From: Vulcanimicrobiota bacterium
GTDB lineage: Bacteria; Vulcanimicrobiota; Xenobia; Xenobiales; JADMJV01
NCBI GenBank assembly: GCA_050250895.1
Contig: JBFWNU010000001.1
Location: 808,008 to 872,007, forward strand
Length of the DNA stretch: 64,000 nucleotides
Direction: 5' to 3'
This document shows, piece after piece, positions 1-64,000 of this stretch (positions are counted from its first letter, which is position 1; each line of letters begins with the position of its first letter). The notes beneath the pieces are model-generated. The model did no database searches. It was given only the letters and a program-made list of their open reading frames with translations, and was not told the DNA's origin. A program made the position numbers and the translations under genes.

Positions 1-1037
1 GAACTCGAGGAAGTGGTGCTTTGGGTTTTCTGGGGAATGGTGTAGGTTTCGGAGCGTCGACGGCCACAATGGCGGCAGTAATAATCTCTTCGACCGTGGC
101 CGGAAGAGTAGTAGGTGGCATGCGACAGGACTACGTCCCCGGTACATTCCTCGCACCGATAAGAGCACGAAGAACACCGCCGAAAACCGGAGAACCATGC
201 CGAGTAGGCCACCACCTTCTGCCGGTCGCAGGCTCGACAGATCCACACGTCATAGTCGACGCTGCCGAGCCCCTCTTCGTCGATCTGCCCGGCCGCCAGA
301 AACTCGTCGTCTTCGGACTCGCCCAGACGCATCATCTCGAGGTGACAACCCGGACAACGGCGAGGCCTGTTGCGCAGATACCGCCGAAAAATCAGGATCA
401 AGATCAACACCAGCACGGCCGCGCCCACATATAGGGCATACGGCGGGTCCGGCGGCGGACTGTAGGGCCGGCTGGCCGGGCGGACCGGTCGGGGCGCGCT
501 CAGGGGCTGGGCCGCGGCCACCGGTTCTGGGGGTGCAGCCGCGTAATCCACCGGCTCCAGCTGGTCGGCGCAGGCGACCACCGCCGCCACCACGCCGTCG
601 CCCGGTTTGCCCTGCTTGAAGTAGGGGATCACGTTGGCCTGCAAAATCTGGCTGCAGTCGGCATCGGTCAGATAACGATTGGCCCCGGTGCCGACTTCGA
701 TCTCGATGCGGCGCTGGCCCATGACGACCAGAATCAGCACGCCGCTATTGTCCTCCGAGTCGCCCACTCCCCAGCGATTGAAGAGCTGGGTAGCATAGGC
801 TTTGGGCTTCAAAGGGGTGGTATCGGCCACGGTGACCACCGCGATCTCGCTGCCGTTGGTGGCCTGCAACCGGTCGATGCGTTCGTTGATGGCCCTCGTT
901 TGAGTCGGGGACAGGACGCTGGCCGTGTCCGAGACCCAGCTACCGTCGCGTTCGCGCGGGTTCGGCACTTCGCTGACGGGGATCGCCCAAACCACGAGAG
1001 AGCACAAGAGGAAAATCGCCCCAAGACATTTTTTCAC
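1..1037 (-). CDS. TPM-domain membrane protein with Pro-rich linker and C-terminal Cys-rich zinc-ribbon repeats (3' end runs off window)
   Basis: Not in the ORF track because there is no stop in the window. Manual translation from GTG 1037: MKKCLGAIFLLCSLVVWAIPVSEVPNPR...EIAVVTV...ATQLFNRWGVG...GVLILVVMGQRRIEIEVGTG (TPM domain), then several CxxC motifs. Confidence 0.85.
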   Translation of the reverse strand, partial: MKKCLGAIFLLCSLVVWAIPVSEVPNPRERDGSWVSDTASVLSPTQTRAINERIDRLQATNGSEIAVVTVADTTPLKPKAYATQLFNRWGVGDSEDNSGVLILVVMGQRRIEIEVGTGANRYLTDADCSQILQANVIPYFKQGKPGDGVVAAVVACADQLEPVDYAAAPPEPVAAAQPLSAPRPVRPASRPYSPPPDPPYALYVGAAVLVLILILIFRRYLRNRPRRCPGCHLEMMRLGESEDDEFLAAGQIDEEGLGSVDYDVWICRACDRQKVVAYSAWFSGFRRCSSCSYRCEECTGDVVLSHATYYSSGHGRRDYYCRHCGRRRSETYTIPQKTQSTTSSS

Positions 1038-1048
1038 ATAGACACTTT

Positions 1049-1297
1049 CTAGCTCGAAACGAGATCCCCTACGGGCGTCCACTCGGTGTCCACCTCAAAG
1101 ACCGGGCTAGGCGAGAGCAGGGCCACGATGGTGGGATGATCTTCCGTCACCAACTGGCGGCGCTGCGGCTCTTCTTCGACCCAGAGTTCGCCCTCGTCGG
1201 GATCTTCGAACGAATAGACCTCGCATAAAGGCTGGCCATTGAAGTCGCGGGCGGTAGTCGAGAAAAGATTTTCCAATCCGTAAACCACGGCCGGCAA
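1049..1297 (-). CDS. small acidic hypothetical protein
   Basis: 82-aa ORF with GAAGGG before a TTG start; ends 11 bp before the TPM gene on the same strand. Confidence 0.5.
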   Translation of the reverse strand: MPAVVYGLENLFSTTARDFNGQPLCEVYSFEDPDEGELWVEEEPQRRQLVTEDHPTIVALLSPSPVFEVDTEWTPVGDLVSS

Positions 1298-1324
1298 GTT
1301 CCCTTCGGTCGGAACAACCCCTGC

Positions 1325-1382
1325 AAAAGAAAAAAGCCACCAGGTTTAGGTTAGCACGCGGAGAGAGGTTGGACCTGGTGAC
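1325..1382 (-). terminator. terminator-like hairpin with 27-nt loop upstream of the 1049-1297 ORF
   Basis: Minus strand GTCACCAGGT...ACCTGGTGGC followed by TTTTTTCTTTT. Confidence 0.5.
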
Positions 1383-1499
1383 TTGGGTTATTTTGTTGTG
1401 CTCAGATAATAACCATTCGAGCCGTCTCGAGGGCCTCCCTGAGGTTGCCAGATCGTATCCGTTGTTAACAATTCATGAAGTTGTGTTACACTGGACTGC

Positions 1500-1931
1500 G
1501 TGAAAAGCTGCGTCTTCTGCAAAATCCTCAACCAGGAATTGGCCGCCGACGTTGTCTATCGCGATGATTCGGCTCTCGTCTTTCTTGACCACCGCCCTCT
1601 CTTTCCAGGCCATCTGCTGGTCGTTCCCAGGCGTCATATCGAGACCCTGCCCGAACTGCCGGCCGCGGAGTTGCCTCGACTCTTTGCGGTGGTCCAGAAG
1701 ATGGCCGAAGCCGTTCCCATCGCCTGTCAGGCCCAGGGCACCTTCGTGGCCATGAACAATAAGGTCAGCCAGAGCGTACCCCACCTTCACGTGCATGTCG
1801 TGCCCCGCTCCAAGAAAGACGGATTGCGAGGTTTCTTCTGGCCGCGCAACCCCTACCGCGACGAACAACACCGGCTCGAGACGGCTCAGGCGATTCGCCA
1901 GACGCTCTCAAGCCTCGGCGTGCAGTCCTAG
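1500..1931 (+). CDS. HIT family hydrolase
   Basis: CVFC N-terminus and HLHVHVVP histidine triad; TGtTACACT -10 box 7 nt before GTG (leaderless). Confidence 0.93.
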   Translation: MKSCVFCKILNQELAADVVYRDDSALVFLDHRPLFPGHLLVVPRRHIETLPELPAAELPRLFAVVQKMAEAVPIACQAQGTFVAMNNKVSQSVPHLHVHVVPRSKKDGLRGFFWPRNPYRDEQHRLETAQAIRQTLSSLGVQS

Positions 1932-2360
1932 CTTCTGGCACAGCTCGGACAGCTGCGCCCGTTCTTGCTCGCTGAGCACCGAAAAGCAATCCACCACGTG
2001 TTTGACGTGGCGAGGAAAGACCTCCTCGACCAGTTCTTTGCCCACCTCGGTAAGGTAGACCACGGTCAGGCGCCGTTCGCCCGGTGAGCGCTCCCGGCGG
2101 ATGAGCGCCTTGCGCTCGAGCCGGTTGAACAGCTCGTCCACCTCGAGTCCCAGGGCGAAAAGCTTGGGCCGCAGCTCATTTTCGATCATCGAGCCCAGGT
2201 GATAGAGGCTCTCGAGCACACCCAGTTGCGAGAGAGTCAAACCATAGCTCTCGAGATGGCGGCCCAGGTTCCAGCGCACCGCTCGAGTCGAGCGCATCAA
2301 CTTGATGTAGGTGTTGAGCGCGAGCTGTTCCTCGGGAGTTCCCTTATAGCGACTGCTCAT
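1908..2360 (-). CDS. MarR family transcriptional regulator
   Basis: LTLSQLGVL...RLERKALIRR..SPGERR..VVYLTEVG; ATG 2360 overlaps the HMG-CoA lyase stop (ATGA). Confidence 0.85.
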   Translation of the reverse strand: MSSRYKGTPEEQLALNTYIKLMRSTRAVRWNLGRHLESYGLTLSQLGVLESLYHLGSMIENELRPKLFALGLEVDELFNRLERKALIRRERSPGERRLTVVYLTEVGKELVEEVFPRHVKHVVDCFSVLSEQERAQLSELCQKLGLHAEA

Positions 2361-3241
2361 GTCCTGGCCAACCTCTGGAACTGGCGGCTCGGCAGGTTCT
2401 TGCCCAGCACCCGGGCAATAAAGCGAGAGGCCTCGACTACCCGGTCGAGGTCGACCCCGTGCTCGAGCCGTGAGCGGGTGAGAAAATAGAGCAAATCTTC
2501 GGTAGCCAGATTCCCCGCCGCGCCAGGCGCATAAGGGCAACCACCCAGCCCACCGGCTGAGCTATCAAAACAGCGGATGCCCAGCCGCAAGCCGGCGTCG
2601 ACGTTAGCCAGGGCGGTCCCGTAGGTGTCGTGCAGATGAAGGGCCAGCTGGCCAGCCGGAATGGTTTCGAGCAGATGCCCCACCGTGTTCTCGATATCGC
2701 GCGGCACAGCCGCTCCGATGGTGTCGCCGATCGAGACCTCGTCGACGCCCAGATCCAACAGAGCCTGGCTCACTTCCCGCACCCGCTCGGCCCCGATCTC
2801 GCCTTCGTAGGGGCAGACGAAAGCGGTCGAGACATAACCTCGCACCGACAGACCTGCAGCCAGAGCCTGGCTCGTCACCTGCTCGAGTTCGACCAGGCTT
2901 TCGGCGATGGAACGGTTGGTATTCTGCTGCGAAAACGTCTCGCTGGCGGCAGTGAAAACAGCGATTCGTCTGGCCCCCACCTCGAGCGCTCGCTCAAGCC
3001 CTTTGCGATTAGGAACCAGACAGCTGTAAACCAGGTTCGGGCGCGGCTCGAGCAAGCCGAAGAGCTGGCCCGAGTCGGCCAATTGGGGCACCCATTTGGG
3101 ATGCACGAACGAAGTGACCTCGATGTCGGGCAAACCCGAGGCGGCCAGCAGGCCGATGAACTTGAGCTTATCGTTGGTCGAGATGGGAGTTGGCTCGTTC
3201 TGCAGACCGTCGCGAGGTCCGACCTCGACAATCTTAATCAT
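2357..3241 (-). CDS. hmgL: hydroxymethylglutaryl-CoA lyase
   Basis: EVGPRDGLQNE, HLHDTYG and GLGGCPYAPGAAGN motifs; start re-called at ATG 3241. Confidence 0.95.
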   Translation of the reverse strand: MIKIVEVGPRDGLQNEPTPISTNDKLKFIGLLAASGLPDIEVTSFVHPKWVPQLADSGQLFGLLEPRPNLVYSCLVPNRKGLERALEVGARRIAVFTAASETFSQQNTNRSIAESLVELEQVTSQALAAGLSVRGYVSTAFVCPYEGEIGAERVREVSQALLDLGVDEVSIGDTIGAAVPRDIENTVGHLLETIPAGQLALHLHDTYGTALANVDAGLRLGIRCFDSSAGGLGGCPYAPGAAGNLATEDLLYFLTRSRLEHGVDLDRVVEASRFIARVLGKNLPSRQFQRLART

Positions 3242-3725
3242 CCTCAGCCTCCAAACGCACCAACTCGTCGCCCAAAGCGACCATGACCCCGGCTTCACAG
3301 TTGACCCTGGCGACTGTCCCGGCGCGAGGCGAGGCGATGGTCAACTCCATCTTCATGGACTCCATCACCACCACCACCTGGCCGGCCTCGACTTCCTGGC
3401 CTGGCGTGACTCTAACCTCGAGGATCTTGCCCGGCATCGAGGCCTTCACCAGGTCGCCCCCGCCGGCTCCCAGGGCGCCCTGACTACGCCGAGCCGTGGT
3501 GGTCACCGGTTCGAAGGTATGAACCCGACCGGCCAGCCAGACCCAGACCTGCCGACCGTCGTGATAGACTCGATAGGGCAGGTTGCGACCTTTGAGCACA
3601 GCCACTCCGTCGAGCATGGAAAAGTCGAGAGTGCGTCCCTCGAGGGTGGCCCGGTAACCCTCTTTGGTGGCCTCGAGCACCACCTCTTGCTCGACCTCGT
3701 CGTGGGAATAGCGAAAGCGTTTCAA
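3234..3725 (-). CDS. biotin carboxyl carrier subunit (C-terminal part of a split methylcrotonyl-CoA carboxylase alpha)
   Basis: ASMPGKI...MESMKME biotinylation motif; TTG 3725 with GGAGG RBS overlapping the upstream stop. Confidence 0.88.
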   Translation of the reverse strand: MKRFRYSHDEVEQEVVLEATKEGYRATLEGRTLDFSMLDGVAVLKGRNLPYRVYHDGRQVWVWLAGRVHTFEPVTTTARRSQGALGAGGGDLVKASMPGKILEVRVTPGQEVEAGQVVVVMESMKMELTIASPRAGTVARVNCEAGVMVALGDELVRLEAEDD

Positions 3726-5158
3726 ACGTTCCTCCAGGGACCCATTTCGACCCAGGGGCCGGCGGCTCGTGCGACGGTGGCCGCGTCGGGGCGAGCCTGG
3801 CTCAGTCCGGCCAAGGCGGCAGCCAACAGAGGGGCCGGGCCGGAGGCCGGCATCTGATGCTCGGTCAAGAAGTGAGTGTGGGTGTTGCCGGCCTCGAACT
3901 CGGGATGAGCCAGCACCTCGGCCAGAAACTCGAGATTGGTGGTCACTCCCAACACCACAAAGTGGCGCAGAGCCCAGAGCATCTTTTGCAGAGCCGCCGA
4001 GCGGGTCTCGCCCCACACGATCAACTTGGCCAGCATGGGATCGAAATGGACGGTGACCTGCGAGCCTTGTTCGACACCGCTATCGAGCCGGATACCGGCT
4101 GCCTGGGGTGGCTCGAAGACCCCCAGGGTGCCGATGGACGGCATGAAGTTATTGGCGGGATCCTCGGCGTAGAGGCGACACTCGATGGCCCAGCCGCGCG
4201 GACTCAAGTCTGCTTGGGTAAAGCCCAGGGGCTGGCCGTTGGCCACTTCGAGCTGGAGCCGGACCAGGTCCTTGGCGTAGACCAGCTCGGTGACCGGATG
4301 CTCGACTTGAAGCCGCGTATTTACCTCGAGAAAATAGAAAGAGCCGTCTTCGCCCAGAATGAACTCGACGGTCCCGGCGTTGGTGTAGCCGATGGCCTGG
4401 GCGGCCGCCACCGCCGCCTCGCCCATGCGCTGGCGCAACTCGGGGGTCATGACCGGGCTGGGCGACTCTTCGATGATCTTCTGGTAGCGCCGTTGAATCG
4501 AGCACTCTCGCTCGCCCAGGTGCACCACCTGACCGTGTTCGTCGCCAAAAATCTGAAACTCGACATGGCGCGGTTTTTCGATGTAACGCTCGAGAAAGAC
4601 CCGGTCGTCGCCAAAGGCCTTCAGCGCTTCACCCTGGGCCCGCGAGACCGAGTCGGCCAGCTGCTCGGGGCGGTCGACCCGTCGCATACCCTTGCCGCCC
4701 CCGCCGGCGGCTGCCTTCACCAGCAGAGGAAAGCCCACGCTCTCGGCGCCGGCGGCAACCTCTTCGAGGGGCCCCGACCAGCTCGGCACCACCGGCACGC
4801 CGGCGGCACGCATGGTCTCTTTGGCCACCAGTTTGTCGCCCATGGACTCGATGGCGGACACGGGGGGGCCCACGAATTTGACCCCGGCCTCGGCACAGGC
4901 CCGGGCGAAGTCGGCGTTCTCGGAAAGAAAACCATAGCCGGGATGCAAGGCGTCGATGGAGTGCTCTTTGGTCAGAGCCAGAATCGCCTTCCAGTCGAGA
5001 TAACTATCGATGGGGTAAGCCTCGTCAGCCAGGCGACGATGGAGACTATGAGCGTCGGGAGGAGTGTAGACCGCGCAGGCCGTCAAACCCATCTCTTGCA
5101 AGGTGCGCGTCACGCGCACGGCGATCTCGCCTCGGTTGGCAATCAGCACTCGCTTCAT
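3722..5158 (-). CDS. biotin carboxylase subunit of acyl-CoA (likely 3-methylcrotonyl-CoA) carboxylase
   Basis: MKRVLIANRGEIA, HPGYGFLSEN, GGGGKGM, ERECSIQRR and EVNTRLQVEHPVTE motifs. Confidence 0.95.
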   Translation of the reverse strand: MKRVLIANRGEIAVRVTRTLQEMGLTACAVYTPPDAHSLHRRLADEAYPIDSYLDWKAILALTKEHSIDALHPGYGFLSENADFARACAEAGVKFVGPPVSAIESMGDKLVAKETMRAAGVPVVPSWSGPLEEVAAGAESVGFPLLVKAAAGGGGKGMRRVDRPEQLADSVSRAQGEALKAFGDDRVFLERYIEKPRHVEFQIFGDEHGQVVHLGERECSIQRRYQKIIEESPSPVMTPELRQRMGEAAVAAAQAIGYTNAGTVEFILGEDGSFYFLEVNTRLQVEHPVTELVYAKDLVRLQLEVANGQPLGFTQADLSPRGWAIECRLYAEDPANNFMPSIGTLGVFEPPQAAGIRLDSGVEQGSQVTVHFDPMLAKLIVWGETRSAALQKMLWALRHFVVLGVTTNLEFLAEVLAHPEFEAGNTHTHFLTEHQMPASGPAPLLAAALAGLSQARPDAATVARAAGPWVEMGPWRNV

Positions 5159-5160
5159 GG

Positions 5161-6771
5161 CTACATCCTGAACACGCCGTGCTGGCGCTGCGGGAAGGGT
5201 GCGTTGAGACTGGCCGCGATGCCCAGGGCCAGCACCCTTCGGGTGTCGACGGGATCGATCACGCCGTCGTCCCAGAGGCGGGCGGTGCTGTAGTAGCAAC
5301 TGCCCTCCCGCTCGTACTTGTCCAGAATGGGCTGTTTGAACTCGGCGCTCTGAGCCTCGTCGAGCAAAGGCTTGCCGGTGGCCTCGAGCTGGTCCTGGCG
5401 CACCGTCAACAGCACGTTGGCTGCCTGCTCGCCGCCCATGACGGAAATGCGAGCGTTGGGCCACATCCACAATTGGCGAGGACTATAGGCCCGTCCGCAC
5501 ATCCCATAGTTGCCGGCTCCGTACGAACCACCCAGGATGACGGTGAACTTGGGCACGGCCGCGTTGGCCACCGCCTGCACCATCTTGGCTCCGTCCTTGG
5601 CAATGCCGCCGGCCTCAAAAGCCTTGCCCACCATAAATCCCGTGATGTTCTGAAGAAAGACGAGCGGCACGCCCCGGGCGCTGCACAGCTCGATGAAGTG
5701 GGTAGCCTTGAGGGCCGATTCGGAGAAGAGCACTCCGTTGTTGGCCAGAATGCCCACCGGGTAGCCCCAAATACGCGCAAATCCGGTGACCAGGGTGGTG
5801 CCGTAGAGGGCCTTGAACTCGTGGAACTCGCTAGCGTCGACGAGGCGAGCAATCACCTCGCGCACATCGTAGGCCACCCGGTCATCGGCCGGGATGATGC
5901 CGTAGATCTCCTCGGGATCATAAGCCGGTTCGCGCGCAGACTGAGCATCGATGGGCGTCTGGTGGCTGCGATTGAGGGCAGCCACCACGTTGCGGCAGAT
6001 GGCCAGCGCGTCCTCGTCGTCGTGGGCGTAGTGGTCGGCCACCCCCGATTCTCGACAATGCACGTCGGCCCCGCCCAACTCTTCGGCGGTGACCACCTCG
6101 CCGGTGGCCGCCTTGACCAGCGGCGGCCCCCCCAGAAAGATCGTGCCCTGATGGCGCACGATAATGGTCTCGTCGCTCATGGCCGGAACGTAAGCCCCTC
6201 CGGCCGTACACGAGCCCAGCACGGCGGCGATCTGGGGAATCCCAGCGGCCGACATACGGGCCTGGTTATAGAAGATTCGACCGAAATGCTCCCGGTCGGG
6301 AAAAACCTCGTCCTGGAGCGGTAAGAAAGCCCCCCCCGAGTCGACCAGATAGATGCAGGGCAGGTGATTCTCGGCGGCCACCTCTTGGGCGCGCAGGTGC
6401 TTCTTGACGGTGATGGGGTAATAGGTGCCCCCCTTCACGGTGGCGTCGTTGGCCACGATCACGCACTGGCGGCCCGACACCTGGCCGATCCCGGTCACTA
6501 CCCCCGCGCTGGGGGCCTCGCCATCATACATATCCCAGGCGGCGAGCGCCCCCAACTCCAGGAAGGGAGTGTCGGGGTCGAGCAACTTCTCGATCCGATC
6601 CCTGACGAAAAGCTTGCCGCGTTTGCGGTGACGCTCGACATATTTGGGGCCGCCCCCCTGGCGAACTTGCTCCAACCGGTTCTGCAACGAGGCGGTCCGA
6701 GCCAGCATGGCTTCGCGGTTTTGCGCGAACGCGGCCTCGCCGGGGTGGATGCGGGTGGGTATCTGTTCCAC
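5161..6771 (-). CDS. methylcrotonyl-CoA carboxylase beta (carboxyltransferase) subunit
   Basis: [41 protein letters not shown] and ARLWDDG motifs; GTG 6771 with GGAGGA RBS; operon with hmgL. Confidence 0.93.
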
Positions 6772-6875
6772 GGGGTCCTCCTGGGAGCCGTCGCATTCTT
6801 TGGTCAAGCTTGAATCCCTCTTGAAGGTTCCTTAGCCAGGCTTACAGAAGTTCACACGACAGGGAGGATTGCGCC

Positions 6876-8144
6876 GTGCAACTTAAGCATCGACTAGCCG
6901 CGACCCTATTTTTCGCGGTAGCCGTAATGGCCAGCCTGACGCACCAGCAGCTGGTCGACAAACAATCTCACTATATCCCCATCGATTATCGTCCCTTGCT
7001 GACGCAAGAGCAGCATTGCCGCACCCAGGAGAGTACCTACCTGGCCGTGCTGGACCACATTCAGAATCATTCGGTCAAAAGAATTTCTAACCGCGCCCTG
7101 GAAGCCTCGGTTCGGGCCGAGCTGGCCGAGCTGACCCGTCAGGCCGGGCTATCTCCGGTTCGCTTGACGGGCGAACTCAATCAGTTGCCGACCGAACTGC
7201 TCGAGGCCTACGGCGACCTTCCCGAGAACGCCGTCTTCTATGCCGGCGCCCAGGGTCTGGTGCGGGCTGTGGATCATCCCGAGGCCGAGCTGGTTGGCAT
7301 GCAGAACGACACCTACTATGGCAACCTCGGCCAGAGCGGAATTGGCGCCATCATCGGTCCCACCCGCGGGGCCCGCGGCATCCTGCTACAGACGGTTCTT
7401 CCCGGTGGTGCGGCCGACCAGGCCGGCTTGACCGGTGGCGACCTGCTGCTCGAGATCGACGACCGGGATTGCTCGGACATGTCGATGCCGATGGCCGTCG
7501 CCCTGTTGCGCGGCGAGGCCGGCCAACCGGTGAGCCTGCTGGTTCGCCGCGGCGACGGACTGCGGACCCAAGAGTGGACCGTACGCCTGGTCCGCCAGCC
7601 CCTCGACATCGACACCACCGTGGTCAGCCAAATTGACGGTGAAATGGCCAAGGTCCGCCTGCTGTGGCTTGACTCGCGCACGGCCATCCAGCTTGGGGAC
7701 ACCCTCGACGGTCTGGCCGCCCTGGGCGTGAAACAGGTCGAGCTCGACCTGACCCAAACCGCCTCCGGTAGCCTCAGCGACGTGGCCGCCATCGGCAGCC
7801 TCTTCCTTCCCGAGGGCACCAACGTGGGCGGCACCCGCACGGTCGATATGACCGCCAACTACTCGACTTATCCCAGCACGCGTCACTACGACTTCGACCT
7901 GACCGTGCTGGTCGGCCCCAATACCCGTGGCTCGGCTGAAGCCCTGGCCCAGGTATTGACCAGCCGCGGCCCGGCCCGCCTGACCGGGCAGCCCACCGCT
8001 GGCGACGGCCTGATTCCGACCTACTACTGCGAAGGCGTTAAACTGCCTGGTCGTAGCATCATCCTCAGCGACGGGACCGAGCTGGAAGGCCACGGCCTCA
8101 ACCCGCCCGTGCGCAACCTGAGCGACGCTTTCGGTCGACTGTAA
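6876..8144 (+). CDS. PDZ-containing S41/CtpA-like protein, catalytic residues apparently lost
   Basis: N-terminal signal/TM; SGIGA...PGGAADQAGL..GD.LLEID PDZ domain; degenerate S41 motifs DLTQTASG, TRGSAE, GQPTAGDG. Confidence 0.8.
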   Translation: MQLKHRLAATLFFAVAVMASLTHQQLVDKQSHYIPIDYRPLLTQEQHCRTQESTYLAVLDHIQNHSVKRISNRALEASVRAELAELTRQAGLSPVRLTGELNQLPTELLEAYGDLPENAVFYAGAQGLVRAVDHPEAELVGMQNDTYYGNLGQSGIGAIIGPTRGARGILLQTVLPGGAADQAGLTGGDLLLEIDDRDCSDMSMPMAVALLRGEAGQPVSLLVRRGDGLRTQEWTVRLVRQPLDIDTTVVSQIDGEMAKVRLLWLDSRTAIQLGDTLDGLAALGVKQVELDLTQTASGSLSDVAAIGSLFLPEGTNVGGTRTVDMTANYSTYPSTRHYDFDLTVLVGPNTRGSAEALAQVLTSRGPARLTGQPTAGDGLIPTYYCEGVKLPGRSIILSDGTELEGHGLNPPVRNLSDAFGRL

Positions 8145-8162
8145 GACGTCACCACTCGTCGC

Positions 8163-8195
8163 GAAAAGAGCGCCGGTTCGCCGGCGCTCTTTTTC
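8163..8195. terminator. bidirectional intrinsic terminator
   Basis: GAAAAGAGCGCCGG-TTCG-CCGGCGCTCTTTTTC between convergent genes. Confidence 0.9.
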
Positions 8196-8276
8196 ATGGG
8201 CGGTAGGTAGCCGCGCAATGGATCAACGCAAAGAGGCCTCGCGCCTTCGCGCCTGCGGCTTCCTCAAATCCGGCGC

Positions 8277-9401
8277 TTACCGCAGATTGACCGGGCCGAT
8301 GTGCTTGTAGTGGTCTTTGCCGCGGAAGCTGAAGGCTCGCAGCGGCTGGTTGGAGAGGCTCCTAGCCAGGTTGTCGGCGGTGGTCTCGCCCGCCTCTTTG
8401 GCCGAGTGTTTGTCGGCCGGCACGGGTTGGCCGCCGCTGCGGGCCAGCGCCGCGTCGCCGATCACGAAGACCTCGGGATGATCGGGCAGAGTCAGATGGT
8501 CGGTCACCTCCACCCGTCCGCCACGGGTGGTGGGACCGAGGCGTTGGAGGACCTCGGGTGACTCCGTGCCTACGGCCAGCATAATGGCGGAAGCTGAAAG
8601 CACCTCACCTGAGGTCAGTGTTACCTGACCTTCGGCCACGTCGGCAAGGCGCTCACCAAGACGCAGAGTCACTCCTTTCTCGAGCAAGGCCGCGGTAGCC
8701 CGGCGGCTCACATCGTCGGGCATCCCTTGGCACAGTCGGGGTTGGCTGTGGATTAGGGTAAGATTGAGATCTTTGGACAGACTGGGATCGACCTGCTCGA
8801 CCAGGTCGGCCACGATGCCGGCCAGTTCGACGCCGGTGGCTCCCCCACCGACCACCACGAACTGCAGTTGCTGGGCGCGGCGGCCAGGGTCGGTCTCGGC
8901 CAGAGCGGCCATCGCCTGGGTGCGAACCGTTTCGCGAATCTTCTGAGTGTCTTCAGGCTGGTCGAGGGTCAGCACGTGCTCGGCCCACTCGGGATGGCCC
9001 AACAGAGCCGGTCGCGAGCCCAGGGCTACCACCAGGTAGTCGTAAGAAATGCGCTGGCCGCGGTCAAGGACTACCTGGCGAGTGGCCACATCGATGTCGG
9101 TGACCTCGCCCAATCGCAGCTGGCCGCCGGCCTTTCCCACGACTTTGGCTAGCGACTGCTGGGCTTCAGAAGTCTCTTTCCCGCCCACCGTCACCTTCCA
9201 GAGCTTGGTCTTGTAGGTCTGAGCGGGCTTGCGGTCGACCAGGGTCAGGTGGACGGGCGCCTTGAGCGACTCGACGAACTCGACGCCGGCGTAGCCGCCT
9301 CCCAGCACCACCACCTTGGGACTGTCCTGACCGGGGGCTGGCCGCCGCTTGTGGTGGCCGGCCCGAAGGGTGGGGCTGAAGTTAGAAAGACGAGTGAGCA
9401 T
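8277..9401 (-). CDS. NDH-2/AIF-like FAD/NAD(P)H oxidoreductase with N-terminal extension
   Basis: VVVLGGGYAG, YDYLVVALGS, GGGATGVELAG and VFVIGD motifs; ATG 9401 with AGGAGG RBS. Confidence 0.88.
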   Translation of the reverse strand: MLTRLSNFSPTLRAGHHKRRPAPGQDSPKVVVLGGGYAGVEFVESLKAPVHLTLVDRKPAQTYKTKLWKVTVGGKETSEAQQSLAKVVGKAGGQLRLGEVTDIDVATRQVVLDRGQRISYDYLVVALGSRPALLGHPEWAEHVLTLDQPEDTQKIRETVRTQAMAALAETDPGRRAQQLQFVVVGGGATGVELAGIVADLVEQVDPSLSKDLNLTLIHSQPRLCQGMPDDVSRRATAALLEKGVTLRLGERLADVAEGQVTLTSGEVLSASAIMLAVGTESPEVLQRLGPTTRGGRVEVTDHLTLPDHPEVFVIGDAALARSGGQPVPADKHSAKEAGETTADNLARSLSNQPLRAFSFRGKDHYKHIGPVNLR

Positions 9402-9435
9402 CGGTTGTTCCTCCTGCTGGTTTGCTGGTAACAAC

Positions 9436-9467
9436 ACGATAGCAGGGTCGCCTTGACCAGACCTTGA
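9436..9467 (-). promoter_or_regulatory. direct-repeat promoter, copy 1 (drives the oxidoreductase)
   Basis: TCAAGG tctgg TCAAGG cgaccctgc TATCGT, starting just after the SARP-type regulator stop. Confidence 0.75.
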
Positions 9468-9475
9468 CCGACCGA

Positions 9476-11692
9476 TCAGGAGCCGACGATGCTTTTGTAA
9501 AGACGGGTGGTCTCGGCGCTGGGAGCCATGAACAGCTCTTCTTGCAAAGCTTCCTGGCAGCTCCAGTAGAGGCGCGCCACCCGCTCGGGTTGATCCGACC
9601 AGGCCCGCATCAAGACCTGGTAGGCTCCCTGATGGCAGCGGTCGAGCGAGAGCAGTTGTTCGCCCAGCGAGAGGCAACGTTCCCGCTGACCCAAGCGCTC
9701 ATGATGGTCCATCAAAAGCTCGAGGGCCCGGGTGGCCTGATCGCGAAACTGGCTGCGGTAGGGCAACACCCAGCTGTCCTCGACCGTTTCTAGCAGGTCT
9801 CCCTGATAGAGCGACACGGCCCGCTCGAGGGCCTCGACAGCCGCCTCCGTCTTGCCGTTCTGCCAGGCCTCGAAGCCACTGGTGACGGTCTGACCAAAGT
9901 CGAGGAAATCGGCTTTACAGGTGAAGTCCTGATTCCAGCGGCAGCAACCGCGCTGGTGCAGCACCGGGTCCGGCCCTTTACCGTCTGGAGACTTCAAGGC
10001 GCGGCGAATGTAGGTCAGGGCCGAATACAGGTTACCCTGGGCTCGGTCGCCCTCGAGCTCTTCCCAGAACAGGTCCGTGAGGCGTTCGTCAGGCACCTCG
10101 TTGCCGTTATGCAAGACCAGGATCAAAAAGAGCGAGCGACTCTTGTTGGTCTTCCAGTCCTTGTTGGTCAACTCGCGACCGTGGGCTCGCATGGTCAAGG
10201 GCCCGAAGGCCTCGAGTTCGAGGGTGGCGCCGGCTGCCCCCTCGGACCGGGGCGCGAAGCGAGCCGTCCAGGAACGGTCGCTCTCGGCCAGAGCATAGAC
10301 GGCCTGACTCAACCAGCGCTCGCGCGTGAGCACCCAGTGCAAGCCGGTCGCCTCCACCTCTTGCTCGAGTCGAGCCACCGCCTCTTGCAGCTGGCGCGGC
10401 GGGGGTCGCAAGCTTTCACCCCAGGCCTTGAGCAACAAAGCCCGCACCCGCCCGCGATTGGAGCCACTGCCGGCATAGATGGTCAGCGCTTCCTCCAATT
10501 GTTGGGCGGCCTGAGGGCGGCCCAGAGCCACTCCCAGAGCGGCTGACGTGGCCAGGGCGTCGGCTCGCTGCAGACTGCCGCGCGCCCGCTCGAGGGCCTG
10601 ACCGGCCAACTCATACCCGACCTCGGGCTGCTCGCAGGCGGCCTCAGCCAGGGCCAGCCCCAACAAAGCTTCGCACCCGGCCTGACCCTCCAGGCGCCGC
10701 AGCGCCTCGCGAGCGAGATCGGGCCGTCCGCCGTGCAGATAACCCAGGCCAAGCCCGAGCAGACGGCGACCGCCGGCCGGTTGCGAGGGCAACTCCTCGC
10801 GATTGCCGCTAAGCGTTCTCTCGAGTTCGTCGAGCACCTCGGCCGGGCCACTCCAATTGGAACGAAGCACCTCCAGGCACTCCTGGCGAGAAAGGCCAAC
10901 GGCGGCATCGCCGGGATGAGCCAGGGCATCGTAGCGCGAGACCACCGCCAGGATGGCCGATTCAGGACTCGAGACCGAGGCGCGGGCGCAGTTGATGCCG
11001 CCGCCCATCCACTCGATTACCGAGCTGTCCTGCCAGGCCTGACGCAAAGTGGGCTCTTGTTCGGCCAGCTTGCGACACAAACTGGCTCCAGAATCGAGCT
11101 CGTCGGGATGGCCGACGCTTTGCAAGATGGCTCCCAGCCCGACTCGCTCGGAGACATCGCCGGGCAGGTCCAGGGCGCGGGCCAACTGTCCCGCCAGGCT
11201 TCGCTGACGCAAAGCCCGGTCGCGGACCTGGGGGGTGGTGGCGCAGACCTCGGTCAACAGCCACTGGCTCAGTTGGCGAGCATCCTCAAAGCCTCGCTGC
11301 ATGCAACGATGCCACCAGACCTGCCGGTCCAACCATTCGAAAGCTCGCCGGATCGAGCGCAAGAAAGTGAGGTCGTCAAAAGGCTTGGTCAGAAAATCGT
11401 CGACCTGCAACCGAAAGGCTTCGACCGGGGCTTCAAAATCGGCAAAGCCGGTGATGACCACGGCCCGCGTCTCGGGAGAACTCTGGCGCAGGTGTCCCAG
11501 CATGGTCATGCCGCTCATGCCGGGCATCTTGACGTCGGTGACCACCAGGTCGAAGTGACGTTCCGCCGTCTTCTCGAGGGCCTCTTCGGCCGAGGTGGCG
11601 GTGGCCACCTCATAGCTCTCTTCTTCGAGCAGACAGGCCAGGCTGTCGAGCAGCAAGGTGTCGTCCTCAACCAACAAAATCGTTCTGGTCAC
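9476..11692 (-). CDS. response regulator: REC + degenerate HD-GYP + TPR + SARP-type wHTH/BTAD
   Basis: REC intact (VEDD, TDVKMP, TG, TKP). HD-GYP remnant GAILQSVG...AILAVVSRYDAL. C-terminal FGPL...WKT.KSRSLF..L..H...LFW...NLYSALTYIRRAL and LY.GDLL...W...LD...E/Q.AY..LMRA typical of SARP/BTAD. Confidence 0.85.
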   Translation of the reverse strand: MTRTILLVEDDTLLLDSLACLLEEESYEVATATSAEEALEKTAERHFDLVVTDVKMPGMSGMTMLGHLRQSSPETRAVVITGFADFEAPVEAFRLQVDDFLTKPFDDLTFLRSIRRAFEWLDRQVWWHRCMQRGFEDARQLSQWLLTEVCATTPQVRDRALRQRSLAGQLARALDLPGDVSERVGLGAILQSVGHPDELDSGASLCRKLAEQEPTLRQAWQDSSVIEWMGGGINCARASVSSPESAILAVVSRYDALAHPGDAAVGLSRQECLEVLRSNWSGPAEVLDELERTLSGNREELPSQPAGGRRLLGLGLGYLHGGRPDLAREALRRLEGQAGCEALLGLALAEAACEQPEVGYELAGQALERARGSLQRADALATSAALGVALGRPQAAQQLEEALTIYAGSGSNRGRVRALLLKAWGESLRPPPRQLQEAVARLEQEVEATGLHWVLTRERWLSQAVYALAESDRSWTARFAPRSEGAAGATLELEAFGPLTMRAHGRELTNKDWKTNKSRSLFLILVLHNGNEVPDERLTDLFWEELEGDRAQGNLYSALTYIRRALKSPDGKGPDPVLHQRGCCRWNQDFTCKADFLDFGQTVTSGFEAWQNGKTEAAVEALERAVSLYQGDLLETVEDSWVLPYRSQFRDQATRALELLMDHHERLGQRERCLSLGEQLLSLDRCHQGAYQVLMRAWSDQPERVARLYWSCQEALQEELFMAPSAETTRLYKSIVGS

Positions 11693-11705
11693 GGGCGGCG
11701 GTTCC

Positions 11706-13682
11706 TCATTTTCTTACCGGGTCCTCCACCAACTGGTGTCGCCCGTTTCGGATCTCGAGCAGATAGACGGGTAGCTCGGCCGGCATCTTGCCAGGGCTGA
11801 GATAGCCCGAGGCGCCGATGTAAGCCGGTTGCGTCGAGCCCAGGGCTCGAAGATTATGGCGGATCTGGTCGCGTGAGTGGCCCAGCCACGGCTCGAGCAG
11901 AGTGACTCCGTCATAGCCTTGAGCGGCGGCGCGAGTTGGCTCGACCCCAGGAAACTGGCCTTGAAACTCCTCTACGAAAGCCTTCACCGGAGCAGCCTGG
12001 GACTCGGGAAAGAAAGTCTCGGCCAGGCGCAAACCGTCGAGGGCGTCGCCCCCCGCCTCGAGCAGCCCGGCGCTGTATCCCACCACGTTGGAATAGAGTT
12101 CGGCCTGGGAACCCGAACGACGCAGCTGACGGGCGAACTCGCCCAAATAGCTGCCCGGAGCGGCTACAAAAAAGATAGCCTGCGCCCCTTTGAGTTCGTC
12201 CACCAGGGCCGAAAAGTCGCGGGTCGAGGTTGGGTAGGTGCGCTCGACCACGGTGGTCTCGCCGAGATTGCCTTTGACCACGAAGGCCAGATCGCGAGCC
12301 ATGGCCTGCTGATCATCGTAGAGTAGCCACACTTCCGAAAAATGGCGTTGGGCCAACTGGCGGGCCAGCGGCACCACCCTGGCCGGAAAGGGTGCACCCA
12401 GGGTGAAAAGGCTATCGCTTTGCCAGGCTTTGGGATGGGTCGCGCCCAAGGAAACCACCGGCAACTGTCGCCGGGCGGCCAAGAGCTCTACCGCCAGGGT
12501 GCGTTCCGAGTTGGTGGGGCCCAGCAAACAGCGAATCTTGGGGTCGGCTCCCAGGCGGTCCACCCAGCCCATGCTCTGGGCAATGGTGCTCTGGTCGTCG
12601 CATACCTGCAACCGCAGCGGCCGCCCCTGCTGCTGAACGCGTCGCTGAGCCAGAGCGGCGCCCTGAAGAAAGTTGCGAGCCTGGCGCCACTCTGGTCCGG
12701 TCAAGGGCACCACGATGGGTAGCACGGGTGATTCTGGCTGACCCAGGTTCTGGGCGGTGATGAGGGCCAAACCGTCGTCGGGCTCGGCCTGCTGCCAGCT
12801 TTGAGCCAGTTGTCGGGCCAAAGTCTCGTCGCCCTGCAGCAAGGCCTGGTCGATTCGAGCCAGAAACGGCGATACGCCGGGCTCGGTCGGACCCACCGGC
12901 AGCAGGCCCAGCACCAGGCAAACCAGGGAGCAAAGGCACAACAGCGTGGCCGTCCACAACGACCGGGCCGGAATCAGCGCCGCCGGCCGTCCCAGTTGAG
13001 CCAACCACTCGAGCAGCTCGGCACCGCTCTGGGGACGCTGGTCCGGATCGTGATGGGTCCACTTGTGCAGTAGCTCGGCGAAGGGCGAGCGGGCCGGTCC
13101 GATCATCGCCTCGAACAGCTTGCCAAGCGAGTAGATGTCGCTGCGGGCATCACACCGATGGTCGCTCTCCGGGGCCAGATAGCGCGCCACCCCGCCCGCG
13201 GCCGGACCGGGCGACTGGAGGGCCAGCCCGAGATCGACCACCCGCACGCTCCCACCGTCGTCGAGCAGCAGATTCGCCGGATTGAGGTCGACCAGATAGA
13301 CCGAGTGCTGATGGAGATAGTCGAGCAGCCGAGCCACCTCATAGACCACCGTCAAGGCCCGGGCCACAGGCAACGGCGCCTTTTCCAGCCGAGCCGCCAG
13401 GGTCTGGCCGCTGATAGCGTCCATGACTAGAGCGGGGCGACCTTCGTGTTCGAGGCGGTCCACCAGGGTCGGAAGAGCTCGATGCTGCAGTCGGGCCAGC
13501 AGTTGGGCCTCGGTGGCAAACAGCTGCTCGAGACGCACGCCAGGCACTCTGGGTTCGGCCAGTTTCACGGCCCAGCGCGTGCCCGGCAGGCGCAGGTCTT
13601 CGCACAACAGAACCTGGCTGGTGCCCCCCTGGGCCAACACCGCCGCCACTTTGTAGCGACCGCTGAGGACCTGCCCTATCAC
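11706..13682 (-). CDS. membrane Ser/Thr kinase fused to a type-1 (LivJ-like) periplasmic binding domain
   Basis: QGGTSQV, WAVK, DLNPAN, DLG, YLAPE and SDIYSLG kinase motifs; one TM; VPLTG...LGPTNS...AAQGYDG binding-protein pattern. Confidence 0.85.
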   Translation of the reverse strand: MIGQVLSGRYKVAAVLAQGGTSQVLLCEDLRLPGTRWAVKLAEPRVPGVRLEQLFATEAQLLARLQHRALPTLVDRLEHEGRPALVMDAISGQTLAARLEKAPLPVARALTVVYEVARLLDYLHQHSVYLVDLNPANLLLDDGGSVRVVDLGLALQSPGPAAGGVARYLAPESDHRCDARSDIYSLGKLFEAMIGPARSPFAELLHKWTHHDPDQRPQSGAELLEWLAQLGRPAALIPARSLWTATLLCLCSLVCLVLGLLPVGPTEPGVSPFLARIDQALLQGDETLARQLAQSWQQAEPDDGLALITAQNLGQPESPVLPIVVPLTGPEWRQARNFLQGAALAQRRVQQQGRPLRLQVCDDQSTIAQSMGWVDRLGADPKIRCLLGPTNSERTLAVELLAARRQLPVVSLGATHPKAWQSDSLFTLGAPFPARVVPLARQLAQRHFSEVWLLYDDQQAMARDLAFVVKGNLGETTVVERTYPTSTRDFSALVDELKGAQAIFFVAAPGSYLGEFARQLRRSGSQAELYSNVVGYSAGLLEAGGDALDGLRLAETFFPESQAAPVKAFVEEFQGQFPGVEPTRAAAQGYDGVTLLEPWLGHSRDQIRHNLRALGSTQPAYIGASGYLSPGKMPAELPVYLLEIRNGRHQLVEDPVRK

Positions 13683-14695
13683 GGGGCGAACCGGGCCGGC
13701 AAGATCAGATCGGCCCCTTCAGAATGACAACTGAGTCGCCCGCCAGCGGTGGCCACCGCATCCTGCAGCTGCTCAGAAATGTCGCCACCACCCTGCAGTC
13801 TGACCCAGACCTCGTCGGCCTTTTCCTGGGTGGTCACCGACACCTTGCCCATCATCAACTGACCCAACAGATGCCCCAGTCCGGCCGGATCGGCGATAAT
13901 GGTGTGGGTGAGTTGGCCGGGCCTCCAATCGATGCTCAGCCCCGAAGCCTGGACGGCCGCCTCGACCAGTTGATTGATATCGACCGGGACCCGTACCAAC
14001 TGGCTGAAGGTCACGTCCCGCTCGACCATATCGTAAGGTCGGCGGGCAAAGAGCATGAGTTTCTCGATGACCGTCTGGCAACGCTCGACCGAACGCTTGA
14101 TCAGATCGACCCGACGGGCCACGGCAGGGTCTTCACCCCGACCCAGGCGCGTAGCATTGGTCAGGATGGTGGCCAGCGGCGTGTTGAGTTCATGGGCCAC
14201 TCCCGCAGCCATCTTGCCCAGGGCCACAAATCCACGCCGGTCCTCGTCACCAAGGCCCGAAGCCCGATGGCGCAAGCTCTCGAATAACGGCAACACGGGC
14301 CGGCAATCGGCCGCCAGGGCGGCCGCCGAGCCAGCCTCACCCGTCCAGACCAGGGCCAGCCCAGGACTCAGCCGGAGGCCCTGACTCGAGCCCTCGTCAA
14401 AAAGCTGCGCGGCCGCGGCGCGGCAGTTCTCGAGCTGCCCGGACACCGGCTCCCAACTGCACAACAGGGTGGGTTCGGGACCCGAGAAAAGAAAGAGAGA
14501 CTCTAACCGGTGGTGCCGCCCCAGGATAGCCAGCACCTGGCTGCCGGCCTCGGTCACCTGGGTGGTCGAAGTGGCCGCCTGGGCCAGCTCCTCCCACAGC
14601 CGCGAGCGGCGGCTGGCCCGCACGAGCAGGGCCAGACTCAAGCAAGAAGAGATGGTTGCACCAAGGGCGGCCACGGCCAGCAGAGTGGTATTCAC
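13679..14695 (-). CDS. membrane histidine-kinase-like protein with intact HisKA and degenerate HATPase
   Basis: N-terminal TM; AAGVAHELNTPL H-box; no N-box Asn, no DxGxG, no GxGLGL. Confidence 0.8.
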   Translation of the reverse strand: MNTTLLAVAALGATISSCLSLALLVRASRRSRLWEELAQAATSTTQVTEAGSQVLAILGRHHRLESLFLFSGPEPTLLCSWEPVSGQLENCRAAAAQLFDEGSSQGLRLSPGLALVWTGEAGSAAALAADCRPVLPLFESLRHRASGLGDEDRRGFVALGKMAAGVAHELNTPLATILTNATRLGRGEDPAVARRVDLIKRSVERCQTVIEKLMLFARRPYDMVERDVTFSQLVRVPVDINQLVEAAVQASGLSIDWRPGQLTHTIIADPAGLGHLLGQLMMGKVSVTTQEKADEVWVRLQGGGDISEQLQDAVATAGGRLSCHSEGADLILPARFAP

Positions 14696-15819
14696 TGCGT
14701 CGGCGGATGAAACCCCAGGTGAAGGGCGCTGCGCACCAGCTTCGTGCCGAGTTCGGTCCGGGCCTCGAAGTCAAGACTAAGAGGCAACTCGAATAGCAGG
14801 GATACGCCAGCGCCGCCTTTGCCGGCTTCTTGCACCAGGGTCCCATCGTAGCGATAGGGCACCAGGCGAAAGTCATGCTCGCGCAGGACCGGCTCGAAGG
14901 CCTTCAGAAAGGCAAGGCTCTGCGGGGTGGGGTGGAAAATGCACAGACGGCCGGCCCGCCCCTGGTCCCATTCGGCCAGCCCCTCGTGCAAGTCGATCGC
15001 CAGGCCTGCCTGCTGAGCGGCACTACAGATCTCGGCCGCCCGTTGCTGCTCGGGAGTACCGTTAGGGTCGCCCGGAAAGATGCGGTTCATATCGACCGAT
15101 TGCCCGTCCTCACCGAGGTTGCGACGGCTAATCATCATGCCGGCCCAGGGATTGCCGTTGGAGAAAGTGCGCACCCGAGACTCGGGATGCTCGTCGTGGA
15201 TGGTCCCTGCCACGGCCATGCCGGAGAGTTCGTTGCCATGGACGCCTCCCACCACGACCGCCTTGCGCACCCGCTCTACCCCGTCGCTCGGGCGCATGTC
15301 TAGCCAGTCGCAGACCTGGTCGACGTTGGCGAAAACCATGTGCTGGGCCAGCAGTTGTGGATGCTCGTGCTTGAGCTGGCCAAAAACCTCGCGGGTGGCG
15401 GCGGGGTCGTCGGCCAGCCGAGCGCGCAGGGCCTCGACTTCACGAGGCAAGGTGCCGGCGTTGCGACGGTGAACCTCGAGCCGGTGCAGCAACCCGTCGC
15501 GAACCCGGTCGCTCATTCCATGGCCGGCCGTTCCCTTGAGCACCGCGTGACAGTCCTCGAAGAGCAGGATAGGCCGCCGACTCACTTTTGGCGGCTCCTG
15601 CCAATCCAGGGTTTTCGGAGCCGCCGCGAGCTGGCAAGTGGGGCCTTTGGGCACCGCCGGCGGCGGGGGCTCGGTGGGTGACGGTTTGGCGGCCGGGGCT
15701 GCCCCTAGCTCGCATTGGTCGAGGGGAAGGGGGGCCTCGTCGGTGGCGGGAGCCACAGTGAAGGCTCGATGGGGCGGAACAAACGCTTCCCGACGACCGA
15801 CGATCCCCTGCAACTCCAT
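14692..15819 (-). CDS. M14-type (succinylglutamate desuccinylase/aspartoacylase-like) zinc hydrolase with Pro-rich N-terminal extension
   Basis: GGVHGNE, DMNRIFPG and IDLHE motifs in the C-terminal half. Confidence 0.8.
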   Translation of the reverse strand: MELQGIVGRREAFVPPHRAFTVAPATDEAPLPLDQCELGAAPAAKPSPTEPPPPAVPKGPTCQLAAAPKTLDWQEPPKVSRRPILLFEDCHAVLKGTAGHGMSDRVRDGLLHRLEVHRRNAGTLPREVEALRARLADDPAATREVFGQLKHEHPQLLAQHMVFANVDQVCDWLDMRPSDGVERVRKAVVVGGVHGNELSGMAVAGTIHDEHPESRVRTFSNGNPWAGMMISRRNLGEDGQSVDMNRIFPGDPNGTPEQQRAAEICSAAQQAGLAIDLHEGLAEWDQGRAGRLCIFHPTPQSLAFLKAFEPVLREHDFRLVPYRYDGTLVQEAGKGGAGVSLLFELPLSLDFEARTELGTKLVRSALHLGFHPPTQ

Positions 15820-15860
15820 AGCATGGTTATGCCACCCCTATAAGGTCGTGTCAAGCTCAC

Positions 15861-15888
15861 AAAAAAAAGGGTTCCGCATAGCGGAACC
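15861..15888 (-). terminator. intrinsic terminator of the predicted sRNA
   Basis: GGTTCCGC-TAT-GCGGAACC-C-TTTTTTTT. Confidence 0.88.
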
Positions 15889-15916
15889 AACTAGGAGCTA
15901 TCTATTCTCACTCAAC
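15861..15916 (-). ncRNA. predicted ~56-nt small RNA
   Basis: Bounded by a TCAAGG-type promoter and an intrinsic terminator; no credible ORF. Confidence 0.6.
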
Positions 15917-15922
15917 CAGATA

Positions 15923-15954
15923 AGCTTAAGCCCACCATCTTGAAAAATCCTTGA
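15923..15954 (-). promoter_or_regulatory. direct-repeat promoter, copy 2 (drives the sRNA)
   Basis: TCAAGG atttt TCAAGA tggtgggct TAAGCT. Confidence 0.7.
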
Positions 15955-15964
15955 CGGGGGTTAG

Positions 15965-15996
15965 AAAGAAAAAAGGGCCCCGTGTTACCGGGGCCC
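15965..15996 (-). terminator. intrinsic terminator of 16021-16314
   Basis: GGGCCCCG-GTAACA-CGGGGCCC-TTTTTTCTTT. Confidence 0.88.
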
Positions 15997-16020
15997 GATA
16001 GCGCGTTCAACTAAGAACTC

Positions 16021-16314
16021 TTACTTGTGCAGGGCTTCGCTGACGCCGATCCCCGCGCACATAAAGCCGGCCATGACCGAGCTAAATCCTGTATAAGGGA
16101 AACCTACCAGGGCCAAACCGACTCCGCCGGCCATCAACACGCCGCCTGCGGCGAACCAACGACCGGGCTGCGGCTGGCTGGCCGTGGTCGAAGGGGTGAA
16201 GGTCTCGGTGGGCTCCGAATTCGATGCCGCGCGGCTCGACTGGGCTGGAACGGACGTGGCTTGTCGAGTATAAACTCTAGCAATGGATGGGCTGTTGAAG
16301 TGCGAACGAATCAT
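16021..16314 (-). CDS. small protein: Ser/Thr/Pro-rich N-terminus plus C-terminal Gly-rich two-helix membrane hairpin
   Basis: ATG 16314 with GAGGAGG RBS; own promoter and terminator; 97 aa. Confidence 0.75.
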   Translation of the reverse strand: MIRSHFNSPSIARVYTRQATSVPAQSSRAASNSEPTETFTPSTTASQPQPGRWFAAGGVLMAGGVGLALVGFPYTGFSSVMAGFMCAGIGVSEALHK

Positions 16315-16357
16315 CTTATCCTCCTCAGGCTGGCTCTGGGTCCTGCCTCCTGACATC

Positions 16358-16389
16358 AGACTAGCCGGCCCACCTTGACTTTTCCTTGA
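16358..16389 (-). promoter_or_regulatory. direct-repeat promoter, copy 3
   Basis: TCAAGG aaaag TCAAGG tgggccggc TAGTCT. Confidence 0.75.
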
Positions 16390-16398
16390 GCTGAAAAG

Positions 16399-16430
16399 TC
16401 AAGGTCAAGTCAAGGCTGAGCACCTATAGT
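16399..16430 (+). promoter_or_regulatory. direct-repeat promoter, copy 4 (leaderless)
   Basis: TCAAGG tcaag TCAAGG ctgagcacc TATAGT agggtc ATG. Confidence 0.78.
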
Positions 16431-16436
16431 AGGGTC

Positions 16437-16697
16437 ATGATCATTTCGACGCATTCACCCAAACATCGCTCTTCCTTGGCTCGCCCGGCTGTGGCCCGGC
16501 CCGAGCCCGAACCGCAAGACACTTACACGCCTGGCTCTCGCCCGGTGGTCATGGCCACGCCGGTCTTGACCATGTTCGGAGCGGCCGGCCTGGGCATCTA
16601 TCATGGTTCCTGGGCGCTGGGCCTGGTCGGGGCAGCCGGTGGGGCTTGCCTGGGGGTGGCCCTCGACTACGGCTTCAACAAATGGATGGCCTCATGA
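16437..16697 (+). CDS. small protein: Ser/Pro-rich N-terminus plus glycine-zipper membrane hairpin
   Basis: 86 aa; GAAGLG...GLVGAAGGACLG; leaderless start 6 nt after TATAGT. Confidence 0.75.
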   Translation: MIISTHSPKHRSSLARPAVARPEPEPQDTYTPGSRPVVMATPVLTMFGAAGLGIYHGSWALGLVGAAGGACLGVALDYGFNKWMAS

Positions 16698-16715
16698 AGA
16701 GGCTTGACACCGTGT

Positions 16716-17903
16716 CTAGCCTACTCGACGAGGCTTTTCGTGGATCGTGCCCGGCCTGCTAGCGGGAGGCTCAGGGGCCACGACTTTGGCGTAGACCGAG
16801 ACCAGCGCAAAACGCATCCGCTCTTTCCAGCAGCGGGTCAGCGGCTCGTCGCGGGTGACGTGAAAATAGGTATGGACAATCTTCTTGAGCACGCTCGACT
16901 CCATCATGTTTCCCCGCACGCGGCCGGTCTCGCGGTTGGCAGCCTCGACCGAGAAACGGTAGCGGTGCCCGGCAAACTCTTTGTTGGCGCGCACTGCCCG
17001 GTCATAGACCTGATCGATCAGATTCTTGGGCTTACCGCACTCGATGCGGGTTCCCAGACAGATCTCGGTCTCTTCCATGACGGCCCCGATGGGCACATAG
17101 TCGCCCACGCAGTTGAGTACTTCCAAAGCGGGCAGGCGGCTCTGATCGCGGTTGGTCAACGCCATGAAGTCGCGCAGCCCCTGATCGATGGGTAAGAGGT
17201 TAAGCTGAGCCGTCGGGTCGAGGTCCATGCGCACGGCATTGACCCCGGCCTTGTTGAGCTTGCGATAGCTCTCGAGAAACATATACAGCCCGAACGTACT
17301 GCCCTCGTAAGCGCCGGTCTTGGAATGGCCCACGCAGATGCTGGGGCGGATGATGCTCAGGGCGATATGGCTGCCGGCGGCCTCTTGAGCCAGCGACAGC
17401 TCGGTCATGCTCTTGGACATCTGATAGCCGTTGAGGAAATGGTCAGGCACTACCAGGTTCTCGGGCACCGGTCCCCGGTGCAAACCAGCCGAATAGGCTG
17501 TGGAAACGTAGTGAAACCGTCGACAATTGGGAGCATGGCGCTTGAGCACCCGCAGCAAGCCTACCGACCCGGCCACGTTGGTGATCATGCTATTGAAACT
17601 ACGCTTGCGTGAATACGACATCTCGGCTGCGCAGTGCCACACCATATCGACCTGATCAAGTCCCTTGGGCGGCAGCTGTCCCGGTTCAGCGCCCAATTCC
17701 CAGTGAGCGGCCTCAAGACGCGAACGCTCTTCGGGGGTCAAAGCCCAGCCCACGGCCACCGAGGCCTGCTCCACCGCCCGACGGATCTTGTCCGGGCCAC
17801 TTCGACCCAGACAAAGCACGCGATGGCCCTCCCTGAGCAGATTAGCCGCCAGAGCACTTCCTAAAAAGCCCGTGGCACCGGTCAATAAGATCGTCGAAGC
17901 CAT
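16716..17903 (-). CDS. extended SDR / fatty acyl-CoA (thioester) reductase-like protein
   Basis: LLTGATGFLG, WHCAA, YVSTAY, YQMSK and IRPSICVG motifs; ATG 17903. Confidence 0.85.
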   Translation of the reverse strand: MASTILLTGATGFLGSALAANLLREGHRVLCLGRSGPDKIRRAVEQASVAVGWALTPEERSRLEAAHWELGAEPGQLPPKGLDQVDMVWHCAAEMSYSRKRSFNSMITNVAGSVGLLRVLKRHAPNCRRFHYVSTAYSAGLHRGPVPENLVVPDHFLNGYQMSKSMTELSLAQEAAGSHIALSIIRPSICVGHSKTGAYEGSTFGLYMFLESYRKLNKAGVNAVRMDLDPTAQLNLLPIDQGLRDFMALTNRDQSRLPALEVLNCVGDYVPIGAVMEETEICLGTRIECGKPKNLIDQVYDRAVRANKEFAGHRYRFSVEAANRETGRVRGNMMESSVLKKIVHTYFHVTRDEPLTRCWKERMRFALVSVYAKVVAPEPPASRPGTIHEKPRRVG

Positions 17904-18010
17904 TTCAGTCCCCTTCCAAGTTCCGCCGCAGATACCACGAAGGGGGTGACAATTCCTCCGTCTGGAGACGGTCAACAGGAACCAATCCTGACAAGCAGAA
18001 GGGGTGTTCG

Positions 18011-19372
18011 GTGTTCCGCCACAGCTCGCACCAGTTACTCGACAACCCACCCGCCCTCCACTATGGCGCTGCAGCCGTGGATATCGACGGTGATGGCCTT
18101 TTCGAAGTGGTAGTCGCCGGCTTTCTCGGACCCAATCGGGTGCTCAAATGGAACGGGAAGGGTTTTGTCGATGTCGCCGAGTCGATGCTGGCAGACGTCA
18201 AACGCAAGACCATCGGGGTAGCCGGCTGCGATCTCGACGGCGATGGTCGTGAGGAGATCTATTTCCTCAACACCGACACCTTCGCCGGTCCCAAGCGTCA
18301 CTCGGATACCCTGCTAAAACACACTCCCGACGGTTGGATCGACCTGTTTCACCTCGACCAGAACGTCGAATTCGCCAATCTTACGGCCGGACGTTCAGTG
18401 GCCGTGCTCGACCGGCAGGGCAACGGTCGCTATGGATTCGTGGTGGCCAACTACGCCGGCCCTTTGGCTCTATTCGAGGCCGACACCGAGGGCCGAGTGC
18501 GGGATGTGGCTCCTCAGGCCCGGATCGACCGGGTCACGGGTGGGCGCGGCCTGGTCTGCGCCCCGCTTTTCGAGAGCCCCCTGCCCGACCTTTTCTGCAA
18601 CAACGAGAACGGCCCCAACTTTCTCTTCCGCAATTTGGGGGACGGCCGCTTCGACGAGGTGGCCGCGCTCTGCGGCGTGGCCGATGCCGGCCTGAACGGG
18701 CGCGGCGTGGCCGTGCTCGATGCCCGCCGAGATCGAAGACTGGACCTGGTTTGCGCCAACTGGGAAGGACCGGCCCGGCTCTATCGCCAGCGCGAGCGCG
18801 GACGCTACGAGGAGGCCACTCCGCCGGCCCTGGACCGCCCCGGGCCGACCCGAACCGTAGTGGTGGCGGACTTCGACCATGATGGCCACGAAGAGATCTT
18901 CTTCAACAACCTCAGCGCGCCTAACCGGCTCTTTGGCTGGCGTCAGGGGGGCTGGGTGGAACTCGATGTGGGCGAAGCGGCCGAGGCCGGTGCCTGGGGA
19001 ACGGGAGCGGTGGTCGGAGACTTCGACCAGGATGGTCGACTCGAGCTGTTGATCTGTCACGGCGAAGAGAAGATGGAGAGCCTGAGCCTGTTTCGCCCCG
19101 AGTCGGTGGGGCACCACCTGCGCGTCATGCCGCTGACCACGGCCGGCGCTCCGGCCCGCGGGGCCCGGGTGATCATCCGGGCCGGCGACCGCGAGCAGGT
19201 GCGAATCATCGATGGGGGAAGCGGGTATCTCTGTCAGATGGAACCCGTTGCCCATTTCGGGCTAGGCCCGCTGACCGAAGTCGAAGAGGTCGAGATTCGC
19301 TGGCCAGACGGCGCCGAAGTGAAGCTGGGCCGCCAATCGGCCGAGCAGACACTGAAAGTGAGACATCCGTGA
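18011..19372 (+). CDS. CRTAC1/ASPIC-UnbV family FG-GAP repeat protein
   Basis: Repeated D.DGDG motifs; C-terminal GGSGYLCQ..PVAHFGLG...V.IRWPDG. Confidence 0.9.
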   Translation: MFRHSSHQLLDNPPALHYGAAAVDIDGDGLFEVVVAGFLGPNRVLKWNGKGFVDVAESMLADVKRKTIGVAGCDLDGDGREEIYFLNTDTFAGPKRHSDTLLKHTPDGWIDLFHLDQNVEFANLTAGRSVAVLDRQGNGRYGFVVANYAGPLALFEADTEGRVRDVAPQARIDRVTGGRGLVCAPLFESPLPDLFCNNENGPNFLFRNLGDGRFDEVAALCGVADAGLNGRGVAVLDARRDRRLDLVCANWEGPARLYRQRERGRYEEATPPALDRPGPTRTVVVADFDHDGHEEIFFNNLSAPNRLFGWRQGGWVELDVGEAAEAGAWGTGAVVGDFDQDGRLELLICHGEEKMESLSLFRPESVGHHLRVMPLTTAGAPARGARVIIRAGDREQVRIIDGGSGYLCQMEPVAHFGLGPLTEVEEVEIRWPDGAEVKLGRQSAEQTLKVRHP

Positions 19373-19842
19373 CCTATCTAGTACTGGCCCTGTTGATCGC
19401 CATCACGTTGGGTCCCTCGTTCTTGATCGCCCGGGTCCAGGCCAGGGCCATCAAAGAGTGGTATCCCAGCCTGAAGAAACCGCGCTGGAATCCGCCCAAC
19501 TGGATTTTTGGACCGGTCTGGACGGTGCTCTACCTGGCGATGGCGGTGGCTATGTGGCTGGTCTGGCAGGCTGAACCCGCCAACCGACTGGCCTGGCAGC
19601 TGTTCTTAGGACAGCTGCTGCTTAACCACAGCTGGTCGCCAATCTTCTTCGTGTGGCGGCGGCTGGGAGCGGCCCTCATCGTGCTTTTCGGCCTATGGCT
19701 GGCGGTGCTGGCCACCACCGTCTGCTTTTTCACCCTCTCGGTCCAAGCCGGGCAGCTGATGTTGCCCTACCTGGCCTGGGTTTCTTTTGCCGGCTTGCTC
19801 AACTATCGCATCTGGCGCGACAACCCTCAGGAAAGATCATGA
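19369..19842 (+). CDS. tspO: TspO/MBR tryptophan-rich sensory protein
   Basis: WY.SL.KP.WNPP.WIFGPVWT.LY and LPYLAWVSFA..LN motifs. Confidence 0.95.
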   Translation: MTYLVLALLIAITLGPSFLIARVQARAIKEWYPSLKKPRWNPPNWIFGPVWTVLYLAMAVAMWLVWQAEPANRLAWQLFLGQLLLNHSWSPIFFVWRRLGAALIVLFGLWLAVLATTVCFFTLSVQAGQLMLPYLAWVSFAGLLNYRIWRDNPQERS

Positions 19843-21086
19843 AAGCTGAAATTCTAGTGGTGGGCAGTGAACTGCTTTCGCCCCTCAAGCTCGACACCAA
19901 CTCGCTGTGGCTGACCGAGCAACTCAACGAACTCGGCATCGAAGTCACCTGCAAGATCGTGGTCGGCGATGACCTGGGCGACCTTACGGCCGCCTTTCGT
20001 CTAGCTCTGGACCGCTCAGAGCTGGTCCTCTCCACCGGTGGACTGGGGCCGACCCTCGACGATCTGACTCGCGATGCCGTCGCGGCCGCCACCGGTCGCG
20101 AGCTGGTCTGCGACGAGTCGATCGTGGAGTACATCCGCGGCCGTTTTGCCGCCAGGGGGCTACAGATGGCCGACAACAATCGTCGCCAGGCCCTGGTCCC
20201 GGCGGGGGCCGAGGTCATGCCCAACCCCAACGGCACCGCCCCGGGCTTGCGCTTACTCCACAACGGTGTCAAGCTCGCCATCATGCCCGGCCCCCCACGC
20301 GAGATGAAGGCTATGTTCAGCCAGCACGTGCGGCCGTGGCTGGAAGAATCTGCCGGTGCCCTGCGGGTGATGCGCAAAGTGCTCTATGTGACTGGAATAG
20401 GCGAATCGGACATGGACGCGCTCATCGGCCCCATCTACAGCCAGACCGACAATCCCAGCACGACCATCAACTTCACTGCCACCGACCTCGAGATCCATCT
20501 GACCGGACGCGGCTCCAGCCTCGAGGAGGCGGCGGCCCGCATCGAAGAACTGGTGGCCCAATTCTTGCCTAAGCTGGGCTCCAAGTGCTACAGCACCGAC
20601 GGTCGCAACCTCGAGCAGGTGGTCGGCGCCGAACTGGCCGGCCGGGGCTTGACGGTGGCCACCGCCGAGAGCCTCACCGGAGGCCTCATCGGCGAGCGGA
20701 TCACCCGGGTGGCCGGCTCGAGCGCCTATTTCGTGGGCGGCTTCACCACCTACACCGACCAGATGAAGCGCCAGCTCCTGGGCATCCCCGCTGATCTTCT
20801 CGACACCCACGGGGCGGTCAGCGCCCCTGTGGCCGAGGCGATGGCTATTCAGGCCCGGGAGCTGACCCGGGCCGATCTGGCCGTTTCCGCCACCGGCTTT
20901 GCCGGTCCCGACGGAGGCACCGCCGACGATCCGGTGGGTACGGTCTACCTCGGGGTGGCCGACGCCCAGGGAGCCACGGTGCGCCGCCTATCGCTGCCCG
21001 GAGACCGCGAACTGGTGCGAATGCGAGCAGCCCAGGCTGCTCTATTTCTGCTGCGCAAGACCCTGCTAGCTCATGTCCCGGCTTGA
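19839..21086 (+). CDS. cinA: competence/damage-inducible protein A (MoCF-like domain + NMN deamidase)
   Basis: VGSELL..DTNS, GGLGPT.DDLT, AESLTGG and TGFAGPDGG motifs; ATG 19839. Confidence 0.93.
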   Translation: MKAEILVVGSELLSPLKLDTNSLWLTEQLNELGIEVTCKIVVGDDLGDLTAAFRLALDRSELVLSTGGLGPTLDDLTRDAVAAATGRELVCDESIVEYIRGRFAARGLQMADNNRRQALVPAGAEVMPNPNGTAPGLRLLHNGVKLAIMPGPPREMKAMFSQHVRPWLEESAGALRVMRKVLYVTGIGESDMDALIGPIYSQTDNPSTTINFTATDLEIHLTGRGSSLEEAAARIEELVAQFLPKLGSKCYSTDGRNLEQVVGAELAGRGLTVATAESLTGGLIGERITRVAGSSAYFVGGFTTYTDQMKRQLLGIPADLLDTHGAVSAPVAEAMAIQARELTRADLAVSATGFAGPDGGTADDPVGTVYLGVADAQGATVRRLSLPGDRELVRMRAAQAALFLLRKTLLAHVPA

Positions 21087-21531
21087 GCGAGCCCAGTTCT
21101 TTCCAGTGCCCGTCGAACGGGCCTGGCAGTTCTTCACCGATGTCGACATGCTGGATCGGTTCACCCCCGACTTTTTTCGTCTCGAGGTGCTCACCCCCGA
21201 CCGGCCGGCCCTCTTTCCCGGCCAGTTCATCGATTATCGCTTACGCCTGTACGGCATCCCCTTCGCCTGGATCACCCAGATCGAGTCGGTCGACTATCCC
21301 CACAGCTTCATCGACCGCCAGGCCCGCGGCCCGTATGCCTCGTTTCGCCATCAGCACCTGTTCTATTCGATCGAGGGTGGCTGCCTCAAGGTGGACAAAT
21401 TGGATTACCAGGTGGGCTGGGGCCCACTGGGCCCCCTCCTCGACGCCCTGTTGGTGCGCCCCGCCCTGGAGGCGATCTTCGAAACTCGCAGCCAGCGCGC
21501 AGCCGAGCTGTTAGCTGGGCGTGCTGATTAA
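21073..21531 (+). CDS. SRPBCC family protein
   Basis: W.TQI....P.SF.D.Q.RGP..SF.H.H.F pattern. Confidence 0.85.
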   Translation: MSRLERAQFFPVPVERAWQFFTDVDMLDRFTPDFFRLEVLTPDRPALFPGQFIDYRLRLYGIPFAWITQIESVDYPHSFIDRQARGPYASFRHQHLFYSIEGGCLKVDKLDYQVGWGPLGPLLDALLVRPALEAIFETRSQRAAELLAGRAD

Positions 21532-21553
21532 CCGCGAGATTGCGTCGGGACGG

Positions 21554-21616
21554 TCAGTCCATCACGACTTCGATGCCGACCTGCCGCGCGGCGCGACGCC
21601 AAAGGACCAGACTCAA
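21554..21616 (-). pseudogene. internally deleted VapC (PIN) toxin remnant
   Basis: TTG overlapping the antitoxin stop gives MSLVLWRRAARQVGIEVVMD*, resembling a VapC N-terminus joined to a VapC C-terminus. Confidence 0.6.
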
Positions 21617-21855
21617 AAGCGCCTTCCCTCGCTGATGAGTTCTCTGACGACGAGGCCTGACAGAAAGCGACCCTTTCTGCTGAGTTTCATCTGCTCGACC
21701 GCCTCCGCCGGCGACAATCGCGCGGTCGGGCCGGCCGGTGCCAGAATGGCCACCGCCAACCCGCGGCGAGTAATGGTGATCGTCTCTCCGGCTGCTACCA
21801 GCTCAAGCAGTGTCGCCAGGTGAGTCCTGGCTTCGTTGGCTCCGACAGTCTTCAC
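21613..21855 (-). CDS. Phd/YefM family antitoxin
   Basis: MKTVGANEARTHLATLLELVAAGETITITRRG.AVA.L.P is typical of the prevent-host-death family. Confidence 0.9.
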   Translation of the reverse strand: MKTVGANEARTHLATLLELVAAGETITITRRGLAVAILAPAGPTARLSPAEAVEQMKLSRKGRFLSGLVVRELISEGRRF

Positions 21856-21859
21856 ACCT

Positions 21860-23761
21860 TCAGGCTAGTTGGCTTTTCTTCACGGCCTCGCGGAAATAAG
21901 TCCAGGCCCGATTCTTCATCGATTCAGGCCGGTAGCGGGCGCACTCGGGCACCTGCTCCTCAACCAAATCCCACGACTGTGCCCAGGACGCGGCCGCGTC
22001 GAAAGCCTTTTTATGCCCAAGCAGCCGTAATTGGGCATCACACAGCATGGCTAATTCGGCGAAATGGAGCTTCGTTCTCTGCAGCACCGGGGTCAACAGT
22101 GCCTCGGCTTCCTCGAGTCGACCCTGGCGTACCCGAAACACGGCCAACCCGAGGCTGGCCCGAAGGTAGGAAGGGTTAAGGCGATGGTTCCGCTCCAAGA
22201 GCTCCAGCGCGCGCTCCTGCTGCCCCTTTAACTCGGCCACCACGGTAAGGTTGTTGAGCAAATCGGGTGCCTCGGGGACCAATTCGAGAGCCGCGCAGAA
22301 ATGTGCTTCCGCCTCCTCGAGGCGACCTTGTTGGAGGGCCTTCAGGCCGGCGTCCCCCACTTCGGCGACCGGATGAGGGTGAGGCTTGCCATGGCTTTCC
22401 CAGGTTAGCTCGAAACCCATGAGTTGCACAGTAGTCCAGGCGCCAGAACGCCAGAACTTCATTTCGCCCGCCGGAAGCATGCCGGCTTCACGGCAGATCC
22501 TGGCCGCCTTGAGTCTAGCCTGCTCGGAGCCAGTCTGGCCGGTAGCAAACTCGGCCAATCTACGACCTATGTTCGCATCCATCGAGGGCGCGACCAATTC
22601 CAAGAACAGATCGACTGTATCCGGACAACCCCGATCGAGGACGACGGGCAAGAGGCTTCTGAGGGCAGGCACCAGGTCAACGGGTCGTTTGGAACCACTC
22701 AAACCCTCTTTAACTTTCTTCATCTCCGTTTCCGTCAACCAGTTGCTCAAAGAAAACGGCCAGGCCGGCGCGCGCAGGTGGTCGGGCTCTCGGCTGTTGT
22801 CGAGGTTACGCTGGGCGATGGTAAAGCTCGGTTCCAGTTCCAGGCAGTCTCGCCACAAACCGCAAGCCATCTGCCCGTCGCCGAGGCGGGACGAGGCCAC
22901 CGCTGCAAGGTGGAGCAACATAGCGGTGTATTGGCTATGGTCGACCTGCCCAAACAGGTCCAAAATCCCAGTATCATCGCCGAGAAATGCCAGAGCCTCG
23001 GCCGCCTTTGTCCAGGGCAGACAGCCTGACTTTTCTGCCTTCTTTAGCGCCTGAGCCCAATCTAGGGCCTGATCCTTTCGCCCAAGATGGAGTGAGAAGT
23101 GAACCAGGTTGGCCAGGGCATGGATGTTGGTAGGATCCTTGCCGAGCACTGAGAGAGCGGTTCTTTCGGCTTTTTCGACCAGTCCTAGGTGAAACTCGGC
23201 CAGGCTACGGTTGTTCAGGCTCGGAAGATCGTCGGGAAAAGTGCGTAGGGTTGCCTTCGCCAACTGCTCGGCCTGGCGATAGCGCCGCCCATTCAAGAGA
23301 AGCTGCATCTCTTCGTGGGCAGCGGCTCGCTCGACCTCTGCGGCCGTACGAAGGCCTAGTCGCGAGACCGTCTCCGCTAAAGTCTCTGCCCAGACACGAG
23401 CGTCGGGGGCACCGGGCCCATCGGGTTCGATTCTCAGAAATTGCTGGACTTTTTGGTAAGCCCGCGCGTAGCATCGGTGTTGCAGATACCCGGCCGCCAA
23501 CATGAGGTGAACGTCCGGAATCCCGACTTTCAAGCTCTCTATCTGCTGAGCTACCTCGAGTAGGCGGGGGTCCCCAGCTGCTTGCAGTTCTTCGCCAAGT
23601 TCCCACAGCACCCCGCAGAGGTCCCCAGCGTCCTCGTCTTCCCGGCAGTGGTGGGGAAATTCCCGGCGCAGGTAGCCCAGCACCGCGCTGGTCGAGGGAG
23701 CAGCGTTGGTTCGGCGGGACTTCTTGACTCGGCGTCTAGCAATTCTCTTGGACATAAGCAC
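21860..23761 (-). CDS. tetratricopeptide repeat protein
   Basis: Multiple TPR-like helical repeats (e.g. ALQQGRLEEAEAHFCAALELVPEAPDLLNNL); start GTG 23761 or ATG 23755. Confidence 0.8.
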   Translation of the reverse strand: MLMSKRIARRRVKKSRRTNAAPSTSAVLGYLRREFPHHCREDEDAGDLCGVLWELGEELQAAGDPRLLEVAQQIESLKVGIPDVHLMLAAGYLQHRCYARAYQKVQQFLRIEPDGPGAPDARVWAETLAETVSRLGLRTAAEVERAAAHEEMQLLLNGRRYRQAEQLAKATLRTFPDDLPSLNNRSLAEFHLGLVEKAERTALSVLGKDPTNIHALANLVHFSLHLGRKDQALDWAQALKKAEKSGCLPWTKAAEALAFLGDDTGILDLFGQVDHSQYTAMLLHLAAVASSRLGDGQMACGLWRDCLELEPSFTIAQRNLDNSREPDHLRAPAWPFSLSNWLTETEMKKVKEGLSGSKRPVDLVPALRSLLPVVLDRGCPDTVDLFLELVAPSMDANIGRRLAEFATGQTGSEQARLKAARICREAGMLPAGEMKFWRSGAWTTVQLMGFELTWESHGKPHPHPVAEVGDAGLKALQQGRLEEAEAHFCAALELVPEAPDLLNNLTVVAELKGQQERALELLERNHRLNPSYLRASLGLAVFRVRQGRLEEAEALLTPVLQRTKLHFAELAMLCDAQLRLLGHKKAFDAAASWAQSWDLVEEQVPECARYRPESMKNRAWTYFREAVKKSQLA

Positions 23762-23837
23762 CTTCCGGTAGTTGAATTATCCTCAAGATTCCACTGTCCT
23801 CCGAAACAAAGTTTCGCCTCTCGCTCGTTAGCTCCGA

Positions 23838-24989
23838 TTAGAGTTCAGGAAGAGGCCCGGCGTAGCGCGCCCGGGGGCGGATCAAGCGGCCGGTGGCGTA
23901 TTGCTCGAGAGCGTGAGCAATCCAGCCGACGGTTCGCCCCAGGGCGAACAGGGCCAGGGGTGCTCCCGGCGGCAGGTCCAGATGACGGGCCAGGGCGACC
24001 AGGCCAAAGTCGATGGTGGGATGATCGCCCAGCACCGCCTGGGCGGCCTCGATCAGTCCTCGGGTCAACTCTGAGTGGGGCTGGCAGAACTCCAGCAGGC
24101 AACGGCCGCGCGGGTCGCCTTCAGGATAAAGGCGATGGCCAAACCCTGGCACTTCTTCGCCCCGGCGCAGGCGTGACTCGATCGCCAGGCGCGGAGAAGA
24201 GCGGCCGGCTTCTTCATAGAGAGCCTCGACGCGATGGGTGTGTCCGCCATGGCGAAAGCCACTCAGAGCGCACATCCCGGCGCTGACCACGTGATAGGGA
24301 GTTGCCCCCGAAGAAGCCACGCAGCGCGCCGTAAAAGCCGAGACGTTGAACTCGTGGTCGGCACACAGAATGAGGGCGGCCTCAAGAGGACGCCGCTGGC
24401 CGGGGGCCCAGGCCCGCGCCAGAGCCTCGGTCAGTTCGCTGTCGACGCCTCTGCCACAGGCCACTCCCACCAGCGCCGACAGGATGCGGGCCCCGGTTCG
24501 GCGGACCCCCTCCGGGCGCAGGTCGAACGAGGCCAGGTCGCTCTGGCTCAGCCAGGGCAAGACCAGGCGGAAGGCCTCGAAGGGAATGGCACCCTCAAGC
24601 CGCTCCAGCAACCACGGATCGAATTCGACCACCTGAGGGCGATAGTCTCCCCAGAGCAATTCCACCACCTCCTCGAGACTGGCCTGGCGAGCCAGACGCT
24701 GGGCGTCACGACCGCGATAAAAGAGGCGTCCGTTGTCGATCAGGGTCAGTTCCGAGTCGCACACCGGCCCACCCCAATAGAGCGCCTCGGCCAGGGCTTG
24801 CTCGGGTTGGCGCCGTTCTTGTTTGCGGGCCAACAGAGCCTCGACATCAGCTCGGCGGTAGCGACGACGCCGCTTTACGGGGTCGGGCTCAGAACTGAGC
24901 ATGCCGCGACTGACATAGGCGTAGAGCGTCGATACCGAGATACCCAGCCGCGAGGCAGCCTGGGAAGCGGTCAGATACTCACTTGACAT
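23838..24989 (-). CDS. excisionase/MerR-type HTH fused to a citrate synthase-like domain
   Basis: YLTASQAASRLGIS.STLYAYVSRG HTH; DHEFNVSAF, HGG, GFGHRLY and PTIDF citrate synthase motifs. Confidence 0.9.
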   Translation of the reverse strand: MSSEYLTASQAASRLGISVSTLYAYVSRGMLSSEPDPVKRRRRYRRADVEALLARKQERRQPEQALAEALYWGGPVCDSELTLIDNGRLFYRGRDAQRLARQASLEEVVELLWGDYRPQVVEFDPWLLERLEGAIPFEAFRLVLPWLSQSDLASFDLRPEGVRRTGARILSALVGVACGRGVDSELTEALARAWAPGQRRPLEAALILCADHEFNVSAFTARCVASSGATPYHVVSAGMCALSGFRHGGHTHRVEALYEEAGRSSPRLAIESRLRRGEEVPGFGHRLYPEGDPRGRCLLEFCQPHSELTRGLIEAAQAVLGDHPTIDFGLVALARHLDLPPGAPLALFALGRTVGWIAHALEQYATGRLIRPRARYAGPLPEL

Positions 24990-25013
24990 ATTGATTTATT
25001 GATCAAGATTGAC
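24983..25013. promoter_or_regulatory. TTGA repeat array between the divergent citrate synthase genes
   Basis: TTGAcata TTGAttta TTGAtcaaga TTGAc; the last copy forms TTGACC-N18-TAGGAT. Confidence 0.55.
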
Positions 25014-25044
25014 CACATAACCTGCTTACCTCTAGGATGGGAGC

Positions 25045-26049
25045 ATGGGATCAGGACTTGAAGGCGTGGTGGTGGCCGACACCACCTTGAGCCGCGTAGA
25101 CGGCGCCGCCGGCAAATTGGTCATCGCCGGCCATCATCTAGAAGAACTTGCCCCGCGTGGATTCGAGACGGCAGCCGAGGTGTTGCTGGGCTTGTCAGGA
25201 CTGGGTGAAGCGAGAGTGCGAGTGTGGCAGAAGCTGCAATCGGTATTGCCCCTTCTGCCCGGGCGCACGCCTCTCGAGGGCTTGAGAATGGGCCTGGCGG
25301 CCCTGGCCGGACCGCTCGGCGAGGCCGAGGTGGTAGCCGCCTTTCCCGTCATTCTGGCCGGCGTTCGCCACGGGGCGGCCCTGCCCCGCCCCGATGCGAA
25401 CCTGGGTCAGGTAGAGGACTTTCTGCGCCTCTACGGCCACAGCAGTCCCGACCGGGTGAGCGGGCTATCCACCTATCTCGCCACCGTCAGCGAGCATGGC
25501 ATGAACGCCTCGACCTTCACCGCCAGAGTGGTGGCCTCGACGGGAGCGGAACTGCTCGATGCCGTGCTGGCGGCCCTGGGTGCCCTGAGCGGGCCCCTGC
25601 ACGGAGGGGCGCCCGGCCCCGTACTCGACCTGCTCGATGAGCTTGAGGGTGAGTCCGACCTGGAGGCAGCCCTGCAAGCCCGCCTGGAGGCGGGTCAGCG
25701 CCTGATGGGATTTGGGCACAGGATTTATCGTACCCGCGACCCCCGCGCCTCGGTGCTAAAGCAGGCGGTGGCCCAGCTCGCCGATAGCCCCCGGCTGCGC
25801 TGGGCAGAGAAGGTCGAAAAGGCGGCCCTGGCCGTGTTGGCGCGTCACAAACCCGACCGACGCCTGGAGACGAACGTCGAGTTCTACACGGCCGTCTTGC
25901 TCGAGGCGGTGGGGTTTGACCGCAACATGTTCACGCCTCTGTTCGCCACCGGGCGAGTGCTGGGTTGGACCGCCCATTATCACGAGCAGCGACGGGGCGG
26001 TCGCCTGATCCGCCCTGACTCGCGCTACGTGGGACCTGAGCCCGAATAG
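25045..26049 (+). CDS. citrate/methylcitrate synthase family protein
   Basis: GLEGVV, EHGMNASTF, GPLHGG, GFGHRIY and TNVEFY motifs. Confidence 0.9.
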   Translation: MGSGLEGVVVADTTLSRVDGAAGKLVIAGHHLEELAPRGFETAAEVLLGLSGLGEARVRVWQKLQSVLPLLPGRTPLEGLRMGLAALAGPLGEAEVVAAFPVILAGVRHGAALPRPDANLGQVEDFLRLYGHSSPDRVSGLSTYLATVSEHGMNASTFTARVVASTGAELLDAVLAALGALSGPLHGGAPGPVLDLLDELEGESDLEAALQARLEAGQRLMGFGHRIYRTRDPRASVLKQAVAQLADSPRLRWAEKVEKAALAVLARHKPDRRLETNVEFYTAVLLEAVGFDRNMFTPLFATGRVLGWTAHYHEQRRGGRLIRPDSRYVGPEPE

Positions 26050-26315
26050 TTCTTGTTGAGATACTCGAGGATCTTCTTGCGCTCGGCGGGGCTTGGCTTG
26101 GCCCCGTATTTTTCCATCTTCGAGACTTCTTTCTCCCAGCCCGCCTGGTCAAGAAAAGGCGAATTCATCGGAATGTAGTCGAGGCTGTGGCAGATGGAGC
26201 AATGGATGAAGACCTGACGTTGCCCCTCGCCCTGCTTGAGCTTGATAGACCCCTCGCCGGCCCCCACGGGATAAGTCAGGAGGGCCAACATCAGGCTGGC
26301 CATGACATATCTCAT
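26025..26315 (-). CDS. sorB: monoheme cytochrome c, SorB-like
   Basis: Signal peptide, CSICHSLDYI heme motif, W..EV.KM; coupled to sorA. Confidence 0.85.
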   Translation of the reverse strand: MRYVMASLMLALLTYPVGAGEGSIKLKQGEGQRQVFIHCSICHSLDYIPMNSPFLDQAGWEKEVSKMEKYGAKPSPAERKKILEYLNKNYSGSGPT

Positions 26316-27487
26316 TGGATGCGCACCTCCACTTCGTGCACGACGTTATGGTGATAACCGGCCGCGTTCCAAAGGGCTTTGGTCACCTGAGTCTGGCCGA
26401 TCTTGTTGGTGGCGCGAGCCATCAAATGCAGCTTGCCGGCATGGGTAGACAGCCTCAGGTTGAACGGTTGAAACGAGTAAGGGCCCTGGTTCTTCTCGAG
26501 CGTGGCGCGTTTCCAGGACCGTCCCAGATCATCCGAGATCTCGACGGTTTCGATGCCGTAGCCGCCATCCCAGGCCAATCCTCGCACCACCAGCTTTCCG
26601 CTGCGAAGATTGGCCCCGCTCTCGGGAGCGGTGATGAGCGAGTTGACCATGATCTCGGTAATGGGGGTCTTGCCGTCTTTTTCCTGGGTGGGAAAGTCCT
26701 GGTTGACCGGAAACAGACCGGCCGGTATGCGATAGGCCGGATCCATCCAGAAGTTGGCCAGGGGGGCGGTCAAGAACTCTATCGAGTCAAGCTGCTTGAT
26801 CCAATAGGTGGCCGTCCAACCGGGCACCACCAACCTGGCCGGAAAGCCGTTCCAATGCGGCAGCGCCTCGCCATTCATCTCGAAAGCGACCAGCACGTTC
26901 TCGTCTAAGGCCCGGCTCAAGGGCAGGCTCTTGGCAAAGTCGGGTGTGGCTTTGTGGACCGGCCGGTCGGCGCCGGCGAAGGCTACCTCGACGACCCCGT
27001 CTTTGACCTGGGCCTTCTGGAGCAGGTCGGCCAGGCGCACGCCCTTCCACCGGGCGTTGCCCATCGCTCCATAACCCCACTGCACGCCGGGAACGTGCGG
27101 AGCCGACAGTCCACGCCGGTTGCCCGAGCACTGACAGACTGCCGTCACCTCGTAGAGGTTGAAGTCCTGGCGCAATTGCTCGAGGGTGAACTCTTGCGGC
27201 TTGGCGCAGGCGCCACCGATCTTCAGCTTCCACTTCTCCGCCTTGACGCGAGGAATGCCGGAAAGATGCCAGCGCACGAAAAAAGCATCGTTGGGAGTGA
27301 TCTCTTGCTGAAAGTAGTTGAGCGGAGTCTCGTAGTTCGGGGGCCGAAAGCTTCGCTTGATCAACGGCTTCTTGCCGGCCAGCGTCTCCATCGAGGCGGT
27401 CTCGAGCGCTCCGCTGGGCATCCCCTCGGCCCAGACCGGCGCGGACGCCAGGGCCAGGCCGGCTAGCAAAAATCTCCGTCGGTCCAC
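26312..27487 (-). CDS. sorA: sulfite:cytochrome c oxidoreductase molybdopterin subunit
   Basis: Tat signal RRRFL; FFVRWH, QCSGNRR and NGFPARLVVPGW motifs. Confidence 0.88.
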   Translation of the reverse strand: MDRRRFLLAGLALASAPVWAEGMPSGALETASMETLAGKKPLIKRSFRPPNYETPLNYFQQEITPNDAFFVRWHLSGIPRVKAEKWKLKIGGACAKPQEFTLEQLRQDFNLYEVTAVCQCSGNRRGLSAPHVPGVQWGYGAMGNARWKGVRLADLLQKAQVKDGVVEVAFAGADRPVHKATPDFAKSLPLSRALDENVLVAFEMNGEALPHWNGFPARLVVPGWTATYWIKQLDSIEFLTAPLANFWMDPAYRIPAGLFPVNQDFPTQEKDGKTPITEIMVNSLITAPESGANLRSGKLVVRGLAWDGGYGIETVEISDDLGRSWKRATLEKNQGPYSFQPFNLRLSTHAGKLHLMARATNKIGQTQVTKALWNAAGYHHNVVHEVEVRIQ

Positions 27488-27544
27488 CCCTCCCCTTTCG
27501 CTAAGCCTGGTTACCGTCCTAGGCTCCTCGTGAAATTCGTCCGG

Positions 27545-28120
27545 CTAGCTCAACTTCGTGAGCAACTGGGTCAACCCTCGACCCAGGTCTTGAATCGAGA
27601 CCTGGCGGCCGCCGTCCAACAACTGACCATCTTCCCCAAAGGCCGAACCGGCCCCGGAGACGGCCACCTGTTTCGGGGTGACATGAACTCCTAGATTCGA
27701 CAGCAGCAGCCGGAAAATGGGCAACCCGCGCAACCCCCCCAGGCCACCCGGCGAGGCGCTCATGATGGTGGCGTATTTGCCAGAAAAGGCGAACAGAGAT
27801 GGCTTTCCCTCGACCGGGCGCGAGATCCAATCGATGGCGTTCTTGAGCACTCCCGGCATCATGCTGTTGTACTCGGGGCACGAAATCAAGAAACCGTCTT
27901 GCTTCTCGAACAGGGCCTGCAGAAGCAGGGCGTTTTCGGGCAAGCCGCTGGAGGCCTCGATGTCACCGTCATAGAGCGGCAGGGGATAGTCGCGCAAGTT
28001 GACCCGGGTGACTTCGGCACCGGCCTCTTCAGCGGCTGCGGCCGCGATCAAGACGAGTTTGGAGTTGAAAGATTCTTTTCTCAGGCTACCCGAGAAGGCG
28101 AGGATTCTTGGCTTTGACAT
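27545..28120 (-). CDS. NADPH-dependent FMN reductase
   Basis: GSLRKESFN, PEYNS..PGVLKNAIDWISR and SPGGLGGLRG motifs. Confidence 0.93.
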   Translation of the reverse strand: MSKPRILAFSGSLRKESFNSKLVLIAAAAAEEAGAEVTRVNLRDYPLPLYDGDIEASSGLPENALLLQALFEKQDGFLISCPEYNSMMPGVLKNAIDWISRPVEGKPSLFAFSGKYATIMSASPGGLGGLRGLPIFRLLLSNLGVHVTPKQVAVSGAGSAFGEDGQLLDGGRQVSIQDLGRGLTQLLTKLS

Positions 28121-28422
28121 CCGCGCCCAATTTTGCGCGTCTCACGAGTGTCCCTCCAGCCCGACAGGATTGCCTGAGCCAGAGGTTGCCCGGCTAGCGA
28201 AGAGACCACCACCACATAGCGGCCATCGCGTGAAAGAGGTTGTTCCCAGACGGCCCGGCCCCAGACCGAGACGCGCTCGCAACCCTGGCTCATCTCCAGT
28301 TCGAGCAATTCGTCGCCGAGCGGCTGGCTGCACAGAAGATTGATGCCGTGAACCGTCCAGCCGAGAAATTCCGGATGATAACCCTGGCCGACTACCCTCA
28401 CCTGAATTCCACTGCACTCCAT
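28081..28422 (-). CDS. small degenerate PilZ-like beta-barrel protein
   Basis: AGGAGG RBS, TAGAGT -10 and CRP-type box upstream; G..L......LEL...V...GRAVW pattern; overlaps the next gene by 40 nt. Confidence 0.5.
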   Translation of the reverse strand: MECSGIQVRVVGQGYHPEFLGWTVHGINLLCSQPLGDELLELEMSQGCERVSVWGRAVWEQPLSRDGRYVVVVSSLAGQPLAQAILSGWRDTRETRKIGRGCQSQESSPSRVA

Positions 28423-28468
28423 GGCGCCTCCTGTTACGCATTAACTCTAGCACGCTGGCCCCGGGACG

Positions 28469-28490
28469 AAATGTGATCCCGTTCACAAAG
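28469..28490. promoter_or_regulatory. CRP-family binding site
   Basis: aaaTGTGA tcccgt TCACAaag matches TGTGA-N6-TCACA exactly. Confidence 0.7.
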
Positions 28491-28578
28491 ACGGGGAAAA
28501 GTCTCTTGCCGCCGAAGTCTTCCCGCACGTGAAACTTCTCGGGGAAGTCTCTGCTCGGGTCGGAGTGGAAGGGCCGCG

Positions 28579-29508
28579 ATGAGCGATATCATCACTGGCT
28601 CGGAAAGCTGGCTTGGCACCTGGTTCAAAGATCCGACCGTAACCAAGCTCATCGTGCTCGCTGTGGGCCTACTCCTGATCCAGTTCGTGGTGAAACTGTC
28701 CCATCGAGCGGTCAACCGTCAACTCGAGAGCGCCGAAGCAGCCCGGACCACCAAGCGACTGCTCAGCCTTCTGGGCTACCTGGTTGCCCTGCTGCTGGTC
28801 ACCTCGGTCTTTCGCGATAAACTGGGCGGAATCACGGTGGCTTTTGGAGTGGCGGGAGCCGGCATCGCCCTCGCGCTGCAAGAGGTTATCGCCAGCGTGG
28901 CCGGCTGGCTCGCCATCAGCCTGGGCGGATTCTACAAAGTGGGCGACCGAGTGCTGCTGGGTGGTATCCGTGGCGACGTGATCAACATCGGTGTCGTACG
29001 GACCACCATGATGGAACTGGGCGACTGGGTCAAAGGCGATCTCTACAACGGCCGGATCGTGCGAGTGGCGAACAGCTTCGTGTTCAAAGAGCCTGTCTAC
29101 AACTACTCGGGAGACTTCCCTTTTTTGTGGGACGAGCTGACCCTGCCCATCAAATACGGATGCGACTGGAAGCTCTTCGAGAAGGTCCTGGGCGAGGTTG
29201 CCCTCGAGGTGGTCGGCGACTACGTCGACGAGGCCGAGAAGAGCTGGCGACAGATGGTCAAGAACTACGCCATCGAAAACGCCGTGGTCGAGCCGATGGT
29301 CTCGATGGTCGCCAATGACAACTGGATCGAGTTCACCCTGCGCTACGTGGTCGACTTCAAACGCCGCCGAGGCACCAAAACGCTGCTTTTTCGTCGCATC
29401 CTGGAAGAAATCGAAAAGCGTCCCGAACAGCTGGCTATCGCCTCGGCCACCTTCCACCTGGTCGAGACCCCGACCCTCCACGTCAGCCTGACCCCGGTCG
29501 AAACCTAA
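28579..29508 (+). CDS. mscS: small-conductance mechanosensitive channel
   Basis: GIALALQE..AS..GW, Y.VGDRV..G..RGDV..IG...T and V.NYS motifs. Confidence 0.9.
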   Translation: MSDIITGSESWLGTWFKDPTVTKLIVLAVGLLLIQFVVKLSHRAVNRQLESAEAARTTKRLLSLLGYLVALLLVTSVFRDKLGGITVAFGVAGAGIALALQEVIASVAGWLAISLGGFYKVGDRVLLGGIRGDVINIGVVRTTMMELGDWVKGDLYNGRIVRVANSFVFKEPVYNYSGDFPFLWDELTLPIKYGCDWKLFEKVLGEVALEVVGDYVDEAEKSWRQMVKNYAIENAVVEPMVSMVANDNWIEFTLRYVVDFKRRRGTKTLLFRRILEEIEKRPEQLAIASATFHLVETPTLHVSLTPVET

Positions 29509-30218
29509 CGCAACAACACGGCCAGGTAGCTGTCGATCAGGCCGGCCGTCTGTTCGGAGATACTCTCGAACTCGACCCCGTGCTGAAAGAGCTTGCCCGA
29601 TTTGCGAACCAACACGACCCGCGCCCGCACGGTGAAGCAGGGCAGGTCCTCGAGGGGGCCAATCTCCACATCCACCACGGTTCCGCGCCCAAAATTGCGT
29701 TGACCCTCGATGAGTGCCCCACCCGGCCCCAGGTCGTAGATGCGCCCCTCATAGGAATGGCCATTGTCGCTGCGCACCTGGGTGGGGAGAAAGCAAGCCG
29801 CTCTCACCAGTTTGCGCTTCTGGTTGGCTCGCTGGCCGCGATAGCCCAGTTGGCGCAGTCGCGTGCCCACCCAGGTTTTCTCGAGCTCGGCCTCTTCGGC
29901 TTCAAACCCCAGGCCAACCAGCGTAGAGGAGTCACCATCGAGCTTGCGGGTCCAGAGCACCCGGACCGCGGCCGGCTCGGACTTGGAGGTGTGCTCGAGT
30001 TCAAGCATCTGGCCGGGCTTGGGCGGAATGAAACAGCTGAGCTTGAGCCCCTTGGGACCCAGGTCGAGCACGGTCGCGCTCAGACGCTCACCATCGTGTC
30101 GAAAGTGAACCTCGAAGTCGCAGACAAAGCGAACCTCTTGACGCCGCTCACGAAAATCCCATTCGGCCGGGGCGGCGCCCACCAGAGTCCGGATCCCATC
30201 AAGAAACCCCCGTAGCAT
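29505..30218 (-). CDS. tandem PilZ-domain protein
   Basis: ERRQEVR/DLGPKG and QKRKLVR/DLGPGG (RxxxR and DxxxxG motifs, twice). Confidence 0.85.
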   Translation of the reverse strand: MLRGFLDGIRTLVGAAPAEWDFRERRQEVRFVCDFEVHFRHDGERLSATVLDLGPKGLKLSCFIPPKPGQMLELEHTSKSEPAAVRVLWTRKLDGDSSTLVGLGFEAEEAELEKTWVGTRLRQLGYRGQRANQKRKLVRAACFLPTQVRSDNGHSYEGRIYDLGPGGALIEGQRNFGRGTVVDVEIGPLEDLPCFTVRARVVLVRKSGKLFQHGVEFESISEQTAGLIDSYLAVLLR

Positions 30219-30242
30219 CCTAAAAAATTCCGGGAGTCTCCC

Positions 30243-30557
30243 TCACGCTCCTTCGACTACCGGGCCAAAAATCGCCCAGACGGTCAGATCCTGGCTAAAA
30301 TCCTCGAACTGATGTGGAGCGCCCGCCTCGACATAGAGCATGTCACCGGGCTCGAACAGACAGACCTCGTCGCGGACCCGCAACTTACCCGAGCCCTTGA
30401 TCACCACATAGACCTCGTCCTCGCGATGGGGCTGCTGGGGGTCGTAGCCTTTGGGGGCATAGAGCACGGCCCGCAGATTCTGATGCCGAAAGGCCTCGAC
30501 GAAACGTTCGCCTTGCTCGGGCAACTTCTGTGCCAGGTCATCGACCCGATACCTCAT
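30243..30557 (-). CDS. cupin domain protein
   Basis: QQPH.EDEVYVV..G.G...PGD.LYV.AG..H.F; ATG 30557 with GGAGG. Confidence 0.9.
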   Translation of the reverse strand: MRYRVDDLAQKLPEQGERFVEAFRHQNLRAVLYAPKGYDPQQPHREDEVYVVIKGSGKLRVRDEVCLFEPGDMLYVEAGAPHQFEDFSQDLTVWAIFGPVVEGA

Positions 30558-30570
30558 GGTGACCTCCAAA

Positions 30571-30602
30571 GAAAAAAGCCCCGGCCGAAGCCGGGGCTCT
30601 TT
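30571..30602 (-). terminator. groESL intrinsic terminator
   Basis: AGCCCCGGC-TTCG-GCCGGGGCT-TTTTT. Confidence 0.9.
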
Positions 30603-30613
30603 CTAGCCGTTGA

Positions 30614-32257
<1,644 letters not shown>

Positions 32258-32563
32258 TTATTCGATGATGGCGAGAATTTCAGACTCTTTGACGATCAGA
32301 TAATCTTCGCCATCGAGCTTGACTTCGGTGCCGGAATACTTGCCGTAGAGAACGCGATCGCCGACTTTGACAGTCATTTTGATCAGCTCTCCCGAGTCGG
32401 CAATCTTGCCGTTGCCGACGGCAACGACTTCGCCCTGCTGGGGCTTTTCTTTAGCGGTGTCGGGAAGGATCACGCCGCCAGCGGTTTTCTCTTCCTGGGG
32501 AAGGGCGGAAATGATGACCCGGTCGCCCATGGGACGAACTTTCAATTTGCTCTTGGTGGCCAT
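32258..32563 (-). CDS. groS: co-chaperonin GroES
   Basis: [19 protein letters not shown] and KYSGTEVK motifs; ATG 32563 with GGAGG. Confidence 0.98.
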
Positions 32564-32849
32564 TCTGGCTAACCTCCTCTGTTGTTTAAGGGAATACCCG
32601 TTATACGCATAGCCCTGGAGTAGCCAGGGCGGATGAACCACTGCGAGCCTCATCCTAAACGGTTCACGTTAGACGTGTACCAGAATACTGTTAGAACTGT
32701 ATTAGAGGCTCGAAGCCGCCTGGCTACTGGATTTCTCAGATACCCGAAGGGAACGGGCCTCCAAACCATGTGGAGGAAGTTCACATTCTGTTAACAGAAG
32801 GTCCGTCGCATCCAATCTCTGGCCTGGGGTTGGGCCCTAAAGTAGGGCT

Positions 32850-33059
32850 ATGAACGCTGCCATGCCAAAAAACCTCCGCGCCGACTTCATGAAGGCCCTG
32901 ACCACGATGCCGAGCTTTCCCAGCTTCGAGCTGCCCAAAGCGGGCCAGGTCAGCCCCATCGGGACTCCCGAGTTGATGAAGTTCATGAAAGCGATGGACC
33001 AGTTCTACACCGGTCTTTCGGGCTTTGCTGGCAACCCGTTCAACGTTCACCAGGCCTGA
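32850..33059 (+). CDS. small hypothetical protein (69 aa)
   Basis: TAAAGT -10 box 6 nt before ATG; GC3-rich codons; fills the gap up to the convergent acyl-CoA dehydrogenase. Confidence 0.65.
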   Translation: MNAAMPKNLRADFMKALTTMPSFPSFELPKAGQVSPIGTPELMKFMKAMDQFYTGLSGFAGNPFNVHQA

Positions 33060-33061
33060 TT

Positions 33062-34837
33062 TCAAGCGAAGACCAGGGCGGCGGACTCCTCGGTCTCGGT
33101 GACGGTCAGGCGCTCGCTGGCTTGAAGCACCCGGGCCAACCCGTGGTTGAGCGGTAACTCGTACTGATAGAAGAACTTCATGGCGTGGATCTTGGCTTTG
33201 AGAAACTCGGAGCCGGCGCCCTCCTGGTGAGCCGTAACGGCCATCTTCATCCACAGCCATCCAATTACGATGTTGGAGAAGAACTCCATATAGACGGTGG
33301 CATCCGAGAGAAAAGTTTCGATTTCTCCCTGCATGGCCAGCGGCATCAGGTGTTTGAGAACCTCACGATTGAGAACCAGTTGCTCTTCGAGTTGCTGAGC
33401 CTGCTCAGCGAAGGTGGACTGGGCCAGAGTGGCTCGAATCTCTCGCTCGAGCAGGTCGAGGGCCCGCCCCTTCTGGTCGAGGATCTTACGGCCCAAAAGG
33501 TCGAGCGACTGAATCCCGGTCGTGCCTTCATAGATCGACATGATCCGGATGTCGCGATAGTAGAGTTGCAGGATGTATTCGTCGCAGAAACCCGCCCCGC
33601 CTAAGACCTGAACGCCCAGGTCGACCGAACGCTTGCCGGCCTCGGAAGGATAGGTCTTGGTCACCGGCGTCAAAAGCTCCAAAAGGAGGTGGTACTTCTG
33701 CGCCTCGTCGCCCTGGGCCGCGTGGGCCATATCGTAGTAGTAAGCGGTCTGAAGGATCAGGGCCAGCGAGGCCTCGGAGATGCACTTCTGGGTGAGCAAC
33801 ATCCGGCGCACATCCGGGTGGTTGATGATCAGGGTTTGCTCTTGACTGACATCCTTCTTGCCGCCGTTGCTCAGCCGGCGACCTTGAGGTCGTTCTTTGG
33901 CAAAGGCCAGCGAGGCTTCGTAGGCGGCGGTGGCAATGGCCGCGGCCGAGCGACCGACGGCCAGCCTGGCCGAGTTCATCATCTGGAACATCTGAGCCAG
34001 GCCGTGGTGAAGCTTGCCCACCAGATAGCCACGGCAGTCGTCCTCTTCGCCGAACACGATGTGGGTGGTACAATAGCCGCGCTGGCCCAGCTTCTGGAAA
34101 TCGCCGGCGCAAGCCACGTCGTTGGGAGTGCCGTCCAGGCGGAACTTGGGCACCACCATCAGCGAGATGCCTTTGGTGCCGGGACCGCCCCCTGGTACCC
34201 GGGCCAGCACCAGGTGAACGATGTTGTCGACGTACTTATAATCCCCCCCCGAAATCCAGATCTTCTGGCCGCGAATCTTGTAGCTGCCGTCTTCCTGGGG
34301 GATAGCCTCGGTCTTGACATCCGACAACGAGCTGCCGGCCTGGGGCTCGGTGAGGCACATCGTGCCGCCCCAGCGACCCTCCAGCATTTTGGGAAGATAG
34401 TCGTCCTTGAGCTGTTGCGAGCCGAACACGGCCACCAGCTCGGCCGCGCCGAAAGTCAGGTTAGAGTAGCCCGAGACGTGGTTGTTGGCGGCATCGATGA
34501 CGTAGTTGAGGGCCTGGAAAAGGGTCATAGGCAGCTGCAATCCGCCGTCGTCATAGTCGAGGGGAGCCCCGATCATGCCCATCTCGCCCAGGGTCTTCAT
34601 GGTCGTGCCCACCACCGGATGCACCACCACCGAGCCGTCTTCAAAGCGGGCCGGGGCCGCGTCCATCTCGCGCAGGGTGGGATAGAGCTCGCTATCGGAC
34701 AGCTTCTTGACCGTCTCGAGGATCTGCTTGAACGAGACCACATCGTGATCGGAGAAACGGGCCAGGCGAGTCAACGACTCCAACCCGACCACCTTGAAGA
34801 GCTGCCACTGGACGTTGTCCATATCGACGTATTTCAT
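33062..34837 (-). CDS. acyl-CoA dehydrogenase (long form)
   Basis: GTMCLTEPQAGSSL, GQKIWISGG, QVLGGAG and IYEGTTGIQSLDLLGRK motifs; ATG 34837. Confidence 0.95.
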   Translation of the reverse strand: MKYVDMDNVQWQLFKVVGLESLTRLARFSDHDVVSFKQILETVKKLSDSELYPTLREMDAAPARFEDGSVVVHPVVGTTMKTLGEMGMIGAPLDYDDGGLQLPMTLFQALNYVIDAANNHVSGYSNLTFGAAELVAVFGSQQLKDDYLPKMLEGRWGGTMCLTEPQAGSSLSDVKTEAIPQEDGSYKIRGQKIWISGGDYKYVDNIVHLVLARVPGGGPGTKGISLMVVPKFRLDGTPNDVACAGDFQKLGQRGYCTTHIVFGEEDDCRGYLVGKLHHGLAQMFQMMNSARLAVGRSAAAIATAAYEASLAFAKERPQGRRLSNGGKKDVSQEQTLIINHPDVRRMLLTQKCISEASLALILQTAYYYDMAHAAQGDEAQKYHLLLELLTPVTKTYPSEAGKRSVDLGVQVLGGAGFCDEYILQLYYRDIRIMSIYEGTTGIQSLDLLGRKILDQKGRALDLLEREIRATLAQSTFAEQAQQLEEQLVLNREVLKHLMPLAMQGEIETFLSDATVYMEFFSNIVIGWLWMKMAVTAHQEGAGSEFLKAKIHAMKFFYQYELPLNHGLARVLQASERLTVTETEESAALVFA

Positions 34838-35017
34838 GGGCCGCCCCTTCGCTGGAGGTGATCTCCATTCTTGCCTACCCGTGATCTGCAACCGGAGTTC
34901 GAGGGGGACTCGCTGGTCGCCCTGGCTTTGGGAACCTGGGGTGAGGAAGAGTCCCTGGCAGCCGTCATCCCACCGGGCTACCTTCCCAGCTGGGAGCGAA
35001 GCGAATAGCCTCGGTCT

Positions 35018-35740
35018 CTACCCCAGAAACTGGGGCAGCCACTCGACCAGGTCGGCCTCGACCCGATGGGTGGCCAGGTGGTCGTGGTCGGTGGCTCCGC
35101 GATTGACGACCACGTAAGGAACGCCCCGCTGGGCCGCCAGCCTGGGCACCGAGGCGGCGGGTTCGACCGAAAGGGTCGAACCCAGACTCAAGACCAGGTC
35201 GGCCTCTTCGGCCAGGCTGAAGGCTCGTCCGAGCAAAGCCTGGTCCAGGGCCTGTCCAAACGAGATGGTGGCGGGCTTTAGCCAGCCTCCGCAGGCGGGA
35301 CATTTGGGTGGCTGGCGGCTGGCCTCGAACTCGCGAAACGAGCGCTCGGGTTGCTCACGATGGTCGCAGCCAAGGCAAGCCACCAGGCGATTGGTGCCGT
35401 GCAACTCCAGCACCTTGTCCTCGGGCAGGCCGGCCAGCACGTGCAAGCCGTCGATGTTCTGGGTCACCACCGCCAATAACTTGCCCCGCCGGTCGAGTTC
35501 GACCAGAGCCAGATGCGCCGCGTTGGGCTGGGCCAGGCAAAAGCCCTCATAGCCTTCGAGCTTGTAGTCCCAGTATTCGACCCGCTTTTCGTGGTCGGCC
35601 AGAAACTCCTGAATCAAGACCGGCTGGCGTCGCTTCCAAACCCCCTGGGGACCACGAAAGTCGGGAATCCCCGAGCCCGTCGAGATGCCCGCCCCGGTAA
35701 AAACCAGCACTTTGCTTGCCCGCGCTAACAGCTCTTGCAT
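35018..35740 (-). CDS. cobB: Sir2-family NAD-dependent deacylase
   Basis: TGAGISTGSGIPDFRG, TQNIDGLH, ELHG, two CxxC and GSTL.V.PAA motifs; ATG 35740. Confidence 0.92.
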   Translation of the reverse strand: MQELLARASKVLVFTGAGISTGSGIPDFRGPQGVWKRRQPVLIQEFLADHEKRVEYWDYKLEGYEGFCLAQPNAAHLALVELDRRGKLLAVVTQNIDGLHVLAGLPEDKVLELHGTNRLVACLGCDHREQPERSFREFEASRQPPKCPACGGWLKPATISFGQALDQALLGRAFSLAEEADLVLSLGSTLSVEPAASVPRLAAQRGVPYVVVNRGATDHDHLATHRVEADLVEWLPQFLG

Positions 35741-35796
35741 CGCCCCCTCTTCGGGCCGGCCAGGGTGCCGACCTGGAGAGGCCGAACCTGACCCCC

Positions 35797-36885
35797 ATGA
35801 AAACCCTGGCCGACCTTCAAGCCACCACCGAAGCCCTGGTGCGGATTCCCTCCATCTCGAGCGACCGCCAGGCCTGCAACGACGTTCTGGATTTCCTGCG
35901 CTCCCAACTGGTCGACCCCGACTCGTTCCACCTCGAGGTTTTCGAATACCAGGGCTATCGCTCGCTGATCGTCTCGACCGTGCCCGGGCGCCAGGCCCCA
36001 CTGATCCTCAACGGCCATGTGGACGTGGTCTGGGCCGACACCGACCAGTTCGTACCTCGGCCCCAGAACGGCCATCTCTGGGGTCGGGGCACCTATGACA
36101 TGAAGGGCTCGGTGGCCGTCTTTCTCGAGATTCTCAAGGACCTCGGCAAGCTGCCCCCCGCCCAACGCCCCAAGGTTCAATTCCAATTTGTTTCCGACGA
36201 AGAGATTGGCGGTCATCGCGGGGTCGAGCGTATGGTCGACGAGGGCTTCGACACCGACTTGATGATCGCCGGTGAACCCACCGACCTGGGCATCTGCCAC
36301 CAGGCCAAAGGGGTCTACTGGTTGACCCTTCGCCTGAAGGGCCAGCCCGGGCACGCCGCCCGCCCCTGGCTCACTCGCAATCCGATCCTGGCTCTGTCGC
36401 GCGGCCTCAACGCCCTTTTGGCTCGCTACCCCACTCCCATCGAGCCGGTCTGGCAGACCACCGCCACTCCCACCGGGCTTTTGGCCGGCAACTCGCACAA
36501 CCGGGTACCCGACACGGTCGAGTTCAAGCTCGACATCCGTTACGTTCCCGAAGACGCCCCCGAGGACATCCGTCGCTTTCTCGAAAGCGTCTTTCCCCAT
36601 TGCGAGATCGAAGTGGTCCAGTTAGCCGTGCCCTTGATGACTGCCGCCGACCACCCCCTGGTCGAGCGGGTGGCGGGGCTGCAAGAGCAGATGCTGGGCC
36701 AACGGCCGCGCTTCTTCTCCGAGCACTTCGCCTCGGACGCCCGCTATTATAGCGCCAAAGGCACCCCGGCCATTTGCTGGGGACCGTGTGGGGCCGGCAT
36801 GCACGCCGACGACGAGCGGGTCGAACTCGAGAGTCTCCACACCTACTATCGACTGGTGCACCAGTTGCTGACCCTCTATCGTTAG
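35797..36885 (+). CDS. M20 family metallopeptidase (ArgE/DapE-like)
   Basis: NGHVDVV, GRGTYDMKG, DEEIGG, GEPT and H..DE motifs; ATG 35797. Confidence 0.9.
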   Translation: MKTLADLQATTEALVRIPSISSDRQACNDVLDFLRSQLVDPDSFHLEVFEYQGYRSLIVSTVPGRQAPLILNGHVDVVWADTDQFVPRPQNGHLWGRGTYDMKGSVAVFLEILKDLGKLPPAQRPKVQFQFVSDEEIGGHRGVERMVDEGFDTDLMIAGEPTDLGICHQAKGVYWLTLRLKGQPGHAARPWLTRNPILALSRGLNALLARYPTPIEPVWQTTATPTGLLAGNSHNRVPDTVEFKLDIRYVPEDAPEDIRRFLESVFPHCEIEVVQLAVPLMTAADHPLVERVAGLQEQMLGQRPRFFSEHFASDARYYSAKGTPAICWGPCGAGMHADDERVELESLHTYYRLVHQLLTLYR

Positions 36886-36894
36886 GAGCCACCT

Positions 36895-37662
36895 GTGGGC
36901 AAAGCGTCACGCAAGAAAAAACAACACAGACTGGCTCCCTCTTACACCGAGCAACTGCTAAGTCGGGCCGACCCGGCCCTACGAAAGTTCTACAAGTCGG
37001 CCTGCCGCGAGCAAGAGAAGCGCACCCGGGCCCGCCTGGAGAAAGACGATCCGATGTCGGCCATCCGCGCGGCGCTCGACTCCATCCGCTCGCTCGAGCA
37101 ACTCGCCCTCAACCTGCAGCTCGATTTCTCGCCCCAACTGGCCTGCCGCCAGGGTTGCTCGTTCTGCTGCTATCCGCCCGTGTCGGCCAACCTGCCCGAA
37201 GTGCTCAACCTGGTGGCCTACCTCAAGACCCAGACCAGCCCCGAAACCTTCGACCGCCTGCGCCAGAAAGTGCGTGAGCGGGCCGAGCAAACTCAGGCCA
37301 TGACCACCGCCGAGCGCCACCGCATCAGTCTGGCCTGCCCCTTTCTCGAAGACGGCAAGTGCAGCGTCTATCCGGCCCGTCCCCTGGCCTGTCGCGGCTT
37401 TAACTCACGCGATGTGGCTGCCTGCGAGAAAGCCTTCCAAGCTCCTGAGGAGCCCCCACAAATCCCGGCTTTTCTACCCCTACTACTGGCGGCTCAGGCC
37501 GTCAAAGACGGGCTGCGCCTGGGTATCGAGGCCAGCGGCCTGCCGTCCGAGCTGCTCGACCTTACCAAGGCTTGCGACCTGGTGATGGATGACCTCGACG
37601 GAGTGGCCCAGGGCTTTATCGAAGGGCGGGGCCTCGACTCCTCAGCCCGGGCCTTTGAATAG
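36895..37662 (+). CDS. YkgJ-family cysteine cluster protein
   Basis: CRQGCSFCC and CPFL...CSVY.ARPLACR motifs. Confidence 0.85.
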   Translation: MGKASRKKKQHRLAPSYTEQLLSRADPALRKFYKSACREQEKRTRARLEKDDPMSAIRAALDSIRSLEQLALNLQLDFSPQLACRQGCSFCCYPPVSANLPEVLNLVAYLKTQTSPETFDRLRQKVRERAEQTQAMTTAERHRISLACPFLEDGKCSVYPARPLACRGFNSRDVAACEKAFQAPEEPPQIPAFLPLLLAAQAVKDGLRLGIEASGLPSELLDLTKACDLVMDDLDGVAQGFIEGRGLDSSARAFE

Positions 37663-37739
37663 GTCGCCCCCCCTTCGGATGGCCCCCTTCTATCAATGTG
37701 GATGCCTTCCGGGAAGGCCCCGAGTGCTAGCCTGAATCC

Positions 37740-38267
37740 ATGAGAAATTTTCTAACCCTGACCCTTTTGTTACTCTTGTTCGCGCCCGCCCTGGCTCAGA
37801 ACCAGGCCGTGGCGGTGATCGAATCGACCAACCAGCGCGAGGCCCCCCAGGAGCGTCGCCTGGGTGAGGTCTATTTTCATGAAGAGGGCGGTGCCCTGGT
37901 CATTCAGGGCCATCTCGAAGGACTCGCACCGGGCAGCAAGCATGGCTTTCATATCCATAAGTTTGGTGACCTCAGCCAGGCCGACGCCACCAGCGCCGGC
38001 GGTCATTACGCTCCGGAAGGACATCCTCATGGCGCTCCCGATGCCGCCCAACATCACGCTGGCGACCTGGGCAACGTGACGGCCGACCAGAACGGAGAGG
38101 TCGATATCAAGATCCGAGCCGATTGGCTGACCCTGAAAGACATTATGGGGCGCTCCATGGTGCTCCACGCCGATGATGACGATCTGAAAAGCCAACCGAG
38201 CGGCGACGCAGGTCCTCGCATTGGCGCCGGAGTGATCGGGTGGGCCAACACCGAGAAGAAGAAATAG
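37740..38267 (+). CDS. sodC: periplasmic Cu/Zn superoxide dismutase
   Basis: Signal peptide; HGFHIH, SAGGH, H.GDLGN and VLHA..DD..SQPSG.AG.R motifs. Confidence 0.95.
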   Translation: MRNFLTLTLLLLLFAPALAQNQAVAVIESTNQREAPQERRLGEVYFHEEGGALVIQGHLEGLAPGSKHGFHIHKFGDLSQADATSAGGHYAPEGHPHGAPDAAQHHAGDLGNVTADQNGEVDIKIRADWLTLKDIMGRSMVLHADDDDLKSQPSGDAGPRIGAGVIGWANTEKKK

Positions 38268-38291
38268 CAGCACCGGCTTGGCCGGCCAGAG

Positions 38292-38699
38292 CTAGAGAGC
38301 CTGGATGTTGGTCACGGCAAAGAAGAAGAAATCTTGCAGCGTGGGTACGCGGTAGATGAACTCGGCGTCGACGGCTTCGGCCGCCTGCATGGCCAACTTC
38401 CAGGCGTCCCCCTCGCCGCAGCCGGGATAGACGTCTTTCATGCCTTCAATGGGAGCCATGTTCGGGTTGAAGGTGTTGCCCTCCGCCGCCCAGGCCATGG
38501 TCACCGAACCGAAGCGCAGGGAGTAGTGGCAAAGGCCGCGGGCTTCGGCTTTCACGCGGGGAGTGCCGTCGCGCTCGACCCACTGGAGGATGCCTTCTTC
38601 GGTGTTGACCCGCAGGTCGAGTTCCAGGGCGCCCAGGTTGGCGAGCTGTTGATGCAACTGGGCCTGCTTGCCGCGCCAGCGTTCGACCAGGTCGCTCAT
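38292..38699 (-). CDS. hypothetical protein
   Basis: 135-aa ORF with ATGA coupling to the upstream TerB-like gene. Confidence 0.65.
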   Translation of the reverse strand: MSDLVERWRGKQAQLHQQLANLGALELDLRVNTEEGILQWVERDGTPRVKAEARGLCHYSLRFGSVTMAWAAEGNTFNPNMAPIEGMKDVYPGCGEGDAWKLAMQAAEAVDAEFIYRVPTLQDFFFFAVTNIQAL

Positions 38700-39577
38700 G
38701 CGCCGATCCCCGAGCGCTTGCGATAGCGAAACTCGATCTTCGAGATCTCGTCAAGATCGAGGCCAATCTTCTCCCCGGCGCTGACCACCTCGCCGCGAGC
38801 CACCGGGTCGGGACCGCCGTCGCCATAGACTCGCGAAAAACGCTCGTCGACCACGTAGCATTGGGCGAAGCGTCGCAATTCCCAGGCGCGCAGGTCAGGA
38901 ATCTCCAGGGCCTCGGCGTAGCGCTCGAGCAGGCTCACTTCTTCGTGAGCCAATTCGTCATCGCAGCAGGCCATGGCGTAGCCCAGCATCAGCATCGTCT
39001 CGCGCACCGAGCGGTCCTTGACCTGAGTCAGTTCGCGCTCCTCGAGAGGCTCTTTCAAAAAGAGGCCTTTGCCCCCTTCAGGGGTCTCGCCCACCAGGTC
39101 GGCAAAAAGGTCGATCTCTTCGGGGGCCGCTACGCCATCCGAACGGAGTACCTCGGTCAGCACCCGCTTGAGCAGGTCGCGCTCGGACTTGTCTTCCACT
39201 GCTCCCGCTTCGAGTTGCTCGAAGAAACGCACCACGGCGTCGTTGGCTTCCCACCATGTCCAGCGCGTCCCATCCCAGACGAAATCGGCGGCTACGGCTT
39301 CGAAAGCCATCACGGCCGCAGCCTCGATCTCGTCGCGGGTGTAGTCACGCTCCTGCCAGACCTCGCGATCCTCACTGCCGAAAATCGTAGCCAGGACCCC
39401 GAAGAAGCCTTCCTTTGGGGTCTCTTCGAGAGAGGCCAGATGTTCTTGCCCAGGCACGATCGGAGCCTCGATCTCAAGACCCGTGGCGGGACACCGAAAC
39501 GTGAAAAAGACGACCTCGCCATCCTGTTCGACCTGGGTCAGCAGGGGCTCGATCGCCTCGAAACTGAACTTTTCCAC
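38696..39577 (-). CDS. TerB-like domain protein
   Basis: Two (A/S)DG/D....EE..L motifs (RSDGVAAPEE; CDDELAHEE). Confidence 0.65.
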   Translation of the reverse strand: MEKFSFEAIEPLLTQVEQDGEVVFFTFRCPATGLEIEAPIVPGQEHLASLEETPKEGFFGVLATIFGSEDREVWQERDYTRDEIEAAAVMAFEAVAADFVWDGTRWTWWEANDAVVRFFEQLEAGAVEDKSERDLLKRVLTEVLRSDGVAAPEEIDLFADLVGETPEGGKGLFLKEPLEERELTQVKDRSVRETMLMLGYAMACCDDELAHEEVSLLERYAEALEIPDLRAWELRRFAQCYVVDERFSRVYGDGGPDPVARGEVVSAGEKIGLDLDEISKIEFRYRKRSGIGA

Positions 39578-39581
39578 AGCG

Positions 39582-39938
39582 CTAGGCTTCGGCTTCGACC
39601 GATTCCTGGGCCATTTCTTCGGTCGCCTCGACTTCGGCTTCTTCTTCGGTCTCGGTGACTTCAGACACGTCGGTCTCGGCCGCTTCGACCGGAGCCTCTT
39701 CTACAGCCGAGCGAGCGAAGAGCCGTTTCTCGGCTTCGGCGGCACGCTCGGCGCGCTCCTTCACGAAGTCGCCACCGCTCTTCTCGCGGTATTCGAGGGG
39801 GATGAACTTGCCCTGTTTCTCGGCCGTCTCACGCAACCACTTCGAGCCGCCGATGCGCACCCAGTCACGCCCTTCGACAGGGGCACCGGAACCACGGCAT
39901 TTGGACTCTTTCGGTCGCTTATGGGATCCTTTAGCCAC
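39582..39938 (-). CDS. hypothetical protein with basic N-terminus and acidic tail
   Basis: GAGGA RBS before GTG; heads a three-gene minus-strand run. Confidence 0.7.
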   Translation of the reverse strand: MAKGSHKRPKESKCRGSGAPVEGRDWVRIGGSKWLRETAEKQGKFIPLEYREKSGGDFVKERAERAAEAEKRLFARSAVEEAPVEAAETDVSEVTETEEEAEVEATEEMAQESVEAEA

Positions 39939-40066
39939 AGGATTGTCCTCGCTTTCTCACAGAGCACTCACCATACTAGGGTGCTCGACTCAAATCCTTC
40001 CAGCAGGAACTGGACGGTTGATGATACAAGAGACGCGACTAAATTACAACCCCTGTGAGGTCCTCC

Positions 40067-40906
40067 ATGAGTACTGTCGATGTCGAGACTATCCAGAGCC
40101 GCATCCGCGCGGGCGTGGACTATCTCAAAGGCAAAGTCAGCCGCCGTCCTGACATCGGGGTCATTCTCGGCTCGGGCCTGGGAGAGCTCGCCGACGAGAC
40201 CCAGGACAAGCAGGTCATCCCCTACACCGACATCCCCGAGTTTCCCCGGGCTACCGCGCCGGGCCACAAGGGCAACCTGGTCTTCGGCACGCTGGGCGGC
40301 AAGTCGGTCATGCTGATGCAGGGACGCGTCCACACCTATGAGGGATACAGCCAGGCCGAATGCACCATGCCGGTGGTCATGATGAAAGAACTCGGCGTCA
40401 AGACGATGATCGTGACGGCCGCCACCGGGGGCCTCAACTACAATCACAAGTCAGGCGACCTGATGCTGATTCGCGATCATATCAACTTCACCGGCACCAA
40501 CCCGCTGGTGGGACCCAATGACGAGAAAATCGGCCCCCGCTTTCCGGTGATGTTCGATGCCTACTCGCCCGAACTGCGCGAAGTGGCTCGTCAGGTCGCC
40601 CTCAAGCAGGGCATCAATCTGCACGAAGGCGTCTATTGTGGCGTGCAGGGCCCGGTCTTTTTCACCAAGTCCGAACTGCGCATGCTGATGCTGTGGGGGG
40701 CCGACTCGATCGGCATGTCGACCGTGCCCGAAGTCATCGTGGCCGTTCACCGAGGGATGCAGGTGCTAGGTATTGCCGTGGTGAGCGACATCGCGATTCC
40801 CGATGCTGGTCATCACGCCACCGAGGCCGAGGTGCTCGAGACCGCCCGCCAAACCGGTCCGCGCTTCCGCCAACTGGTCAAGGGCATCCTAGAAGCCATG
40901 CCTTGA
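40067..40906 (+). CDS. purine nucleoside phosphorylase (trimeric family I)
   Basis: ILGSGLG, GH.G.L..G, QGRVH.YEG, DHIN and GMSTVPE motifs; ATG 40067. Confidence 0.92.
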   Translation: MSTVDVETIQSRIRAGVDYLKGKVSRRPDIGVILGSGLGELADETQDKQVIPYTDIPEFPRATAPGHKGNLVFGTLGGKSVMLMQGRVHTYEGYSQAECTMPVVMMKELGVKTMIVTAATGGLNYNHKSGDLMLIRDHINFTGTNPLVGPNDEKIGPRFPVMFDAYSPELREVARQVALKQGINLHEGVYCGVQGPVFFTKSELRMLMLWGADSIGMSTVPEVIVAVHRGMQVLGIAVVSDIAIPDAGHHATEAEVLETARQTGPRFRQLVKGILEAMP

Positions 40907-40932
40907 CAATCGGCTTGTGGATAACCTAATAT
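40903..40932 (+). promoter_or_regulatory. sigma-70-type rpmB promoter with a DnaA box in the spacer
   Basis: TTGACA-N18-TAATAT; TGTGGATAA at 40916-40924. Confidence 0.6.
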
Positions 40933-40970
40933 CATGCGTCTGAGGGCAGGCCCTCGAAAGGAGCAAAGCG

Positions 40971-41198
40971 ATGGCTCGAGTTTGTGAACTCACCGGAAAA
41001 CGCCCGGGGTCGGGTAACAAGGTTTCCCACTCGCAGCGCAAGACTCGTCGGCGCTGGTTGCCGAACCTGATCACTCAGCGATTCTGGCTCGAGAGCGAGA
41101 AGCGCTGGATCAAGCTTCGCGTTAGCGCCCGCGCTTTGAAGACCATCAAGAAGCTTGGCCTGGAGAAGGCCATGAAGAAGTACGGTCTCAACAAGTAG
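40971..41198 (+). CDS. rpmB: 50S ribosomal protein L28
   Basis: [27 protein letters not shown]. Confidence 0.98.
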
Positions 41199-41224
41199 TC
41201 TTTCCGACCAAAACGATTTTGCCA

Positions 41225-41248
41225 GGCAGGGTACCCCCTGCCTTTGTT
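41225..41248 (+). terminator. probable rpmB terminator
   Basis: GGCAGGG-TACC-CCCTGCC-TTTGTT. Confidence 0.6.
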
Positions 41249-41263
41249 CTAATTTGGCCCCCC

Positions 41264-42178
41264 ATGCGAAGAGTTTTCTTGTTTCTGTGGTTGGCCGCGT
41301 TCTCGGCCGCGGCCATGGCCGAACCGATGGCCGACCTGTGGGTCCAAACCACGCCCGAGTATCAGGCCTGCTGCCTGCAGACCTACAACCTGGCCACTCG
41401 CAATCTCGAGGACCTGGCCAAGTTGCTCGAAAAAGACGCTCAGGGTCGCGCCTGTCTACCAGGCACCAAAACCCCCGTTGCCATCGTGATGGACCTCGAC
41501 GAAACGGTGGTTGACAACTCGGGCTTTCAGGCCTTTTCGATCCAGACCAACACCACCTACTCCGACGATCTCTGGCTGGACTGGATGCGTTTTCAGGCCC
41601 AGACCCCGGCCGCCTGTCGGGCCGTCCCGGGAGCGGTCGAATACATCGCCCGCGCTCAGGCCCTGGGTTTGACGCCCGTCTTCATCTCCAACCGCCAGAA
41701 CGAGGGCTGGGAGGACACCAAGGTCTTGCTCGAGACCCTCAAAATCAATACTGACAATCTGCCAGAGCGCCTGTTGCTCAAGCTGCCCAAGGCCGAAGAG
41801 ACGGCCAGGGCTCGCGCTCTGGTGGACCGACTGGGCCTGGATACCGACTCTCAAGAGGCGCTCGAGATTCTGCAGAGCGAGGGCACAAAGGAAACCCGCC
41901 GCCGCCTGATCGCCGAAAAATACGCCGTGGCCGGCTATTTCGGAGACATGCTCAGCGACTTCGCTCCTTACCTCAAAAAGCCCAACAGCCCCACTCCGGC
42001 CGCCGATCGGGCCGCCCAGGCCGAGCGTTACCGGCGCCGCTGGGGCAACCACTGGTATGTGCTGCCCAACCCCACCTACGGTTACTGGGCCCCCGGCCAG
42101 ACCCTGCCCGCGGAACATCCCGAAGGTGCGCTCAACGACTACGGCTTCGCTGAATACCTGAAGAAAGCTCACCACTGA
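41264..42178 (+). CDS. secreted class C acid phosphatase / 5'-nucleotidase e(P4) family (HAD)
   Basis: Signal peptide; DLDETVVDNS, ISNR, GD.LSDF and LPNPTYG.W motifs; ATG 41264. Confidence 0.9.
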   Translation: MRRVFLFLWLAAFSAAAMAEPMADLWVQTTPEYQACCLQTYNLATRNLEDLAKLLEKDAQGRACLPGTKTPVAIVMDLDETVVDNSGFQAFSIQTNTTYSDDLWLDWMRFQAQTPAACRAVPGAVEYIARAQALGLTPVFISNRQNEGWEDTKVLLETLKINTDNLPERLLLKLPKAEETARARALVDRLGLDTDSQEALEILQSEGTKETRRRLIAEKYAVAGYFGDMLSDFAPYLKKPNSPTPAADRAAQAERYRRRWGNHWYVLPNPTYGYWAPGQTLPAEHPEGALNDYGFAEYLKKAHH

Positions 42179-45100
42179 ACGCGCCTTTTTCTGCCACCAC
42201 CCAGGCCTGGTTCGAGCGCCATTTCGCCGCCCCGACCAAGGTCCAGCGAGAAGGCTGGGAGGCCATCTCGCGGGGCGAGCACGCCTTGCTGCTGGCTCCT
42301 ACCGGCAGCGGCAAGACGCTGGCGGCTTTTCTGTGGTGCATCGACCGCCTGATCAACCAGAACCAGCGCAAAGGCACCTCGGTAGTCTATGTCTCGCCCT
42401 TGAAAGCGTTGGTCTACGACATCGAACGCAATCTGCGGGCGCCCCTGGCCGGCGTCACCCGGGCCGCTCAACTCGAGAATCCCCCCACCGTGGCGGTGCG
42501 CACCGGCGACACCCCTCAGCGGGAACGGGCCCGCCAACTAAAGCATCCGGCCGACATTCTGGTCACCACCCCAGAATCGCTCTACCTGATGTTGGGCTCG
42601 CGCCAGGCTCTGAATCTGACCGCCGTCGAGACGGTCATCATCGACGAAATCCACGCTCTGGCCGGCACCAAGCGAGGGGCCCATCTAGCCCTGACCCTCG
42701 AGCGCCTGGCCCGACTGGGCCAGGGCGATCCGCAGCGAGTAGGTTTGTCGGCCACCGTGCGTCCGGTCGACACGGTGGCCCGTTACCTGGGTGGCGATCG
42801 GCCCGTTACCGTCGTCGATACCCTCGAGCCCCCCCATATCGAGCTCGAGATCATCGTTCCGGTCGAAGACATGGAAAATCCCGGACCTGCGCCCGAACCC
42901 TCCGGGGGCTCGGTCTTGGGTCAGCTGCTCTCACAAGAGCAGGGGTCCGAAGGCACCGCCAGTGTGTGGCCCTCGATCTACCCGCGCCTGCTCGAGCAGA
43001 TTCAGGCTCATCGCTCGACCATCGTGTTCGTCAATAGCCGCGGCCTGTGCGAACGGCTGGCTCTGCGGCTCAACGAACTGGCCGGTCAGGAGCTGGTGCG
43101 GGCCCATCATGGTAGCGTCTCGCACGAAAAACGGGAAGAGATGGAAGAATCGCTCAAGAGCGGCCAGCTCAAGGCGATCATCGCCACCAGCTCGTTGGAA
43201 CTGGGCATCGACATGGGAGCGGTCGACCTGGTGCTGCTGGTCGAATCGCCCGGCTCGGTGGCGCGAGGACTGCAAAGGGTCGGGCGGGCTGGTCACCAGG
43301 TCGGCGAAATCAGCGCCGGGAAGATCTTTCCCAAGTTTCGCGGAGATCTGCTCGAGTGCGCGGTGGTGGCCAATCTGATGCGGCAGGGAGCCCTGGAGCC
43401 CCTGCGATTGCCCCATAACCCACTCGACGTGTTGGCCCAGCAGGTTGTGGCCATGGGCGCCACCGGGCCTCTCAAGCTCGAAGAACTCGAAGCCTTGCTG
43501 GCCCGCACGGCCAGCTTTGAAAGCCTGTCGCGCGAGATTTTGTTGGGACTGCTCGACATGCTGAGCGGGCGGTTCCCCTCCACCGATTTCGGTGAACTAC
43601 GGGCCCGGCTGGTCTGGGATCGCGACACCGACACGCTGACCGCTCGACCGGGGGCCAAACAGCTGGCCCTGGTCAATGCCGGCACCATCCCCGACCGGGG
43701 CCTCTACGGTGTCTACATCGGTCACGACGGCCCCCGGGTGGGCGAACTCGACGAAGAGATGGTCCACGAGGTCCGGCCCGGTCAGAACTTCTTGCTGGGA
43801 GCCAGTTCCTGGCGCATTCAAGAGATCACACGGGATCGAGTCATCGTCAGCCCTGCCCCCGGTGAGCCGGGTCGCATGCCGTTCTGGCATGGCGATCGCC
43901 CCGGGCGACCCATCGAACTCGGCCGGGCCATCGGCGCGTTCCTGGGCGAACTGGGCGCCAAGAAACGCTCGGCCGCCGAAAGTTGGCTCGAAGAGCACAC
44001 TGTTCTCGACGTTCTGGCTCGTCGCAACCTGCTGGACTATCTCGACGAGCAGAAGTCTTTCACGGGCGTGCTACCCACCGACCGGCGGGTCATCATCGAG
44101 CGTTTCCGGGATGAGCTGGGGGACTGGCGGGTCTGTATCCTGACCCCTTTTGGGGCACGCGTTCATGCTCCCTGGGCTCTCGCCATCGAGTCGGTGCTCA
44201 GCCAGCAAGCCGGCTTTGATTTTCAGACCCTTTGGACCGACGACGGCATCGTGCTCAGGCTAGCCGAAACCGACGAGTTGCCGCGCCTGGACCTGCTGGT
44301 GCCCGACCCCGATCTGGTCGAGGACCTGGTGCTCGAGCAACTGGCCAACTCGGCCGTGTTCGCCAGTCACTTCCGTGAGAACGCGGCTCGGGCCCTGCTC
44401 TTGCCCCGCCGGCGACCAGGCAAGCGCACCCCGCTGTGGAGCCAGCGTTTGCGAGCCAAGAACCTGCAAGCCGTAGCCATGGCCCACTCCAACTTTCCCA
44501 TCGTGCTCGAGACCTACCGAGCGTGCCTGCAAGACGTCTTCGACATGCCGTCGCTGGTCGAGTTGCTGCGCATGTTGTCGGATCGGCGCATCGCCCTCGA
44601 AGAGGTCGAGACCGAATCGGCTTCGCCCTTTGCTCGCTCGCTGGTCTTTGCCTATGTGGCCGAGTATCTGTACGAGGGCGACAATCCCCTGGCCGAGCGC
44701 AAGGCCCAGGCCCTGACCCTCGACCGCAACCTGCTGCGCGAACTGCTCGGACAAGAAGAGTTGCGCGACCTGCTCGACTCCGCCGTGCTCGACGAAGTCG
44801 AGGCCGAACTGCAGGGGCTAGCTGCGGACCGTCAGGCCACTTCTCGCGAAGCGCTATTTGACCGGCTGCGTCGCCTGGGAGACCTCAGCCTGGCCGAGGC
44901 CGAGGCCCGTTGCCAGGGGCCGGCTCGCCAGTGGCTCGGGGAACTCGAGAAAGAACGTCGGGTGGTCCGCCTTCACCTGGGCGGCGAGCCTCGCTGGGTC
45001 AGCCTGGAAGACGTGGCTCTCTACCGCGATGCTCTGGGGGCCGTCCCGCCTGGCGGGCTGCCGGCCGCTTTGCTCGAGCCCGTCAGCGGCGCGCTCGAGC

Positions 45101-46518
45101 AGCTGCTCCACCGCTACGCTCGCTATCACACCCCCTTTCTCACCCGTGAGGTGTCGGAGCGCTATGGGGTGCCAGCCGGCCAGCTCGACCCGGCCCTGCG
45201 CCTGCTGGTGGCCCGCAAAAGGCTGCTCTGGGGGGATTTTCGCCCTCTGGGTAGCGAGCGAGAATGGTGCGACCCCGAGATCCTGCGCCTGCTCCGCCGT
45301 CGCACTTTGGCGAAACTACGCAACCAGGTGGCTCCCGTCGACGCCCTGGTGCTGGCCCGCTTTCTCCAGGGCTGGCAGGGAATCGGAGAAACCCTGCGTC
45401 TGCCCGAGGTGGTGGCCCGCCTCGAGGGGCTGCCCCTGCCGTTTAGCGACCTGGAGAAACGCATCTTGCCGGCTCGCCTGCCGGCGTATGAGGGCAGCCA
45501 GCTCGATGAGTTGGGCCAACTGGGAGCCCTGGTTTGGGTGGGCTGCGGCTCGCTGGGCCGGGGTGACGGCAAGATCGCTCTCTATCGCCGCGATCGCATC
45601 GCCCGCCTGCTCGCCCCCCCGCCTCCCCCCGAGGAACTCGAGCCGCTGCAGGCCCAGCTCTATGGCTATCTCGAGCAACGGGGCGCCTCGTTCTTCTACG
45701 ACCTGCTGCAGGCCACCGGCAACCCCAAAGCCGAAACCCTGCTCGAGGCCCTGTGGCAACTGGTCTGGGCCGGCCAGGTCAGCAATGACAGCCTGGTGCC
45801 GCTGCGCCACCTGGGAGCTTCGGCCCGGCGAAAGCGAGGGTCCACCTTAATGGCCGGAGCCGGGCGCTGGTCGCTGGTGCGCGATCTGGTGCGCCAACCG
45901 GCCAGTGACACCGAGCGCCTCATGGCCTGGGTTCAGACCTTTCTCGACCGCTACGGAGTGGTCACTCGCGAGGCCGTCACGGCCGAGGGTTTCACGGGTG
46001 GATTTACCCCTGTCTATCAGACCCTGAAGGCGCTGGAAGAGTCTGGCAAAGTGAGGCGAGGCTACTTTGTAGAAGGGCTGGCCGGGGCCCAGTTCGCCCG
46101 AACCGGCACTGTCGACCGGCTGCGCGACCAACGAGACGAAGCGGGCCAGCCCGAAGTTCGCTGGCTGGCTGCCACCGATCCGGCCAACCCTTACGGCGCT
46201 CTTTTGCCCTGGCCCGAATGTCAGGGGCGCCCGCGGCGCGCGGCCGGAGCCAGCCTGATCATGGCCGATGGGCGTCCGCTGCTGTTTCTCGAGAAGAAGG
46301 GCAAGAAGGTGCTGAGCTTTCCTGCCGCCCACGAGCCGGAACTGATGCGAGCGAGTCTGGAAACCCTCCATCGCTTTGCGCGCTCGATCCGGGGTCGGGT
46401 GTGGCGCCTGGAGACCATCGATGGCGAGCCCGCTCGCAAGCATGCGCTGGCCGGCCTGCTCGAGCAACTCGGATTTCGGCAAGATTTTCTGGGCCTGATG
46501 CTGGTGGCCGGTGCCTGA
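42175..46518 (+). CDS. lhr: Lhr-family large ATP-dependent helicase
   Basis: APTGSGKT, DEIH, SAT and QRVGRAGH motifs plus the long C-terminal domain; the conserved N-terminus extends upstream of the ORF-track start to an in-frame CTG at 42175. Confidence 0.93.
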   Translation: MNAPFSATTQAWFERHFAAPTKVQREGWEAISRGEHALLLAPTGSGKTLAAFLWCIDRLINQNQRKGTSVVYVSPLKALVYDIERNLRAPLAGVTRAAQLENPPTVAVRTGDTPQRERARQLKHPADILVTTPESLYLMLGSRQALNLTAVETVIIDEIHALAGTKRGAHLALTLERLARLGQGDPQRVGLSATVRPVDTVARYLGGDRPVTVVDTLEPPHIELEIIVPVEDMENPGPAPEPSGGSVLGQLLSQEQGSEGTASVWPSIYPRLLEQIQAHRSTIVFVNSRGLCERLALRLNELAGQELVRAHHGSVSHEKREEMEESLKSGQLKAIIATSSLELGIDMGAVDLVLLVESPGSVARGLQRVGRAGHQVGEISAGKIFPKFRGDLLECAVVANLMRQGALEPLRLPHNPLDVLAQQVVAMGATGPLKLEELEALLARTASFESLSREILLGLLDMLSGRFPSTDFGELRARLVWDRDTDTLTARPGAKQLALVNAGTIPDRGLYGVYIGHDGPRVGELDEEMVHEVRPGQNFLLGASSWRIQEITRDRVIVSPAPGEPGRMPFWHGDRPGRPIELGRAIGAFLGELGAKKRSAAESWLEEHTVLDVLARRNLLDYLDEQKSFTGVLPTDRRVIIERFRDELGDWRVCILTPFGARVHAPWALAIESVLSQQAGFDFQTLWTDDGIVLRLAETDELPRLDLLVPDPDLVEDLVLEQLANSAVFASHFRENAARALLLPRRRPGKRTPLWSQRLRAKNLQAVAMAHSNFPIVLETYRACLQDVFDMPSLVELLRMLSDRRIALEEVETESASPFARSLVFAYVAEYLYEGDNPLAERKAQALTLDRNLLRELLGQEELRDLLDSAVLDEVEAELQGLAADRQATSREALFDRLRRLGDLSLAEAEARCQGPARQWLGELEKERRVVRLHLGGEPRWVSLEDVALYRDALGAVPPGGLPAALLEPVSGALEQLLHRYARYHTPFLTREVSERYGVPAGQLDPALRLLVARKRLLWGDFRPLGSEREWCDPEILRLLRRRTLAKLRNQVAPVDALVLARFLQGWQGIGETLRLPEVVARLEGLPLPFSDLEKRILPARLPAYEGSQLDELGQLGALVWVGCGSLGRGDGKIALYRRDRIARLLAPPPPPEELEPLQAQLYGYLEQRGASFFYDLLQATGNPKAETLLEALWQLVWAGQVSNDSLVPLRHLGASARRKRGSTLMAGAGRWSLVRDLVRQPASDTERLMAWVQTFLDRYGVVTREAVTAEGFTGGFTPVYQTLKALEESGKVRRGYFVEGLAGAQFARTGTVDRLRDQRDEAGQPEVRWLAATDPANPYGALLPWPECQGRPRRAAGASLIMADGRPLLFLEKKGKKVLSFPAAHEPELMRASLETLHRFARSIRGRVWRLETIDGEPARKHALAGLLEQLGFRQDFLGLMLVAGA

Positions 46519-47317
46519 AGGCGACACCGTTCACAAGGTGGCCCGGGTGATCGGGTCGGACCTGGTGGGCCAAACGCTAATCCAGGTGTCCCTTCAAGGC
46601 GTATTTGCCGACCAGAAACTGGTGGGTCGAAAGGTCGAAAAGGTCGAGGCGCTGGGCAAACACCTGCTGGTCGAAATCGAAGGCGGGGCGACCCTGCGCG
46701 TGCACCTGGGCATGCGGGGCAAATGGCACCGCTATCGGCCCGACGAACCGTGGAAGAGAAAGTCGAACGGAGCAGCGGTGGTATTGGCAACCAGCGAGCG
46801 AACCCTGGTTTGCTTTTTCGCCTCTGAGGTCGAAGTCTTTGCTACCAAGCGTCGTCGCTGGCACCCCCAGCTTTCGAGACTGGGCCCCGACCTGCTAGGG
46901 GCAGAGCCCGACTATCGCGACATCGTGGTCAGGGCCAGACAACTCTGTACGGTCGACCGGCTACTGGGCGAGGTCTTGCTCGACCAGCGCGTGGCCGCCG
47001 GAATCGGCAATGTCTACAAAAGCGAAGTCGCTTTCATGGGAGCAGGCTCCGGCTTTGGACCCAGCCCTCGGGGGGTCAGCCCCTGGCGTCCTCTGGCCAG
47101 CCTGGGCGACCAACAACTTGCCGACCTCTATCGCCGGGCCCGTAGCCTTCTGTTGGTCAATCTCGGCGGCCATCGTCGCATGACTCGAGAACAGGGACTC
47201 TGGGTCTATCAACGCGAGGGCGAAACTTGTCTCCGCTGCGGCAATCTAATTAGAAGTCGCCATCAAGGTCTCGAAAATCGGGCGACCTTCTGGTGTGATG
47301 GCTGTCAGGATGGTTAG
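46511..47317 (+). CDS. nei: Fpg/Nei DNA glycosylase
   Basis: MPEGD, GKHL, HLGM.G.W, LLDQ..AAGIGNVYKSE and a C-terminal zinc finger; lhr-nei pairing is known from actinobacteria. Confidence 0.93.
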   Translation: MPEGDTVHKVARVIGSDLVGQTLIQVSLQGVFADQKLVGRKVEKVEALGKHLLVEIEGGATLRVHLGMRGKWHRYRPDEPWKRKSNGAAVVLATSERTLVCFFASEVEVFATKRRRWHPQLSRLGPDLLGAEPDYRDIVVRARQLCTVDRLLGEVLLDQRVAAGIGNVYKSEVAFMGAGSGFGPSPRGVSPWRPLASLGDQQLADLYRRARSLLLVNLGGHRRMTREQGLWVYQREGETCLRCGNLIRSRHQGLENRATFWCDGCQDG

Positions 47318-47577
47318 TTTCCAGGATGTTCGTAATCCTGTCGAATGGCATACTTAACGGGACCGGTCGCGGCGCCTCCGGGGGGAACAGCGCGCGCCGG
47401 TCGTTTTCCTTTGCGGGAGGAATGACGCCCACCCGTCAGAACCTATGTTCGAGTACCGGTTCCTCCGCCGCTCAGCCACCGAATGACCTGGAAACCTTCG
47501 GTGGCTTATTTCTTTTCCAGAGATTCCAGGTGATCCGAGATCTCAAAGGAAAAGACACCTCTGGGTATTAAGACTGC

Positions 47578-48294
47578 ATGGTGTTCAACAACGTATTCGG
47601 GGCCTTTCGGCGCCTACTGCCGGGCGGGGGCACACCCACCGACGAAAGGCGCGAGATCGTCCGGGTCAACTGCAAGCTCCCGGCTAGTTGCGAGATCGGG
47701 GGTGACAAGATCTCGGTGACGGTTGTCGACATGGGGTTGCGCGGCCTGCGCATCGAAAGCCCGAAACGCCTCGGTAAAGGCCGCAAGGTGACGGTCAGCC
47801 GACCCAACCACGGCGGCCCGGTCGAGTGCAAGGTAGTCTGGAGTTCGGCCAGACGGTTCGCCGAGGTCTTTCAGGCCGGCCTGCAATTCACCGACACCGT
47901 CGATAACATGCGTAAGTCCTGGATTAAAGGCACCCTCCAGCAATTGGGGTTCTCGCCCGGGCGAATCAAAGAAAAACGCAAACACATCCGCCTGCCAGCC
48001 GAACAACGGGCCACCATCCAGAACACTTCCGGAGATATCCTCACCGACGGAGTGGTCATCAATCTCGGGATTGGCGGCGCCCTGATAGCCCTGGACATCG
48101 AGGTGGCCAAGACGGTCCCCGTGGTCTTGGTGGTCGACCCTCTCGCGAATTTGGCGCCCCTCGAGATGCCCAGCGAAATCCGAAGCTGCTACCGCCCCAA
48201 GAATTCCAGACAATATTTTCACGGCCTTCGTTTTCACGATCAGGATAACGATCTGGTCAAGCGCTACCTCGCGGTCCTTTTGAAGGGCCACTGA
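47578..48294 (+). CDS. tandem PilZ-domain protein
   Basis: ERREIVR/DMGLRG and EKRKHIR/NLGIGG motifs. Confidence 0.85.
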   Translation: MVFNNVFGAFRRLLPGGGTPTDERREIVRVNCKLPASCEIGGDKISVTVVDMGLRGLRIESPKRLGKGRKVTVSRPNHGGPVECKVVWSSARRFAEVFQAGLQFTDTVDNMRKSWIKGTLQQLGFSPGRIKEKRKHIRLPAEQRATIQNTSGDILTDGVVINLGIGGALIALDIEVAKTVPVVLVVDPLANLAPLEMPSEIRSCYRPKNSRQYFHGLRFHDQDNDLVKRYLAVLLKGH

Positions 48295-49295
48295 TGAAAG
48301 ACCGTTTCGGCCGACCCCTCAAGAGCCTGCGCATCTCGGTCACGGACCGTTGCAACTTGCGCTGCCTGTACTGCATGCCCGAAGAGGAGTACGTCTGGCT
48401 CCGGCGTGACGACCTCCTGAGTTTCGAAGAACTCTCCGACACCGTGGACCACTTTCTCTCGTTGGGACTCGAGCGGGTCCGCCTCACCGGCGGTGAGCCG
48501 CTACTGCGCCGCAATCTGCCCCATCTGGTCGAGCTACTGAGTTCGAAACCCGCTCTGCGCGAGGTGGCCCTGACCACCAACGGGCTCCACCTGGCCCGTC
48601 ACGCCAGGTCGCTTTTCGAGGCTGGGCTGAGCCGCGTCACCGTCAGCCTGGACACTCTCTCGCCTGACCGATTCAAACGCCTGGCTCGGCGTCACAACCT
48701 CGAGGATGTGCTGGCCGGCATCGCGGCGGTGGCCCATACGCCGGGACTGAAATTCGACACGGTCGTGTTGGCCGACGAAAACGACCAGGAGTTGCCTCAA
48801 CTGCTCGAATTCGCCGCCCAGGTGGGAGCCGAGGCCCGTTTCATCGAGTACATGGATGTGGGCGGAGCTACTCAGTGGTCGCCCGGCCGTGTCGTCACGG
48901 CCAGCGAGATGCTGGCTCGCCTGGAGCGCGAGTTCGGGGCCATCACTCCCCTGCCCGCGCTCGATTCGGCGCCGGCCCGGCGCTATCGATTGGCCGATGG
49001 TCAAACCTTCGGAATCATTTCGTCGGTGAGCGAGCCGTTCTGCGCCAGTTGTGACCGCGCTCGACTGACTGCCGACGGCCAGCTCTTGCTCTGCCTGTAT
49101 GCCACCCGCGGACACGACTTACGGGGCTGGTTGCGGGGCGGCGAGGATGTCTCGGCCCGGCTCACCCAGGTGTGGTCGGCCCGCACCGACCGGGGCGCCG
49201 AACAGAGGGCTGCCCTGGAAAAACGGGGAACTTTCATCCCCATCGAAGAACTGCGTTGCGATCCACATCTAGAAATGCACACGCGAGGCGGATAG
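48294..49295 (+). CDS. moaA: GTP 3',8-cyclase
   Basis: LRISVTDRCNLRCLYCMP, TGGEP, FC.SCDR.RLT.DG..LCL motifs and C-terminal GG. Confidence 0.97.
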   Translation: MKDRFGRPLKSLRISVTDRCNLRCLYCMPEEEYVWLRRDDLLSFEELSDTVDHFLSLGLERVRLTGGEPLLRRNLPHLVELLSSKPALREVALTTNGLHLARHARSLFEAGLSRVTVSLDTLSPDRFKRLARRHNLEDVLAGIAAVAHTPGLKFDTVVLADENDQELPQLLEFAAQVGAEARFIEYMDVGGATQWSPGRVVTASEMLARLEREFGAITPLPALDSAPARRYRLADGQTFGIISSVSEPFCASCDRARLTADGQLLLCLYATRGHDLRGWLRGGEDVSARLTQVWSARTDRGAEQRAALEKRGTFIPIEELRCDPHLEMHTRGG

Positions 49296-49918
49296 TGGCC
49301 ACCGAATTACAAGCCTATCAAGAAATTCTCGATCGCCTCAAGCCCGCCCTCGACCAGGAAGGCCTCGAGGTCGAGTTGCTGGGGGTCGAGGACCAGACCC
49401 TCAATATCCGCGCCCGGCGCGTGGGTCCGGGCGTGCCCGTGGCGTTCATGGTGCGGGCCATCTCGGGGACGTTTCGCCGCTATCAGCCCGATATCCAGGA
49501 TGTCTGCCTGACCGAATACGACCCCGGTCCCGAGGACCTCAGGCCAACCAAGCCTTCGCCCGATTTCGAAAAGGTTCTCAACCACCGGCCCGCCAGTCCG
49601 ATCCCGCGGGCCCGAGGCATCCCCGGCGTGGACCTGTCGGGCCTGGACCGACGCCAGGCCGTGCGGGCGCTGGAAGCTTTCATCCGCTCCTGGTCACGAC
49701 GAAGCAAGCGCCTGCGCGTGTTAGGGCTCGAAGAAGAGCAGCCGCGACGGGCAGCCGAGAAGTGGGCATCCTATTACGAGCAAGAGTTTCATCGGATAAG
49801 AAAGGACGAAGATCAGCCCGGCGCCTGGACTATTGAACTCGAGGAGGGACTCGAGGCGGTCACCCCTGACGACCTCGTCGAAGTCATTCCGGGCAAAGTC
49901 TTCCTGGTCGAGCCATGA
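49295..49918 (+). CDS. hypothetical protein with NifU-C-like N-terminus lacking CxxC
   Basis: GTG overlapping the moaA stop; ILDRLKPALDQEGLEVELLGVE pattern. Confidence 0.65.
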   Translation: MATELQAYQEILDRLKPALDQEGLEVELLGVEDQTLNIRARRVGPGVPVAFMVRAISGTFRRYQPDIQDVCLTEYDPGPEDLRPTKPSPDFEKVLNHRPASPIPRARGIPGVDLSGLDRRQAVRALEAFIRSWSRRSKRLRVLGLEEEQPRRAAEKWASYYEQEFHRIRKDEDQPGAWTIELEEGLEAVTPDDLVEVIPGKVFLVEP

Positions 49919-50445
49919 GCGAAAAAGAAAGCCAACAAGAACCAGCTTCCCAGGGTGCCGGATTTCGCATTCTGTTGATCGTCACACTACTGGTGATGCT
50001 TTTCAACATGCGTCCGGGGGCGGTTGCCAACCAGAAGATCGGGGAGTGTGAAAGCCACCTCAAGTCGCTGGGGATCGCGCTGGAAAAATATGCCTATCGG
50101 CACAACGGGACCTATCCGGACAAGCTTCAGGAACTGGTTCCCGACTACATCGAGGCCCTCCCGACCTGCCCCGCCGCCCGCCAGGACAGCTACTCGCCCG
50201 GCTACGAGAAACACGAAGGTGGCGGGTATCGCCTGGTCTGCAAAGGAGAAAACCATGGCGATCTCGACATCCCCGCGGACTATCCGAGGATAAATTCTCC
50301 CCAGCTTGAAAATTCCTTAAGTGAAGAAAAATCCCAAGCAGAGTCGCCCGCCCCTCAAGAATCGCCAACGCCCGAAGAGTCGCCCACCCTTGATGACTCC
50401 GAGCGAGCGCCAGAAAATCATTTGCAGCCTGCTGATCCTCAGTAG
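49915..50445 (+). CDS. pilin/pseudopilin (GspG-like) domain protein
   Basis: TM segment, then CESHLKSLGIALEKY...G.YPDKL.ELVPDYI.ALP.CP; acidic Pro-rich tail. Confidence 0.7.
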   Translation: MSEKESQQEPASQGAGFRILLIVTLLVMLFNMRPGAVANQKIGECESHLKSLGIALEKYAYRHNGTYPDKLQELVPDYIEALPTCPAARQDSYSPGYEKHEGGGYRLVCKGENHGDLDIPADYPRINSPQLENSLSEEKSQAESPAPQESPTPEESPTLDDSERAPENHLQPADPQ

Positions 50446-50607
50446 CTTTTTCCTCTTCCTGGGCTACGCCTCTGGTGCTCTGACGGCGCGCTCCTCGGGT
50501 CAGGGAATGTGTTTGTTGGTGCGCGACGCGGGTGGCACCGAGCGCGTGGCCCTGACTGTCTCTTCGTCTCGCTGGCCAAAACTCAGCGTATATGCGGCCA
50601 GTGGGGT

Positions 50608-53133
50608 TCAGGTGCTGGGCACGCGCGAATAGACCGCCAACGTCGCCGGCCCCAGTTCAAACTGGCGAGTGGCTCGATGCGCGAGCCGGCCTCGACCGCC
50701 GAAGCGCCGCTCTTCACTGGATAGAAGCAAGTCCCAACTGCCATCGATGCTCACCTCGGCCTTCTTCGACCCGAGGTTGACCAGCAGCAAACAGTGGCCG
50801 CGCCGCAGCGCCAGCACTCCCCGACTTCCGTCCACCCAGAGCGGTTGGGCCGGCACTCGTGCCCGCAAATCGCTGCGCTGGCGACGCAGGCCCAGCATCG
50901 CCTGAAAGTAGACAAAATGTCGCCAGCGTGGCCCGCGGCGGCGTTCCCACCAATCCCAGCCCAGGTCCCAGCTGTGAGGTAGTCCCCAGGAAAAGTAATT
51001 GCTGGCGAGGTTCTCGGTGCCCTGAAAAAAGATGGGAATGCCCGGAGCCAGCAGGCCCAGCCCGCACACCACCCTGGCCAGGGCCAGACTGCGACTATCC
51101 GAGCCGTGGCCCTGGCTGGCCACACCGATAATCCGCTTGGCGTTGCCGACCTCGTCGTGGTTGGACAGCACCGTGATGCTTTGCAGGTAGTCCGAGAAAC
51201 CTTCGGGCTCGGTCAGATGGTCGACGAAACGCTCCAGTGACATCGGTTGGCCCGTCGCCGCTTGCTGTAGCACCGAGGGGCGATGATGGTCATACACCAA
51301 TCGATGCTGGAACTCCGTGTTCCACATGCCGTCAAAGCCGGCGCCGCCCTCACCGTGCCCCCCGGCCGGGGTGGCGATGATGGGGTGCTGAGGGAACTCC
51401 TCAGCATAAGTCAGCGCCTCCGGAAAAAAACGCCGCACGGTCCGGTGCATCCGGCGCAACATCGACCACCCCGCCGAGCCTCCGCCGCTCCGGTTATGGA
51501 TCAGATGGGTAAAATCGAAGCGGATACCGTCGAAACCAAACTCGTGTAACTGGCCCAGGGCGTGATCGATGAAGAACTGGGCCACGGCCTTCTTACTATA
51601 GGCCGGGATGGGTCCCCAGGGGGTGTGCCTGGTGGTGTCTCGCCGGTTCTGGCTGCGGGCCTCGGCGGTAGCCGAGGGGAAGCGTGGCAAAGGCTTGCTC
51701 AGGGCCGGGTCGGGCTCGACCTGGTGCTCCCACTCGAACCAGGAATTGCGCTTGCCGTCGAATTCCCAGAGGTTGTTATGGTCGCCCCCGATGTGATTGT
51801 AGACTACATCGTTGAGGACCTTGATGCCGCGACCGTGGGCGGCATCGATGAAGCGCTTGAGGGCCAGAGCCCCGTCCACCCAGCCGTGCTCGTCGAAATA
51901 GCCGTAGTTCTGGCTGACTCCCAGACTGGCCGTGCCCGTGTAGCCCCAGTCGCGATGCCCTTCGAAGGTGTTGGTCGGCAACAACTCGATGGCGTTGACG
52001 CCCAGTTGCTCGAAATAGTCCAGATGCTCCAGCAGATCGCCCAGATGCGAGGAACGGCGATTTCCAAAGGCGCCCCGCCAGGAGCCAATGTGAAGCTGAT
52101 AGACCACCATTTCTTCGGGACCGAAGCTCGGCTTGGGATGGCACCAGCGAAATTCTTCTCGAGGCGGAACCAAACCCAGGGCCGGCCACAGGTGCAGGTC
52201 GCGCAACTCGGTTCGCCAGCGGTCGTGGTGGGCTCGTCCCTCAGCGTCTACCAAAGCATATTCAAGACCCACCAGGGTCTCGGGGCGAGGCACCAGCACC
52301 GACCAGGTGGGACCTTTCCCGGCCAGTTCGATCCGACCATCGGCCCCCACCCGATCCCGCCAGAAGGCCTCCTGCGCCCGGGCCGCCAGGGCGCGCCCTC
52401 GCCCCGACAAACGCTCCCTGAGCTGGGACGCCGACAGTGCCCGCCCGTGGTGATGATGAAAGCTCAGCCAGACCGGACCGGTGGAGCTGACTGCCTCGAA
52501 ACGCAAGAACCGCTCCATCGGTACCTTGGCATAGCGGTGAACGACCCGTCCGGAGGGCTTCTCGAGGTACACCTCGCACACGCCGCGCTGAGGGCCCTGG
52601 AAAGACCGCGCGTAGGGATCGCTGCGCACCACCCGGTCGCCCTCGGCGGTGACCAGCTCGAAGCCGTAAGCACACCCCTCGAAAACTCGCCCGTCGGCCA
52701 GCCGGGCGAACCAGAACTCCCCTTGCCGCTCGAGCCCGAACCGATTCTGCCGGGGGCCTTCAAAGAACAGCTCGACCGCTTGGGCGTGAGGTGCCCACAG
52801 CCTCACTTCAAGTGCTCTGCCGTGCCAGCAAAGGCCCAGGCTGGTCAGCCCGCTGACCTGATACTGTTGCTGACCCGAAGCCTCGTCCAGCCGAAACGCC
52901 AGGGGTTCTTCCTCGAACAGCATCCAGCCCTGCGGACCGCGCACGCCCCACTGAAAGAGCTGACCGGGCCGGCCCGTCAGCTTGCGACTAGCCCGCCAGC
53001 ACCCGTCCGACCCTCGCTTCATGGAACTTGCCGTCCAGCTCTCTGAAAAACGTCCACGGCGATTCCATGAACCGATCAACTCCAGATCGGCGGTGGGTAG
53101 TCCCCCCGGGTCATAGCAAAAGTCGACCTGCAT
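50608..53133 (-). CDS. GH13 glycoside hydrolase (TreZ/branching-enzyme-like)
   Basis: WAPHA, DPYA, WGY, DVVYNH, GIRFD, AEE and NHDE motifs; ATG 53133. Confidence 0.88.
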   Translation of the reverse strand: MQVDFCYDPGGLPTADLELIGSWNRRGRFSESWTASSMKRGSDGCWRASRKLTGRPGQLFQWGVRGPQGWMLFEEEPLAFRLDEASGQQQYQVSGLTSLGLCWHGRALEVRLWAPHAQAVELFFEGPRQNRFGLERQGEFWFARLADGRVFEGCAYGFELVTAEGDRVVRSDPYARSFQGPQRGVCEVYLEKPSGRVVHRYAKVPMERFLRFEAVSSTGPVWLSFHHHHGRALSASQLRERLSGRGRALAARAQEAFWRDRVGADGRIELAGKGPTWSVLVPRPETLVGLEYALVDAEGRAHHDRWRTELRDLHLWPALGLVPPREEFRWCHPKPSFGPEEMVVYQLHIGSWRGAFGNRRSSHLGDLLEHLDYFEQLGVNAIELLPTNTFEGHRDWGYTGTASLGVSQNYGYFDEHGWVDGALALKRFIDAAHGRGIKVLNDVVYNHIGGDHNNLWEFDGKRNSWFEWEHQVEPDPALSKPLPRFPSATAEARSQNRRDTTRHTPWGPIPAYSKKAVAQFFIDHALGQLHEFGFDGIRFDFTHLIHNRSGGGSAGWSMLRRMHRTVRRFFPEALTYAEEFPQHPIIATPAGGHGEGGAGFDGMWNTEFQHRLVYDHHRPSVLQQAATGQPMSLERFVDHLTEPEGFSDYLQSITVLSNHDEVGNAKRIIGVASQGHGSDSRSLALARVVCGLGLLAPGIPIFFQGTENLASNYFSWGLPHSWDLGWDWWERRRGPRWRHFVYFQAMLGLRRQRSDLRARVPAQPLWVDGSRGVLALRRGHCLLLVNLGSKKAEVSIDGSWDLLLSSEERRFGGRGRLAHRATRQFELGPATLAVYSRVPST

Positions 53134-53218
53134 ACGAATCTGCCCGGTTCCGGGTCGTGGCGCCAATCCCTCCACACCCTTCGGGGGAACTTTGGCCGCC
53201 CTTTCGAAGCAGCTTGGC

Positions 53219-53677
53219 ATGCGCAAATGTCCGGCCTGCCAGGACACCATCATGCTCGACTATGGCGATGACGAGTCGGCTCTGGTCATCGACTCTTGTC
53301 CGGAGTGTTTCGGACTCTGGTTTGATGGCGAAGAGCTTAGCCGCTTTTTTCAGAGCCCGCGATTGTCCCAGCATATTCTCGAGGAAGACGCGATTCCTGA
53401 CGTGCCTTCACCGAGCAGACCCGCCGAGACGCGAACCTGCCCCCAATGCCAAACCCCCTTGCGGCCTTCGCTGTTGGGCGATGTCAACCTCGACTACTGC
53501 GAGACTTGCCAGGGTATCTGGCTCGATCACGGCGAGCTCAACCGGGTGGTCGAGCTTTACAATTCGGGCCAACGAGGCAATCTGGTGGTGGTCAACCAAC
53601 TGGCCGAAGGGCTGCGGGCCGAGAAGCGGCGCCAGAGCTTTCTCCGGGCAGCCCTCTGGTTGTTCAGCGGAGACTAA
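53219..53677 (+). CDS. double zf-TFIIB-like zinc-ribbon protein
   Basis: Two CPxC...D.C..C.G.W.D.GEL units. Confidence 0.85.
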   Translation: MRKCPACQDTIMLDYGDDESALVIDSCPECFGLWFDGEELSRFFQSPRLSQHILEEDAIPDVPSPSRPAETRTCPQCQTPLRPSLLGDVNLDYCETCQGIWLDHGELNRVVELYNSGQRGNLVVVNQLAEGLRAEKRRQSFLRAALWLFSGD

Positions 53678-53718
53678 GCCGCGAAGGTTGCCCCCGGGCC
53701 GAGCTAGAATCGTCTCCG

Positions 53719-54861
53719 ATGCGCCCTGTGATCGTCTTACTGGCTCTAGTGCTGCTAGCTACCCCGGTCGGTGGTGAGCCTGCGCCCAACCCCGTCAACG
53801 CCTTCTCGGCCGAACTCTCTGGCCAGTTGCACGCCGGCCAGGATAACCTTGTCTTGTCACCCTATTCCATCGAGTGCGCCATGGCGGCCCTGGGGCTGGG
53901 CACCCGGGGCGAAACCGCTGACGAACTCTGGAAAGCTCTGCATTTAAATCCAGACCATCTAAAAGACTTCGCTCAGACCACGAGCGAGATGGCCGCCCGT
54001 AACAACGGGCCCAAGGCCGAGTGGGTGGTGGCCAACGCCCTCTGGACCTCGCTCCAGGAACCACCTTTGCCGGGCTACGTTGAACAGGTGAAGCAGAACT
54101 TTGGCGCCGAGGTCCGGGCGCTCGACTTTGGCCAGGCCGAACAAGCCAGAAAGACCATCAACAGCTGGGTGAGCCAAGCCACCCGTGAGAAGATCATCGA
54201 CTTATTGCCGACCGGAGCCATCGACGGCTCGGTGCGACTGGTCATCACCAACGCAGTCTACTTTAAAGCCAACTGGAAGAGTCCATTCGACCCGAAACTG
54301 ACCCAGCCTCGGCCCTTTCGCTCGACCCAGGGCCCCCAGGAGGTGCCCACCATGACCCAGCGAGCCACCTTCGAACTGGCCACCGGGCGCGACTTCCAGG
54401 CCCTCATCTTGCCCTACGCCGAGAGCGAAGTGGTGGCTGTGGTCGTCTTGCCGTCGGAGGACGACGGCCTCGACCCGGTGGTCAAGAGCTTCGAGCCCTC
54501 CAGTCTGGGCAACATCTTGCGAACCGGCGAGCCCACTGATTTGAGGGTCTGGCTGCCTCGCTTCACCCTGCGCTCTACCACCAACCTGATACCTGTCTTT
54601 GAGCGGCTTGGGGTAAAACGCATCTTTGGGGGGGGCGACTTGAGCGGTCTGACCGGAAAGCCCGGTCTGTTCGTCAGCCTCATCATCCATCAGGCTTTTG
54701 TCGAAGTGAACGAGGCTGGCACCGAGGCCGCGGCGGCCACGGCGGTGGGAGTTTCTCGCTCGATGCCGACGGAATTCAAGGTCGACCATCCCTTCCTATT
54801 TTTGTTGGTGGATCGCCCTTCGGGCACCATTCTCTTCTCGGGGCAGGTTCGCAAAATCTGA
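53719..54861 (+). CDS. secreted serpin
   Basis: Signal peptide; SPYSI, IN.WV...T..KI, NAVYFK..W, EAGTEAAAAT hinge and F..DHPF motifs. Confidence 0.95.
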   Translation: MRPVIVLLALVLLATPVGGEPAPNPVNAFSAELSGQLHAGQDNLVLSPYSIECAMAALGLGTRGETADELWKALHLNPDHLKDFAQTTSEMAARNNGPKAEWVVANALWTSLQEPPLPGYVEQVKQNFGAEVRALDFGQAEQARKTINSWVSQATREKIIDLLPTGAIDGSVRLVITNAVYFKANWKSPFDPKLTQPRPFRSTQGPQEVPTMTQRATFELATGRDFQALILPYAESEVVAVVVLPSEDDGLDPVVKSFEPSSLGNILRTGEPTDLRVWLPRFTLRSTTNLIPVFERLGVKRIFGGGDLSGLTGKPGLFVSLIIHQAFVEVNEAGTEAAAATAVGVSRSMPTEFKVDHPFLFLLVDRPSGTILFSGQVRKI

Positions 54862-54897
54862 AAAGGATCGTCCTGACCGGATCAGGAACCCCGAGCG

Positions 54898-57120
54898 ATG
54901 ACCCAAGAGACCATCGGAACCTCGGTTCCTCGCAAAGAGGGCTGGAAGAAGCTCACCGGCGAGGCGGTCTACATCGACGACCTTCGCTTTGACGACATGA
55001 TCTATGGCGCCACCATCCGCAGCCGGGTGGCCCGGGGCAAGATCCAGAAAATCGCCTTCACGGGAGACCTCCCCTGGGACGAATTCACGGTGGTGACGGC
55101 CGACGACATACCCGGCCTCAATATCGTCAAGCTGCTGGTCGACGATCAGCCCTTTCTGGCTAAAGATCGCATCAACCACCCCGACGAACCGGTGGTGCTC
55201 ATCGCCCACCCCAACAAGCATCTAGTGGCGCGCGCTCGCGAACACGTCGAGATCGTCGTCGAACAAGAACCCGGTGTGTTCACCATCGAAGACTCGCTGG
55301 CCCAAAAGCATATCATCTGGGGTCAGGACAACATCCTCAAGACCATCGTCATCGAGAAGGGCGAAGTCGCCTCGGTCTGGGACCAGGCCGACATCATCAT
55401 CGAAGGCACTTATACCACCGGTGCATCCGAGCAGCTCTACATCGAAAATAACGGCATGATCGCCACCTTTAACGCCGACGAGGGAGTGACCGTGTGGGGC
55501 TCGATGCAATGCCCCTACTACGTCCATCCGGGGCTGTGCTCGCTCTTTGGCCTGCCCAAGGCCAAGATCCGCGTCATTCAAACCGAGACCGGCGGGGGTT
55601 TCGGAGGCAAGGAAGAGTATCCCACCCTGGTGGCCGGCCACGCCGCTTTGCTGGCGATGAAATCCGGCCGGCCGGTTAAACTGGTCTATGACCGCGAAGA
55701 GGACATGGCTGCGACTACCAAACGCCACCCGTCGCGCACCCACCACAAGACAGCCCTCACCAGGGACGGCAAGCTGTTGGCCATGGAAGTCGACTTTGTG
55801 CTGGATGGGGGCGCTTACGTCACCTTGAGCCCGGTGGTGCTCTCGCGAGGCAGCATCCACGCGGCCGGACCTTATCGGTGCGACCACGTGCGCATTCACG
55901 GGCGAGCGGTAGCCACCAACACTCCCCCCCACGGGGCCTATCGAGGCTTCGGCAACCCTCAGTGCTTCTTCGCGGTCGAGCGCCACATGGACAAGATCGC
56001 CCGCGAACTGGGTCTGGCCCCCGAAGAGTTACGACGTCGCAACTTCCTCAAGGACGGCGACACCACCGCCACCGGCCAGGTGGTTCGCGACGGGGTCGAC
56101 ATGGGTCAGTTGATGGACGAGACGCTGGCCGCCATCGGCTATCATGAGAAGCGCCAGCGCTTCGCCAGAGAAAACACCGGCCCGGTCAAGCGAGGGGTCG
56201 GCATGGCCGCCTTCTTCCACGGCTCGGGCTTCACCGGCGGAGGCGAGAAGAAGCTGGCTTCGGTGGCCGGCATCGAGGGCACGGCCGAAGGCAAGGTGCG
56301 GGTGCTGGCGGCCAGCACCGAGATCGGCCAGGGCACCAACACCATCTTCAGCCAGATCGTGGCCGACACCCTCGAGTTACCCTACGAGATGATCGAAGTG
56401 GCCCAGCCCGACACCGACAACGTCCCTAACAGCGGACCAACGGTGGCCTCGCGCACCTGCATGGTGGTGGGCAAGTTGATCGAAACGGCGGCCATCAGCC
56501 TCAAACAGACCCTGGTTCAAGAGGGCGGCCTGGACGAGGTCTATACGCCCGAGCAATTCGCCGCCGCCTGTCAGGCCTATGTCAAAGCGCACGGCCAACT
56601 GAGGCGCTATTCGCAATACCAGCAGCCGGCCAACATCCGTTGGAGCGACGAGACCTATCAAGGGGACGCCTACGCGGCGTATGGTTGGGCCATCTACGTG
56701 GCCGAAGTCAGCGTCGACACCCGCACCTTCGAGACTCGAGTGGACGACTTCGTGGCCATGCAAGAGATCGGCCGCATCGTCAACCCGATTATGGCCGAAG
56801 GCCAGGTCCAGGGCGGAGTGGCTCAAGGCATCGGCTACGCCCTCTACGAGAACGTCGTCTATCACGACGGTCAGGTCAAGAACAACCAGATGACCAACTA
56901 CATCATGCCGACCGCGGCCGACCTGCCCGTCATCCGCGTAATGTTCCATGAGGTTCCGTATGCCGGTGGCCCAAGAGGGGCCAAAGGGGTCGGAGAATTG
57001 CCCATCGACGGCCCGGCACCGGCCATTCTGAGCGCCGTCGAAAACGCGGTGGGAGTCAGCGTGAACCACATTCCCGCCACCCCCGAAGTCTTGATGAAAG
57101 AGATGGTAGTCCATGTCTGA
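54898..57120 (+). CDS. xanthine dehydrogenase family molybdopterin-binding subunit
   Basis: GGGFGGK, AYRGFG, EIGQG, ASR and GAKGVGE motifs. Confidence 0.93.
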   Translation: MTQETIGTSVPRKEGWKKLTGEAVYIDDLRFDDMIYGATIRSRVARGKIQKIAFTGDLPWDEFTVVTADDIPGLNIVKLLVDDQPFLAKDRINHPDEPVVLIAHPNKHLVARAREHVEIVVEQEPGVFTIEDSLAQKHIIWGQDNILKTIVIEKGEVASVWDQADIIIEGTYTTGASEQLYIENNGMIATFNADEGVTVWGSMQCPYYVHPGLCSLFGLPKAKIRVIQTETGGGFGGKEEYPTLVAGHAALLAMKSGRPVKLVYDREEDMAATTKRHPSRTHHKTALTRDGKLLAMEVDFVLDGGAYVTLSPVVLSRGSIHAAGPYRCDHVRIHGRAVATNTPPHGAYRGFGNPQCFFAVERHMDKIARELGLAPEELRRRNFLKDGDTTATGQVVRDGVDMGQLMDETLAAIGYHEKRQRFARENTGPVKRGVGMAAFFHGSGFTGGGEKKLASVAGIEGTAEGKVRVLAASTEIGQGTNTIFSQIVADTLELPYEMIEVAQPDTDNVPNSGPTVASRTCMVVGKLIETAAISLKQTLVQEGGLDEVYTPEQFAAACQAYVKAHGQLRRYSQYQQPANIRWSDETYQGDAYAAYGWAIYVAEVSVDTRTFETRVDDFVAMQEIGRIVNPIMAEGQVQGGVAQGIGYALYENVVYHDGQVKNNQMTNYIMPTAADLPVIRVMFHEVPYAGGPRGAKGVGELPIDGPAPAILSAVENAVGVSVNHIPATPEVLMKEMVVHV

Positions 57121-57586
57121 GGTCGACAAAGTCAAAGTCCGCTTCGAGGTCAACAATGAGGCCCGCGAAGTCGAGACCTATCCCATGGCGCGGTTGCTCG
57201 ACGTGCTGCGCGAAGAGCTACGCTTGACCGGCGCCAAGGAGGGATGTGGCGAGGGCGAATGCGGTTCTTGCTCGGTGTTGCTGGACGGGCAGGTGGTCAA
57301 CAGCTGTCTGATCCCGATCTTGCAGCTCGAGGGCCGCTCGGTGACCACCATCGAGGCTCTCGGCAAAGACCCGCTCGGGCGTCGTATTCAAGAGTCTTTT
57401 CTTGAAAACAACGGTGCCCAATGCGGCATCTGTACCCCTGGCATGCTGATGGCCAGCTACCATCTGCTCAAGCGCAACCCCAACCCCAGCCTGGAAGAGA
57501 TCAAAGACGGGCTGGCCGGCAACCTGTGCCGCTGCACCGGTTATAAAAAGATCTTCGATTCGGTTGCCGAGGTGGCCAAGCCGTGA
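57113..57586 (+). CDS. xanthine dehydrogenase family 2Fe-2S subunit
   Basis: GCGEGECGSC, QCGICTPG and NLCRCTGY motifs. Confidence 0.95.
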   Translation: MSEVDKVKVRFEVNNEAREVETYPMARLLDVLREELRLTGAKEGCGEGECGSCSVLLDGQVVNSCLIPILQLEGRSVTTIEALGKDPLGRRIQESFLENNGAQCGICTPGMLMASYHLLKRNPNPSLEEIKDGLAGNLCRCTGYKKIFDSVAEVAKP

Positions 57587-58440
57587 GAGCCTATGTGCCT
57601 GGATACGAAGTGGTCGCTCCCGAGGGTTTGAGCGAGGTATTGCAGTTGCTGGCCGACCAGCCGGGCATTTATCGGCCCCTGGCCGGCGGCACCGATGTCA
57701 TGGTGCTCTACAACGCAGGCAAGCTAAAGCACACGCGTTACGTGTCGATCGCCGGCCTCAAGGAACTGACCGGCATCGAGGTCGGCCCCGATTCGATCCG
57801 GATCGGAGCGCTGGCAACCTACACCGAGGTGCGTCATCATTCGGTGTTGCGAGAAGAGTTCCCGATGCTTAGCCAGGCGGCCGCCGAGAGCGGGGCTGTG
57901 GCCATTCAGAATCGCGGCACCATCGGGGGCAACATCGCCAACGCCTCGCCGGCGGCCGACACTCCACCGGCCTTGCTGGCTTATGATGCCGAGCTCGAAA
58001 TCGTCTCTAGCGCCGGCTCGCGCCGACTCGCCTATCGGGTCTTTCACACTGGCTACAAGCAGATGCAGCTCGAGCCTCATGAACTGATCGCGGCCGTCCA
58101 CCTGCAGCGCAAACCCGGACGCGGCCACTACTATCGCAAAGTCGGCACCCGCAAAGCCCAGGCCATCTCCAAGGTCTGCCTCGCCGCCAGCCACATCATC
58201 GGCAACGGCCAGGCGACGAATGTCGGTATCGCTATGGGAAGTGTGGCTCCCATCGTGTGTGTCTGCTCGCACACCATGGCTTTGCTCGAGGGCAAGCCTG
58301 TCGGTGCCGGCCTTGAAAACGAGATTCGCGAGGCGGTTCTTCGTGATATCTCGCCCATCGACGACATTCGCTCGACCCGCGACTACCGCCTGACGGTGGC
58401 CGCCAATCTAGCCGTTGACTACTGGAAGAGTCTATCGTGA
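57583..58440 (+). CDS. xanthine dehydrogenase family FAD subunit
   Basis: AGGTD, IQNRGTIGGNIANASPAAD and PIDDIRST..YR motifs. Confidence 0.93.
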   Translation: MRAYVPGYEVVAPEGLSEVLQLLADQPGIYRPLAGGTDVMVLYNAGKLKHTRYVSIAGLKELTGIEVGPDSIRIGALATYTEVRHHSVLREEFPMLSQAAAESGAVAIQNRGTIGGNIANASPAADTPPALLAYDAELEIVSSAGSRRLAYRVFHTGYKQMQLEPHELIAAVHLQRKPGRGHYYRKVGTRKAQAISKVCLAASHIIGNGQATNVGIAMGSVAPIVCVCSHTMALLEGKPVGAGLENEIREAVLRDISPIDDIRSTRDYRLTVAANLAVDYWKSLS

Positions 58441-59798
58441 AAGGGACCATTATGCAGCCGACTTTGCAGGCCGATCTTCTCGGCCCCATTCTCAGCAGCC
58501 TCGAGACCGCCAACCGGGCTTTTCTGGCCACCTATCCGGGCGATTCGGGCGACCGCCAACCAGTGCATACCGTCTATGGCGGGGCTCAGCTTTTCACCCA
58601 CGACACAGCCGTCAAACTGGGCGAAAAGGCTCGTGCGGCCATGGCCGAATTTGGAGCCGACCCGAGCGTGTTCGTGAGCGCCCTCGAGCCCCATGCTCCC
58701 ATGGACCACGAATTCGCCAAACGCTTACACGAGCGGGTCCAAGACAAGCTCGAAAAGGAGCCGGTAGAAGACTTTCGTATCGACTTTGAAGACGGCTACG
58801 GCAATCGTCCCGACGCCGAAGAAGACGGCCACGCCATCCAGGCCGCCCAGGAAGTCATCAAGGCTCATCGGGCCGGCACCCTGCCCCCCTTTATCGGCAT
58901 TCGCCTCAAGCCATTCAACGACGAACTCAAGGTCCGCAGCATCCGCACGCTCGACCTCTTCCTGAGCACTCTGGTGAAAGAAAGCGGCGGCGAGGTGCCC
59001 CAACCTTTCTACATCACCCTGCCCAAGGTCACGGTGCCCGAGCAGGCCCGCGCTCTGGCCGAGTTGCTCACCCACCTCGAGAAGGCCCTGGGCGTGCCCC
59101 CCAAGACCTTCGAGGTCGAGTTGATGATCGAAACCCCCCAATCAATCTTCAACCAGGATGGCGACGTGCCCCTGTTGCGTATGGTAGCGGCCACCCAGGG
59201 CCGCTGCCGGGGCGCTCACTTTGGCACCTACGACTACACCGCCTATTGCAAGATCACGGCCGCCTATCAAGACATGCTTCACCCAGCCTGCGACTTCGCC
59301 CGCGACGTGATGCAGGTAGCCCTGGCCGGGACCGGAGTCTGGATCTCGGACGGAGCCACCAACATTCTGCCGGTAGCCCCCCATCGAGGCGAGTTGACCC
59401 CGGCCCAAAAAGACGAGAACACGCTCGTGGTGCATGAGGCCTGGCGCCTGCACTATCAACACGTCCAGAGCTCTCTGCGCAAAGCTTACTACCAGGGTTG
59501 GGATCTCCATCCGGCTCAGCTGCCCACCCGCTATGCCGCCATCTATGGCTTTTTCCTCAGAGGTCTCGATGCGGCCGGCGAGCGCCTGCGAAACTTTGTC
59601 AGCAAAGCCGCCCAGGCCACGCTGGTGGGCGATGTCTTCGATGACGCCGCCACCGGCCAGGGGCTACTCAACTTCTTCCTCAAAGCCCTCAACTGTGGCG
59701 CCATTACCGAAGAGGAAGCCCTCGAGTGCACCAGTCTGACCCTCGACGAGCTGCACAGCCGGTCTTTCCTGAAGATCCTCGAAAATCGACGCGGGTGA
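58437..59798 (+). CDS. HpcH/HpaI aldolase / citrate lyase-beta / malate synthase-like TIM-barrel protein
   Basis: RQPVHTVYGG, RIDFEDGYG, MIET, HFGTYDY, SDGATN and QGWDLHPAQL motifs. Confidence 0.75.
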   Translation: MKGTIMQPTLQADLLGPILSSLETANRAFLATYPGDSGDRQPVHTVYGGAQLFTHDTAVKLGEKARAAMAEFGADPSVFVSALEPHAPMDHEFAKRLHERVQDKLEKEPVEDFRIDFEDGYGNRPDAEEDGHAIQAAQEVIKAHRAGTLPPFIGIRLKPFNDELKVRSIRTLDLFLSTLVKESGGEVPQPFYITLPKVTVPEQARALAELLTHLEKALGVPPKTFEVELMIETPQSIFNQDGDVPLLRMVAATQGRCRGAHFGTYDYTAYCKITAAYQDMLHPACDFARDVMQVALAGTGVWISDGATNILPVAPHRGELTPAQKDENTLVVHEAWRLHYQHVQSSLRKAYYQGWDLHPAQLPTRYAAIYGFFLRGLDAAGERLRNFVSKAAQATLVGDVFDDAATGQGLLNFFLKALNCGAITEEEALECTSLTLDELHSRSFLKILENRRG

Positions 59799-59899
59799 TC
59801 TCACAGCGCCGCCGGGGCTGGCCCGAGCCCCGCGCCCCAAAACAAGCTAAGAGCCCAAATTGAAGAGGGTATTGCTCTAAACTCAGCAAAGTCGCCGCT

Positions 59900-61774
59900 A
59901 TGCCTGAGCTTCTAAGCCTCATCTCACAGCGGGTCGCGGTCGTCGATGGCGCCATGGGTACCCGTCTTCAATCGCTCACCGGCAACGCCCACTCTTGTAT
60001 CGACGGCTTTAACCTCGACCCGACCTTTTCCGAGATCGTGCAACTGGTCCACCGTTCGTATATCGAGGCCGGTGCCGACATCATTTTCACCAACACCTAC
60101 GGAGCCAATGCCTTCAAGCTTCAGCGCTACGGACGCAAATCGCAGACCGTAGCCATCAACTTCGAGGGAGCCCGCCTGGCCCGCCGGGTGGCCGGTTCCG
60201 ACACCCTGGTCGGGGGCTCGGTGGGCCCGCTCGAGGTCTACGCCTTTCGAGACGAAGTTTCTGAAGAAGAGTTGACCCACGTCTTTAGCGAGCAGATCGG
60301 CGCCCTGGTCGAAGGCGGGGTCCACTTTCTGGCCCTCGAGACCTTTCAGGATCCGGTCGAGTCGACTTGCGCGCTGCGAGCCGCCTCAGAATTCGGCCTG
60401 CCCATCGTCTTTTCGATCGGTGGTGTCCACAACGGCCGCACCGGCACCGGCGCAGAAGCGCAAGATATCGCGCTGATCGCCGCCGACATGGGCGCAGCCG
60501 TGATCGGAGCCAACTGCCGAGGCCCCTTCGACATCCTCGAGACGGTGAGGCTGTTGGCCCAGGTGACCAGCCTGCCGCTTTTGGCCATGCCGAATGCGGG
60601 CTCGCCCGAGATCGATCGTGGCCGGGTTGCCTATCACGTCGAGCCCCAACAACTCCGTACTTACACCCGCCGCCTGGTGGAAGCGGGGGCGGTCATAGTG
60701 GGCGGTTGCTGCGGCACCGGCCCCGAGCACATCCGCGAAATGGCCGACGAAGCCTCCAAGCTCGCGCTACCCCCGGCCCGAGCCGTGTCCCGGGTGCGGG
60801 TGGTGGCCGCCTCGCCCAAAGCGGCCCATCGCAAGCAGCAGCAGACCAACCATGTGGCCCAGGTTTTCGACTCGGTAAAGACGATTGTCAGCGTCGAAAT
60901 GCGTCCGGTCCGGGCCGGCGCCTTCGAAGACTATCTCGAAGCGGGACGCTTGCTGGCTCGCGAGGGAGTCCACCTCTTCGACGTGCCCGACAACGCGGGA
61001 GCCAAAGTGACCCTCGACCCCATGGTGTCGGCCGCCCGGCTGCAGAGCGAGACCCGCATTCCGACCATCATGCACTTGTCCACCTCGCACCGCAATCTGA
61101 TCGCCACCCAGTCCTACCTGCTGGGCTGTTGGGAAAGCGGCCTTCAGGCCATTCTGGCGGTGACCGGCGACCATCCCAACGTGGGGGATCACGACAAATA
61201 CGCCAACCGGGTCAACGATGTCAAGAGTTCGGTCAACCTGATGAAACTAATCGGTGACCTCAATCAGGGCAAGCTCTTCAACGGCACTCCCTGTCTCGAG
61301 ACCGCCTTTCTAGCGGGGGGCGGTTTCAACCCGATGCGCAATCTGACGCCCCAGCTGAAATGGCTGAAGCGCAAACTCGACGCCGGAGCCCAATTCGTCT
61401 ACACCCAGCCACTTTACACCGAAGAAGACGTCGACCGCCTGCTCGAGGCCACCGAGGAGTTCAAAGTGCCGGTGCTGCTGGGAGTTCTCCCGCTCACCTC
61501 ACGCCGCAATGCCGAGTTCTTCGCGGCCGGCAAAATCCCCGGCATCATCGTGCCGCCCCATATCGTAGAAGCCTTCGAGAAGGTCGAAAAGCGAGAAGAC
61601 GGTATCCGGCTGGGCATGGACCTCGCGTGCGAATTCTTGACCCGTATCAAAGATCGCATCCGGGGGTGCTATATCATCCCGCCGTTTGCAGAGGAAAAAT
61701 ACAACCTGGTGGTCGACCTCCTGCGCCACACCGGAATGGTGGAAGCCCAGGAAGTCGCCGCCGAGACCAGATGA
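59900..61774 (+). CDS. yitJ: bifunctional homocysteine S-methyltransferase / methylenetetrahydrofolate reductase
   Basis: DGAMGT, GANC, PNAG and GGCCGTGPEHI in the HMT domain; VTGD and K..AGA.F..TQP in the MTHFR domain. Confidence 0.9.
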   Translation: MPELLSLISQRVAVVDGAMGTRLQSLTGNAHSCIDGFNLDPTFSEIVQLVHRSYIEAGADIIFTNTYGANAFKLQRYGRKSQTVAINFEGARLARRVAGSDTLVGGSVGPLEVYAFRDEVSEEELTHVFSEQIGALVEGGVHFLALETFQDPVESTCALRAASEFGLPIVFSIGGVHNGRTGTGAEAQDIALIAADMGAAVIGANCRGPFDILETVRLLAQVTSLPLLAMPNAGSPEIDRGRVAYHVEPQQLRTYTRRLVEAGAVIVGGCCGTGPEHIREMADEASKLALPPARAVSRVRVVAASPKAAHRKQQQTNHVAQVFDSVKTIVSVEMRPVRAGAFEDYLEAGRLLAREGVHLFDVPDNAGAKVTLDPMVSAARLQSETRIPTIMHLSTSHRNLIATQSYLLGCWESGLQAILAVTGDHPNVGDHDKYANRVNDVKSSVNLMKLIGDLNQGKLFNGTPCLETAFLAGGGFNPMRNLTPQLKWLKRKLDAGAQFVYTQPLYTEEDVDRLLEATEEFKVPVLLGVLPLTSRRNAEFFAAGKIPGIIVPPHIVEAFEKVEKREDGIRLGMDLACEFLTRIKDRIRGCYIIPPFAEEKYNLVVDLLRHTGMVEAQEVAAETR

Positions 61775-61784
61775 AGGAGAGCCG

Positions 61785-63167
61785 ATGACCACAAGTAGCG
61801 CCGAAGCCACTCTCCCCGCGTGGCTGCAAATGGGAGAAGTCCTGAGTGCCCAAGAATGCGAAGAGTCCTGCCAGCAGTGGCTGGAATTGACCGGGGCCCA
61901 CATCAACCGGCTGCTCGCCATCGGGCTCAAAGCCTCGGGCAACCCCTTCGTCGAATGGCGTTCGGAGGGCATCCACGTCTATCGGCCCACCGGTGAAGCC
62001 CTGTTTGACTGTCTGGGTGCCGGCGGCGTTTTCGGCCTCGGCTTTCGCCATCCCCAGGTGGTGGCGGCCGTCAAAGCCCAGCTAGACCGCTGCCCTTTGA
62101 GCACGCGCATGGGGGTGGTGCCGGCTCAGGCCGAGTTAGCCAAGAGGCTGTTAGCCCACGCCCCCGAGGGCATGACCAACGTCTTCTTCGGAAACAGCGG
62201 GACCGAGTCGGTTGAGGCCGCCATCAAACTGGCTCGCCTGGCCACGGGCCGCAGCGGTCTGGTCGGCACCCACCAGGGCTACCACGGTATGTCTACGGGA
62301 ACGATCTCGCTGAGCGGCCTGAGTATGTGGCGCGACGGCCTGGGCTCGCCCCTGGGGGACACTCGACTGGTGGCCCACGGCAAACTCGACGCCCTCGAGC
62401 GGACGCTGGACTCGACGGTGGCGGCGGTGGTCCTCGAACCCATCCAGTGGGCCTCGGGCTGCCGGGTGGCCCCGCCCGAATATTTCCAAGGTGTCCGCGA
62501 GCTATGCGATCAGCACGGGGCGCTTCTGATTCTCGATGAAGTCCAGACCGGACTGGGCCGAACCGGGACCTGGTATGCTTGCGAGCATTGGGGCGTGACC
62601 CCTGACATTCTGTGCGTTGGAAAGGTGCTTTCGGGTGGAGTGGTCCCCATCTCCGCCACTCTCTACAATAAACGAGTCTTCGCCAACGAAAAGAACCGGG
62701 CCCTGTTCAACAACTCGAGCTTCGGAGGCAACCCTCTGGCGTGCACGGCCGGCGTGGCCACGATGGATGTGCTCGAGAATGGCCTGCTGGAGCGTTCGCG
62801 GCAGCTGGGCCAGCAGCTCGAGACGGGCTATGACGAGCTCTGCAAAGAGTTCCCGCGCGTGGTCAAAGGCCAGCACGGCATCGGCTTGATGCGTTGCCTC
62901 GAGTTTGCTCACCCGGTCTACGGCTACGTATTCCAAGAAACCCTGCGCTCGGCCAAGTCGATTATCGTGGCGGCCATGGCCCACATCCCTCAATACGTCA
63001 GGGTTTCTCCACCCTTCATCTGCACCGACGAGGATATGGCCCACCTGATCAAGTGCACCCGAGAGGTGATTCAGGATCTGCATGAGCAAGGCTTTCAAAA
63101 AGTCCACCAGCAATTCGGCGAAATCGTGCAACGAGCTCAGGCCGAAATGGCGAAAGAGGCTAACTGA
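61785..63167 (+). CDS. class III PLP aminotransferase (putrescine/ornithine-type)
   Basis: NSGTESVEAAIKLAR, YHG, EPIQ, DEVQTGLGRTG and PDIL..GK.LSGG motifs; ATG 61785. Confidence 0.9.
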   Translation: MTTSSAEATLPAWLQMGEVLSAQECEESCQQWLELTGAHINRLLAIGLKASGNPFVEWRSEGIHVYRPTGEALFDCLGAGGVFGLGFRHPQVVAAVKAQLDRCPLSTRMGVVPAQAELAKRLLAHAPEGMTNVFFGNSGTESVEAAIKLARLATGRSGLVGTHQGYHGMSTGTISLSGLSMWRDGLGSPLGDTRLVAHGKLDALERTLDSTVAAVVLEPIQWASGCRVAPPEYFQGVRELCDQHGALLILDEVQTGLGRTGTWYACEHWGVTPDILCVGKVLSGGVVPISATLYNKRVFANEKNRALFNNSSFGGNPLACTAGVATMDVLENGLLERSRQLGQQLETGYDELCKEFPRVVKGQHGIGLMRCLEFAHPVYGYVFQETLRSAKSIIVAAMAHIPQYVRVSPPFICTDEDMAHLIKCTREVIQDLHEQGFQKVHQQFGEIVQRAQAEMAKEAN

Positions 63168-63463
63168 TGGAGAGTCGTATCGGACTATCACCAGAAGAAC
63201 TGATCACCATCTTCAATCGAATGTATCTCGAGGTGTGGGCCAAGACCCGGGAAAAGGTCGACTGGGAATCGGCCAAGATCTCCAAGCAGCTCGCTGAAGG
63301 CAAAGAGGTCGATATCGCAAGCCTTCTGGTAGAACTGATGGAGGTGGTCATCACCGCCGCCCGCGACGGGACGATCCTGGCCATCTATGAAAACAACGAG
63401 AAGGTTGTCGAAGACCTGCGCCAGGCCGGCATCGAGCTTCCTCAGCGAGAACTTACCAATTGA
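63167..63463 (+). CDS. hypothetical helical protein (98 aa)
   Basis: TGATG coupling to the aminotransferase; coding-like codon use. Confidence 0.7.
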   Translation: MESRIGLSPEELITIFNRMYLEVWAKTREKVDWESAKISKQLAEGKEVDIASLLVELMEVVITAARDGTILAIYENNEKVVEDLRQAGIELPQRELTN

Positions 63464-63638
63464 CCTAGACAACCGGATCTTTTGCGGTAAGATATGGATG
63501 TGAAGGCCTATCCCATAAATGTTTTGGAAACCAAATACCTTTACAAAAAATTAACAAATCATGTCTTTCAATTTGAAAGAGTGGATGGGATAATAGCCCC
63601 AACAGATAAAAGGCTGGTTTGAAGGAGGAGTTTATACA

Positions 63639-63902
63639 ATGGGACAAGCAGGAGTTGGCGGCGGACAGTTTAACCAGGCGAGTCAGGCAGCCCTATTGCA
63701 GATGCAGGCGACCGACCTGCAGCAGGCACAGACGATCTACACCCAGGTCGCGGCTGACGCTCAGAAGCAGCAGACTCAGCGCTGGAAGATCATGACCGAC
63801 ACCCAGACCAAGATTTTCGAAATCACTCAGGATGTCACTACCAACAAAGCGAAGGCCGCCGACAAAGCGTTCAACGCGATGGACCAGTACATCCGCAGCT
63901 AA
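63639..63902 (+). CDS. small Gln/Ala/Thr-rich helical protein
   Basis: AAGGAGGAG RBS, AT-rich upstream promoter region and own terminator; 87 aa. Confidence 0.85.
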   Translation: MGQAGVGGGQFNQASQAALLQMQATDLQQAQTIYTQVAADAQKQQTQRWKIMTDTQTKIFEITQDVTTNKAKAADKAFNAMDQYIRS

Positions 63903-63923
63903 GAGTCAAAGACTCTAACCCGG

Positions 63924-63954
63924 AAGCGGCCCCAAACGGGGTCGTTTTTATTTT
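63924..63954 (+). terminator. intrinsic terminator
   Basis: AAGCGGCCCC-AAAC-GGGGTCGTTT-TTATTTT. Confidence 0.8.
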
Positions 63955-64000
63955 CTGCGCGCTTTGCAGAGAGTTTACAAAAGGGGCAAACCGCTTTCTT

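Follow-up and report, generated by a model that had tools for sequence, protein, structure and literature searches.

SARPs have been studied almost only as antibiotic activators of actinomycetes. The ActII-ORF4 and DnrI sites consist of a TCGAG-type heptamer, which the TCAAGG unit described below resembles, and PknH/EmbR is a known pairing of a Ser/Thr kinase with a regulator. In class II activation by PhoB/OmpR proteins, winged-helix domains bind in tandem to 11-bp direct repeats, which take the place of the -35 box, and strong promoters carry arrays of two pho boxes (four repeats).

SARP promoters are described as carrying direct repeats whose period is 11 bp and whose 3' member lies 8 bp from the -10 box (PMC10936776), and the AfsR dimer as sitting side by side on DNA, with one protomer per repeat (PMC10936776; PMC10972967). 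Proteins that join a CheY-like receiver to a SARP-family DNA-binding activator are grouped in COG3947 (PMC3564903), listed as the 'SAPR family' and present in 8.4% of 628 species (PMC7046781). The literature searched yielded no COG3947 member for which a binding site or regulon has been described.

Four repeat sites around a regulator operon

The window (the whole 64,000-nucleotide stretch of DNA that was analysed) comes from kin of Candidatus Xenobia, and not from Actinomycetota as SARPs do. The original prediction had singled out four sites sharing the exact pattern TCAAGG-N5-TCAAGR-N9-TAnnnT. All four lie where, and on the strands on which, it had placed them, and these four exact matches compare with 0.00 on average over 100 dinucleotide-preserving shuffles. 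The elements of the locus are as follows.

8277..9401 (-): putative target of site 1, 374-aa pyridine-nucleotide-disulphide oxidoreductase, NDH-2-like (Pfam Pyr_redox_2, E 5.9e-41)
9436..9467 (-): site 1, putative promoter; TCAAGG 9467-9462, TCAAGG 9456-9451, N9, -10 box TATCGT 9441-9436
9476..11692 (-): regulator, 738 aa; receiver (REC) 5-110, all-helical linker ~107-480, winged helix (wHTH) ~490-590, BTAD 595-735
11706..13682 (-): Ser/Thr protein kinase carrying a fused periplasmic binding-protein domain (Peripla_BP_6)
13679..14695 (-): HisKA-domain protein, 338 aa
14692..15819 (-): AstE/AspA-like deacylase homolog, at the head of the 4-gene operon; leaderless ATG at 15819
15826..15854 (-): the operon's own sigma-70-type promoter, as read from the sequence; TTGACA 15854-15849, N17, CATAAC 15831-15826, N6, ATG
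15861..15954 (-): site 2, putative promoter and short unit; TCAAGG 15954-15949, TCAAGA 15943-15938, -10 box TAAGCT 15928-15923
15975..15996 (-): intrinsic terminator behind the small site-3 gene; 8 G-C pairs, then a T-run
16021..16314 (-): putative target of site 3, 97-aa Gly-rich predicted membrane protein without Pfam family
16358..16389 (-): site 3, putative promoter; TCAAGG-N5-TCAAGG-N9-TAGTCT
16399..16430 (+): site 4, putative promoter; TCAAGG-N5-TCAAGG-N9-TATAGT
16437..16697 (+): putative target of site 4, 86-aa Gly-rich predicted membrane protein, leaderless, without Pfam family

What the four sites have in common is limited to the hexamers and the -10 box; with different N5 and N9 spacers, they are not simple duplications. 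Each site carries two 11-bp-spaced GGTCAAGG units spanning roughly -40 to -22, and a usable -35 hexamer is absent from all of them. The gap between the proximal repeat and the TAnnnT box is 9 nt, or 8 nt when the unit is read as a heptamer. As had been claimed, this is the published SARP geometry, in which the repeats overlap a missing or poor -35 element (PMC10936776). The number of repeats varies in both systems, from 2 to 4 here against 2 to 3 in SARPs (PMC10972967).

Site 1 starts 8 nt past the stop codon of the regulator gene and is predicted to drive the Pyr_redox_2 gene via a ~30-nt leader with an AGGAGG ribosome-binding site. Sites 3 and 4 stand back to back, their distal repeats 9 bp apart. 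The start of the site-3 gene at 16314 is preceded by GAGGAGG; the ATG at 16356 was ruled out as its start, being 1 nt past the -10 box and upstream of the expected transcription start. At site 4, the ATG (16437) lies 6 nt past the -10 box (TATAGTagggtcATG), as originally noted. A 163-aa ORF at 16704-17195(+) was also rejected as a gene: no family matches it, and the NAD_binding_4 gene at 16716-18050(-) overlaps it.

Sites 1, 3 and 4 do point into a transcription unit, as was claimed for all four. Site 2, which had been taken to serve the operon, leads instead into a predicted ~55-nt transcript ending at a terminator hairpin (15888-15870) followed by T8, and a search of positions 8000-18500 at E <= 1 returned no relevant Rfam match for this short RNA. 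The operon has its own promoter, which was missing from a consensus promoter scan because the sixth base of its -10 box is C; its orthologs in another family of the class (g4) read TTGCCC-N17-TAGTCT-N6-ATG. Because the operon is preceded by a leaderless promoter of its own, and site 2 by contrast is followed by a terminator, direct autoregulation is not evident.

The receiver-fused regulator and its operon

The regulator had been described as SARP-type, and its domains confirm this. Pfam detects a receiver (Response_reg, E 6.6e-27) and, directly after the wHTH, a BTAD (E 2.2e-16, residues 595-735), the wHTH itself scoring under Pfam's threshold (Trans_reg_C, E 3.5e-3). Positions 16-246 of a regulator profile (A3) align with the AfsR SARP chain 8hvr_I (E 2.4e-5), and phmmer matches EmbR (E 3.4e-4). 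When the AF2 model (mean pLDDT 79.4) was searched with Foldseek, the best matches were the AfsR chains 8k60_J/I and 8hvr_I (TM by target length 0.69-0.71), with EmbR next; these AfsR and EmbR alignments cover ~255 columns at a sequence identity of ~18-21%. Pfam, profile and Foldseek thus agree that the C-terminal wHTH plus BTAD is a genuine SARP module. In the receiver domain, D10, D11, D53, T81 and K103 are invariant across 11 orthologs.

SARPs (AfsR, ActII-ORF4, DnrI) and M. tuberculosis EmbR share with the regulator an OmpR-type wHTH followed by a BTAD. The SARP module is N-terminal in SARPs, whereas here it is C-terminal, behind the receiver and a ~370-residue helical linker; and SARPs are usually cluster-situated activators of secondary metabolism, whereas the neighbours of this regulator form no biosynthetic cluster. 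The N-terminal position of the module and the actinomycete cluster setting, both missing here, are customary rather than structural features of SARPs. PhoB lacks a BTAD and has a short REC-wHTH linker, unlike the regulator, which is not a member of the OmpR/PhoB family in the narrow sense.

In its domain content (REC, wHTH and BTAD) the regulator matches COG3947, a placement made by domains and not by the COG profile, and JGI names its distant relatives 'two-component SAPR family response regulator'. Set against COG3947 and SAPR response regulators, the regulator and its paralogs are distinguished by a length of ~740-850 aa, with a large helical insert in each.

Next to the regulator gene stands that of the Ser/Thr kinase, an arrangement also found for AfsK/AfsR (PMC10972967). 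With its Peripla_BP_6 domain, the kinase is a candidate ligand sensor; its orthologs are 49% identical and keep their position in four loci. Pfam detects no HATPase_c domain in the 338-aa HisKA protein. The regulator is the only protein of this conserved 4-gene operon with a DNA-binding domain, and the operon has no sigma gene.

The promoter pattern in the genome and in the class

In the genome scan that had been proposed with the prediction, TCAAGR-N5-TCAAGR-N9-TAnnnT has five matches in the 9,497,728 bases of the whole genome, namely the four of the window and C3:138537(+). Relaxing the proximal unit to YCAAGR gives 12 matches, against 0 for the reversed control. Among the 16 TCAAGG-N5-YCAAGR sites of the genome, 13 are followed by N9 and then TAnnnT or CATAAT. 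By contrast, the bare TCAAG-N6-TCAAG repeat at an 11-bp period shows no enrichment (37 matches vs 18-34 at spacings off the codon period). The signal is therefore the full hexamers plus their fixed distance to the -10 box, not the bare repeat.

Similar promoters occur at orthologous loci of the second family. At all six loci read (L013-L016, L110 and L111), TCAAGG-N5-YCAAGG either lies at the regulator gene's 3' end or overlaps it, heading an array of four 11-bp units that is followed by N9, TAnnnT and a leaderless ATG. The regulators of these loci are 49-54% identical to that of the window over their full length, or, where the match covered the C-terminal part alone, 57-59% identical over that part. 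The recognition helix differs from that of the orthologs by one residue (RAQGNLYSALTYIRRAL in the window, RAQANLYSALTYIRRAL in the orthologs). In two other related proteins, P0009 and P0010, this helix is changed and reads STLTYVRR. Putative targets are also kept: orthologs of the flavoprotein (8277..9401) and of a desaturase lie behind repeat promoters in both lineages, the g4 flavoprotein being 54% identical, and a flavoprotein paralog on contig C4 of the same genome (47% identity) is also preceded by a repeat promoter.

Among 44 genomes of the class, five carry an ortholog of the regulator. Scanning of the relatives, likewise part of the prediction, detected two-unit or four-unit promoter patterns in 5/5 ortholog-bearing genomes vs 2/39 others (G016 and G042, one match each). 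G001, which belongs to the same genus as the window's genome, has no TCAAGG promoter match. An unrelated TTTCAG repeat-promoter family, used as a detection control, was found in 15/15 same-family relatives; assembly quality alone is thus unlikely to explain the missing TCAAGG promoters there. For the bare TCAAGG-N5-YCAAGR, some ortholog-less genomes somewhat exceed the reversed control (12 vs 3 in G009, 12 vs 3 in G003, and 10 vs 4 in G005).

Phyletic support comes from two independent lineages only, as the g4 genomes are close kin. A search of genome contigs with the full-length alignment, for which receiver-domain peptides were chosen, returned 80 loci including one true ortholog. A metagenome scan with the C-terminal alignment added two orthologous loci; both are of g4 type, and the number of independent lineages thus remains two.

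The probable activator and its candidate regulon

We consider it fairly probable, on sequence evidence, that the four sites are SARP-type activator-dependent promoters and that the REC-SARP regulator encoded between them is their most likely activator. Asp53 of the regulator would receive a phosphate from a histidine kinase, with probable modulation by the neighbouring Ser/Thr kinase and its periplasmic ligand-binding domain. Each repeat would then be occupied by one of two SARP modules standing side by side, which may recruit RNA polymerase as AfsR does. The outputs at the locus would be two small Gly-rich membrane proteins, the NDH-2-like flavoprotein and a short terminated RNA.

The promoters could also be activator-dependent and yet bound by another winged-helix regulator, the proximity of the REC-SARP gene being coincidental or a matter of co-regulation. 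We regard this as rather unlikely, even in a genome with 27 wHTH-BTAD genes (the regulator and 26 others) and many OmpR-type regulators besides, each of which might in principle read an 11-bp direct repeat, the layout that PhoB-type proteins also use. The nearest wHTH-BTAD paralog is only 34% identical to the regulator, whose recognition helix is unique among the 27, and a search of the 25 kb around this closest paralog (C6) gave no TCAAGG or TTCAG repeat. A more specific candidate is the OmpR-type gene C6:94892-95569(-), which carries TCAAGGATATGTCAAGA upstream; this repeat, however, has no -10 box at N9, and the closest relative of the gene (55% identity) is in G001, a genome that has no TCAAGG promoter. 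The genome G016 (90% complete) speaks for a different binder, having a perfect four-unit site and neither a regulator nor a kinase ortholog that we could find. Such a binder would nevertheless have to share the G000-plus-g4 distribution, and no DNA-binding gene other than that of the REC-SARP regulator has been shown to do so.

It is far less probable that an alternative sigma factor reads the TCAAGG units directly, as a divergent -35-type element that is duplicated upstream. This would agree with the absence of a canonical -35 box, with the fixed distance from motif to -10 box, and with the several other hexamer families occurring here in the same promoter register (at least three including TCAAGG, the others being TTTCAG and TTAACG/GTGACG). 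Tandem direct repeats set one helical turn apart, with four units in g4, nevertheless typify multimeric winged-helix binding and not sigma region 4; the distal and proximal units, 20 and 9 nt from the -10 box, both miss a 16-18-nt spacer; the -10 box is an ordinary TAnnnT; and the conserved operon encodes no sigma factor. Least credible of all is the view that the sites share no regulator and are alike through copying of a promoter cassette or by chance, since, apart from three of the 12 exact sites that are identical tandem copies (C3:788171, 788553 and 789026), the sites differ in spacers and flanks while keeping hexamers and register, shuffles and reversed controls give no match, and the pattern is kept across two families at orthologous positions.

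With the REC-SARP regulator as activator, the regulon would comprise about 12-18 promoters (12 exact sites, ~18 by PWM). The original prediction saw a self-contained circuit in the locus; this does not stand, as eight of the 12 exact sites, and about six weaker ones, are located elsewhere in the genome, far from the regulator gene. Nor is the protein class 'undescribed', a term that was too strong for REC-SARP response regulators already catalogued as COG3947 (PMC3564903, PMC7046781). In silico, the interpretation thus keeps its SARP module, its promoter geometry, its conservation and its phyletic co-occurrence, and loses the closed circuit, the drive of the operon from site 2 and the novelty of the class.

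Genome-wide putative targets include the second flavoprotein copy, a CarF-like lipid desaturase, an acyl carrier protein and five small-RNA gene copies. Together with the small membrane proteins, these set the candidate regulon apart from those of SARPs. Rfam gave no relevant match for the related small-RNA copies (L018, L020), and a search for mRNAs complementary to the small-RNA core returned further copies of the RNA gene and scattered matches of 12-14 nt. No RNA run was matched in a search of sequencing runs, and the single DNA run returned had a word share of 0.06.

More tentatively, REC-fused SARPs may form a main activator class of the large-genome relatives, expanded by paralogy (27 here), each member reading its own hexamer in the fixed register hexamer-N5-hexamer-N9/10-TAnnnT, often at leaderless genes. 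The TCAAGG regulon might then be a recently acquired or retained branch through which a Ser/Thr kinase that senses a ligand, together with a histidine kinase, is coupled to the remodelling of membrane lipids (CarF-like desaturase, acyl carrier protein, NDH-2-like flavoproteins) as well as to some members of a multi-copy small-RNA family.

The mechanism itself, if true, would be a known one. What the locus offers is a receiver-fused SARP in an uncultivated lineage, with a predicted binding motif, promoters whose geometry is identical to that of the AfsR transcription complex and a candidate regulon that can be listed from sequence. It is thus a direct in vitro test case for the COG3947 class, catalogued and functionally undescribed, and its motif may provide a route to reading regulons from the genomes of unculturable organisms.

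Repeat promoters in the window and the genome

The four sites listed below lie exactly where the original prediction placed them, and share the pattern TCAAGG-N5-TCAAGR-N9-TAnnnT, which has four matches in the 64-kb window versus none in each of 100 dinucleotide-preserving shuffles. The hexamers and the -10 box are all that they have in common; as their spacers vary, the sites are not copies of one another. When both units are required to be TCAAGR, the whole genome (9,497,728 bases in 17 contigs) has five matches, at the four sites and at C3:138537(+). TCAAG-N6-TCAAG alone shows no enrichment at the 11-bp period (37, versus 18-34 at other non-codon spacings), and the signal is the full unit plus its constant distance to the -10 box. 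The relaxed TCAAGG-N5-YCAAGR is found at 16 sites, 13 of which have TAnnnT or CATAAT at N9, and a site matrix (PWM) built from 11 of them retrieves 18 genomic sites of at least 22 bits.

Features of the locus (window positions)
9401-8277, minus: Pyr_redox_2 flavoprotein gene, behind site 1
9467-9436, minus: site 1
11692-9476, minus: regulator, operon gene
13682-11706, minus: Ser/Thr kinase fused to a Peripla_BP_6 domain, operon gene
14695-13679, minus: HisKA-domain protein, HATPase_c domain not detectable, operon gene
15819-14692, minus: AstE/AspA-like deacylase homolog, operon gene
15854-15849 and 15831-15826, minus: operon promoter read from sequence (TTGACA, 17 nt, CATAAC, then 6 nt to the ATG at 15819)
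15954-15923, minus: site 2
16389-16358, minus: site 3
start 16314, minus: Gly-rich protein, 97 aa, without Pfam family, behind site 3
16399-16430, plus: site 4
start 16437, plus: Gly-rich protein, 86 aa, leaderless, without Pfam family, behind site 4

Each site had been proposed to point into a transcription unit. This holds for sites 1, 3 and 4, which lead into genes; site 2 points into a short terminated unit rather than the operon. Site 1 starts 8 nt past the stop codon of the regulator, the last gene of a four-gene minus-strand operon, and a leader with AGGAGG connects it to the Pyr_redox_2 gene. Sites 3 and 4 are back to back, 9 bp apart, and the ATG said to lie 6 nt past a -10 box is that of the leaderless gene behind site 4. 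Site 2 is followed, about 35 nt past its expected start, by a hairpin of 8 pairs (15888-15870) and T8, which make a strong terminator, and the operon has a separate promoter, missing from the consensus-scan list because its final -10 base is C; orthologs in g4, a genus from another family of the class, carry TTGCCC-N17-TAGTCT-N6-ATG at the same position. Judging from the sequence, the operon is not driven by site 2, whose predicted product, given this terminator and separate promoter, is an RNA only about 55 nt long (read-through being possible).

A response regulator with a SARP module

Pfam detects Response_reg (6.6e-27) and BTAD (2.2e-16) domains in the regulator, with Trans_reg_C at residues 515-569 below threshold (E 3.5e-3). 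Its final 260 residues match EmbR in phmmer (3.4e-4), and a five-ortholog profile matches both EmbR (1.7e-3) and the SARP domain of AfsR in cryo-EM entry 8HVR (231 positions aligned, 2.4e-5). Similarly, Foldseek matches an AlphaFold2 model (11-ortholog input, mean pLDDT 79.4) best to the chains of AfsR in 8K60 and 8HVR (TM by target length 0.69-0.71 over about 254-262 columns) and next to EmbR; residues 107-480 are wholly helical, with weak matches to TPR proteins. The receiver acidic pocket, Asp53, Thr81 and Lys103 are unchanged in all 11 orthologs. Receiver and SARP homology thus mark the protein as a response regulator with a SARP module for its output. Passages of PMC3564903 and PMC7046781 catalogue this class as COG3947, 'SAPR family', a name that JGI also gives to distant relatives of the regulator. 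The protein class is therefore not new; a literature search of limited coverage found no characterised REC-SARP regulon.

According to passages of PMC10936776, SARP targets contain direct repeats 11 or 22 bp apart, the 3' one lying 8 bp from the -10 box, and the SARP box overlaps the -35 region; each 11-bp repeat in the AfsR transcription complex is occupied by one of two adjacent SARP protomers, which touches its first 8 bp. At the PWM sites, adding the G or GG conserved upstream of the unit (GGTCAAGG) gives an 8-mer recurring at 11 bp, and 9 nt separate the hexamer end from TAnnnT. For a spacer of 17 nt, the sequence in the -35 position would be AGGnnn; these are therefore promoters without a -35 box, in SARP register. 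As originally predicted, the candidate promoters agree with this account in repeat period and distance to the -10 box.

Putative regulon members and distribution among relatives

Putative targets across the genome include an acyl carrier protein and a second, leaderless Pyr_redox_2 paralog (47% identical to that of the window). Another is a lipid desaturase that resembles CarF (Pfam Lipid_desat 6.6e-43; its NCBIfam match to plasmanylethanolamine desaturase, 1.5e-28, falls short of the cut-off). Several Gly-rich membrane proteins that belong to no family and five copies of a roughly 60-nt small RNA gene (core TCAGTGAGATGAGCAAACGGTTGGAAC, then a terminator) complete the list. The circuit is therefore not self-contained, contrary to the original prediction. 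In g4, the desaturase orthologs (45-49% identity) and the flavoprotein ortholog (54%) also lie behind repeat promoters.

A NAD_binding_4/thioester-reductase-domain gene (16716-18050, minus) is convergent with the site-4 gene; combined with the acyl carrier protein and desaturase, it might, speculatively, indicate ether-lipid or plasmalogen-type chemistry. Elsewhere (L155, C1:3412000-3418500), a lower-scoring repeat site (27.6 bits) is followed by a 63-aa ORF, a pair of short related peptides (46 and 54 aa) and a gene of the Asn_synthase family (E 1.1e-23), a cluster which may be lasso-peptide-like.

Small-RNA-like genes of about 55-60 nt occur at C3:788171-791300, C4:344839-344935, C7:147960-148070 and some 15 other places. 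Their 5' core, TCAGTGAGATGAGCA, is conserved, while their terminator hairpins vary in sequence but stay paired. There are 20 copies in this genome, 10 in the same-genus G001 and 3-6 in some genomes of taxon group g3; Rfam yields no match, and the gene may instead be a conserved tiny ORF. Fifteen copies, as well as 3 other genes, have a third kind of repeat promoter, again in this register, TT(A/G)ACG-N5-GTGACG-N9-TAnnnT (18 sites here, e.g. C1:1327815, C8:237364, C9:17023), and five other copies have a TCAAGG/CCAAGG promoter instead, which looks like promoter swapping within one small-RNA family.

Regulator orthologs (50-54% identity, E below 1e-130) were found in only five of the 44 class genomes, namely this one and four of the five g4 genomes, and neither in G001 nor in the 14 other genomes of its family. 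Orthologous loci keep the four-gene operon, and in all six loci read (L013-L016, L110, L111) the regulator gene has TCAAGG-N5-YCAAGG at its 3' end. In these loci it comes first in an array of four 11-bp units, the two nearest the -10 being degenerate; N9, TAnnnT and the ATG of a leaderless gene come next. The flavoprotein ortholog is preceded by a second array of this kind, a few kb from the first. Between the two lineages, a single residue of the recognition helix is changed. In g4 orthologs (L013:12596-12625, L014-L016, P0003-P0008), the regulator frame extends into the first two repeats, and the resulting tails, SR(I/L)SQGS or RNSQGSPQ (e.g. SRISQGSSQ), are non-homologous, translated TCAAGG-N5-YCAAGG.

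Promoter patterns in the class genomes
Two units, TCAAGG-N5-YCAAGR-N9-TAnnnT: 12 here, one each in G016 and G022, none in the remaining 41; no reversed-control match in any genome
Four units, TCAAGG-N5-YCAAGG-N31-TAnnnT: all five g4 genomes (1, 2, 5, 3 and 5), 1 here, 1 in G042, 0 elsewhere
Control, TTTCAG-N5-TTTCAG-N10-TAnnnT: 23 here, 25 in G001; 15/15 family, 5/5 g4 and 3/3 f4 (another taxon group) genomes; reversed control 0

Every genome with the ortholog has these patterns, and of the other 39 just G016 and G042 do, with a single match each. Counting against the link, G016 has a perfect four-TCAAGG array with TAATCT (C140:25985-26038, orthologous to G020:C30:16401), but no regulator or kinase ortholog was found in its 90% complete assembly. 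Also against it, the bare repeat without the -10 condition moderately exceeds its reversed control in some ortholog-less genomes. The control, an unrelated repeat-promoter family from a de novo scan, is present across the same family; repeat promoters are therefore detectable in those assemblies, and assembly quality alone is unlikely to explain the missing TCAAGG promoters of regulator-less genomes. A further limit is that the g4 genomes are close kin, so that this comparison includes two independent lineages, not five. The TTTCAG promoters form a second, larger family in the same register, several being leaderless (examples at C4:250612-250683, C1:328999-329423 and C12:104730). Leaderless genes, their ATG 6 nt past the -10, are common: 5 of the PWM's 18 sites have one, as do several TTTCAG sites and the operon promoter.

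Candidate binders of the repeats

We consider it likely that the sites are activator-dependent direct-repeat promoters and, somewhat less firmly, that the regulator binds the TCAAGG repeats, the SARP reading being best supported. Binding by another paralog might be envisaged, as the genome shows an expansion of wHTH-BTAD genes, with 27 of them (mostly open frames of 720-990 aa). However, the closest paralog (C6:247057-249495) is 34% identical to the regulator, with an unlike recognition helix and no TCAAGG repeats around it; it has its own HisKA and kinase-PBP neighbours, so the sensor module was duplicated as a unit. An OmpR-type regulator on C6 could also be the binder, given one TCAAGG repeat upstream of it, but this repeat has no -10 box in register and the closest relative of the protein is in G001, which lacks TCAAGG promoters. 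Direct reading by a sigma factor would not explain why two to four units stand in tandem at one helical turn, and a copied promoter cassette would cover just three identical tandem copies.

With the SARP-module regulator as the favoured binder, the mechanism is a known one, and the architecture is catalogued but functionally undescribed, in an uncultivated lineage; the conserved outputs of the circuit would point to membrane or redox functions.

Follow-up and report, generated by a model that had tools for sequence, protein, structure and literature searches.

A Vulcanimicrobiota bacterium carries a four-gene operon that amounts to a pared-down copy of a full signalling pathway encoded elsewhere in its genome; the operon is real and is kept by selection. 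It occupies positions 9476..15819 of the window, which is the whole stretch of 64,000 nucleotides that was analysed, and consists of four tightly packed genes, all on the minus strand. One of them encodes a HisKA protein predicted to lack a working ATPase domain. Our leading reading, with a probability of about one in two, is a RetS- or ChpT-like role: the protein would be dedicated to its own regulator, as a transmitter phosphatase or as a shuttle that moves phosphoryl groups in both directions, and a kinase fused to a periplasmic-binding-protein (PBP) domain would provide the ligand input. The genes and the elements ahead of them are as follows.

15975-15996: second terminator-like hairpin, 8 stem pairs
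15870..15888, minus strand: terminator-like hairpin with a T8 run, 8 stem pairs, closing the upstream gene (sequence reading)
15826..15854, minus strand: promoter-like TTGACA-17 nt-CATAAC (sequence reading)
14692..15819, minus strand: AstE/AspA-like zinc hydrolase P0001, 375 aa (Pfam, PDB profile matches, AF2/Foldseek)
13679..14695, minus strand: membrane-anchored HisKA protein, 338 aa, apparently without a working ATPase domain
11706..13682, minus strand: fusion of Hanks-type kinase, transmembrane (TM) segment and type-I periplasmic-binding protein (P0003), 658 aa
9476..11692, minus strand: response regulator of REC, degenerate HD-GYP, TPR-like and SARP parts, 738 aa

The four co-oriented reading frames are all open and are joined exactly as the initial annotation had described: GTGA stop/start overlaps are read at 14692/14695 and at 13679/13682, the latter being the 4-nt overlap between the HisKA and kinase genes, and a gap of 13 bp precedes the regulator gene. 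The candidate promoter is a weak inference because a consensus promoter scan, which returned 0 promoter-like sites, was not passed by TTGACA-17 nt-CATAAC. This element stops 6 nt ahead of the first ATG, and the transcript may therefore be leaderless. Homologues of the window's genome carry the labels Candidatus Xenobia or Eremiobacteraeota. The host is described as an uncultured soil-type bacterium.

Compared with the rest of their own genome, the HisKA protein, the kinase-PBP protein and the regulator all find their best match in one locus on contig C6. By Pfam, this locus encodes a HisKA protein with HATPase_c (E 1.8e-26), a full Pkinase with Peripla_BP_6, and a REC protein with HD_5 (E 4e-36), TPR and BTAD. 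Comparison of the window with C6 by blastp gives 29% identity over 842 columns for the regulator (E 4e-80), 27% over 712 for the kinase (E 8e-60) and 42% over 103 for the DHp domain (E 3e-23). The kinase, HisKA and regulator genes of the operon are diverged paralogues of this intact module, a newly found context that was invisible to the initial annotation. Relatives belonging to three or four families carry the intact module as well, and in it, too, the kinase and HisKA genes are neighbours.

At all five other loci examined, the four genes stand in the same order with the same defects and show 37-54% identity to the window. Four of these loci (L020-L023) belong to four genomes of a sister family, and the fifth (L142) has 93% DNA identity with L020. 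A synteny check had been proposed with the initial annotation, and the four-gene linkage holds with order and tight coupling in 6/6 loci, the window counted. Orthologues with intact HATPase and kinase motifs, or genes without conserved linkage, had been named there as observations that would speak against its reading; neither was seen, and all five aligned orthologues likewise lack the ATPase boxes and have an atypical kinase loop. Each of the five pairs computed gives a dN/dS ratio below 1 for every one of the 12 domains, with values of 0.05-0.16 for the DHp domain, 0.18-0.48 for the CA stub, 0.13-0.37 for the kinase, 0.18-0.32 for Peripla_BP_6, 0-0.17 for the receiver and 0.09-0.35 for the HD-GYP remnant. 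The operon is rare: a search of 301 genomes of the phylum found full-length HisKA orthologues in 5, and none in the 15 further genomes of the family to which the window belongs. This patchy distribution, the loss of several catalytic motifs and the long branch of the cassette kinases would suit non-functional remnants of a duplicated module. Such simple decay is hardly credible, as it is already contradicted by the open frames, by losses shared across sequences diverged to 37-54% identity, by dN/dS below 1 in every domain and by the order and tight coupling of the six loci.

The HisKA protein is composed of an N-terminal hydrophobic helix, a small alpha/beta domain (residues 47-145), a DHp domain (152-218) and a CA stub. 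Two of its parts were delimited as follows.

14039..14221, minus strand: DHp / HisKA domain, residues 159-219 (Pfam HisKA E 7.4e-13; H168, HELNT of the HExxT type)
13682..14029, minus strand: CA (HATPase) remnant, residues 223-338, without N-box Asn, G1, F and G2 boxes

HELNTPL is present at residues 168-174; H168, E169 and P173 are invariant in the five aligned sequences, and position 172 is T or S. Profile-profile alignment (hhalign) of the protein with its full-length paralogues gives a probability of 99.8% (E 1.5e-28) with gaps of 11 and 22 residues. The N-box NARDA segment and the 22-residue F/G2 segment fall into these gaps, and DNGPG lies opposite a non-matching stretch. No HATPase family is matched by Pfam at E<=1 in the four family members scanned, and no receiver domain is found by Pfam in the HisKA protein. 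Both Pfam and the alignment thus bear out the earlier description of a retained H-box without N, G1, F and G2 boxes. Of the features that make a class I sensor histidine kinase, the HisKA/DHp domain with its H-box His is present and the CA domain with N, G1, F and G2 boxes is missing. The protein has lost ATP-binding residues and therefore cannot be expected to phosphorylate itself. A census with home-made profile HMMs in the window's genome returned 24 ORFs with REC and SARP; 22 of the other 23 have an ORF with DHp and CA within 6 kb. Of the 50 ORFs with a DHp match, all but the HisKA protein of the window also have a CA match. We also note that, among the ORFs flanking the REC-SARP genes of the genome, two combine kinase-domain and receiver matches.

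The structure model of the HisKA protein is of moderate quality (pLDDT 64, below 50 for residues 218-270), with helix-strand elements at 273-333. Foldseek searches with this model returned generic sensor kinases, the RetS-GacS complex 7n0e being among the matches; neither ChpT nor Spo0B was among those listed. According to an excerpt of PMC5992135, RetS of Pseudomonas aeruginosa has a degenerate HATPase domain without G boxes, cannot autophosphorylate, keeps HExxT for transmitter phosphatase activity, and is an inhibitor as well. As far as the excerpt goes, the retained HisKA domain with HExxT and the degenerate HATPase are both also seen in the window protein (PMC5992135). RetS is nevertheless a large hybrid kinase with a periplasmic sensor, two receivers and GacS as its target. 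The window protein, in contrast, has 338 aa and no receiver, shows a deeper deletion in which the N box and the ATP lid are gone, and has a co-encoded regulator of its own. With its H-E-x-x-T/S motif retained and with RetS and ChpT as precedents, the protein may well be a phosphatase, phosphotransferase or scaffold. The motif is HELNT in the window and HELNS in the four sister-family orthologues; this Ser, where Thr or Asn is usual, counts against the phosphatase or shuttle reading, as do the moderate structure model, the Foldseek list with neither ChpT nor Spo0B, the rarity of the operon, and a kinase that may itself be the phosphoryl source.

The excerpted text of PMC3433190 describes ChpT of Caulobacter, a dimeric histidine phosphotransferase like Spo0B, as a four-helix-bundle DHp domain with a Bergerat-fold domain that has no ATP lid, and as neither binding ATP nor autophosphorylating. 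To the extent covered by this excerpt, the DHp His and the lid-less CA-like domain of ChpT and of Spo0B (Bacillus) recur in the window protein, whose 22-residue deletion removes the lid or F-G2 region. ChpT and Spo0B are soluble proteins that take their input from an upstream receiver within a multi-step relay, and they cannot be recognised as HisKA members, whereas the window protein is membrane-anchored, is a clear HisKA member and comes from a one-to-one kinase/regulator pair. It is quite improbable that the HisKA protein forms a relay of this type, in which it would pass phosphate from the receiver of a hybrid kinase elsewhere to the SARP regulator. The invariant H168, the domain logic of ChpT as excerpted, including its want of autophosphorylation, and the two ORFs with both kinase-domain and receiver matches would be in keeping with a relay. 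Nonetheless, at none of the six loci is a second receiver present in or beside the operon, the ancestor of the protein was an ordinary HisKA kinase that formed a one-to-one pair with its regulator, and ChpT and Spo0B are missing from the structural matches.

The regulator, on which a dedicated phosphatase or shuttle would act, is divided as follows.

11363..11680, minus strand: receiver, residues 5-110 (Pfam Response_reg E 6.6e-27)
10763..11320, minus strand: HD-GYP remnant, predicted to be catalytically dead, residues 125-310 (hhalign)
10208..10762, minus strand: TPR-like helical region, residues 311-495 (weak Pfam matches and paralogue homology)
9479..10207, minus strand: SARP output of winged helix and BTAD, residues 496-738

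The receiver is intact, as had been claimed: D10, D11, D53, T81 and K103, which make up the acidic pocket, the phospho-Asp and the Thr/Lys switch, are all present and invariant in the five aligned sequences. The remnant behind it aligns with the nine real HD-GYP domains of its own genome over 129 columns (hhalign probability 90.3%, E 1.5e-6). Other residues stand in place of its HD dyad and the HHE..DGxGYP stretch is gone; with the motifs absent in 5/5 sequences, c-di-GMP hydrolysis is not expected. Pfam HD_5 reaches E 0.08 on the regulator, the remnant is not among the 27 HD_5 matches of the genome, and no HD-GYP structure was found in the PDB by the profile of the remnant. Pfam matches of the TPR-like region are weak (E 0.057-0.43), and the region is homologous over its full length to a paralogue with clear TPRs. 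BTAD (PF03704), the domain asked of a SARP, is found at E 2.2e-16 with 61 bits against a cut-off of 22.1; the winged helix (Trans_reg_C, E 0.0035) stays with 17.8 bits below its cut-off of 26.2. EmbR (2fez) is the only solved relative of the SARP output domain and is matched at E 0.0018 (query residues 2-153 on EmbR residues 17-165). Of the architecture first proposed, the REC, dead HD-GYP and BTAD parts stood, and the TPR part is backed by weak Pfam matches and homology to the paralogue. RpfG-type regulators have the same N-terminal layout of REC followed by an HD-GYP fold; in contrast to these, the window regulator has lost the HD dyad and the HHE..GYP segment and continues into TPR-SARP. 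A literature search found no paper describing a combination of REC-HD-GYP with TPR-SARP.

The trimmed proteins might instead act mainly on the intact paralogous module, which we consider doubtful. The HisKA protein would then bind or drain the full-length paralogous kinase, comparable to RetS on GacS, the kinase-PBP protein would pair with the canonical kinase-PBP protein, and the regulator would be a competitor for SARP sites that leaves c-di-GMP unhydrolysed. The presence of the intact module in the same genome, the 42% identity of the DHp domains, and RetS as a precedent, with 7n0e among the Foldseek matches, argue for such action. Intact-type kinase matches also occur in two of the four cassette-bearing sister-family genomes (G018 and G020); little weight is given to this co-occurrence because almost every member of the order has the intact module. 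However, the cassette possesses a complete DHp-REC pair of its own with a conserved receiver pocket. At positions of DHp helix 1 which we take to be specificity-determining, the cassette has A/T..T-N/E..R and the paralogues have G-A..T-M..S, and this conserved difference suggests insulation rather than cross-talk.

The third protein of the operon comprises the following parts.

12978..13682, minus strand: kinase domain, residues 1-235 (Pkinase match; motif alignment)
13272-13295, minus strand: catalytic loop LVDLNPAN, residues 130-137
12888..12956, minus strand: predicted membrane-spanning segment, residues 243-265 (hydrophobic run LWTATLLCLCSLVCLVLGLLPVG, read by eye)
11748..12716, minus strand: Peripla_BP_6 (LivJ/AmiC-type) ligand-binding domain, residues 323-645 (Pfam E 4.4e-33)

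The Peripla_BP_6 match is near full length (profile positions 6-339 of 343) and lies beyond the hydrophobic run. Pfam and the sequence agree with the extracytoplasmic LivJ-like domain and the atypical loop noted earlier. The Pkinase match (E 1.8e-21, 77.2 bits against a cut-off of 31.7) covers residues 10-194 and profile positions 1-191 of 263. K40 (beta3 Lys), E58 (alphaC Glu), D132, N137, D150 (DLG Asp) and the APE motif are invariant in the five aligned sequences; the loop was rightly called atypical in the initial annotation, and the degeneracy of the kinase was overstated. A pseudokinase is recognised by the absence of at least one of beta3 Lys, catalytic Asp and DFG Asp, and this assignment was rejected, all three being present in 5/5. 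Of the features of Hanks-type kinases, the Lys/Glu/Asp/Asn/Asp set is present, and the HRD Arg, the loop Lys and a full C-lobe are missing. The loop reads LVD or LGD, and N or S, in the five cassette kinases, whereas RD and Lys are kept in the six relatives compared. Motif alignment with these relatives further reveals a shortened activation loop and a deletion of the alphaG docking region, and in the tree a long stem branch of 1.37 substitutions per site leads to the cassette kinases. Lacking the RD Arg, the loop Lys, part of the activation loop and alphaG, the kinase probably relies for its signalling on binding, or on phosphorylation that is weak or altered.

Hanks kinases control SARP regulators in AfsK/AfsR of Streptomyces and PknH/EmbR of Mycobacterium. 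Like these pairs, the operon combines a membrane Hanks kinase bearing an extracytoplasmic sensor with a SARP-family regulator. AfsR and EmbR have no receiver (EmbR has FHA and AfsR an NB-ARC ATPase), and the catalytic loops of AfsK and PknH are canonical; the window SARP, in contrast, is C-terminal behind REC, HD-GYP remnant and TPR, has a DHp partner, and belongs with a kinase loop without Arg and Lys. An active, PBP-gated Hanks kinase could phosphorylate the regulator, the HisKA protein or both on Ser/Thr, replacing the lost histidine-kinase ATPase as the energy-dependent input, with the DHp protein only tuning the receiver. Every residue by which kinases are usually judged active is kept in this one, which may therefore be the real phosphoryl source. 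The Pkinase score, the overlap of the kinase and HisKA genes, their adjacency in the intact module, and the AfsK and PknH precedents, together with EmbR as sole solved relative of the output domain, point the same way. Such control is rather unlikely in view of the loop Lys and RD Arg lost in 5/5 and kept in 6/6 relatives, the short activation loop, the missing alphaG, the long stem branch, and a regulator in which neither FHA nor another phospho-Thr reader was found.

The first gene encodes a hydrolase that matches Pfam AstE_AspA_cat (PF24827; E 4.4e-11, 43.1 bits against a cut-off of 25) and has no Peptidase_M14 (PF00246) match at E<=1. The hydrolase first proposed is thus upheld, and its M14 label was imprecise. 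Weak M14/M99 matches are present only in more distant relatives. The protein is laid out as a predicted disordered segment (1-80), a helical domain (87-175) and a catalytic domain (185-370). Its profile finds 3cdx in the PDB at 1.3e-8, and also DoeB, MpaA and aspartoacylase; the best Foldseek matches of the AF2 model (pLDDT 70) are 3cdx, DoeB and Csd4. The motifs HGNE, DMNR and DLHE are invariant in the five aligned sequences, as are the zinc ligands and substrate motif H194, E197, N245, R246 and H278, and the motifs are visible in the alignment to 3cdx and 2qj8. The zinc deacylases AstE, aspartoacylase and DoeB (PF24827; solved as 3cdx, 6twm and 2gu2) share the catalytic fold and the HxxE...NR...H motif set. 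In contrast to these, the window hydrolase has an additional N-terminal helical domain, is not reported by Pfam to have the AstE_AspA C-terminal domain, and is set in a signalling operon rather than a catabolic one. The window's genome holds no paralogue of it. The suggestion that it makes or removes the PBP ligand found no support: neither a signal peptide nor a hydrophobic N-terminus was found on the hydrolase, and the PBP domain lies beyond the membrane segment.

The structure of the genes, the domains lost from them, their paralogy and synteny and the purifying selection on them are observed; all biochemical steps of the pathway we infer as follows. The intact module found across the lineage joins a membrane-anchored histidine kinase and a Hanks kinase-TM-PBP protein to a REC/HD-GYP/TPR/SARP regulator. 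In the operon, the HisKA protein has kept the DHp domain, the phosphorylatable His and HExxT/S and has lost ATP-binding residues, and with them, by prediction, self-phosphorylation. It may act on the intact receiver of the co-encoded SARP regulator and so set the duration of the regulator's phosphorylated state, the phosphoryl group probably coming from outside the operon, from a paralogous kinase or acetyl phosphate. The PBP-kinase, whose kinase domain keeps its nucleotide- and Mg-binding residues and the catalytic Asp, would carry the extracytoplasmic ligand signal in. The HD-GYP remnant may serve as a structural linker, and for output the SARP domain would bind DNA. The AstE-like hydrolase, with its zinc site intact, would be an added cytoplasmic enzyme, presumably translationally coupled to the HisKA gene. 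A sensor kinase that is without its ATP-binding part and yet under selection is a natural case in which to study new roles of "dead" signalling enzymes.

The cassette comprises four genes, each on the minus strand:

14692-15819, minus: P0001, ORF of 375 aa, AstE/AspA-like hydrolase
13679-14695, minus: P0002, ORF of 338 aa, HisKA protein
11706-13682, minus: P0003, ORF of 658 aa, kinase-TM-PBP protein (kinase-PBP)
9476-11692, minus: P0004, ORF of 738 aa, REC/HD-GYP remnant/TPR-like/SARP regulator

The ORFs and junction sequences bear out the co-oriented arrangement described in the initial annotation, with 4-nt GTGA overlaps at the first two junctions and a 13-nt gap, containing GAGGA, at the third. 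The broader view of a partly degenerate hybrid signalling operon stands with regard to gene structure and domain losses, while its interpretation is supported in part.

The best matches of the HisKA protein, kinase-PBP and regulator in the window's own genome (9.5 Mb, 17 contigs) are all located in one locus on contig C6:

C6, 466-6502: intact three-gene module L052

Pfam assigns to this module a 446-aa HisKA+HATPase_c kinase, an adjoining 707-aa kinase-PBP on the same strand with a full Pkinase match and the motifs FRDLKPDN and DFG, and a divergently oriented 837-aa regulator with REC, HD_5 (E 4e-36), TPR and BTAD domains. The regulators of the window and C6 align over full length with 29% identity (E 4e-80) and the kinases with 27% (E 8e-60), whereas the similarity to the C6 histidine kinase is limited to the dimerisation and phosphotransfer part, DHp (42%). 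The intact module, which unites His-Asp phosphotransfer, a Ser/Thr kinase, c-di-GMP hydrolysis and SARP transcription control in one system, was found again in relatives of other families; a search by titles and abstracts on HD-GYP with SARP/BTAD found no publication that describes this architecture. Coexistence of both copies in one genome would permit the cassette to act as a decoy upon the intact module; the cassette also has a regulator of its own, and we regard this reading as unlikely.

A census of the whole genome with home-made HMMs (ORFs of at least 200 aa, E<=1e-3) identified 24 REC+SARP ORFs of 612-1060 aa, a large family expansion. HD-GYP is full in two of them, a short remnant in three and undetectable in 19, including that of the window; since only two of the 24 retain a full domain, HD-GYP loss is common and not special to the cassette. 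A complete histidine kinase ORF (DHp plus the HATPase domain, CA) lies within 6 kb of 22 of the other 23 REC-SARP ORFs, and the HisKA protein of the window is the sole DHp-hit ORF, out of 50, without a CA match. A kinase-PBP neighbour occurs only at the window and C6 loci. The distinguishing marks of the operon are thus ATPase loss, an altered kinase and an added hydrolase. Two further kinase-PBP fusion genes are present: one, encoding 743 aa, at C1:793891-796110, some 12 kb ahead of the window, and the other, encoding 695 aa, at C2:379180-381213; neither was found to have a histidine kinase or SARP regulator at its side.

In the HisKA protein, HisKA alone was found by Pfam and NCBIfam (E 7.4e-13). 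The motif H168-E-x-x-T/S-P is kept, and the N-box Asn and the G boxes are absent, in all five rows of the cassette alignments, four of which are close kin. Profile-profile comparison of the family with seven full-length paralogous kinases (probability 99.8%, E 1.5e-28) places the C-terminal stub on the CA domain, with gaps of 11 residues at the N-box core and 22 residues at the F/G2 segment. Both alignments corroborate the retained H-box and the loss of the N, G1, F and G2 boxes proposed initially, and by sequence comparison the stub is a remnant of the CA domain rather than a novelty. The structure model reaches a moderate pLDDT of 64; Foldseek retrieved generic sensor kinases at TM-scores of 0.15-0.28 and did not tell RetS-, ChpT- and EnvZ-like states apart. 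At its N-terminus the HisKA protein has a hydrophobic helix and then basic residues, which suggests that it is anchored in the membrane with its body in the cytoplasm; such a topology would fit reliance on the kinase-PBP for external signals.

The regulator yields Pfam matches to Response_reg (E 6.6e-27) and BTAD (E 2.2e-16), together with Trans_reg_C below threshold and a faint HD_5 match (E 0.08). The receiver was described as intact at the outset, and D10, D11, D53, T81 and K103 are indeed kept in all five regulators. The middle region aligns with nine genuine HD-GYP domains from the window's own genome (hhalign probability 90.3%, E 1.5e-6); the alignment shows other residues in place of the HD dyad and no HHE..DGxGYP stretch. 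By its profile the region is thus an HD-GYP remnant and not a novel domain, in agreement with the degenerate HD-GYP first suspected. Against PDB sequences, the middle-region profile gave just two chance-level matches (E 1.3 and 2), neither of them an HD-GYP structure; in the same search with the whole regulator, receiver domains dominate and the rest of the protein is uninformative. EmbR is the sole solved relative of the SARP output domain (E 0.0018). The regulator family has nine full-length members.

The kinase-PBP matches Pkinase only over profile positions 1-191 of 263 (E 1.8e-21), and Peripla_BP_6 (E 4.4e-33). Its family has five full-length members, beyond which lie more distant kinase-PBP fusions. 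The atypical catalytic loop that had drawn attention is real: LVD/LGD-L-N/S-P-x-N, of the LVDLNPAN type, and DLG occur in all five cassette kinases. The notion of a degenerate kinase has to be tempered, as K40, E58, D132, N137 and D150 are all retained in the same five proteins. The domain is remodelled, with the RD arginine, the catalytic-loop lysine and alphaG all absent. RIO- and Bud32-type kinases function without the catalytic-loop Lys, and hence the cassette kinase, which has the usual catalytic residues, may be active. Such activity would allow a kinase-driven pathway through Ser/Thr phosphorylation; against it stands the remodelled kinase domain, and we hold this route to be rather improbable. 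The maximum-likelihood tree groups the five cassette kinases in a single clade with 100/100 support. The stem of this clade is long, at 1.37 substitutions per site, and emerges from a polytomy of the lineage's intact kinase-PBP proteins, so that the source lineage is not separable.

The hydrolase was assigned to AstE_AspA_cat by Pfam (E 4.4e-11), and again to AstE/AspA by a protein-atlas look-up that scored 0.87-0.88, short of 0.9. Among solved structures it is related to AstE/AspA-family proteins, DoeB, MpaA and aspartoacylase, and the motifs HGNE, DMNR and DLHE are kept in all five orthologues. The structure model shows disorder over N-terminal residues 1-80, then a helical domain followed by the catalytic domain. 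No hydrolase paralogue was found in the genome, and the profile obtained 1495 matches at E<=1e-3, only five of them at E<=1e-30, from 1.84 billion representatives. We also note that the sister-family hydrolases possess an N-terminal domain of ~110 aa, matching the C-terminus of the PQQ beta-propeller protein P0195, which the hydrolase of the window lacks.

The cassette is narrowly distributed. Close homologues are from sources named Candidatus Eremiobacteraeota and Candidatus Xenobia, and the HisKA family contains four full-length members, including that of the window, among 8000 candidates scored in the protein database. Full-length relatives are present in five of the 301 phylum genomes searched, namely the window's and four of the five genomes of one sister-family genus; the 15 remaining genomes from the family of the window yielded none. 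The four sister-family genomes (loci L020-L023) carry all four genes in unchanged order with tight junctions. A metagenome scan with the hydrolase alignment recovered two true cassette loci among the best 80 matches: L143 and L021 are one and the same DNA (99.99% identity), and L142 alone is new, with the four-gene cassette at 93% DNA identity to L020. Linkage of the genes is therefore conserved in related loci. In a search of genome contigs with the HisKA alignment, each of the best 80 loci matched an ordinary kinase in part (best E 3e-12); the patterns caught the generic H box, no orthologue was among the matches listed, and the search is uninformative on distribution. In L022, an additional ORF of 569 aa (4665-6374), weakly matching PQQ_2 beta-propeller, lies between the kinase and regulator genes.

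Mere decay of the cassette would account for the lost motifs. The orthologues, however, do not have intact ATPase and kinase motifs, the defects being common to all five, and dN/dS stays under 1 for all domains and pairs (Nei-Gojobori; sister-family orthologues, five non-independent pairs), at 0.18-0.48 for the CA stub, 0.09-0.35 for the HD-GYP remnant and 0.13-0.37 for the kinase domain. Comparisons of the window with the sister family were left out of this calculation because synonymous sites were judged too diverged. Decay is accordingly the least credible of the readings, and very improbable.

The GC content of the operon region (0.64-0.66) is inside the range across the window. Its surroundings include the following features:

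15975-15996: terminator-like hairpin just upstream of the operon
15870-15888: second terminator-like hairpin just upstream of the operon
3722-6807, minus: neighbouring gene
6876-8144, plus: neighbouring gene
16716-18050, minus: neighbouring gene
18011-19372, plus: neighbouring gene

TTGACA-17-CATAAC sits after both hairpins and is a mere lead, since the element failed the consensus promoter scan. At 15819-15860 (minus strand), its -10-like hexamer ends 6 nt from the first-gene ATG and no Shine-Dalgarno is visible, so the first gene may be translated from a leaderless transcript. A Pyr_redox_2 flavoprotein gene (8277-9400, minus; E 1.2e-40) starts behind AGGAGG ~75 nt past the regulator stop, and no terminator-like site was found between the two. 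The listed neighbours are ordinary: biotin carboxylase plus carboxyltransferase, a PDZ-S41 peptidase, a NAD_binding_4 reductase-like protein and an FG-GAP/ASPIC protein. L023 has a biotin-carboxylase match and, on the opposite side and strand of the cassette, a Pyr_redox_2 homologue (54% identity); the other three sister-family loci gave no match to any of the listed neighbours. As the flanks are not conserved with the cassette in these three, no regulatory target is inferable.

The HisKA protein has thus shed all ATP-binding motifs but retained the phospho-His and, next to it, the phosphatase-type motif; the regulator has an intact receiver. RetS, whose degenerate HATPase has no G boxes, is unable to autophosphorylate and acts through HExxT as a transmitter phosphatase (PMC5992135); the HisKA protein likewise is without G boxes and keeps an HExxT-type motif. 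We propose, as the most probable mode of action, that the HisKA protein would dephosphorylate its regulator or swap phosphate with it, the phosphate coming from outside the operon, and that the PBP-kinase would tune this step upon an extracytoplasmic ligand, with SARP DNA binding as the final output. ChpT has a lid-less Bergerat domain, does not bind ATP and shuttles phosphate (PMC3433190). The HisKA protein resembles it in the absence of every ATP-binding motif; a ChpT-type relay seems quite improbable to us.

A chimeric split histidine kinase can also be envisaged, in which the co-translated, PBP-gated Hanks-type kinase would serve as the ATP-binding, phosphoryl-donating module for the DHp histidine, a role assumed once the ATP-binding domain of the DHp protein was gone. 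The complementary, co-conserved losses seen in the two overlapping genes are those expected under such an arrangement. Prediction of a complex between the kinase (1-235) and the HisKA protein (27-338) from five-row alignments scored 0.00 (mark 0.32), uninformative either way, and we count the arrangement as a long shot. If true, a eukaryotic-like kinase fold would be the route by which an extracytoplasmic ligand drives His-Asp signalling to a SARP regulator.

Most studies of pseudo-kinases and of dead second-messenger enzymes take them singly. Three known themes meet here: a pseudo-histidine kinase, the coupling of a Hanks kinase to a SARP, and a dead HD-GYP. One genome holds the same pathway of histidine kinase, Hanks-type kinase and HD-GYP regulator both intact and trimmed, with the trimmed copy under selection, and the pair is a natural matched system for the roles of proteins after catalysis loss. 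SARPs commonly activate natural-product gene clusters; if that link holds here, the PBP ligand could be a handle to elicit products from an uncultured lineage.

Follow-up and report, generated by a model that had tools for sequence, protein, structure and literature searches.

A candidate small non-coding RNA behind a probable SARP-type promoter, next to a signalling operon of a Vulcanimicrobiota bacterium

The window analysed here is a stretch of 64,000 nucleotides from a Vulcanimicrobiota bacterium, and its minus strand carries a compact unit at 15861-15954 that is read, with moderate confidence, as a small non-coding RNA of ~52-56 nt that is activated by a regulator and terminated independently. 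The TCAAG promoter of this candidate RNA truly belongs to a local set of promoters and is no chance match. Small RNAs are already known as members of response-regulator regulons; here, such an RNA would stand behind a SARP-type promoter. If the unit is real, it would provide, in a phylum that has been little studied and is without a defined regulatory RNA, a compact and testable case of a response regulator that controls transcription and, via a small RNA, translation. SARP-type activation would also gain a non-coding target beyond the actinobacteria.

The unit and its promoter set

An earlier note, made from the letters of the window alone, had described the unit as an unannotated RNA of ~56 nt with its own promoter, a terminator and an exposed CUCCU. 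All of its parts are found on the minus strand where the note had placed them: the boxes, the -10 element, the hairpin and the U8 tract. The distal activator box is the heptamer TCAAGGA (15948..15954; hexamer TCAAGG at 15954-15949), which is read from the sequence and is part of a pattern with five members in the genome. The proximal box is the heptamer TCAAGAT (15937..15943; hexamer TCAAGA at 15943-15938), which follows at an 11-bp period and lies 8 bp from the -10 hexamer TAAGCT (15923..15928), also read from the sequence. With 19 cases, TAAGCT is one of the most frequent hexamers at a distance of 6 nt ahead of leaderless starts in the genome. Transcription is predicted to start at G15916, the 7th base past the -10 hexamer, because in 364 leaderless starts the start codon begins, with its A or G, at the 7th base past TANNNT, and it is from this leaderless geometry that the position is derived.

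The candidate transcript spans 15916-15861, which gives the predicted size of ~52-56 nt, and the unit is present in a single copy in the genome. It begins with an A/U-rich 5' region of 28 nt (15889..15916, minus strand) that is largely unpaired in the predicted folds and ends with an intrinsic terminator (15861..15888, minus strand), consisting of an 8-bp stem with 6 G-C pairs, a UAU loop, one C and U8, with the hairpin at 15888-15870 and the U8 tract at 15868-15861. This terminator is real, as the earlier note had claimed: the 56-mer folds at -15.4 kcal/mol, compared with -9.5 +/- 2.3 kcal/mol for shuffled sequences, and only 2 of the 200 shuffles equal it. The first 29 nt of the candidate RNA fold at -2.1 kcal/mol, which is no better than shuffles. 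The pentamer CUCCU lies in this part without a stable fold, at 15897-15893. Its chance expectation in 24 positions is ~0.03, by arithmetic from base frequencies, and by itself the pentamer is weak evidence. No credible open reading frame is present inside the candidate RNA, in agreement with the earlier description, since the longest internal frames, starting from UUG or GUG, have only 5-6 codons; a TTG frame of 61 codons (15890-15705) requires read-through of the terminator. A search of positions 14000-18000 with the Rfam covariance models, which the note had suggested, returned 6 matches at E values up to 10, all far below the gathering scores and none on 15861-15954, and the candidate RNA thus matches no Rfam family.

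The promoter pattern, defined as TCAAGR-N5-TCAAGR-N9-TANNNT, was searched for on both strands of the 9.5-Mb genome (G000). Five matches were found, compared with 0.035 expected from the motif frequencies. In a spacing grid of 72 combinations (8 box gaps and 9 spacers), all 5 matches share a single cell (gap 5, spacer 9); the remaining 71 cells contain 4 matches in total, and the reversed pattern has none. The note had recognized the promoter of the candidate RNA as a further copy of a repeated element, and this copy is indeed one of the five genome sites at one exact spacing. The TCAAGG element keeps its role as part of a promoter; its description is refined, as it is not the -35 element of a sigma factor but a pair of direct repeats at an 11-bp period, located 8 bp from the -10. 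A promoter of an ECF sigma factor was also considered and rejected, as the site combines a TANNNT -10 with two direct repeats spaced at 11 bp.

Window positions 9436 to 16430 contain four of the five sites, which are thus within 7 kb around a regulator gene that is described below. In addition to the candidate RNA promoter, these are a promoter on the minus strand (16358..16389; two TCAAGG boxes, 8 bp, TAGTCT) of a 97-aa orphan membrane-like ORF (16021-16314), a divergent promoter on the plus strand (16399..16430; two TCAAGG boxes, 8 bp, TATAGT) that lies 6 nt ahead of ATG 16437, and a promoter on the minus strand (9436..9467; two TCAAGG boxes, 8 bp, TATCGT) of a Pyr_redox_2 gene (8277-9401), which is located just downstream of the regulator gene. 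The ORF that starts at ATG 16437 (region 16399-16697, plus strand) encodes 86 aa without a Pfam match and, with its leaderless geometry behind a TCAAGG-type promoter, is probably leaderless. The fifth site is on contig C3 and is followed by a 297-aa ORF and a 161-aa ORF, both without a Pfam match, and a cytochrome P450 gene (L022:6538-9611, corresponding to C3:138537-141610).

The presence of these sister sites bears on the reading that the unit has no working promoter and that its hairpin is a back-up terminator of the 97-aa ORF. Such a reading is very improbable. It could draw on the proximal box, which is the weaker TCAAGA, but the proximal box of the fifth site is TCAAGA too, and a pattern that is expected 0.035 times per genome has two further copies within 450 bp. 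Furthermore, the 97-aa ORF already has its own terminator (15975..15996, minus strand) with 8 G-C pairs, a loop of 6 and T6, located 20 nt upstream of the first box of the unit.

Independent transcript or leader of the signalling operon

Downstream of the unit and in the same orientation, a signalling operon is present (9476..15819, minus strand), whose four genes overlap or nearly abut. Based on Pfam matches, it encodes an AstE/AspA-like protein (14692-15819), a HisKA protein (13679-14695), a Ser/Thr kinase with a periplasmic binding domain (11706-13682) and a REC-wHTH-BTAD regulator of 738 aa (9476-11692), all on the minus strand. The AstE/AspA-like protein starts with ~80 residues that are rich in proline and alanine and cannot be aligned with the N-terminal region of ~140 residues of the orthologues from genus g4. 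The regulator gene lies within the operon, 4.2 kb downstream of the candidate RNA unit. Its BTAD domain is matched at an E value of 2.2e-16, while the match to Trans_reg_C is weak (E 0.0035, under its cut-off). The C-terminal 259 aa of the regulator align over wHTH and BTAD with EmbR (2fez), a member of the SARP family, at an E value of 3.4e-4.

The U tract of the unit ends 41 nt ahead of the operon start, ATG 15819, which agrees with the distance of about 40 bp given in the earlier note. That note had offered, as an alternative to a trans-acting RNA, a terminated leader that controls read-through into the operon. In this case, the regulator-dependent promoter would feed the operon, most transcripts would end at the terminator, and the fraction of read-through transcripts would raise the kinases and the regulator in a positive feedback. 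The shared orientation and the short distance fit such a leader, and so do the letters of the operon's own -10. Immediately ahead of the operon, a promoter-like site is found on the minus strand (15826..15854) that consists of TTGACA (15854-15849), a spacer of 17 bp and CATAAC (15831-15826), followed after 6 nt by ATG 15819. CATAAC is not a TANNNT hexamer, lacks the conserved T, and is the sole such hexamer among 7,741 first starts. Because the -10 is CATAAC rather than TANNNT, the operon's own promoter is possibly weak, and the operon may partly rely on read-through. A further point for a leader comes from G018, a genome of genus g4, in which TCAAGG boxes are found immediately ahead of the operon start but point in the opposite direction; in the remaining g4 loci, boxes are absent from the region upstream of the operon.

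Against these points, the terminator is strong. With a strong terminator defined as a perfect stem of at least 7 bp and a T run of at least 7, there are 44 in the genome (19 Mb of strand), or ~2e-4 per 100 nt. The genome has 169 exact tandem-box promoters when all box types are counted, and that of the candidate RNA unit is the only one of them with an intrinsic terminator within 260 nt. When a 138-nt sequence reaching into the operon is folded, the terminator hairpin is kept, the fold is no more stable than shuffles, and no competing antiterminator structure is found. Neither of the features looked for in a riboswitch or attenuator is therefore seen, as this 138-nt fold contains no antiterminator and no Rfam aptamer is matched, and the 5' part of 28 nt is too short and too unstructured for a sensor. 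The operon also has a perfect TTGACA at 17 bp from a hexamer that lies 6 nt before the ATG, and this geometry recurs as TTGCCC-17-TAGTCT-6-ATG in 5 of 6 loci with the orthologous g4 operon, where the upstream genes differ. A read-through RNA would moreover make ATG 15819 an internal start without a good Shine-Dalgarno sequence.

The candidate RNA unit thus looks insulated from the operon, and an independent small RNA is favoured over a leader because the operon has its own promoter with leaderless geometry and no antiterminator fold is present. The leader, weakened by the strong terminator, the operon promoter and the absence of an antiterminator, is kept as an unlikely alternative since the CATAAC -10 is poor.

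The locus in relatives and an analogous RNA in a sister lineage

Orthologues of the regulator (53-54% identical) are rare: with G000 counted, they are present in 5 of 44 genomes of the class and 5 of 401 genomes of the phylum. Outside G000, they are found in four genomes only, all from genus g4 of a sister family, and these four g4 genomes share the synteny of the four-gene operon. The TCAAGG boxes recur in this genus as well, with 23 occurrences of TCAAGG-N5-TCAAGG in five g4 genomes, compared with 1 for the reversed control. Most of the g4 sites have four boxes, of which the last one lies 8 bp from TANNNT, and some of them flank the orthologous operon. In g4, a TCAAGG-type promoter also precedes short ORFs that start with M-x-I-A-A. 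The two genera differ in how the genes are arranged around the regulator, and in G018 the oxidoreductase is located on the opposite side. In that genome, a TCAAGG promoter lies ahead of a Lipid_desat gene (PF10520), which is followed by the oxidoreductase (L018:5106-6104, minus strand). G000 has nine Lipid_desat paralogues elsewhere, none of which is behind a TCAAGG-type promoter, and the possibility that the 297-aa ORF behind the fifth promoter corresponds to the g4 lipid desaturase was rejected (BLASTP E 0.06).

From their proximity to the operon and their co-occurrence with it, the TCAAG boxes are assigned to the REC-wHTH-BTAD regulator of the operon. This assignment stays provisional because many REC/BTAD paralogues are encoded in the genome and because genomes of family f1 that have no orthologue of the regulator keep TCAAGG pairs (30, compared with 11 for the control).

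A DNA homology search of 15800-16460 against 40 relatives gave only short spurious matches, none of them on the candidate RNA, and no homologue of the 97-aa ORF was found in these 40 relatives, making it an orphan. The absence of the RNA in the 40 relatives is uninformative because the regulator operon or the neighbouring ORF is missing from these genomes as well. A regulator search of genome contigs yielded 80 loci, all of which are generic receiver-domain matches with 30-47% identity. Among 80 loci kept from metagenome contigs, alignment of the AstE-like protein identified 2 as orthologous, both g4-like, and no closer relative of the locus was found.

The segment 15860-16700 is lineage-specific, without DNA or protein homologues among the 40 relatives. 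Together with the different gene order around the regulator in the two genera and the fact that no target was found, this would fit a relic, in which a promoter and a terminator were left adjacent after the loss or rearrangement of an intervening gene, possibly producing a short RNA without function. A relic is, however, improbable, as the boxes, the spacing, the -10, the perfect stem and the uninterrupted U8 are all intact, and as a non-coding RNA of analogous kind, also behind boxes of this type, is under clear constraint in g4.

This analogous RNA was identified in three g4 genomes, where ~125 nt without an ATG or ORF lie behind four TCAAGG boxes and a -10 (L023:1501-1685 in G016, L032 on the minus strand in G024, and L040:1501-1690 in G020). 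The predicted transcript ends in a 12-bp hairpin and is convergent with a lipoprotein-like gene. The RNA block is 89-93% identical, and the identity is 41-48% in the spacer beyond it, 31-41% in the upstream flank and 83-90% in the convergent gene; the flanks of the block do not align. Based on this comparison, the constraint on a non-coding RNA behind TCAAGG boxes in g4 is clear. In its predicted fold, a C/U-rich stretch is exposed in a large loop, and the terminal hairpin has CCUCCUCA in its loop region. No homologue of the g4 RNA was found in G000, G018 or G022, and Rfam searches of four g4 loci gave nothing relevant, apart from one tRNA upstream in L023.

The g4 RNA and the 56-nt RNA resemble each other in the box type, the 8 bp to a TANNNT -10, the absence of an ORF, the terminal hairpin and the exposed C/U-rich stretches. 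In contrast, the g4 RNA is unrelated in sequence, about twice as long, preceded by four boxes instead of two, without a U tract after the hairpin and located at another locus. Because a constrained non-coding RNA sits behind the same box type in the sister lineage, an RNA arm of the regulon is, by analogy, plausible here as well. Tentatively, and with a low probability, it is suggested that a post-transcriptional arm of this SARP-like two-component system arose twice, through the recruitment of unrelated RNAs of 56 nt and ~125 nt behind TCAAGG boxes, both exposing C/U-rich anti-Shine-Dalgarno stretches. If this were true, activation of the regulator would switch genes on and at the same time damp the translation of other mRNAs. 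In that case, a small RNA would for the first time be described as a regulon member of a SARP-type activator, and this poorly known phylum would have its first defined small RNA.

Proposed action, known systems and promoter context

In SARP systems, the binding sites are direct repeats spaced one helical turn (11 bp) apart, and the proximal repeat lies 8 nt upstream of a housekeeping-type -10 (PMC11301090, PMC10972967). In the promoter of afsS in Streptomyces coelicolor, which is bound by AfsR, the 11-bp repeats are on one face of the DNA and the 8 nt to the -10 replace a good -35, and the activators combine an OmpR-type wHTH with a following BTAD (PMC11301090, PMC10972967). The unit described here has the same elements: direct heptamer repeats at 11 bp, 8 bp to the -10 and a wHTH-BTAD regulator in the adjacent operon. 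It differs from the SARP systems in that the box is TCAAGG, the host is not an actinobacterium and the predicted product is a non-coding RNA instead of a protein gene. In the regulator itself, the wHTH-BTAD part is C-terminal, behind a receiver domain and ~390 unassigned residues, which also differs from SARP. From these sequence features, we infer that the promoter of the candidate RNA would be activated in the SARP manner by the regulator of the operon.

A Ser/Thr kinase is encoded beside a SARP-like regulator also in the AfsK/AfsR and PknH/EmbR systems. Small RNAs that are controlled by response regulators include OmrA/OmrB with OmpR, MgrR with PhoP, and RoxS/RsaE with ResD/SrrA. Such small RNAs have an activator-dependent promoter, an unstructured seed and a U-tailed intrinsic terminator, and they are induced together with the protein-coding regulon; in RoxS/RsaE, C-rich motifs are directed against Shine-Dalgarno sequences. 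The 56-nt RNA has no sequence or Rfam relationship to OmrA/OmrB, MgrR or RoxS/RsaE, is at the short end of their size range and would depend on a SARP-type activator instead of a plain OmpR/PhoB-type one. Among the papers listed by a full-text literature search, largely of open-access journals, none was found that describes a SARP-activated small RNA. In PMC8780764, the topics of SARP and small RNAs are unrelated.

In the favoured reading, that of an independent small RNA, two copies of the activated REC-wHTH-BTAD regulator would occupy the tandem TCAAG boxes, which lie on one DNA face. The bound regulator would recruit RNA polymerase at the TAAGCT -10, replacing the -35 contact, and transcription would proceed from near G15916 to the U8 terminator. 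The RNA would be induced together with the genes behind the four sister promoters, which are the 97-aa ORF, the 86-aa ORF, the flavoprotein oxidoreductase and the cluster on C3 with the proteins without Pfam matches and the P450. The build of the candidate RNA, with an unstructured 5' region of 28 nt, a 3' hairpin and a U tail, is typical of a base-pairing small RNA. Its 5' region, including CUCCU, would pair with the ribosome-binding regions of mRNAs and lower their translation, possibly with the help of the Hfq homologue that the genome encodes (Hfq family match of 85.1 bits, on contig C6). In comparison with small RNAs of the Hfq type, the unit has its own predicted promoter, a U-tailed terminator, no ORF and an accessible seed, in a genome with Hfq.

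Pairing with targets better than chance was not found among 20,608 starts. The earlier note had pointed to target prediction as a check, and for this, the 28-nt seed was scanned against 20,608 candidate starts that bear a Shine-Dalgarno sequence, with four shuffled seeds that keep CUCCU as control. With the real seed, 42 duplexes of -25 kcal/mol or lower were obtained in these initiation regions, compared with 16-50 for the four shuffled seeds, so that no target stands out. The 5' UTRs of the sister genes pair with the candidate RNA through AGGAG only, and 3-3.5% of shuffles equal this pairing. One site, at 13719-13695 on the minus strand, has a G-U-rich complement of 21 pairs to the 5' region of the RNA and lies 13-37 nt ahead of the kinase start, within the last part of the HisKA gene. 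Its duplex has an energy of -24.3 kcal/mol, and none of 200 shuffles is as good; in a genome-wide ranking it is at about the top 0.3%, which is unexceptional. The modelled pairing makes this site a lead and not a result. If the RNA arm arose twice as suggested above, the targets could include the system's own kinase gene via 13719-13695, which would create a negative feedback loop. A type I toxin-antitoxin pair formed by the 97-aa ORF and the RNA was rejected, as the RNA does not lie antisense to this ORF and its pairing with the 5' UTR of the ORF is weak.

The wider promoter context is perhaps more generally useful than the candidate RNA itself. In G000, TANNNT lies exactly 6 nt before the first ATG or GTG in 364 of 7,741 ORFs, compared with 19-75 at each other distance from 0 to 20, and 6 nt before internal start codons it is found in 23 of 5,803 cases. 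The -10 consensus of this leaderless class is TA(G/A)(A/G)CT, and a TTGACA-like -35 is enriched in it (29 of 364, compared with 98 of 7,741). Exact pentamer pairs in the arrangement box-11 bp-box-TANNNT fall into multiple classes in this genome, of which TTCAG is dominant with 52 members, followed by TCAAG, TTAAG, GCAAC and CGTCG with 5 each, and CCAAC and TTGAC with 4 each. The tandem-box rule and the 6-nt leaderless rule are of help when promoters and gene starts are to be recognized in these genomes. The box word can also occur apart from the tandem geometry, as in the intergenic inverted repeat GTCAAGG-N17-CCTTGAC at window positions 40877-40907. Some box classes are locally clustered, for example, at C5:562808-570650, at C10:129358-130408, and at C1:2594097 and 2595952, as if each clustered class were tied to its own paralogous activator.
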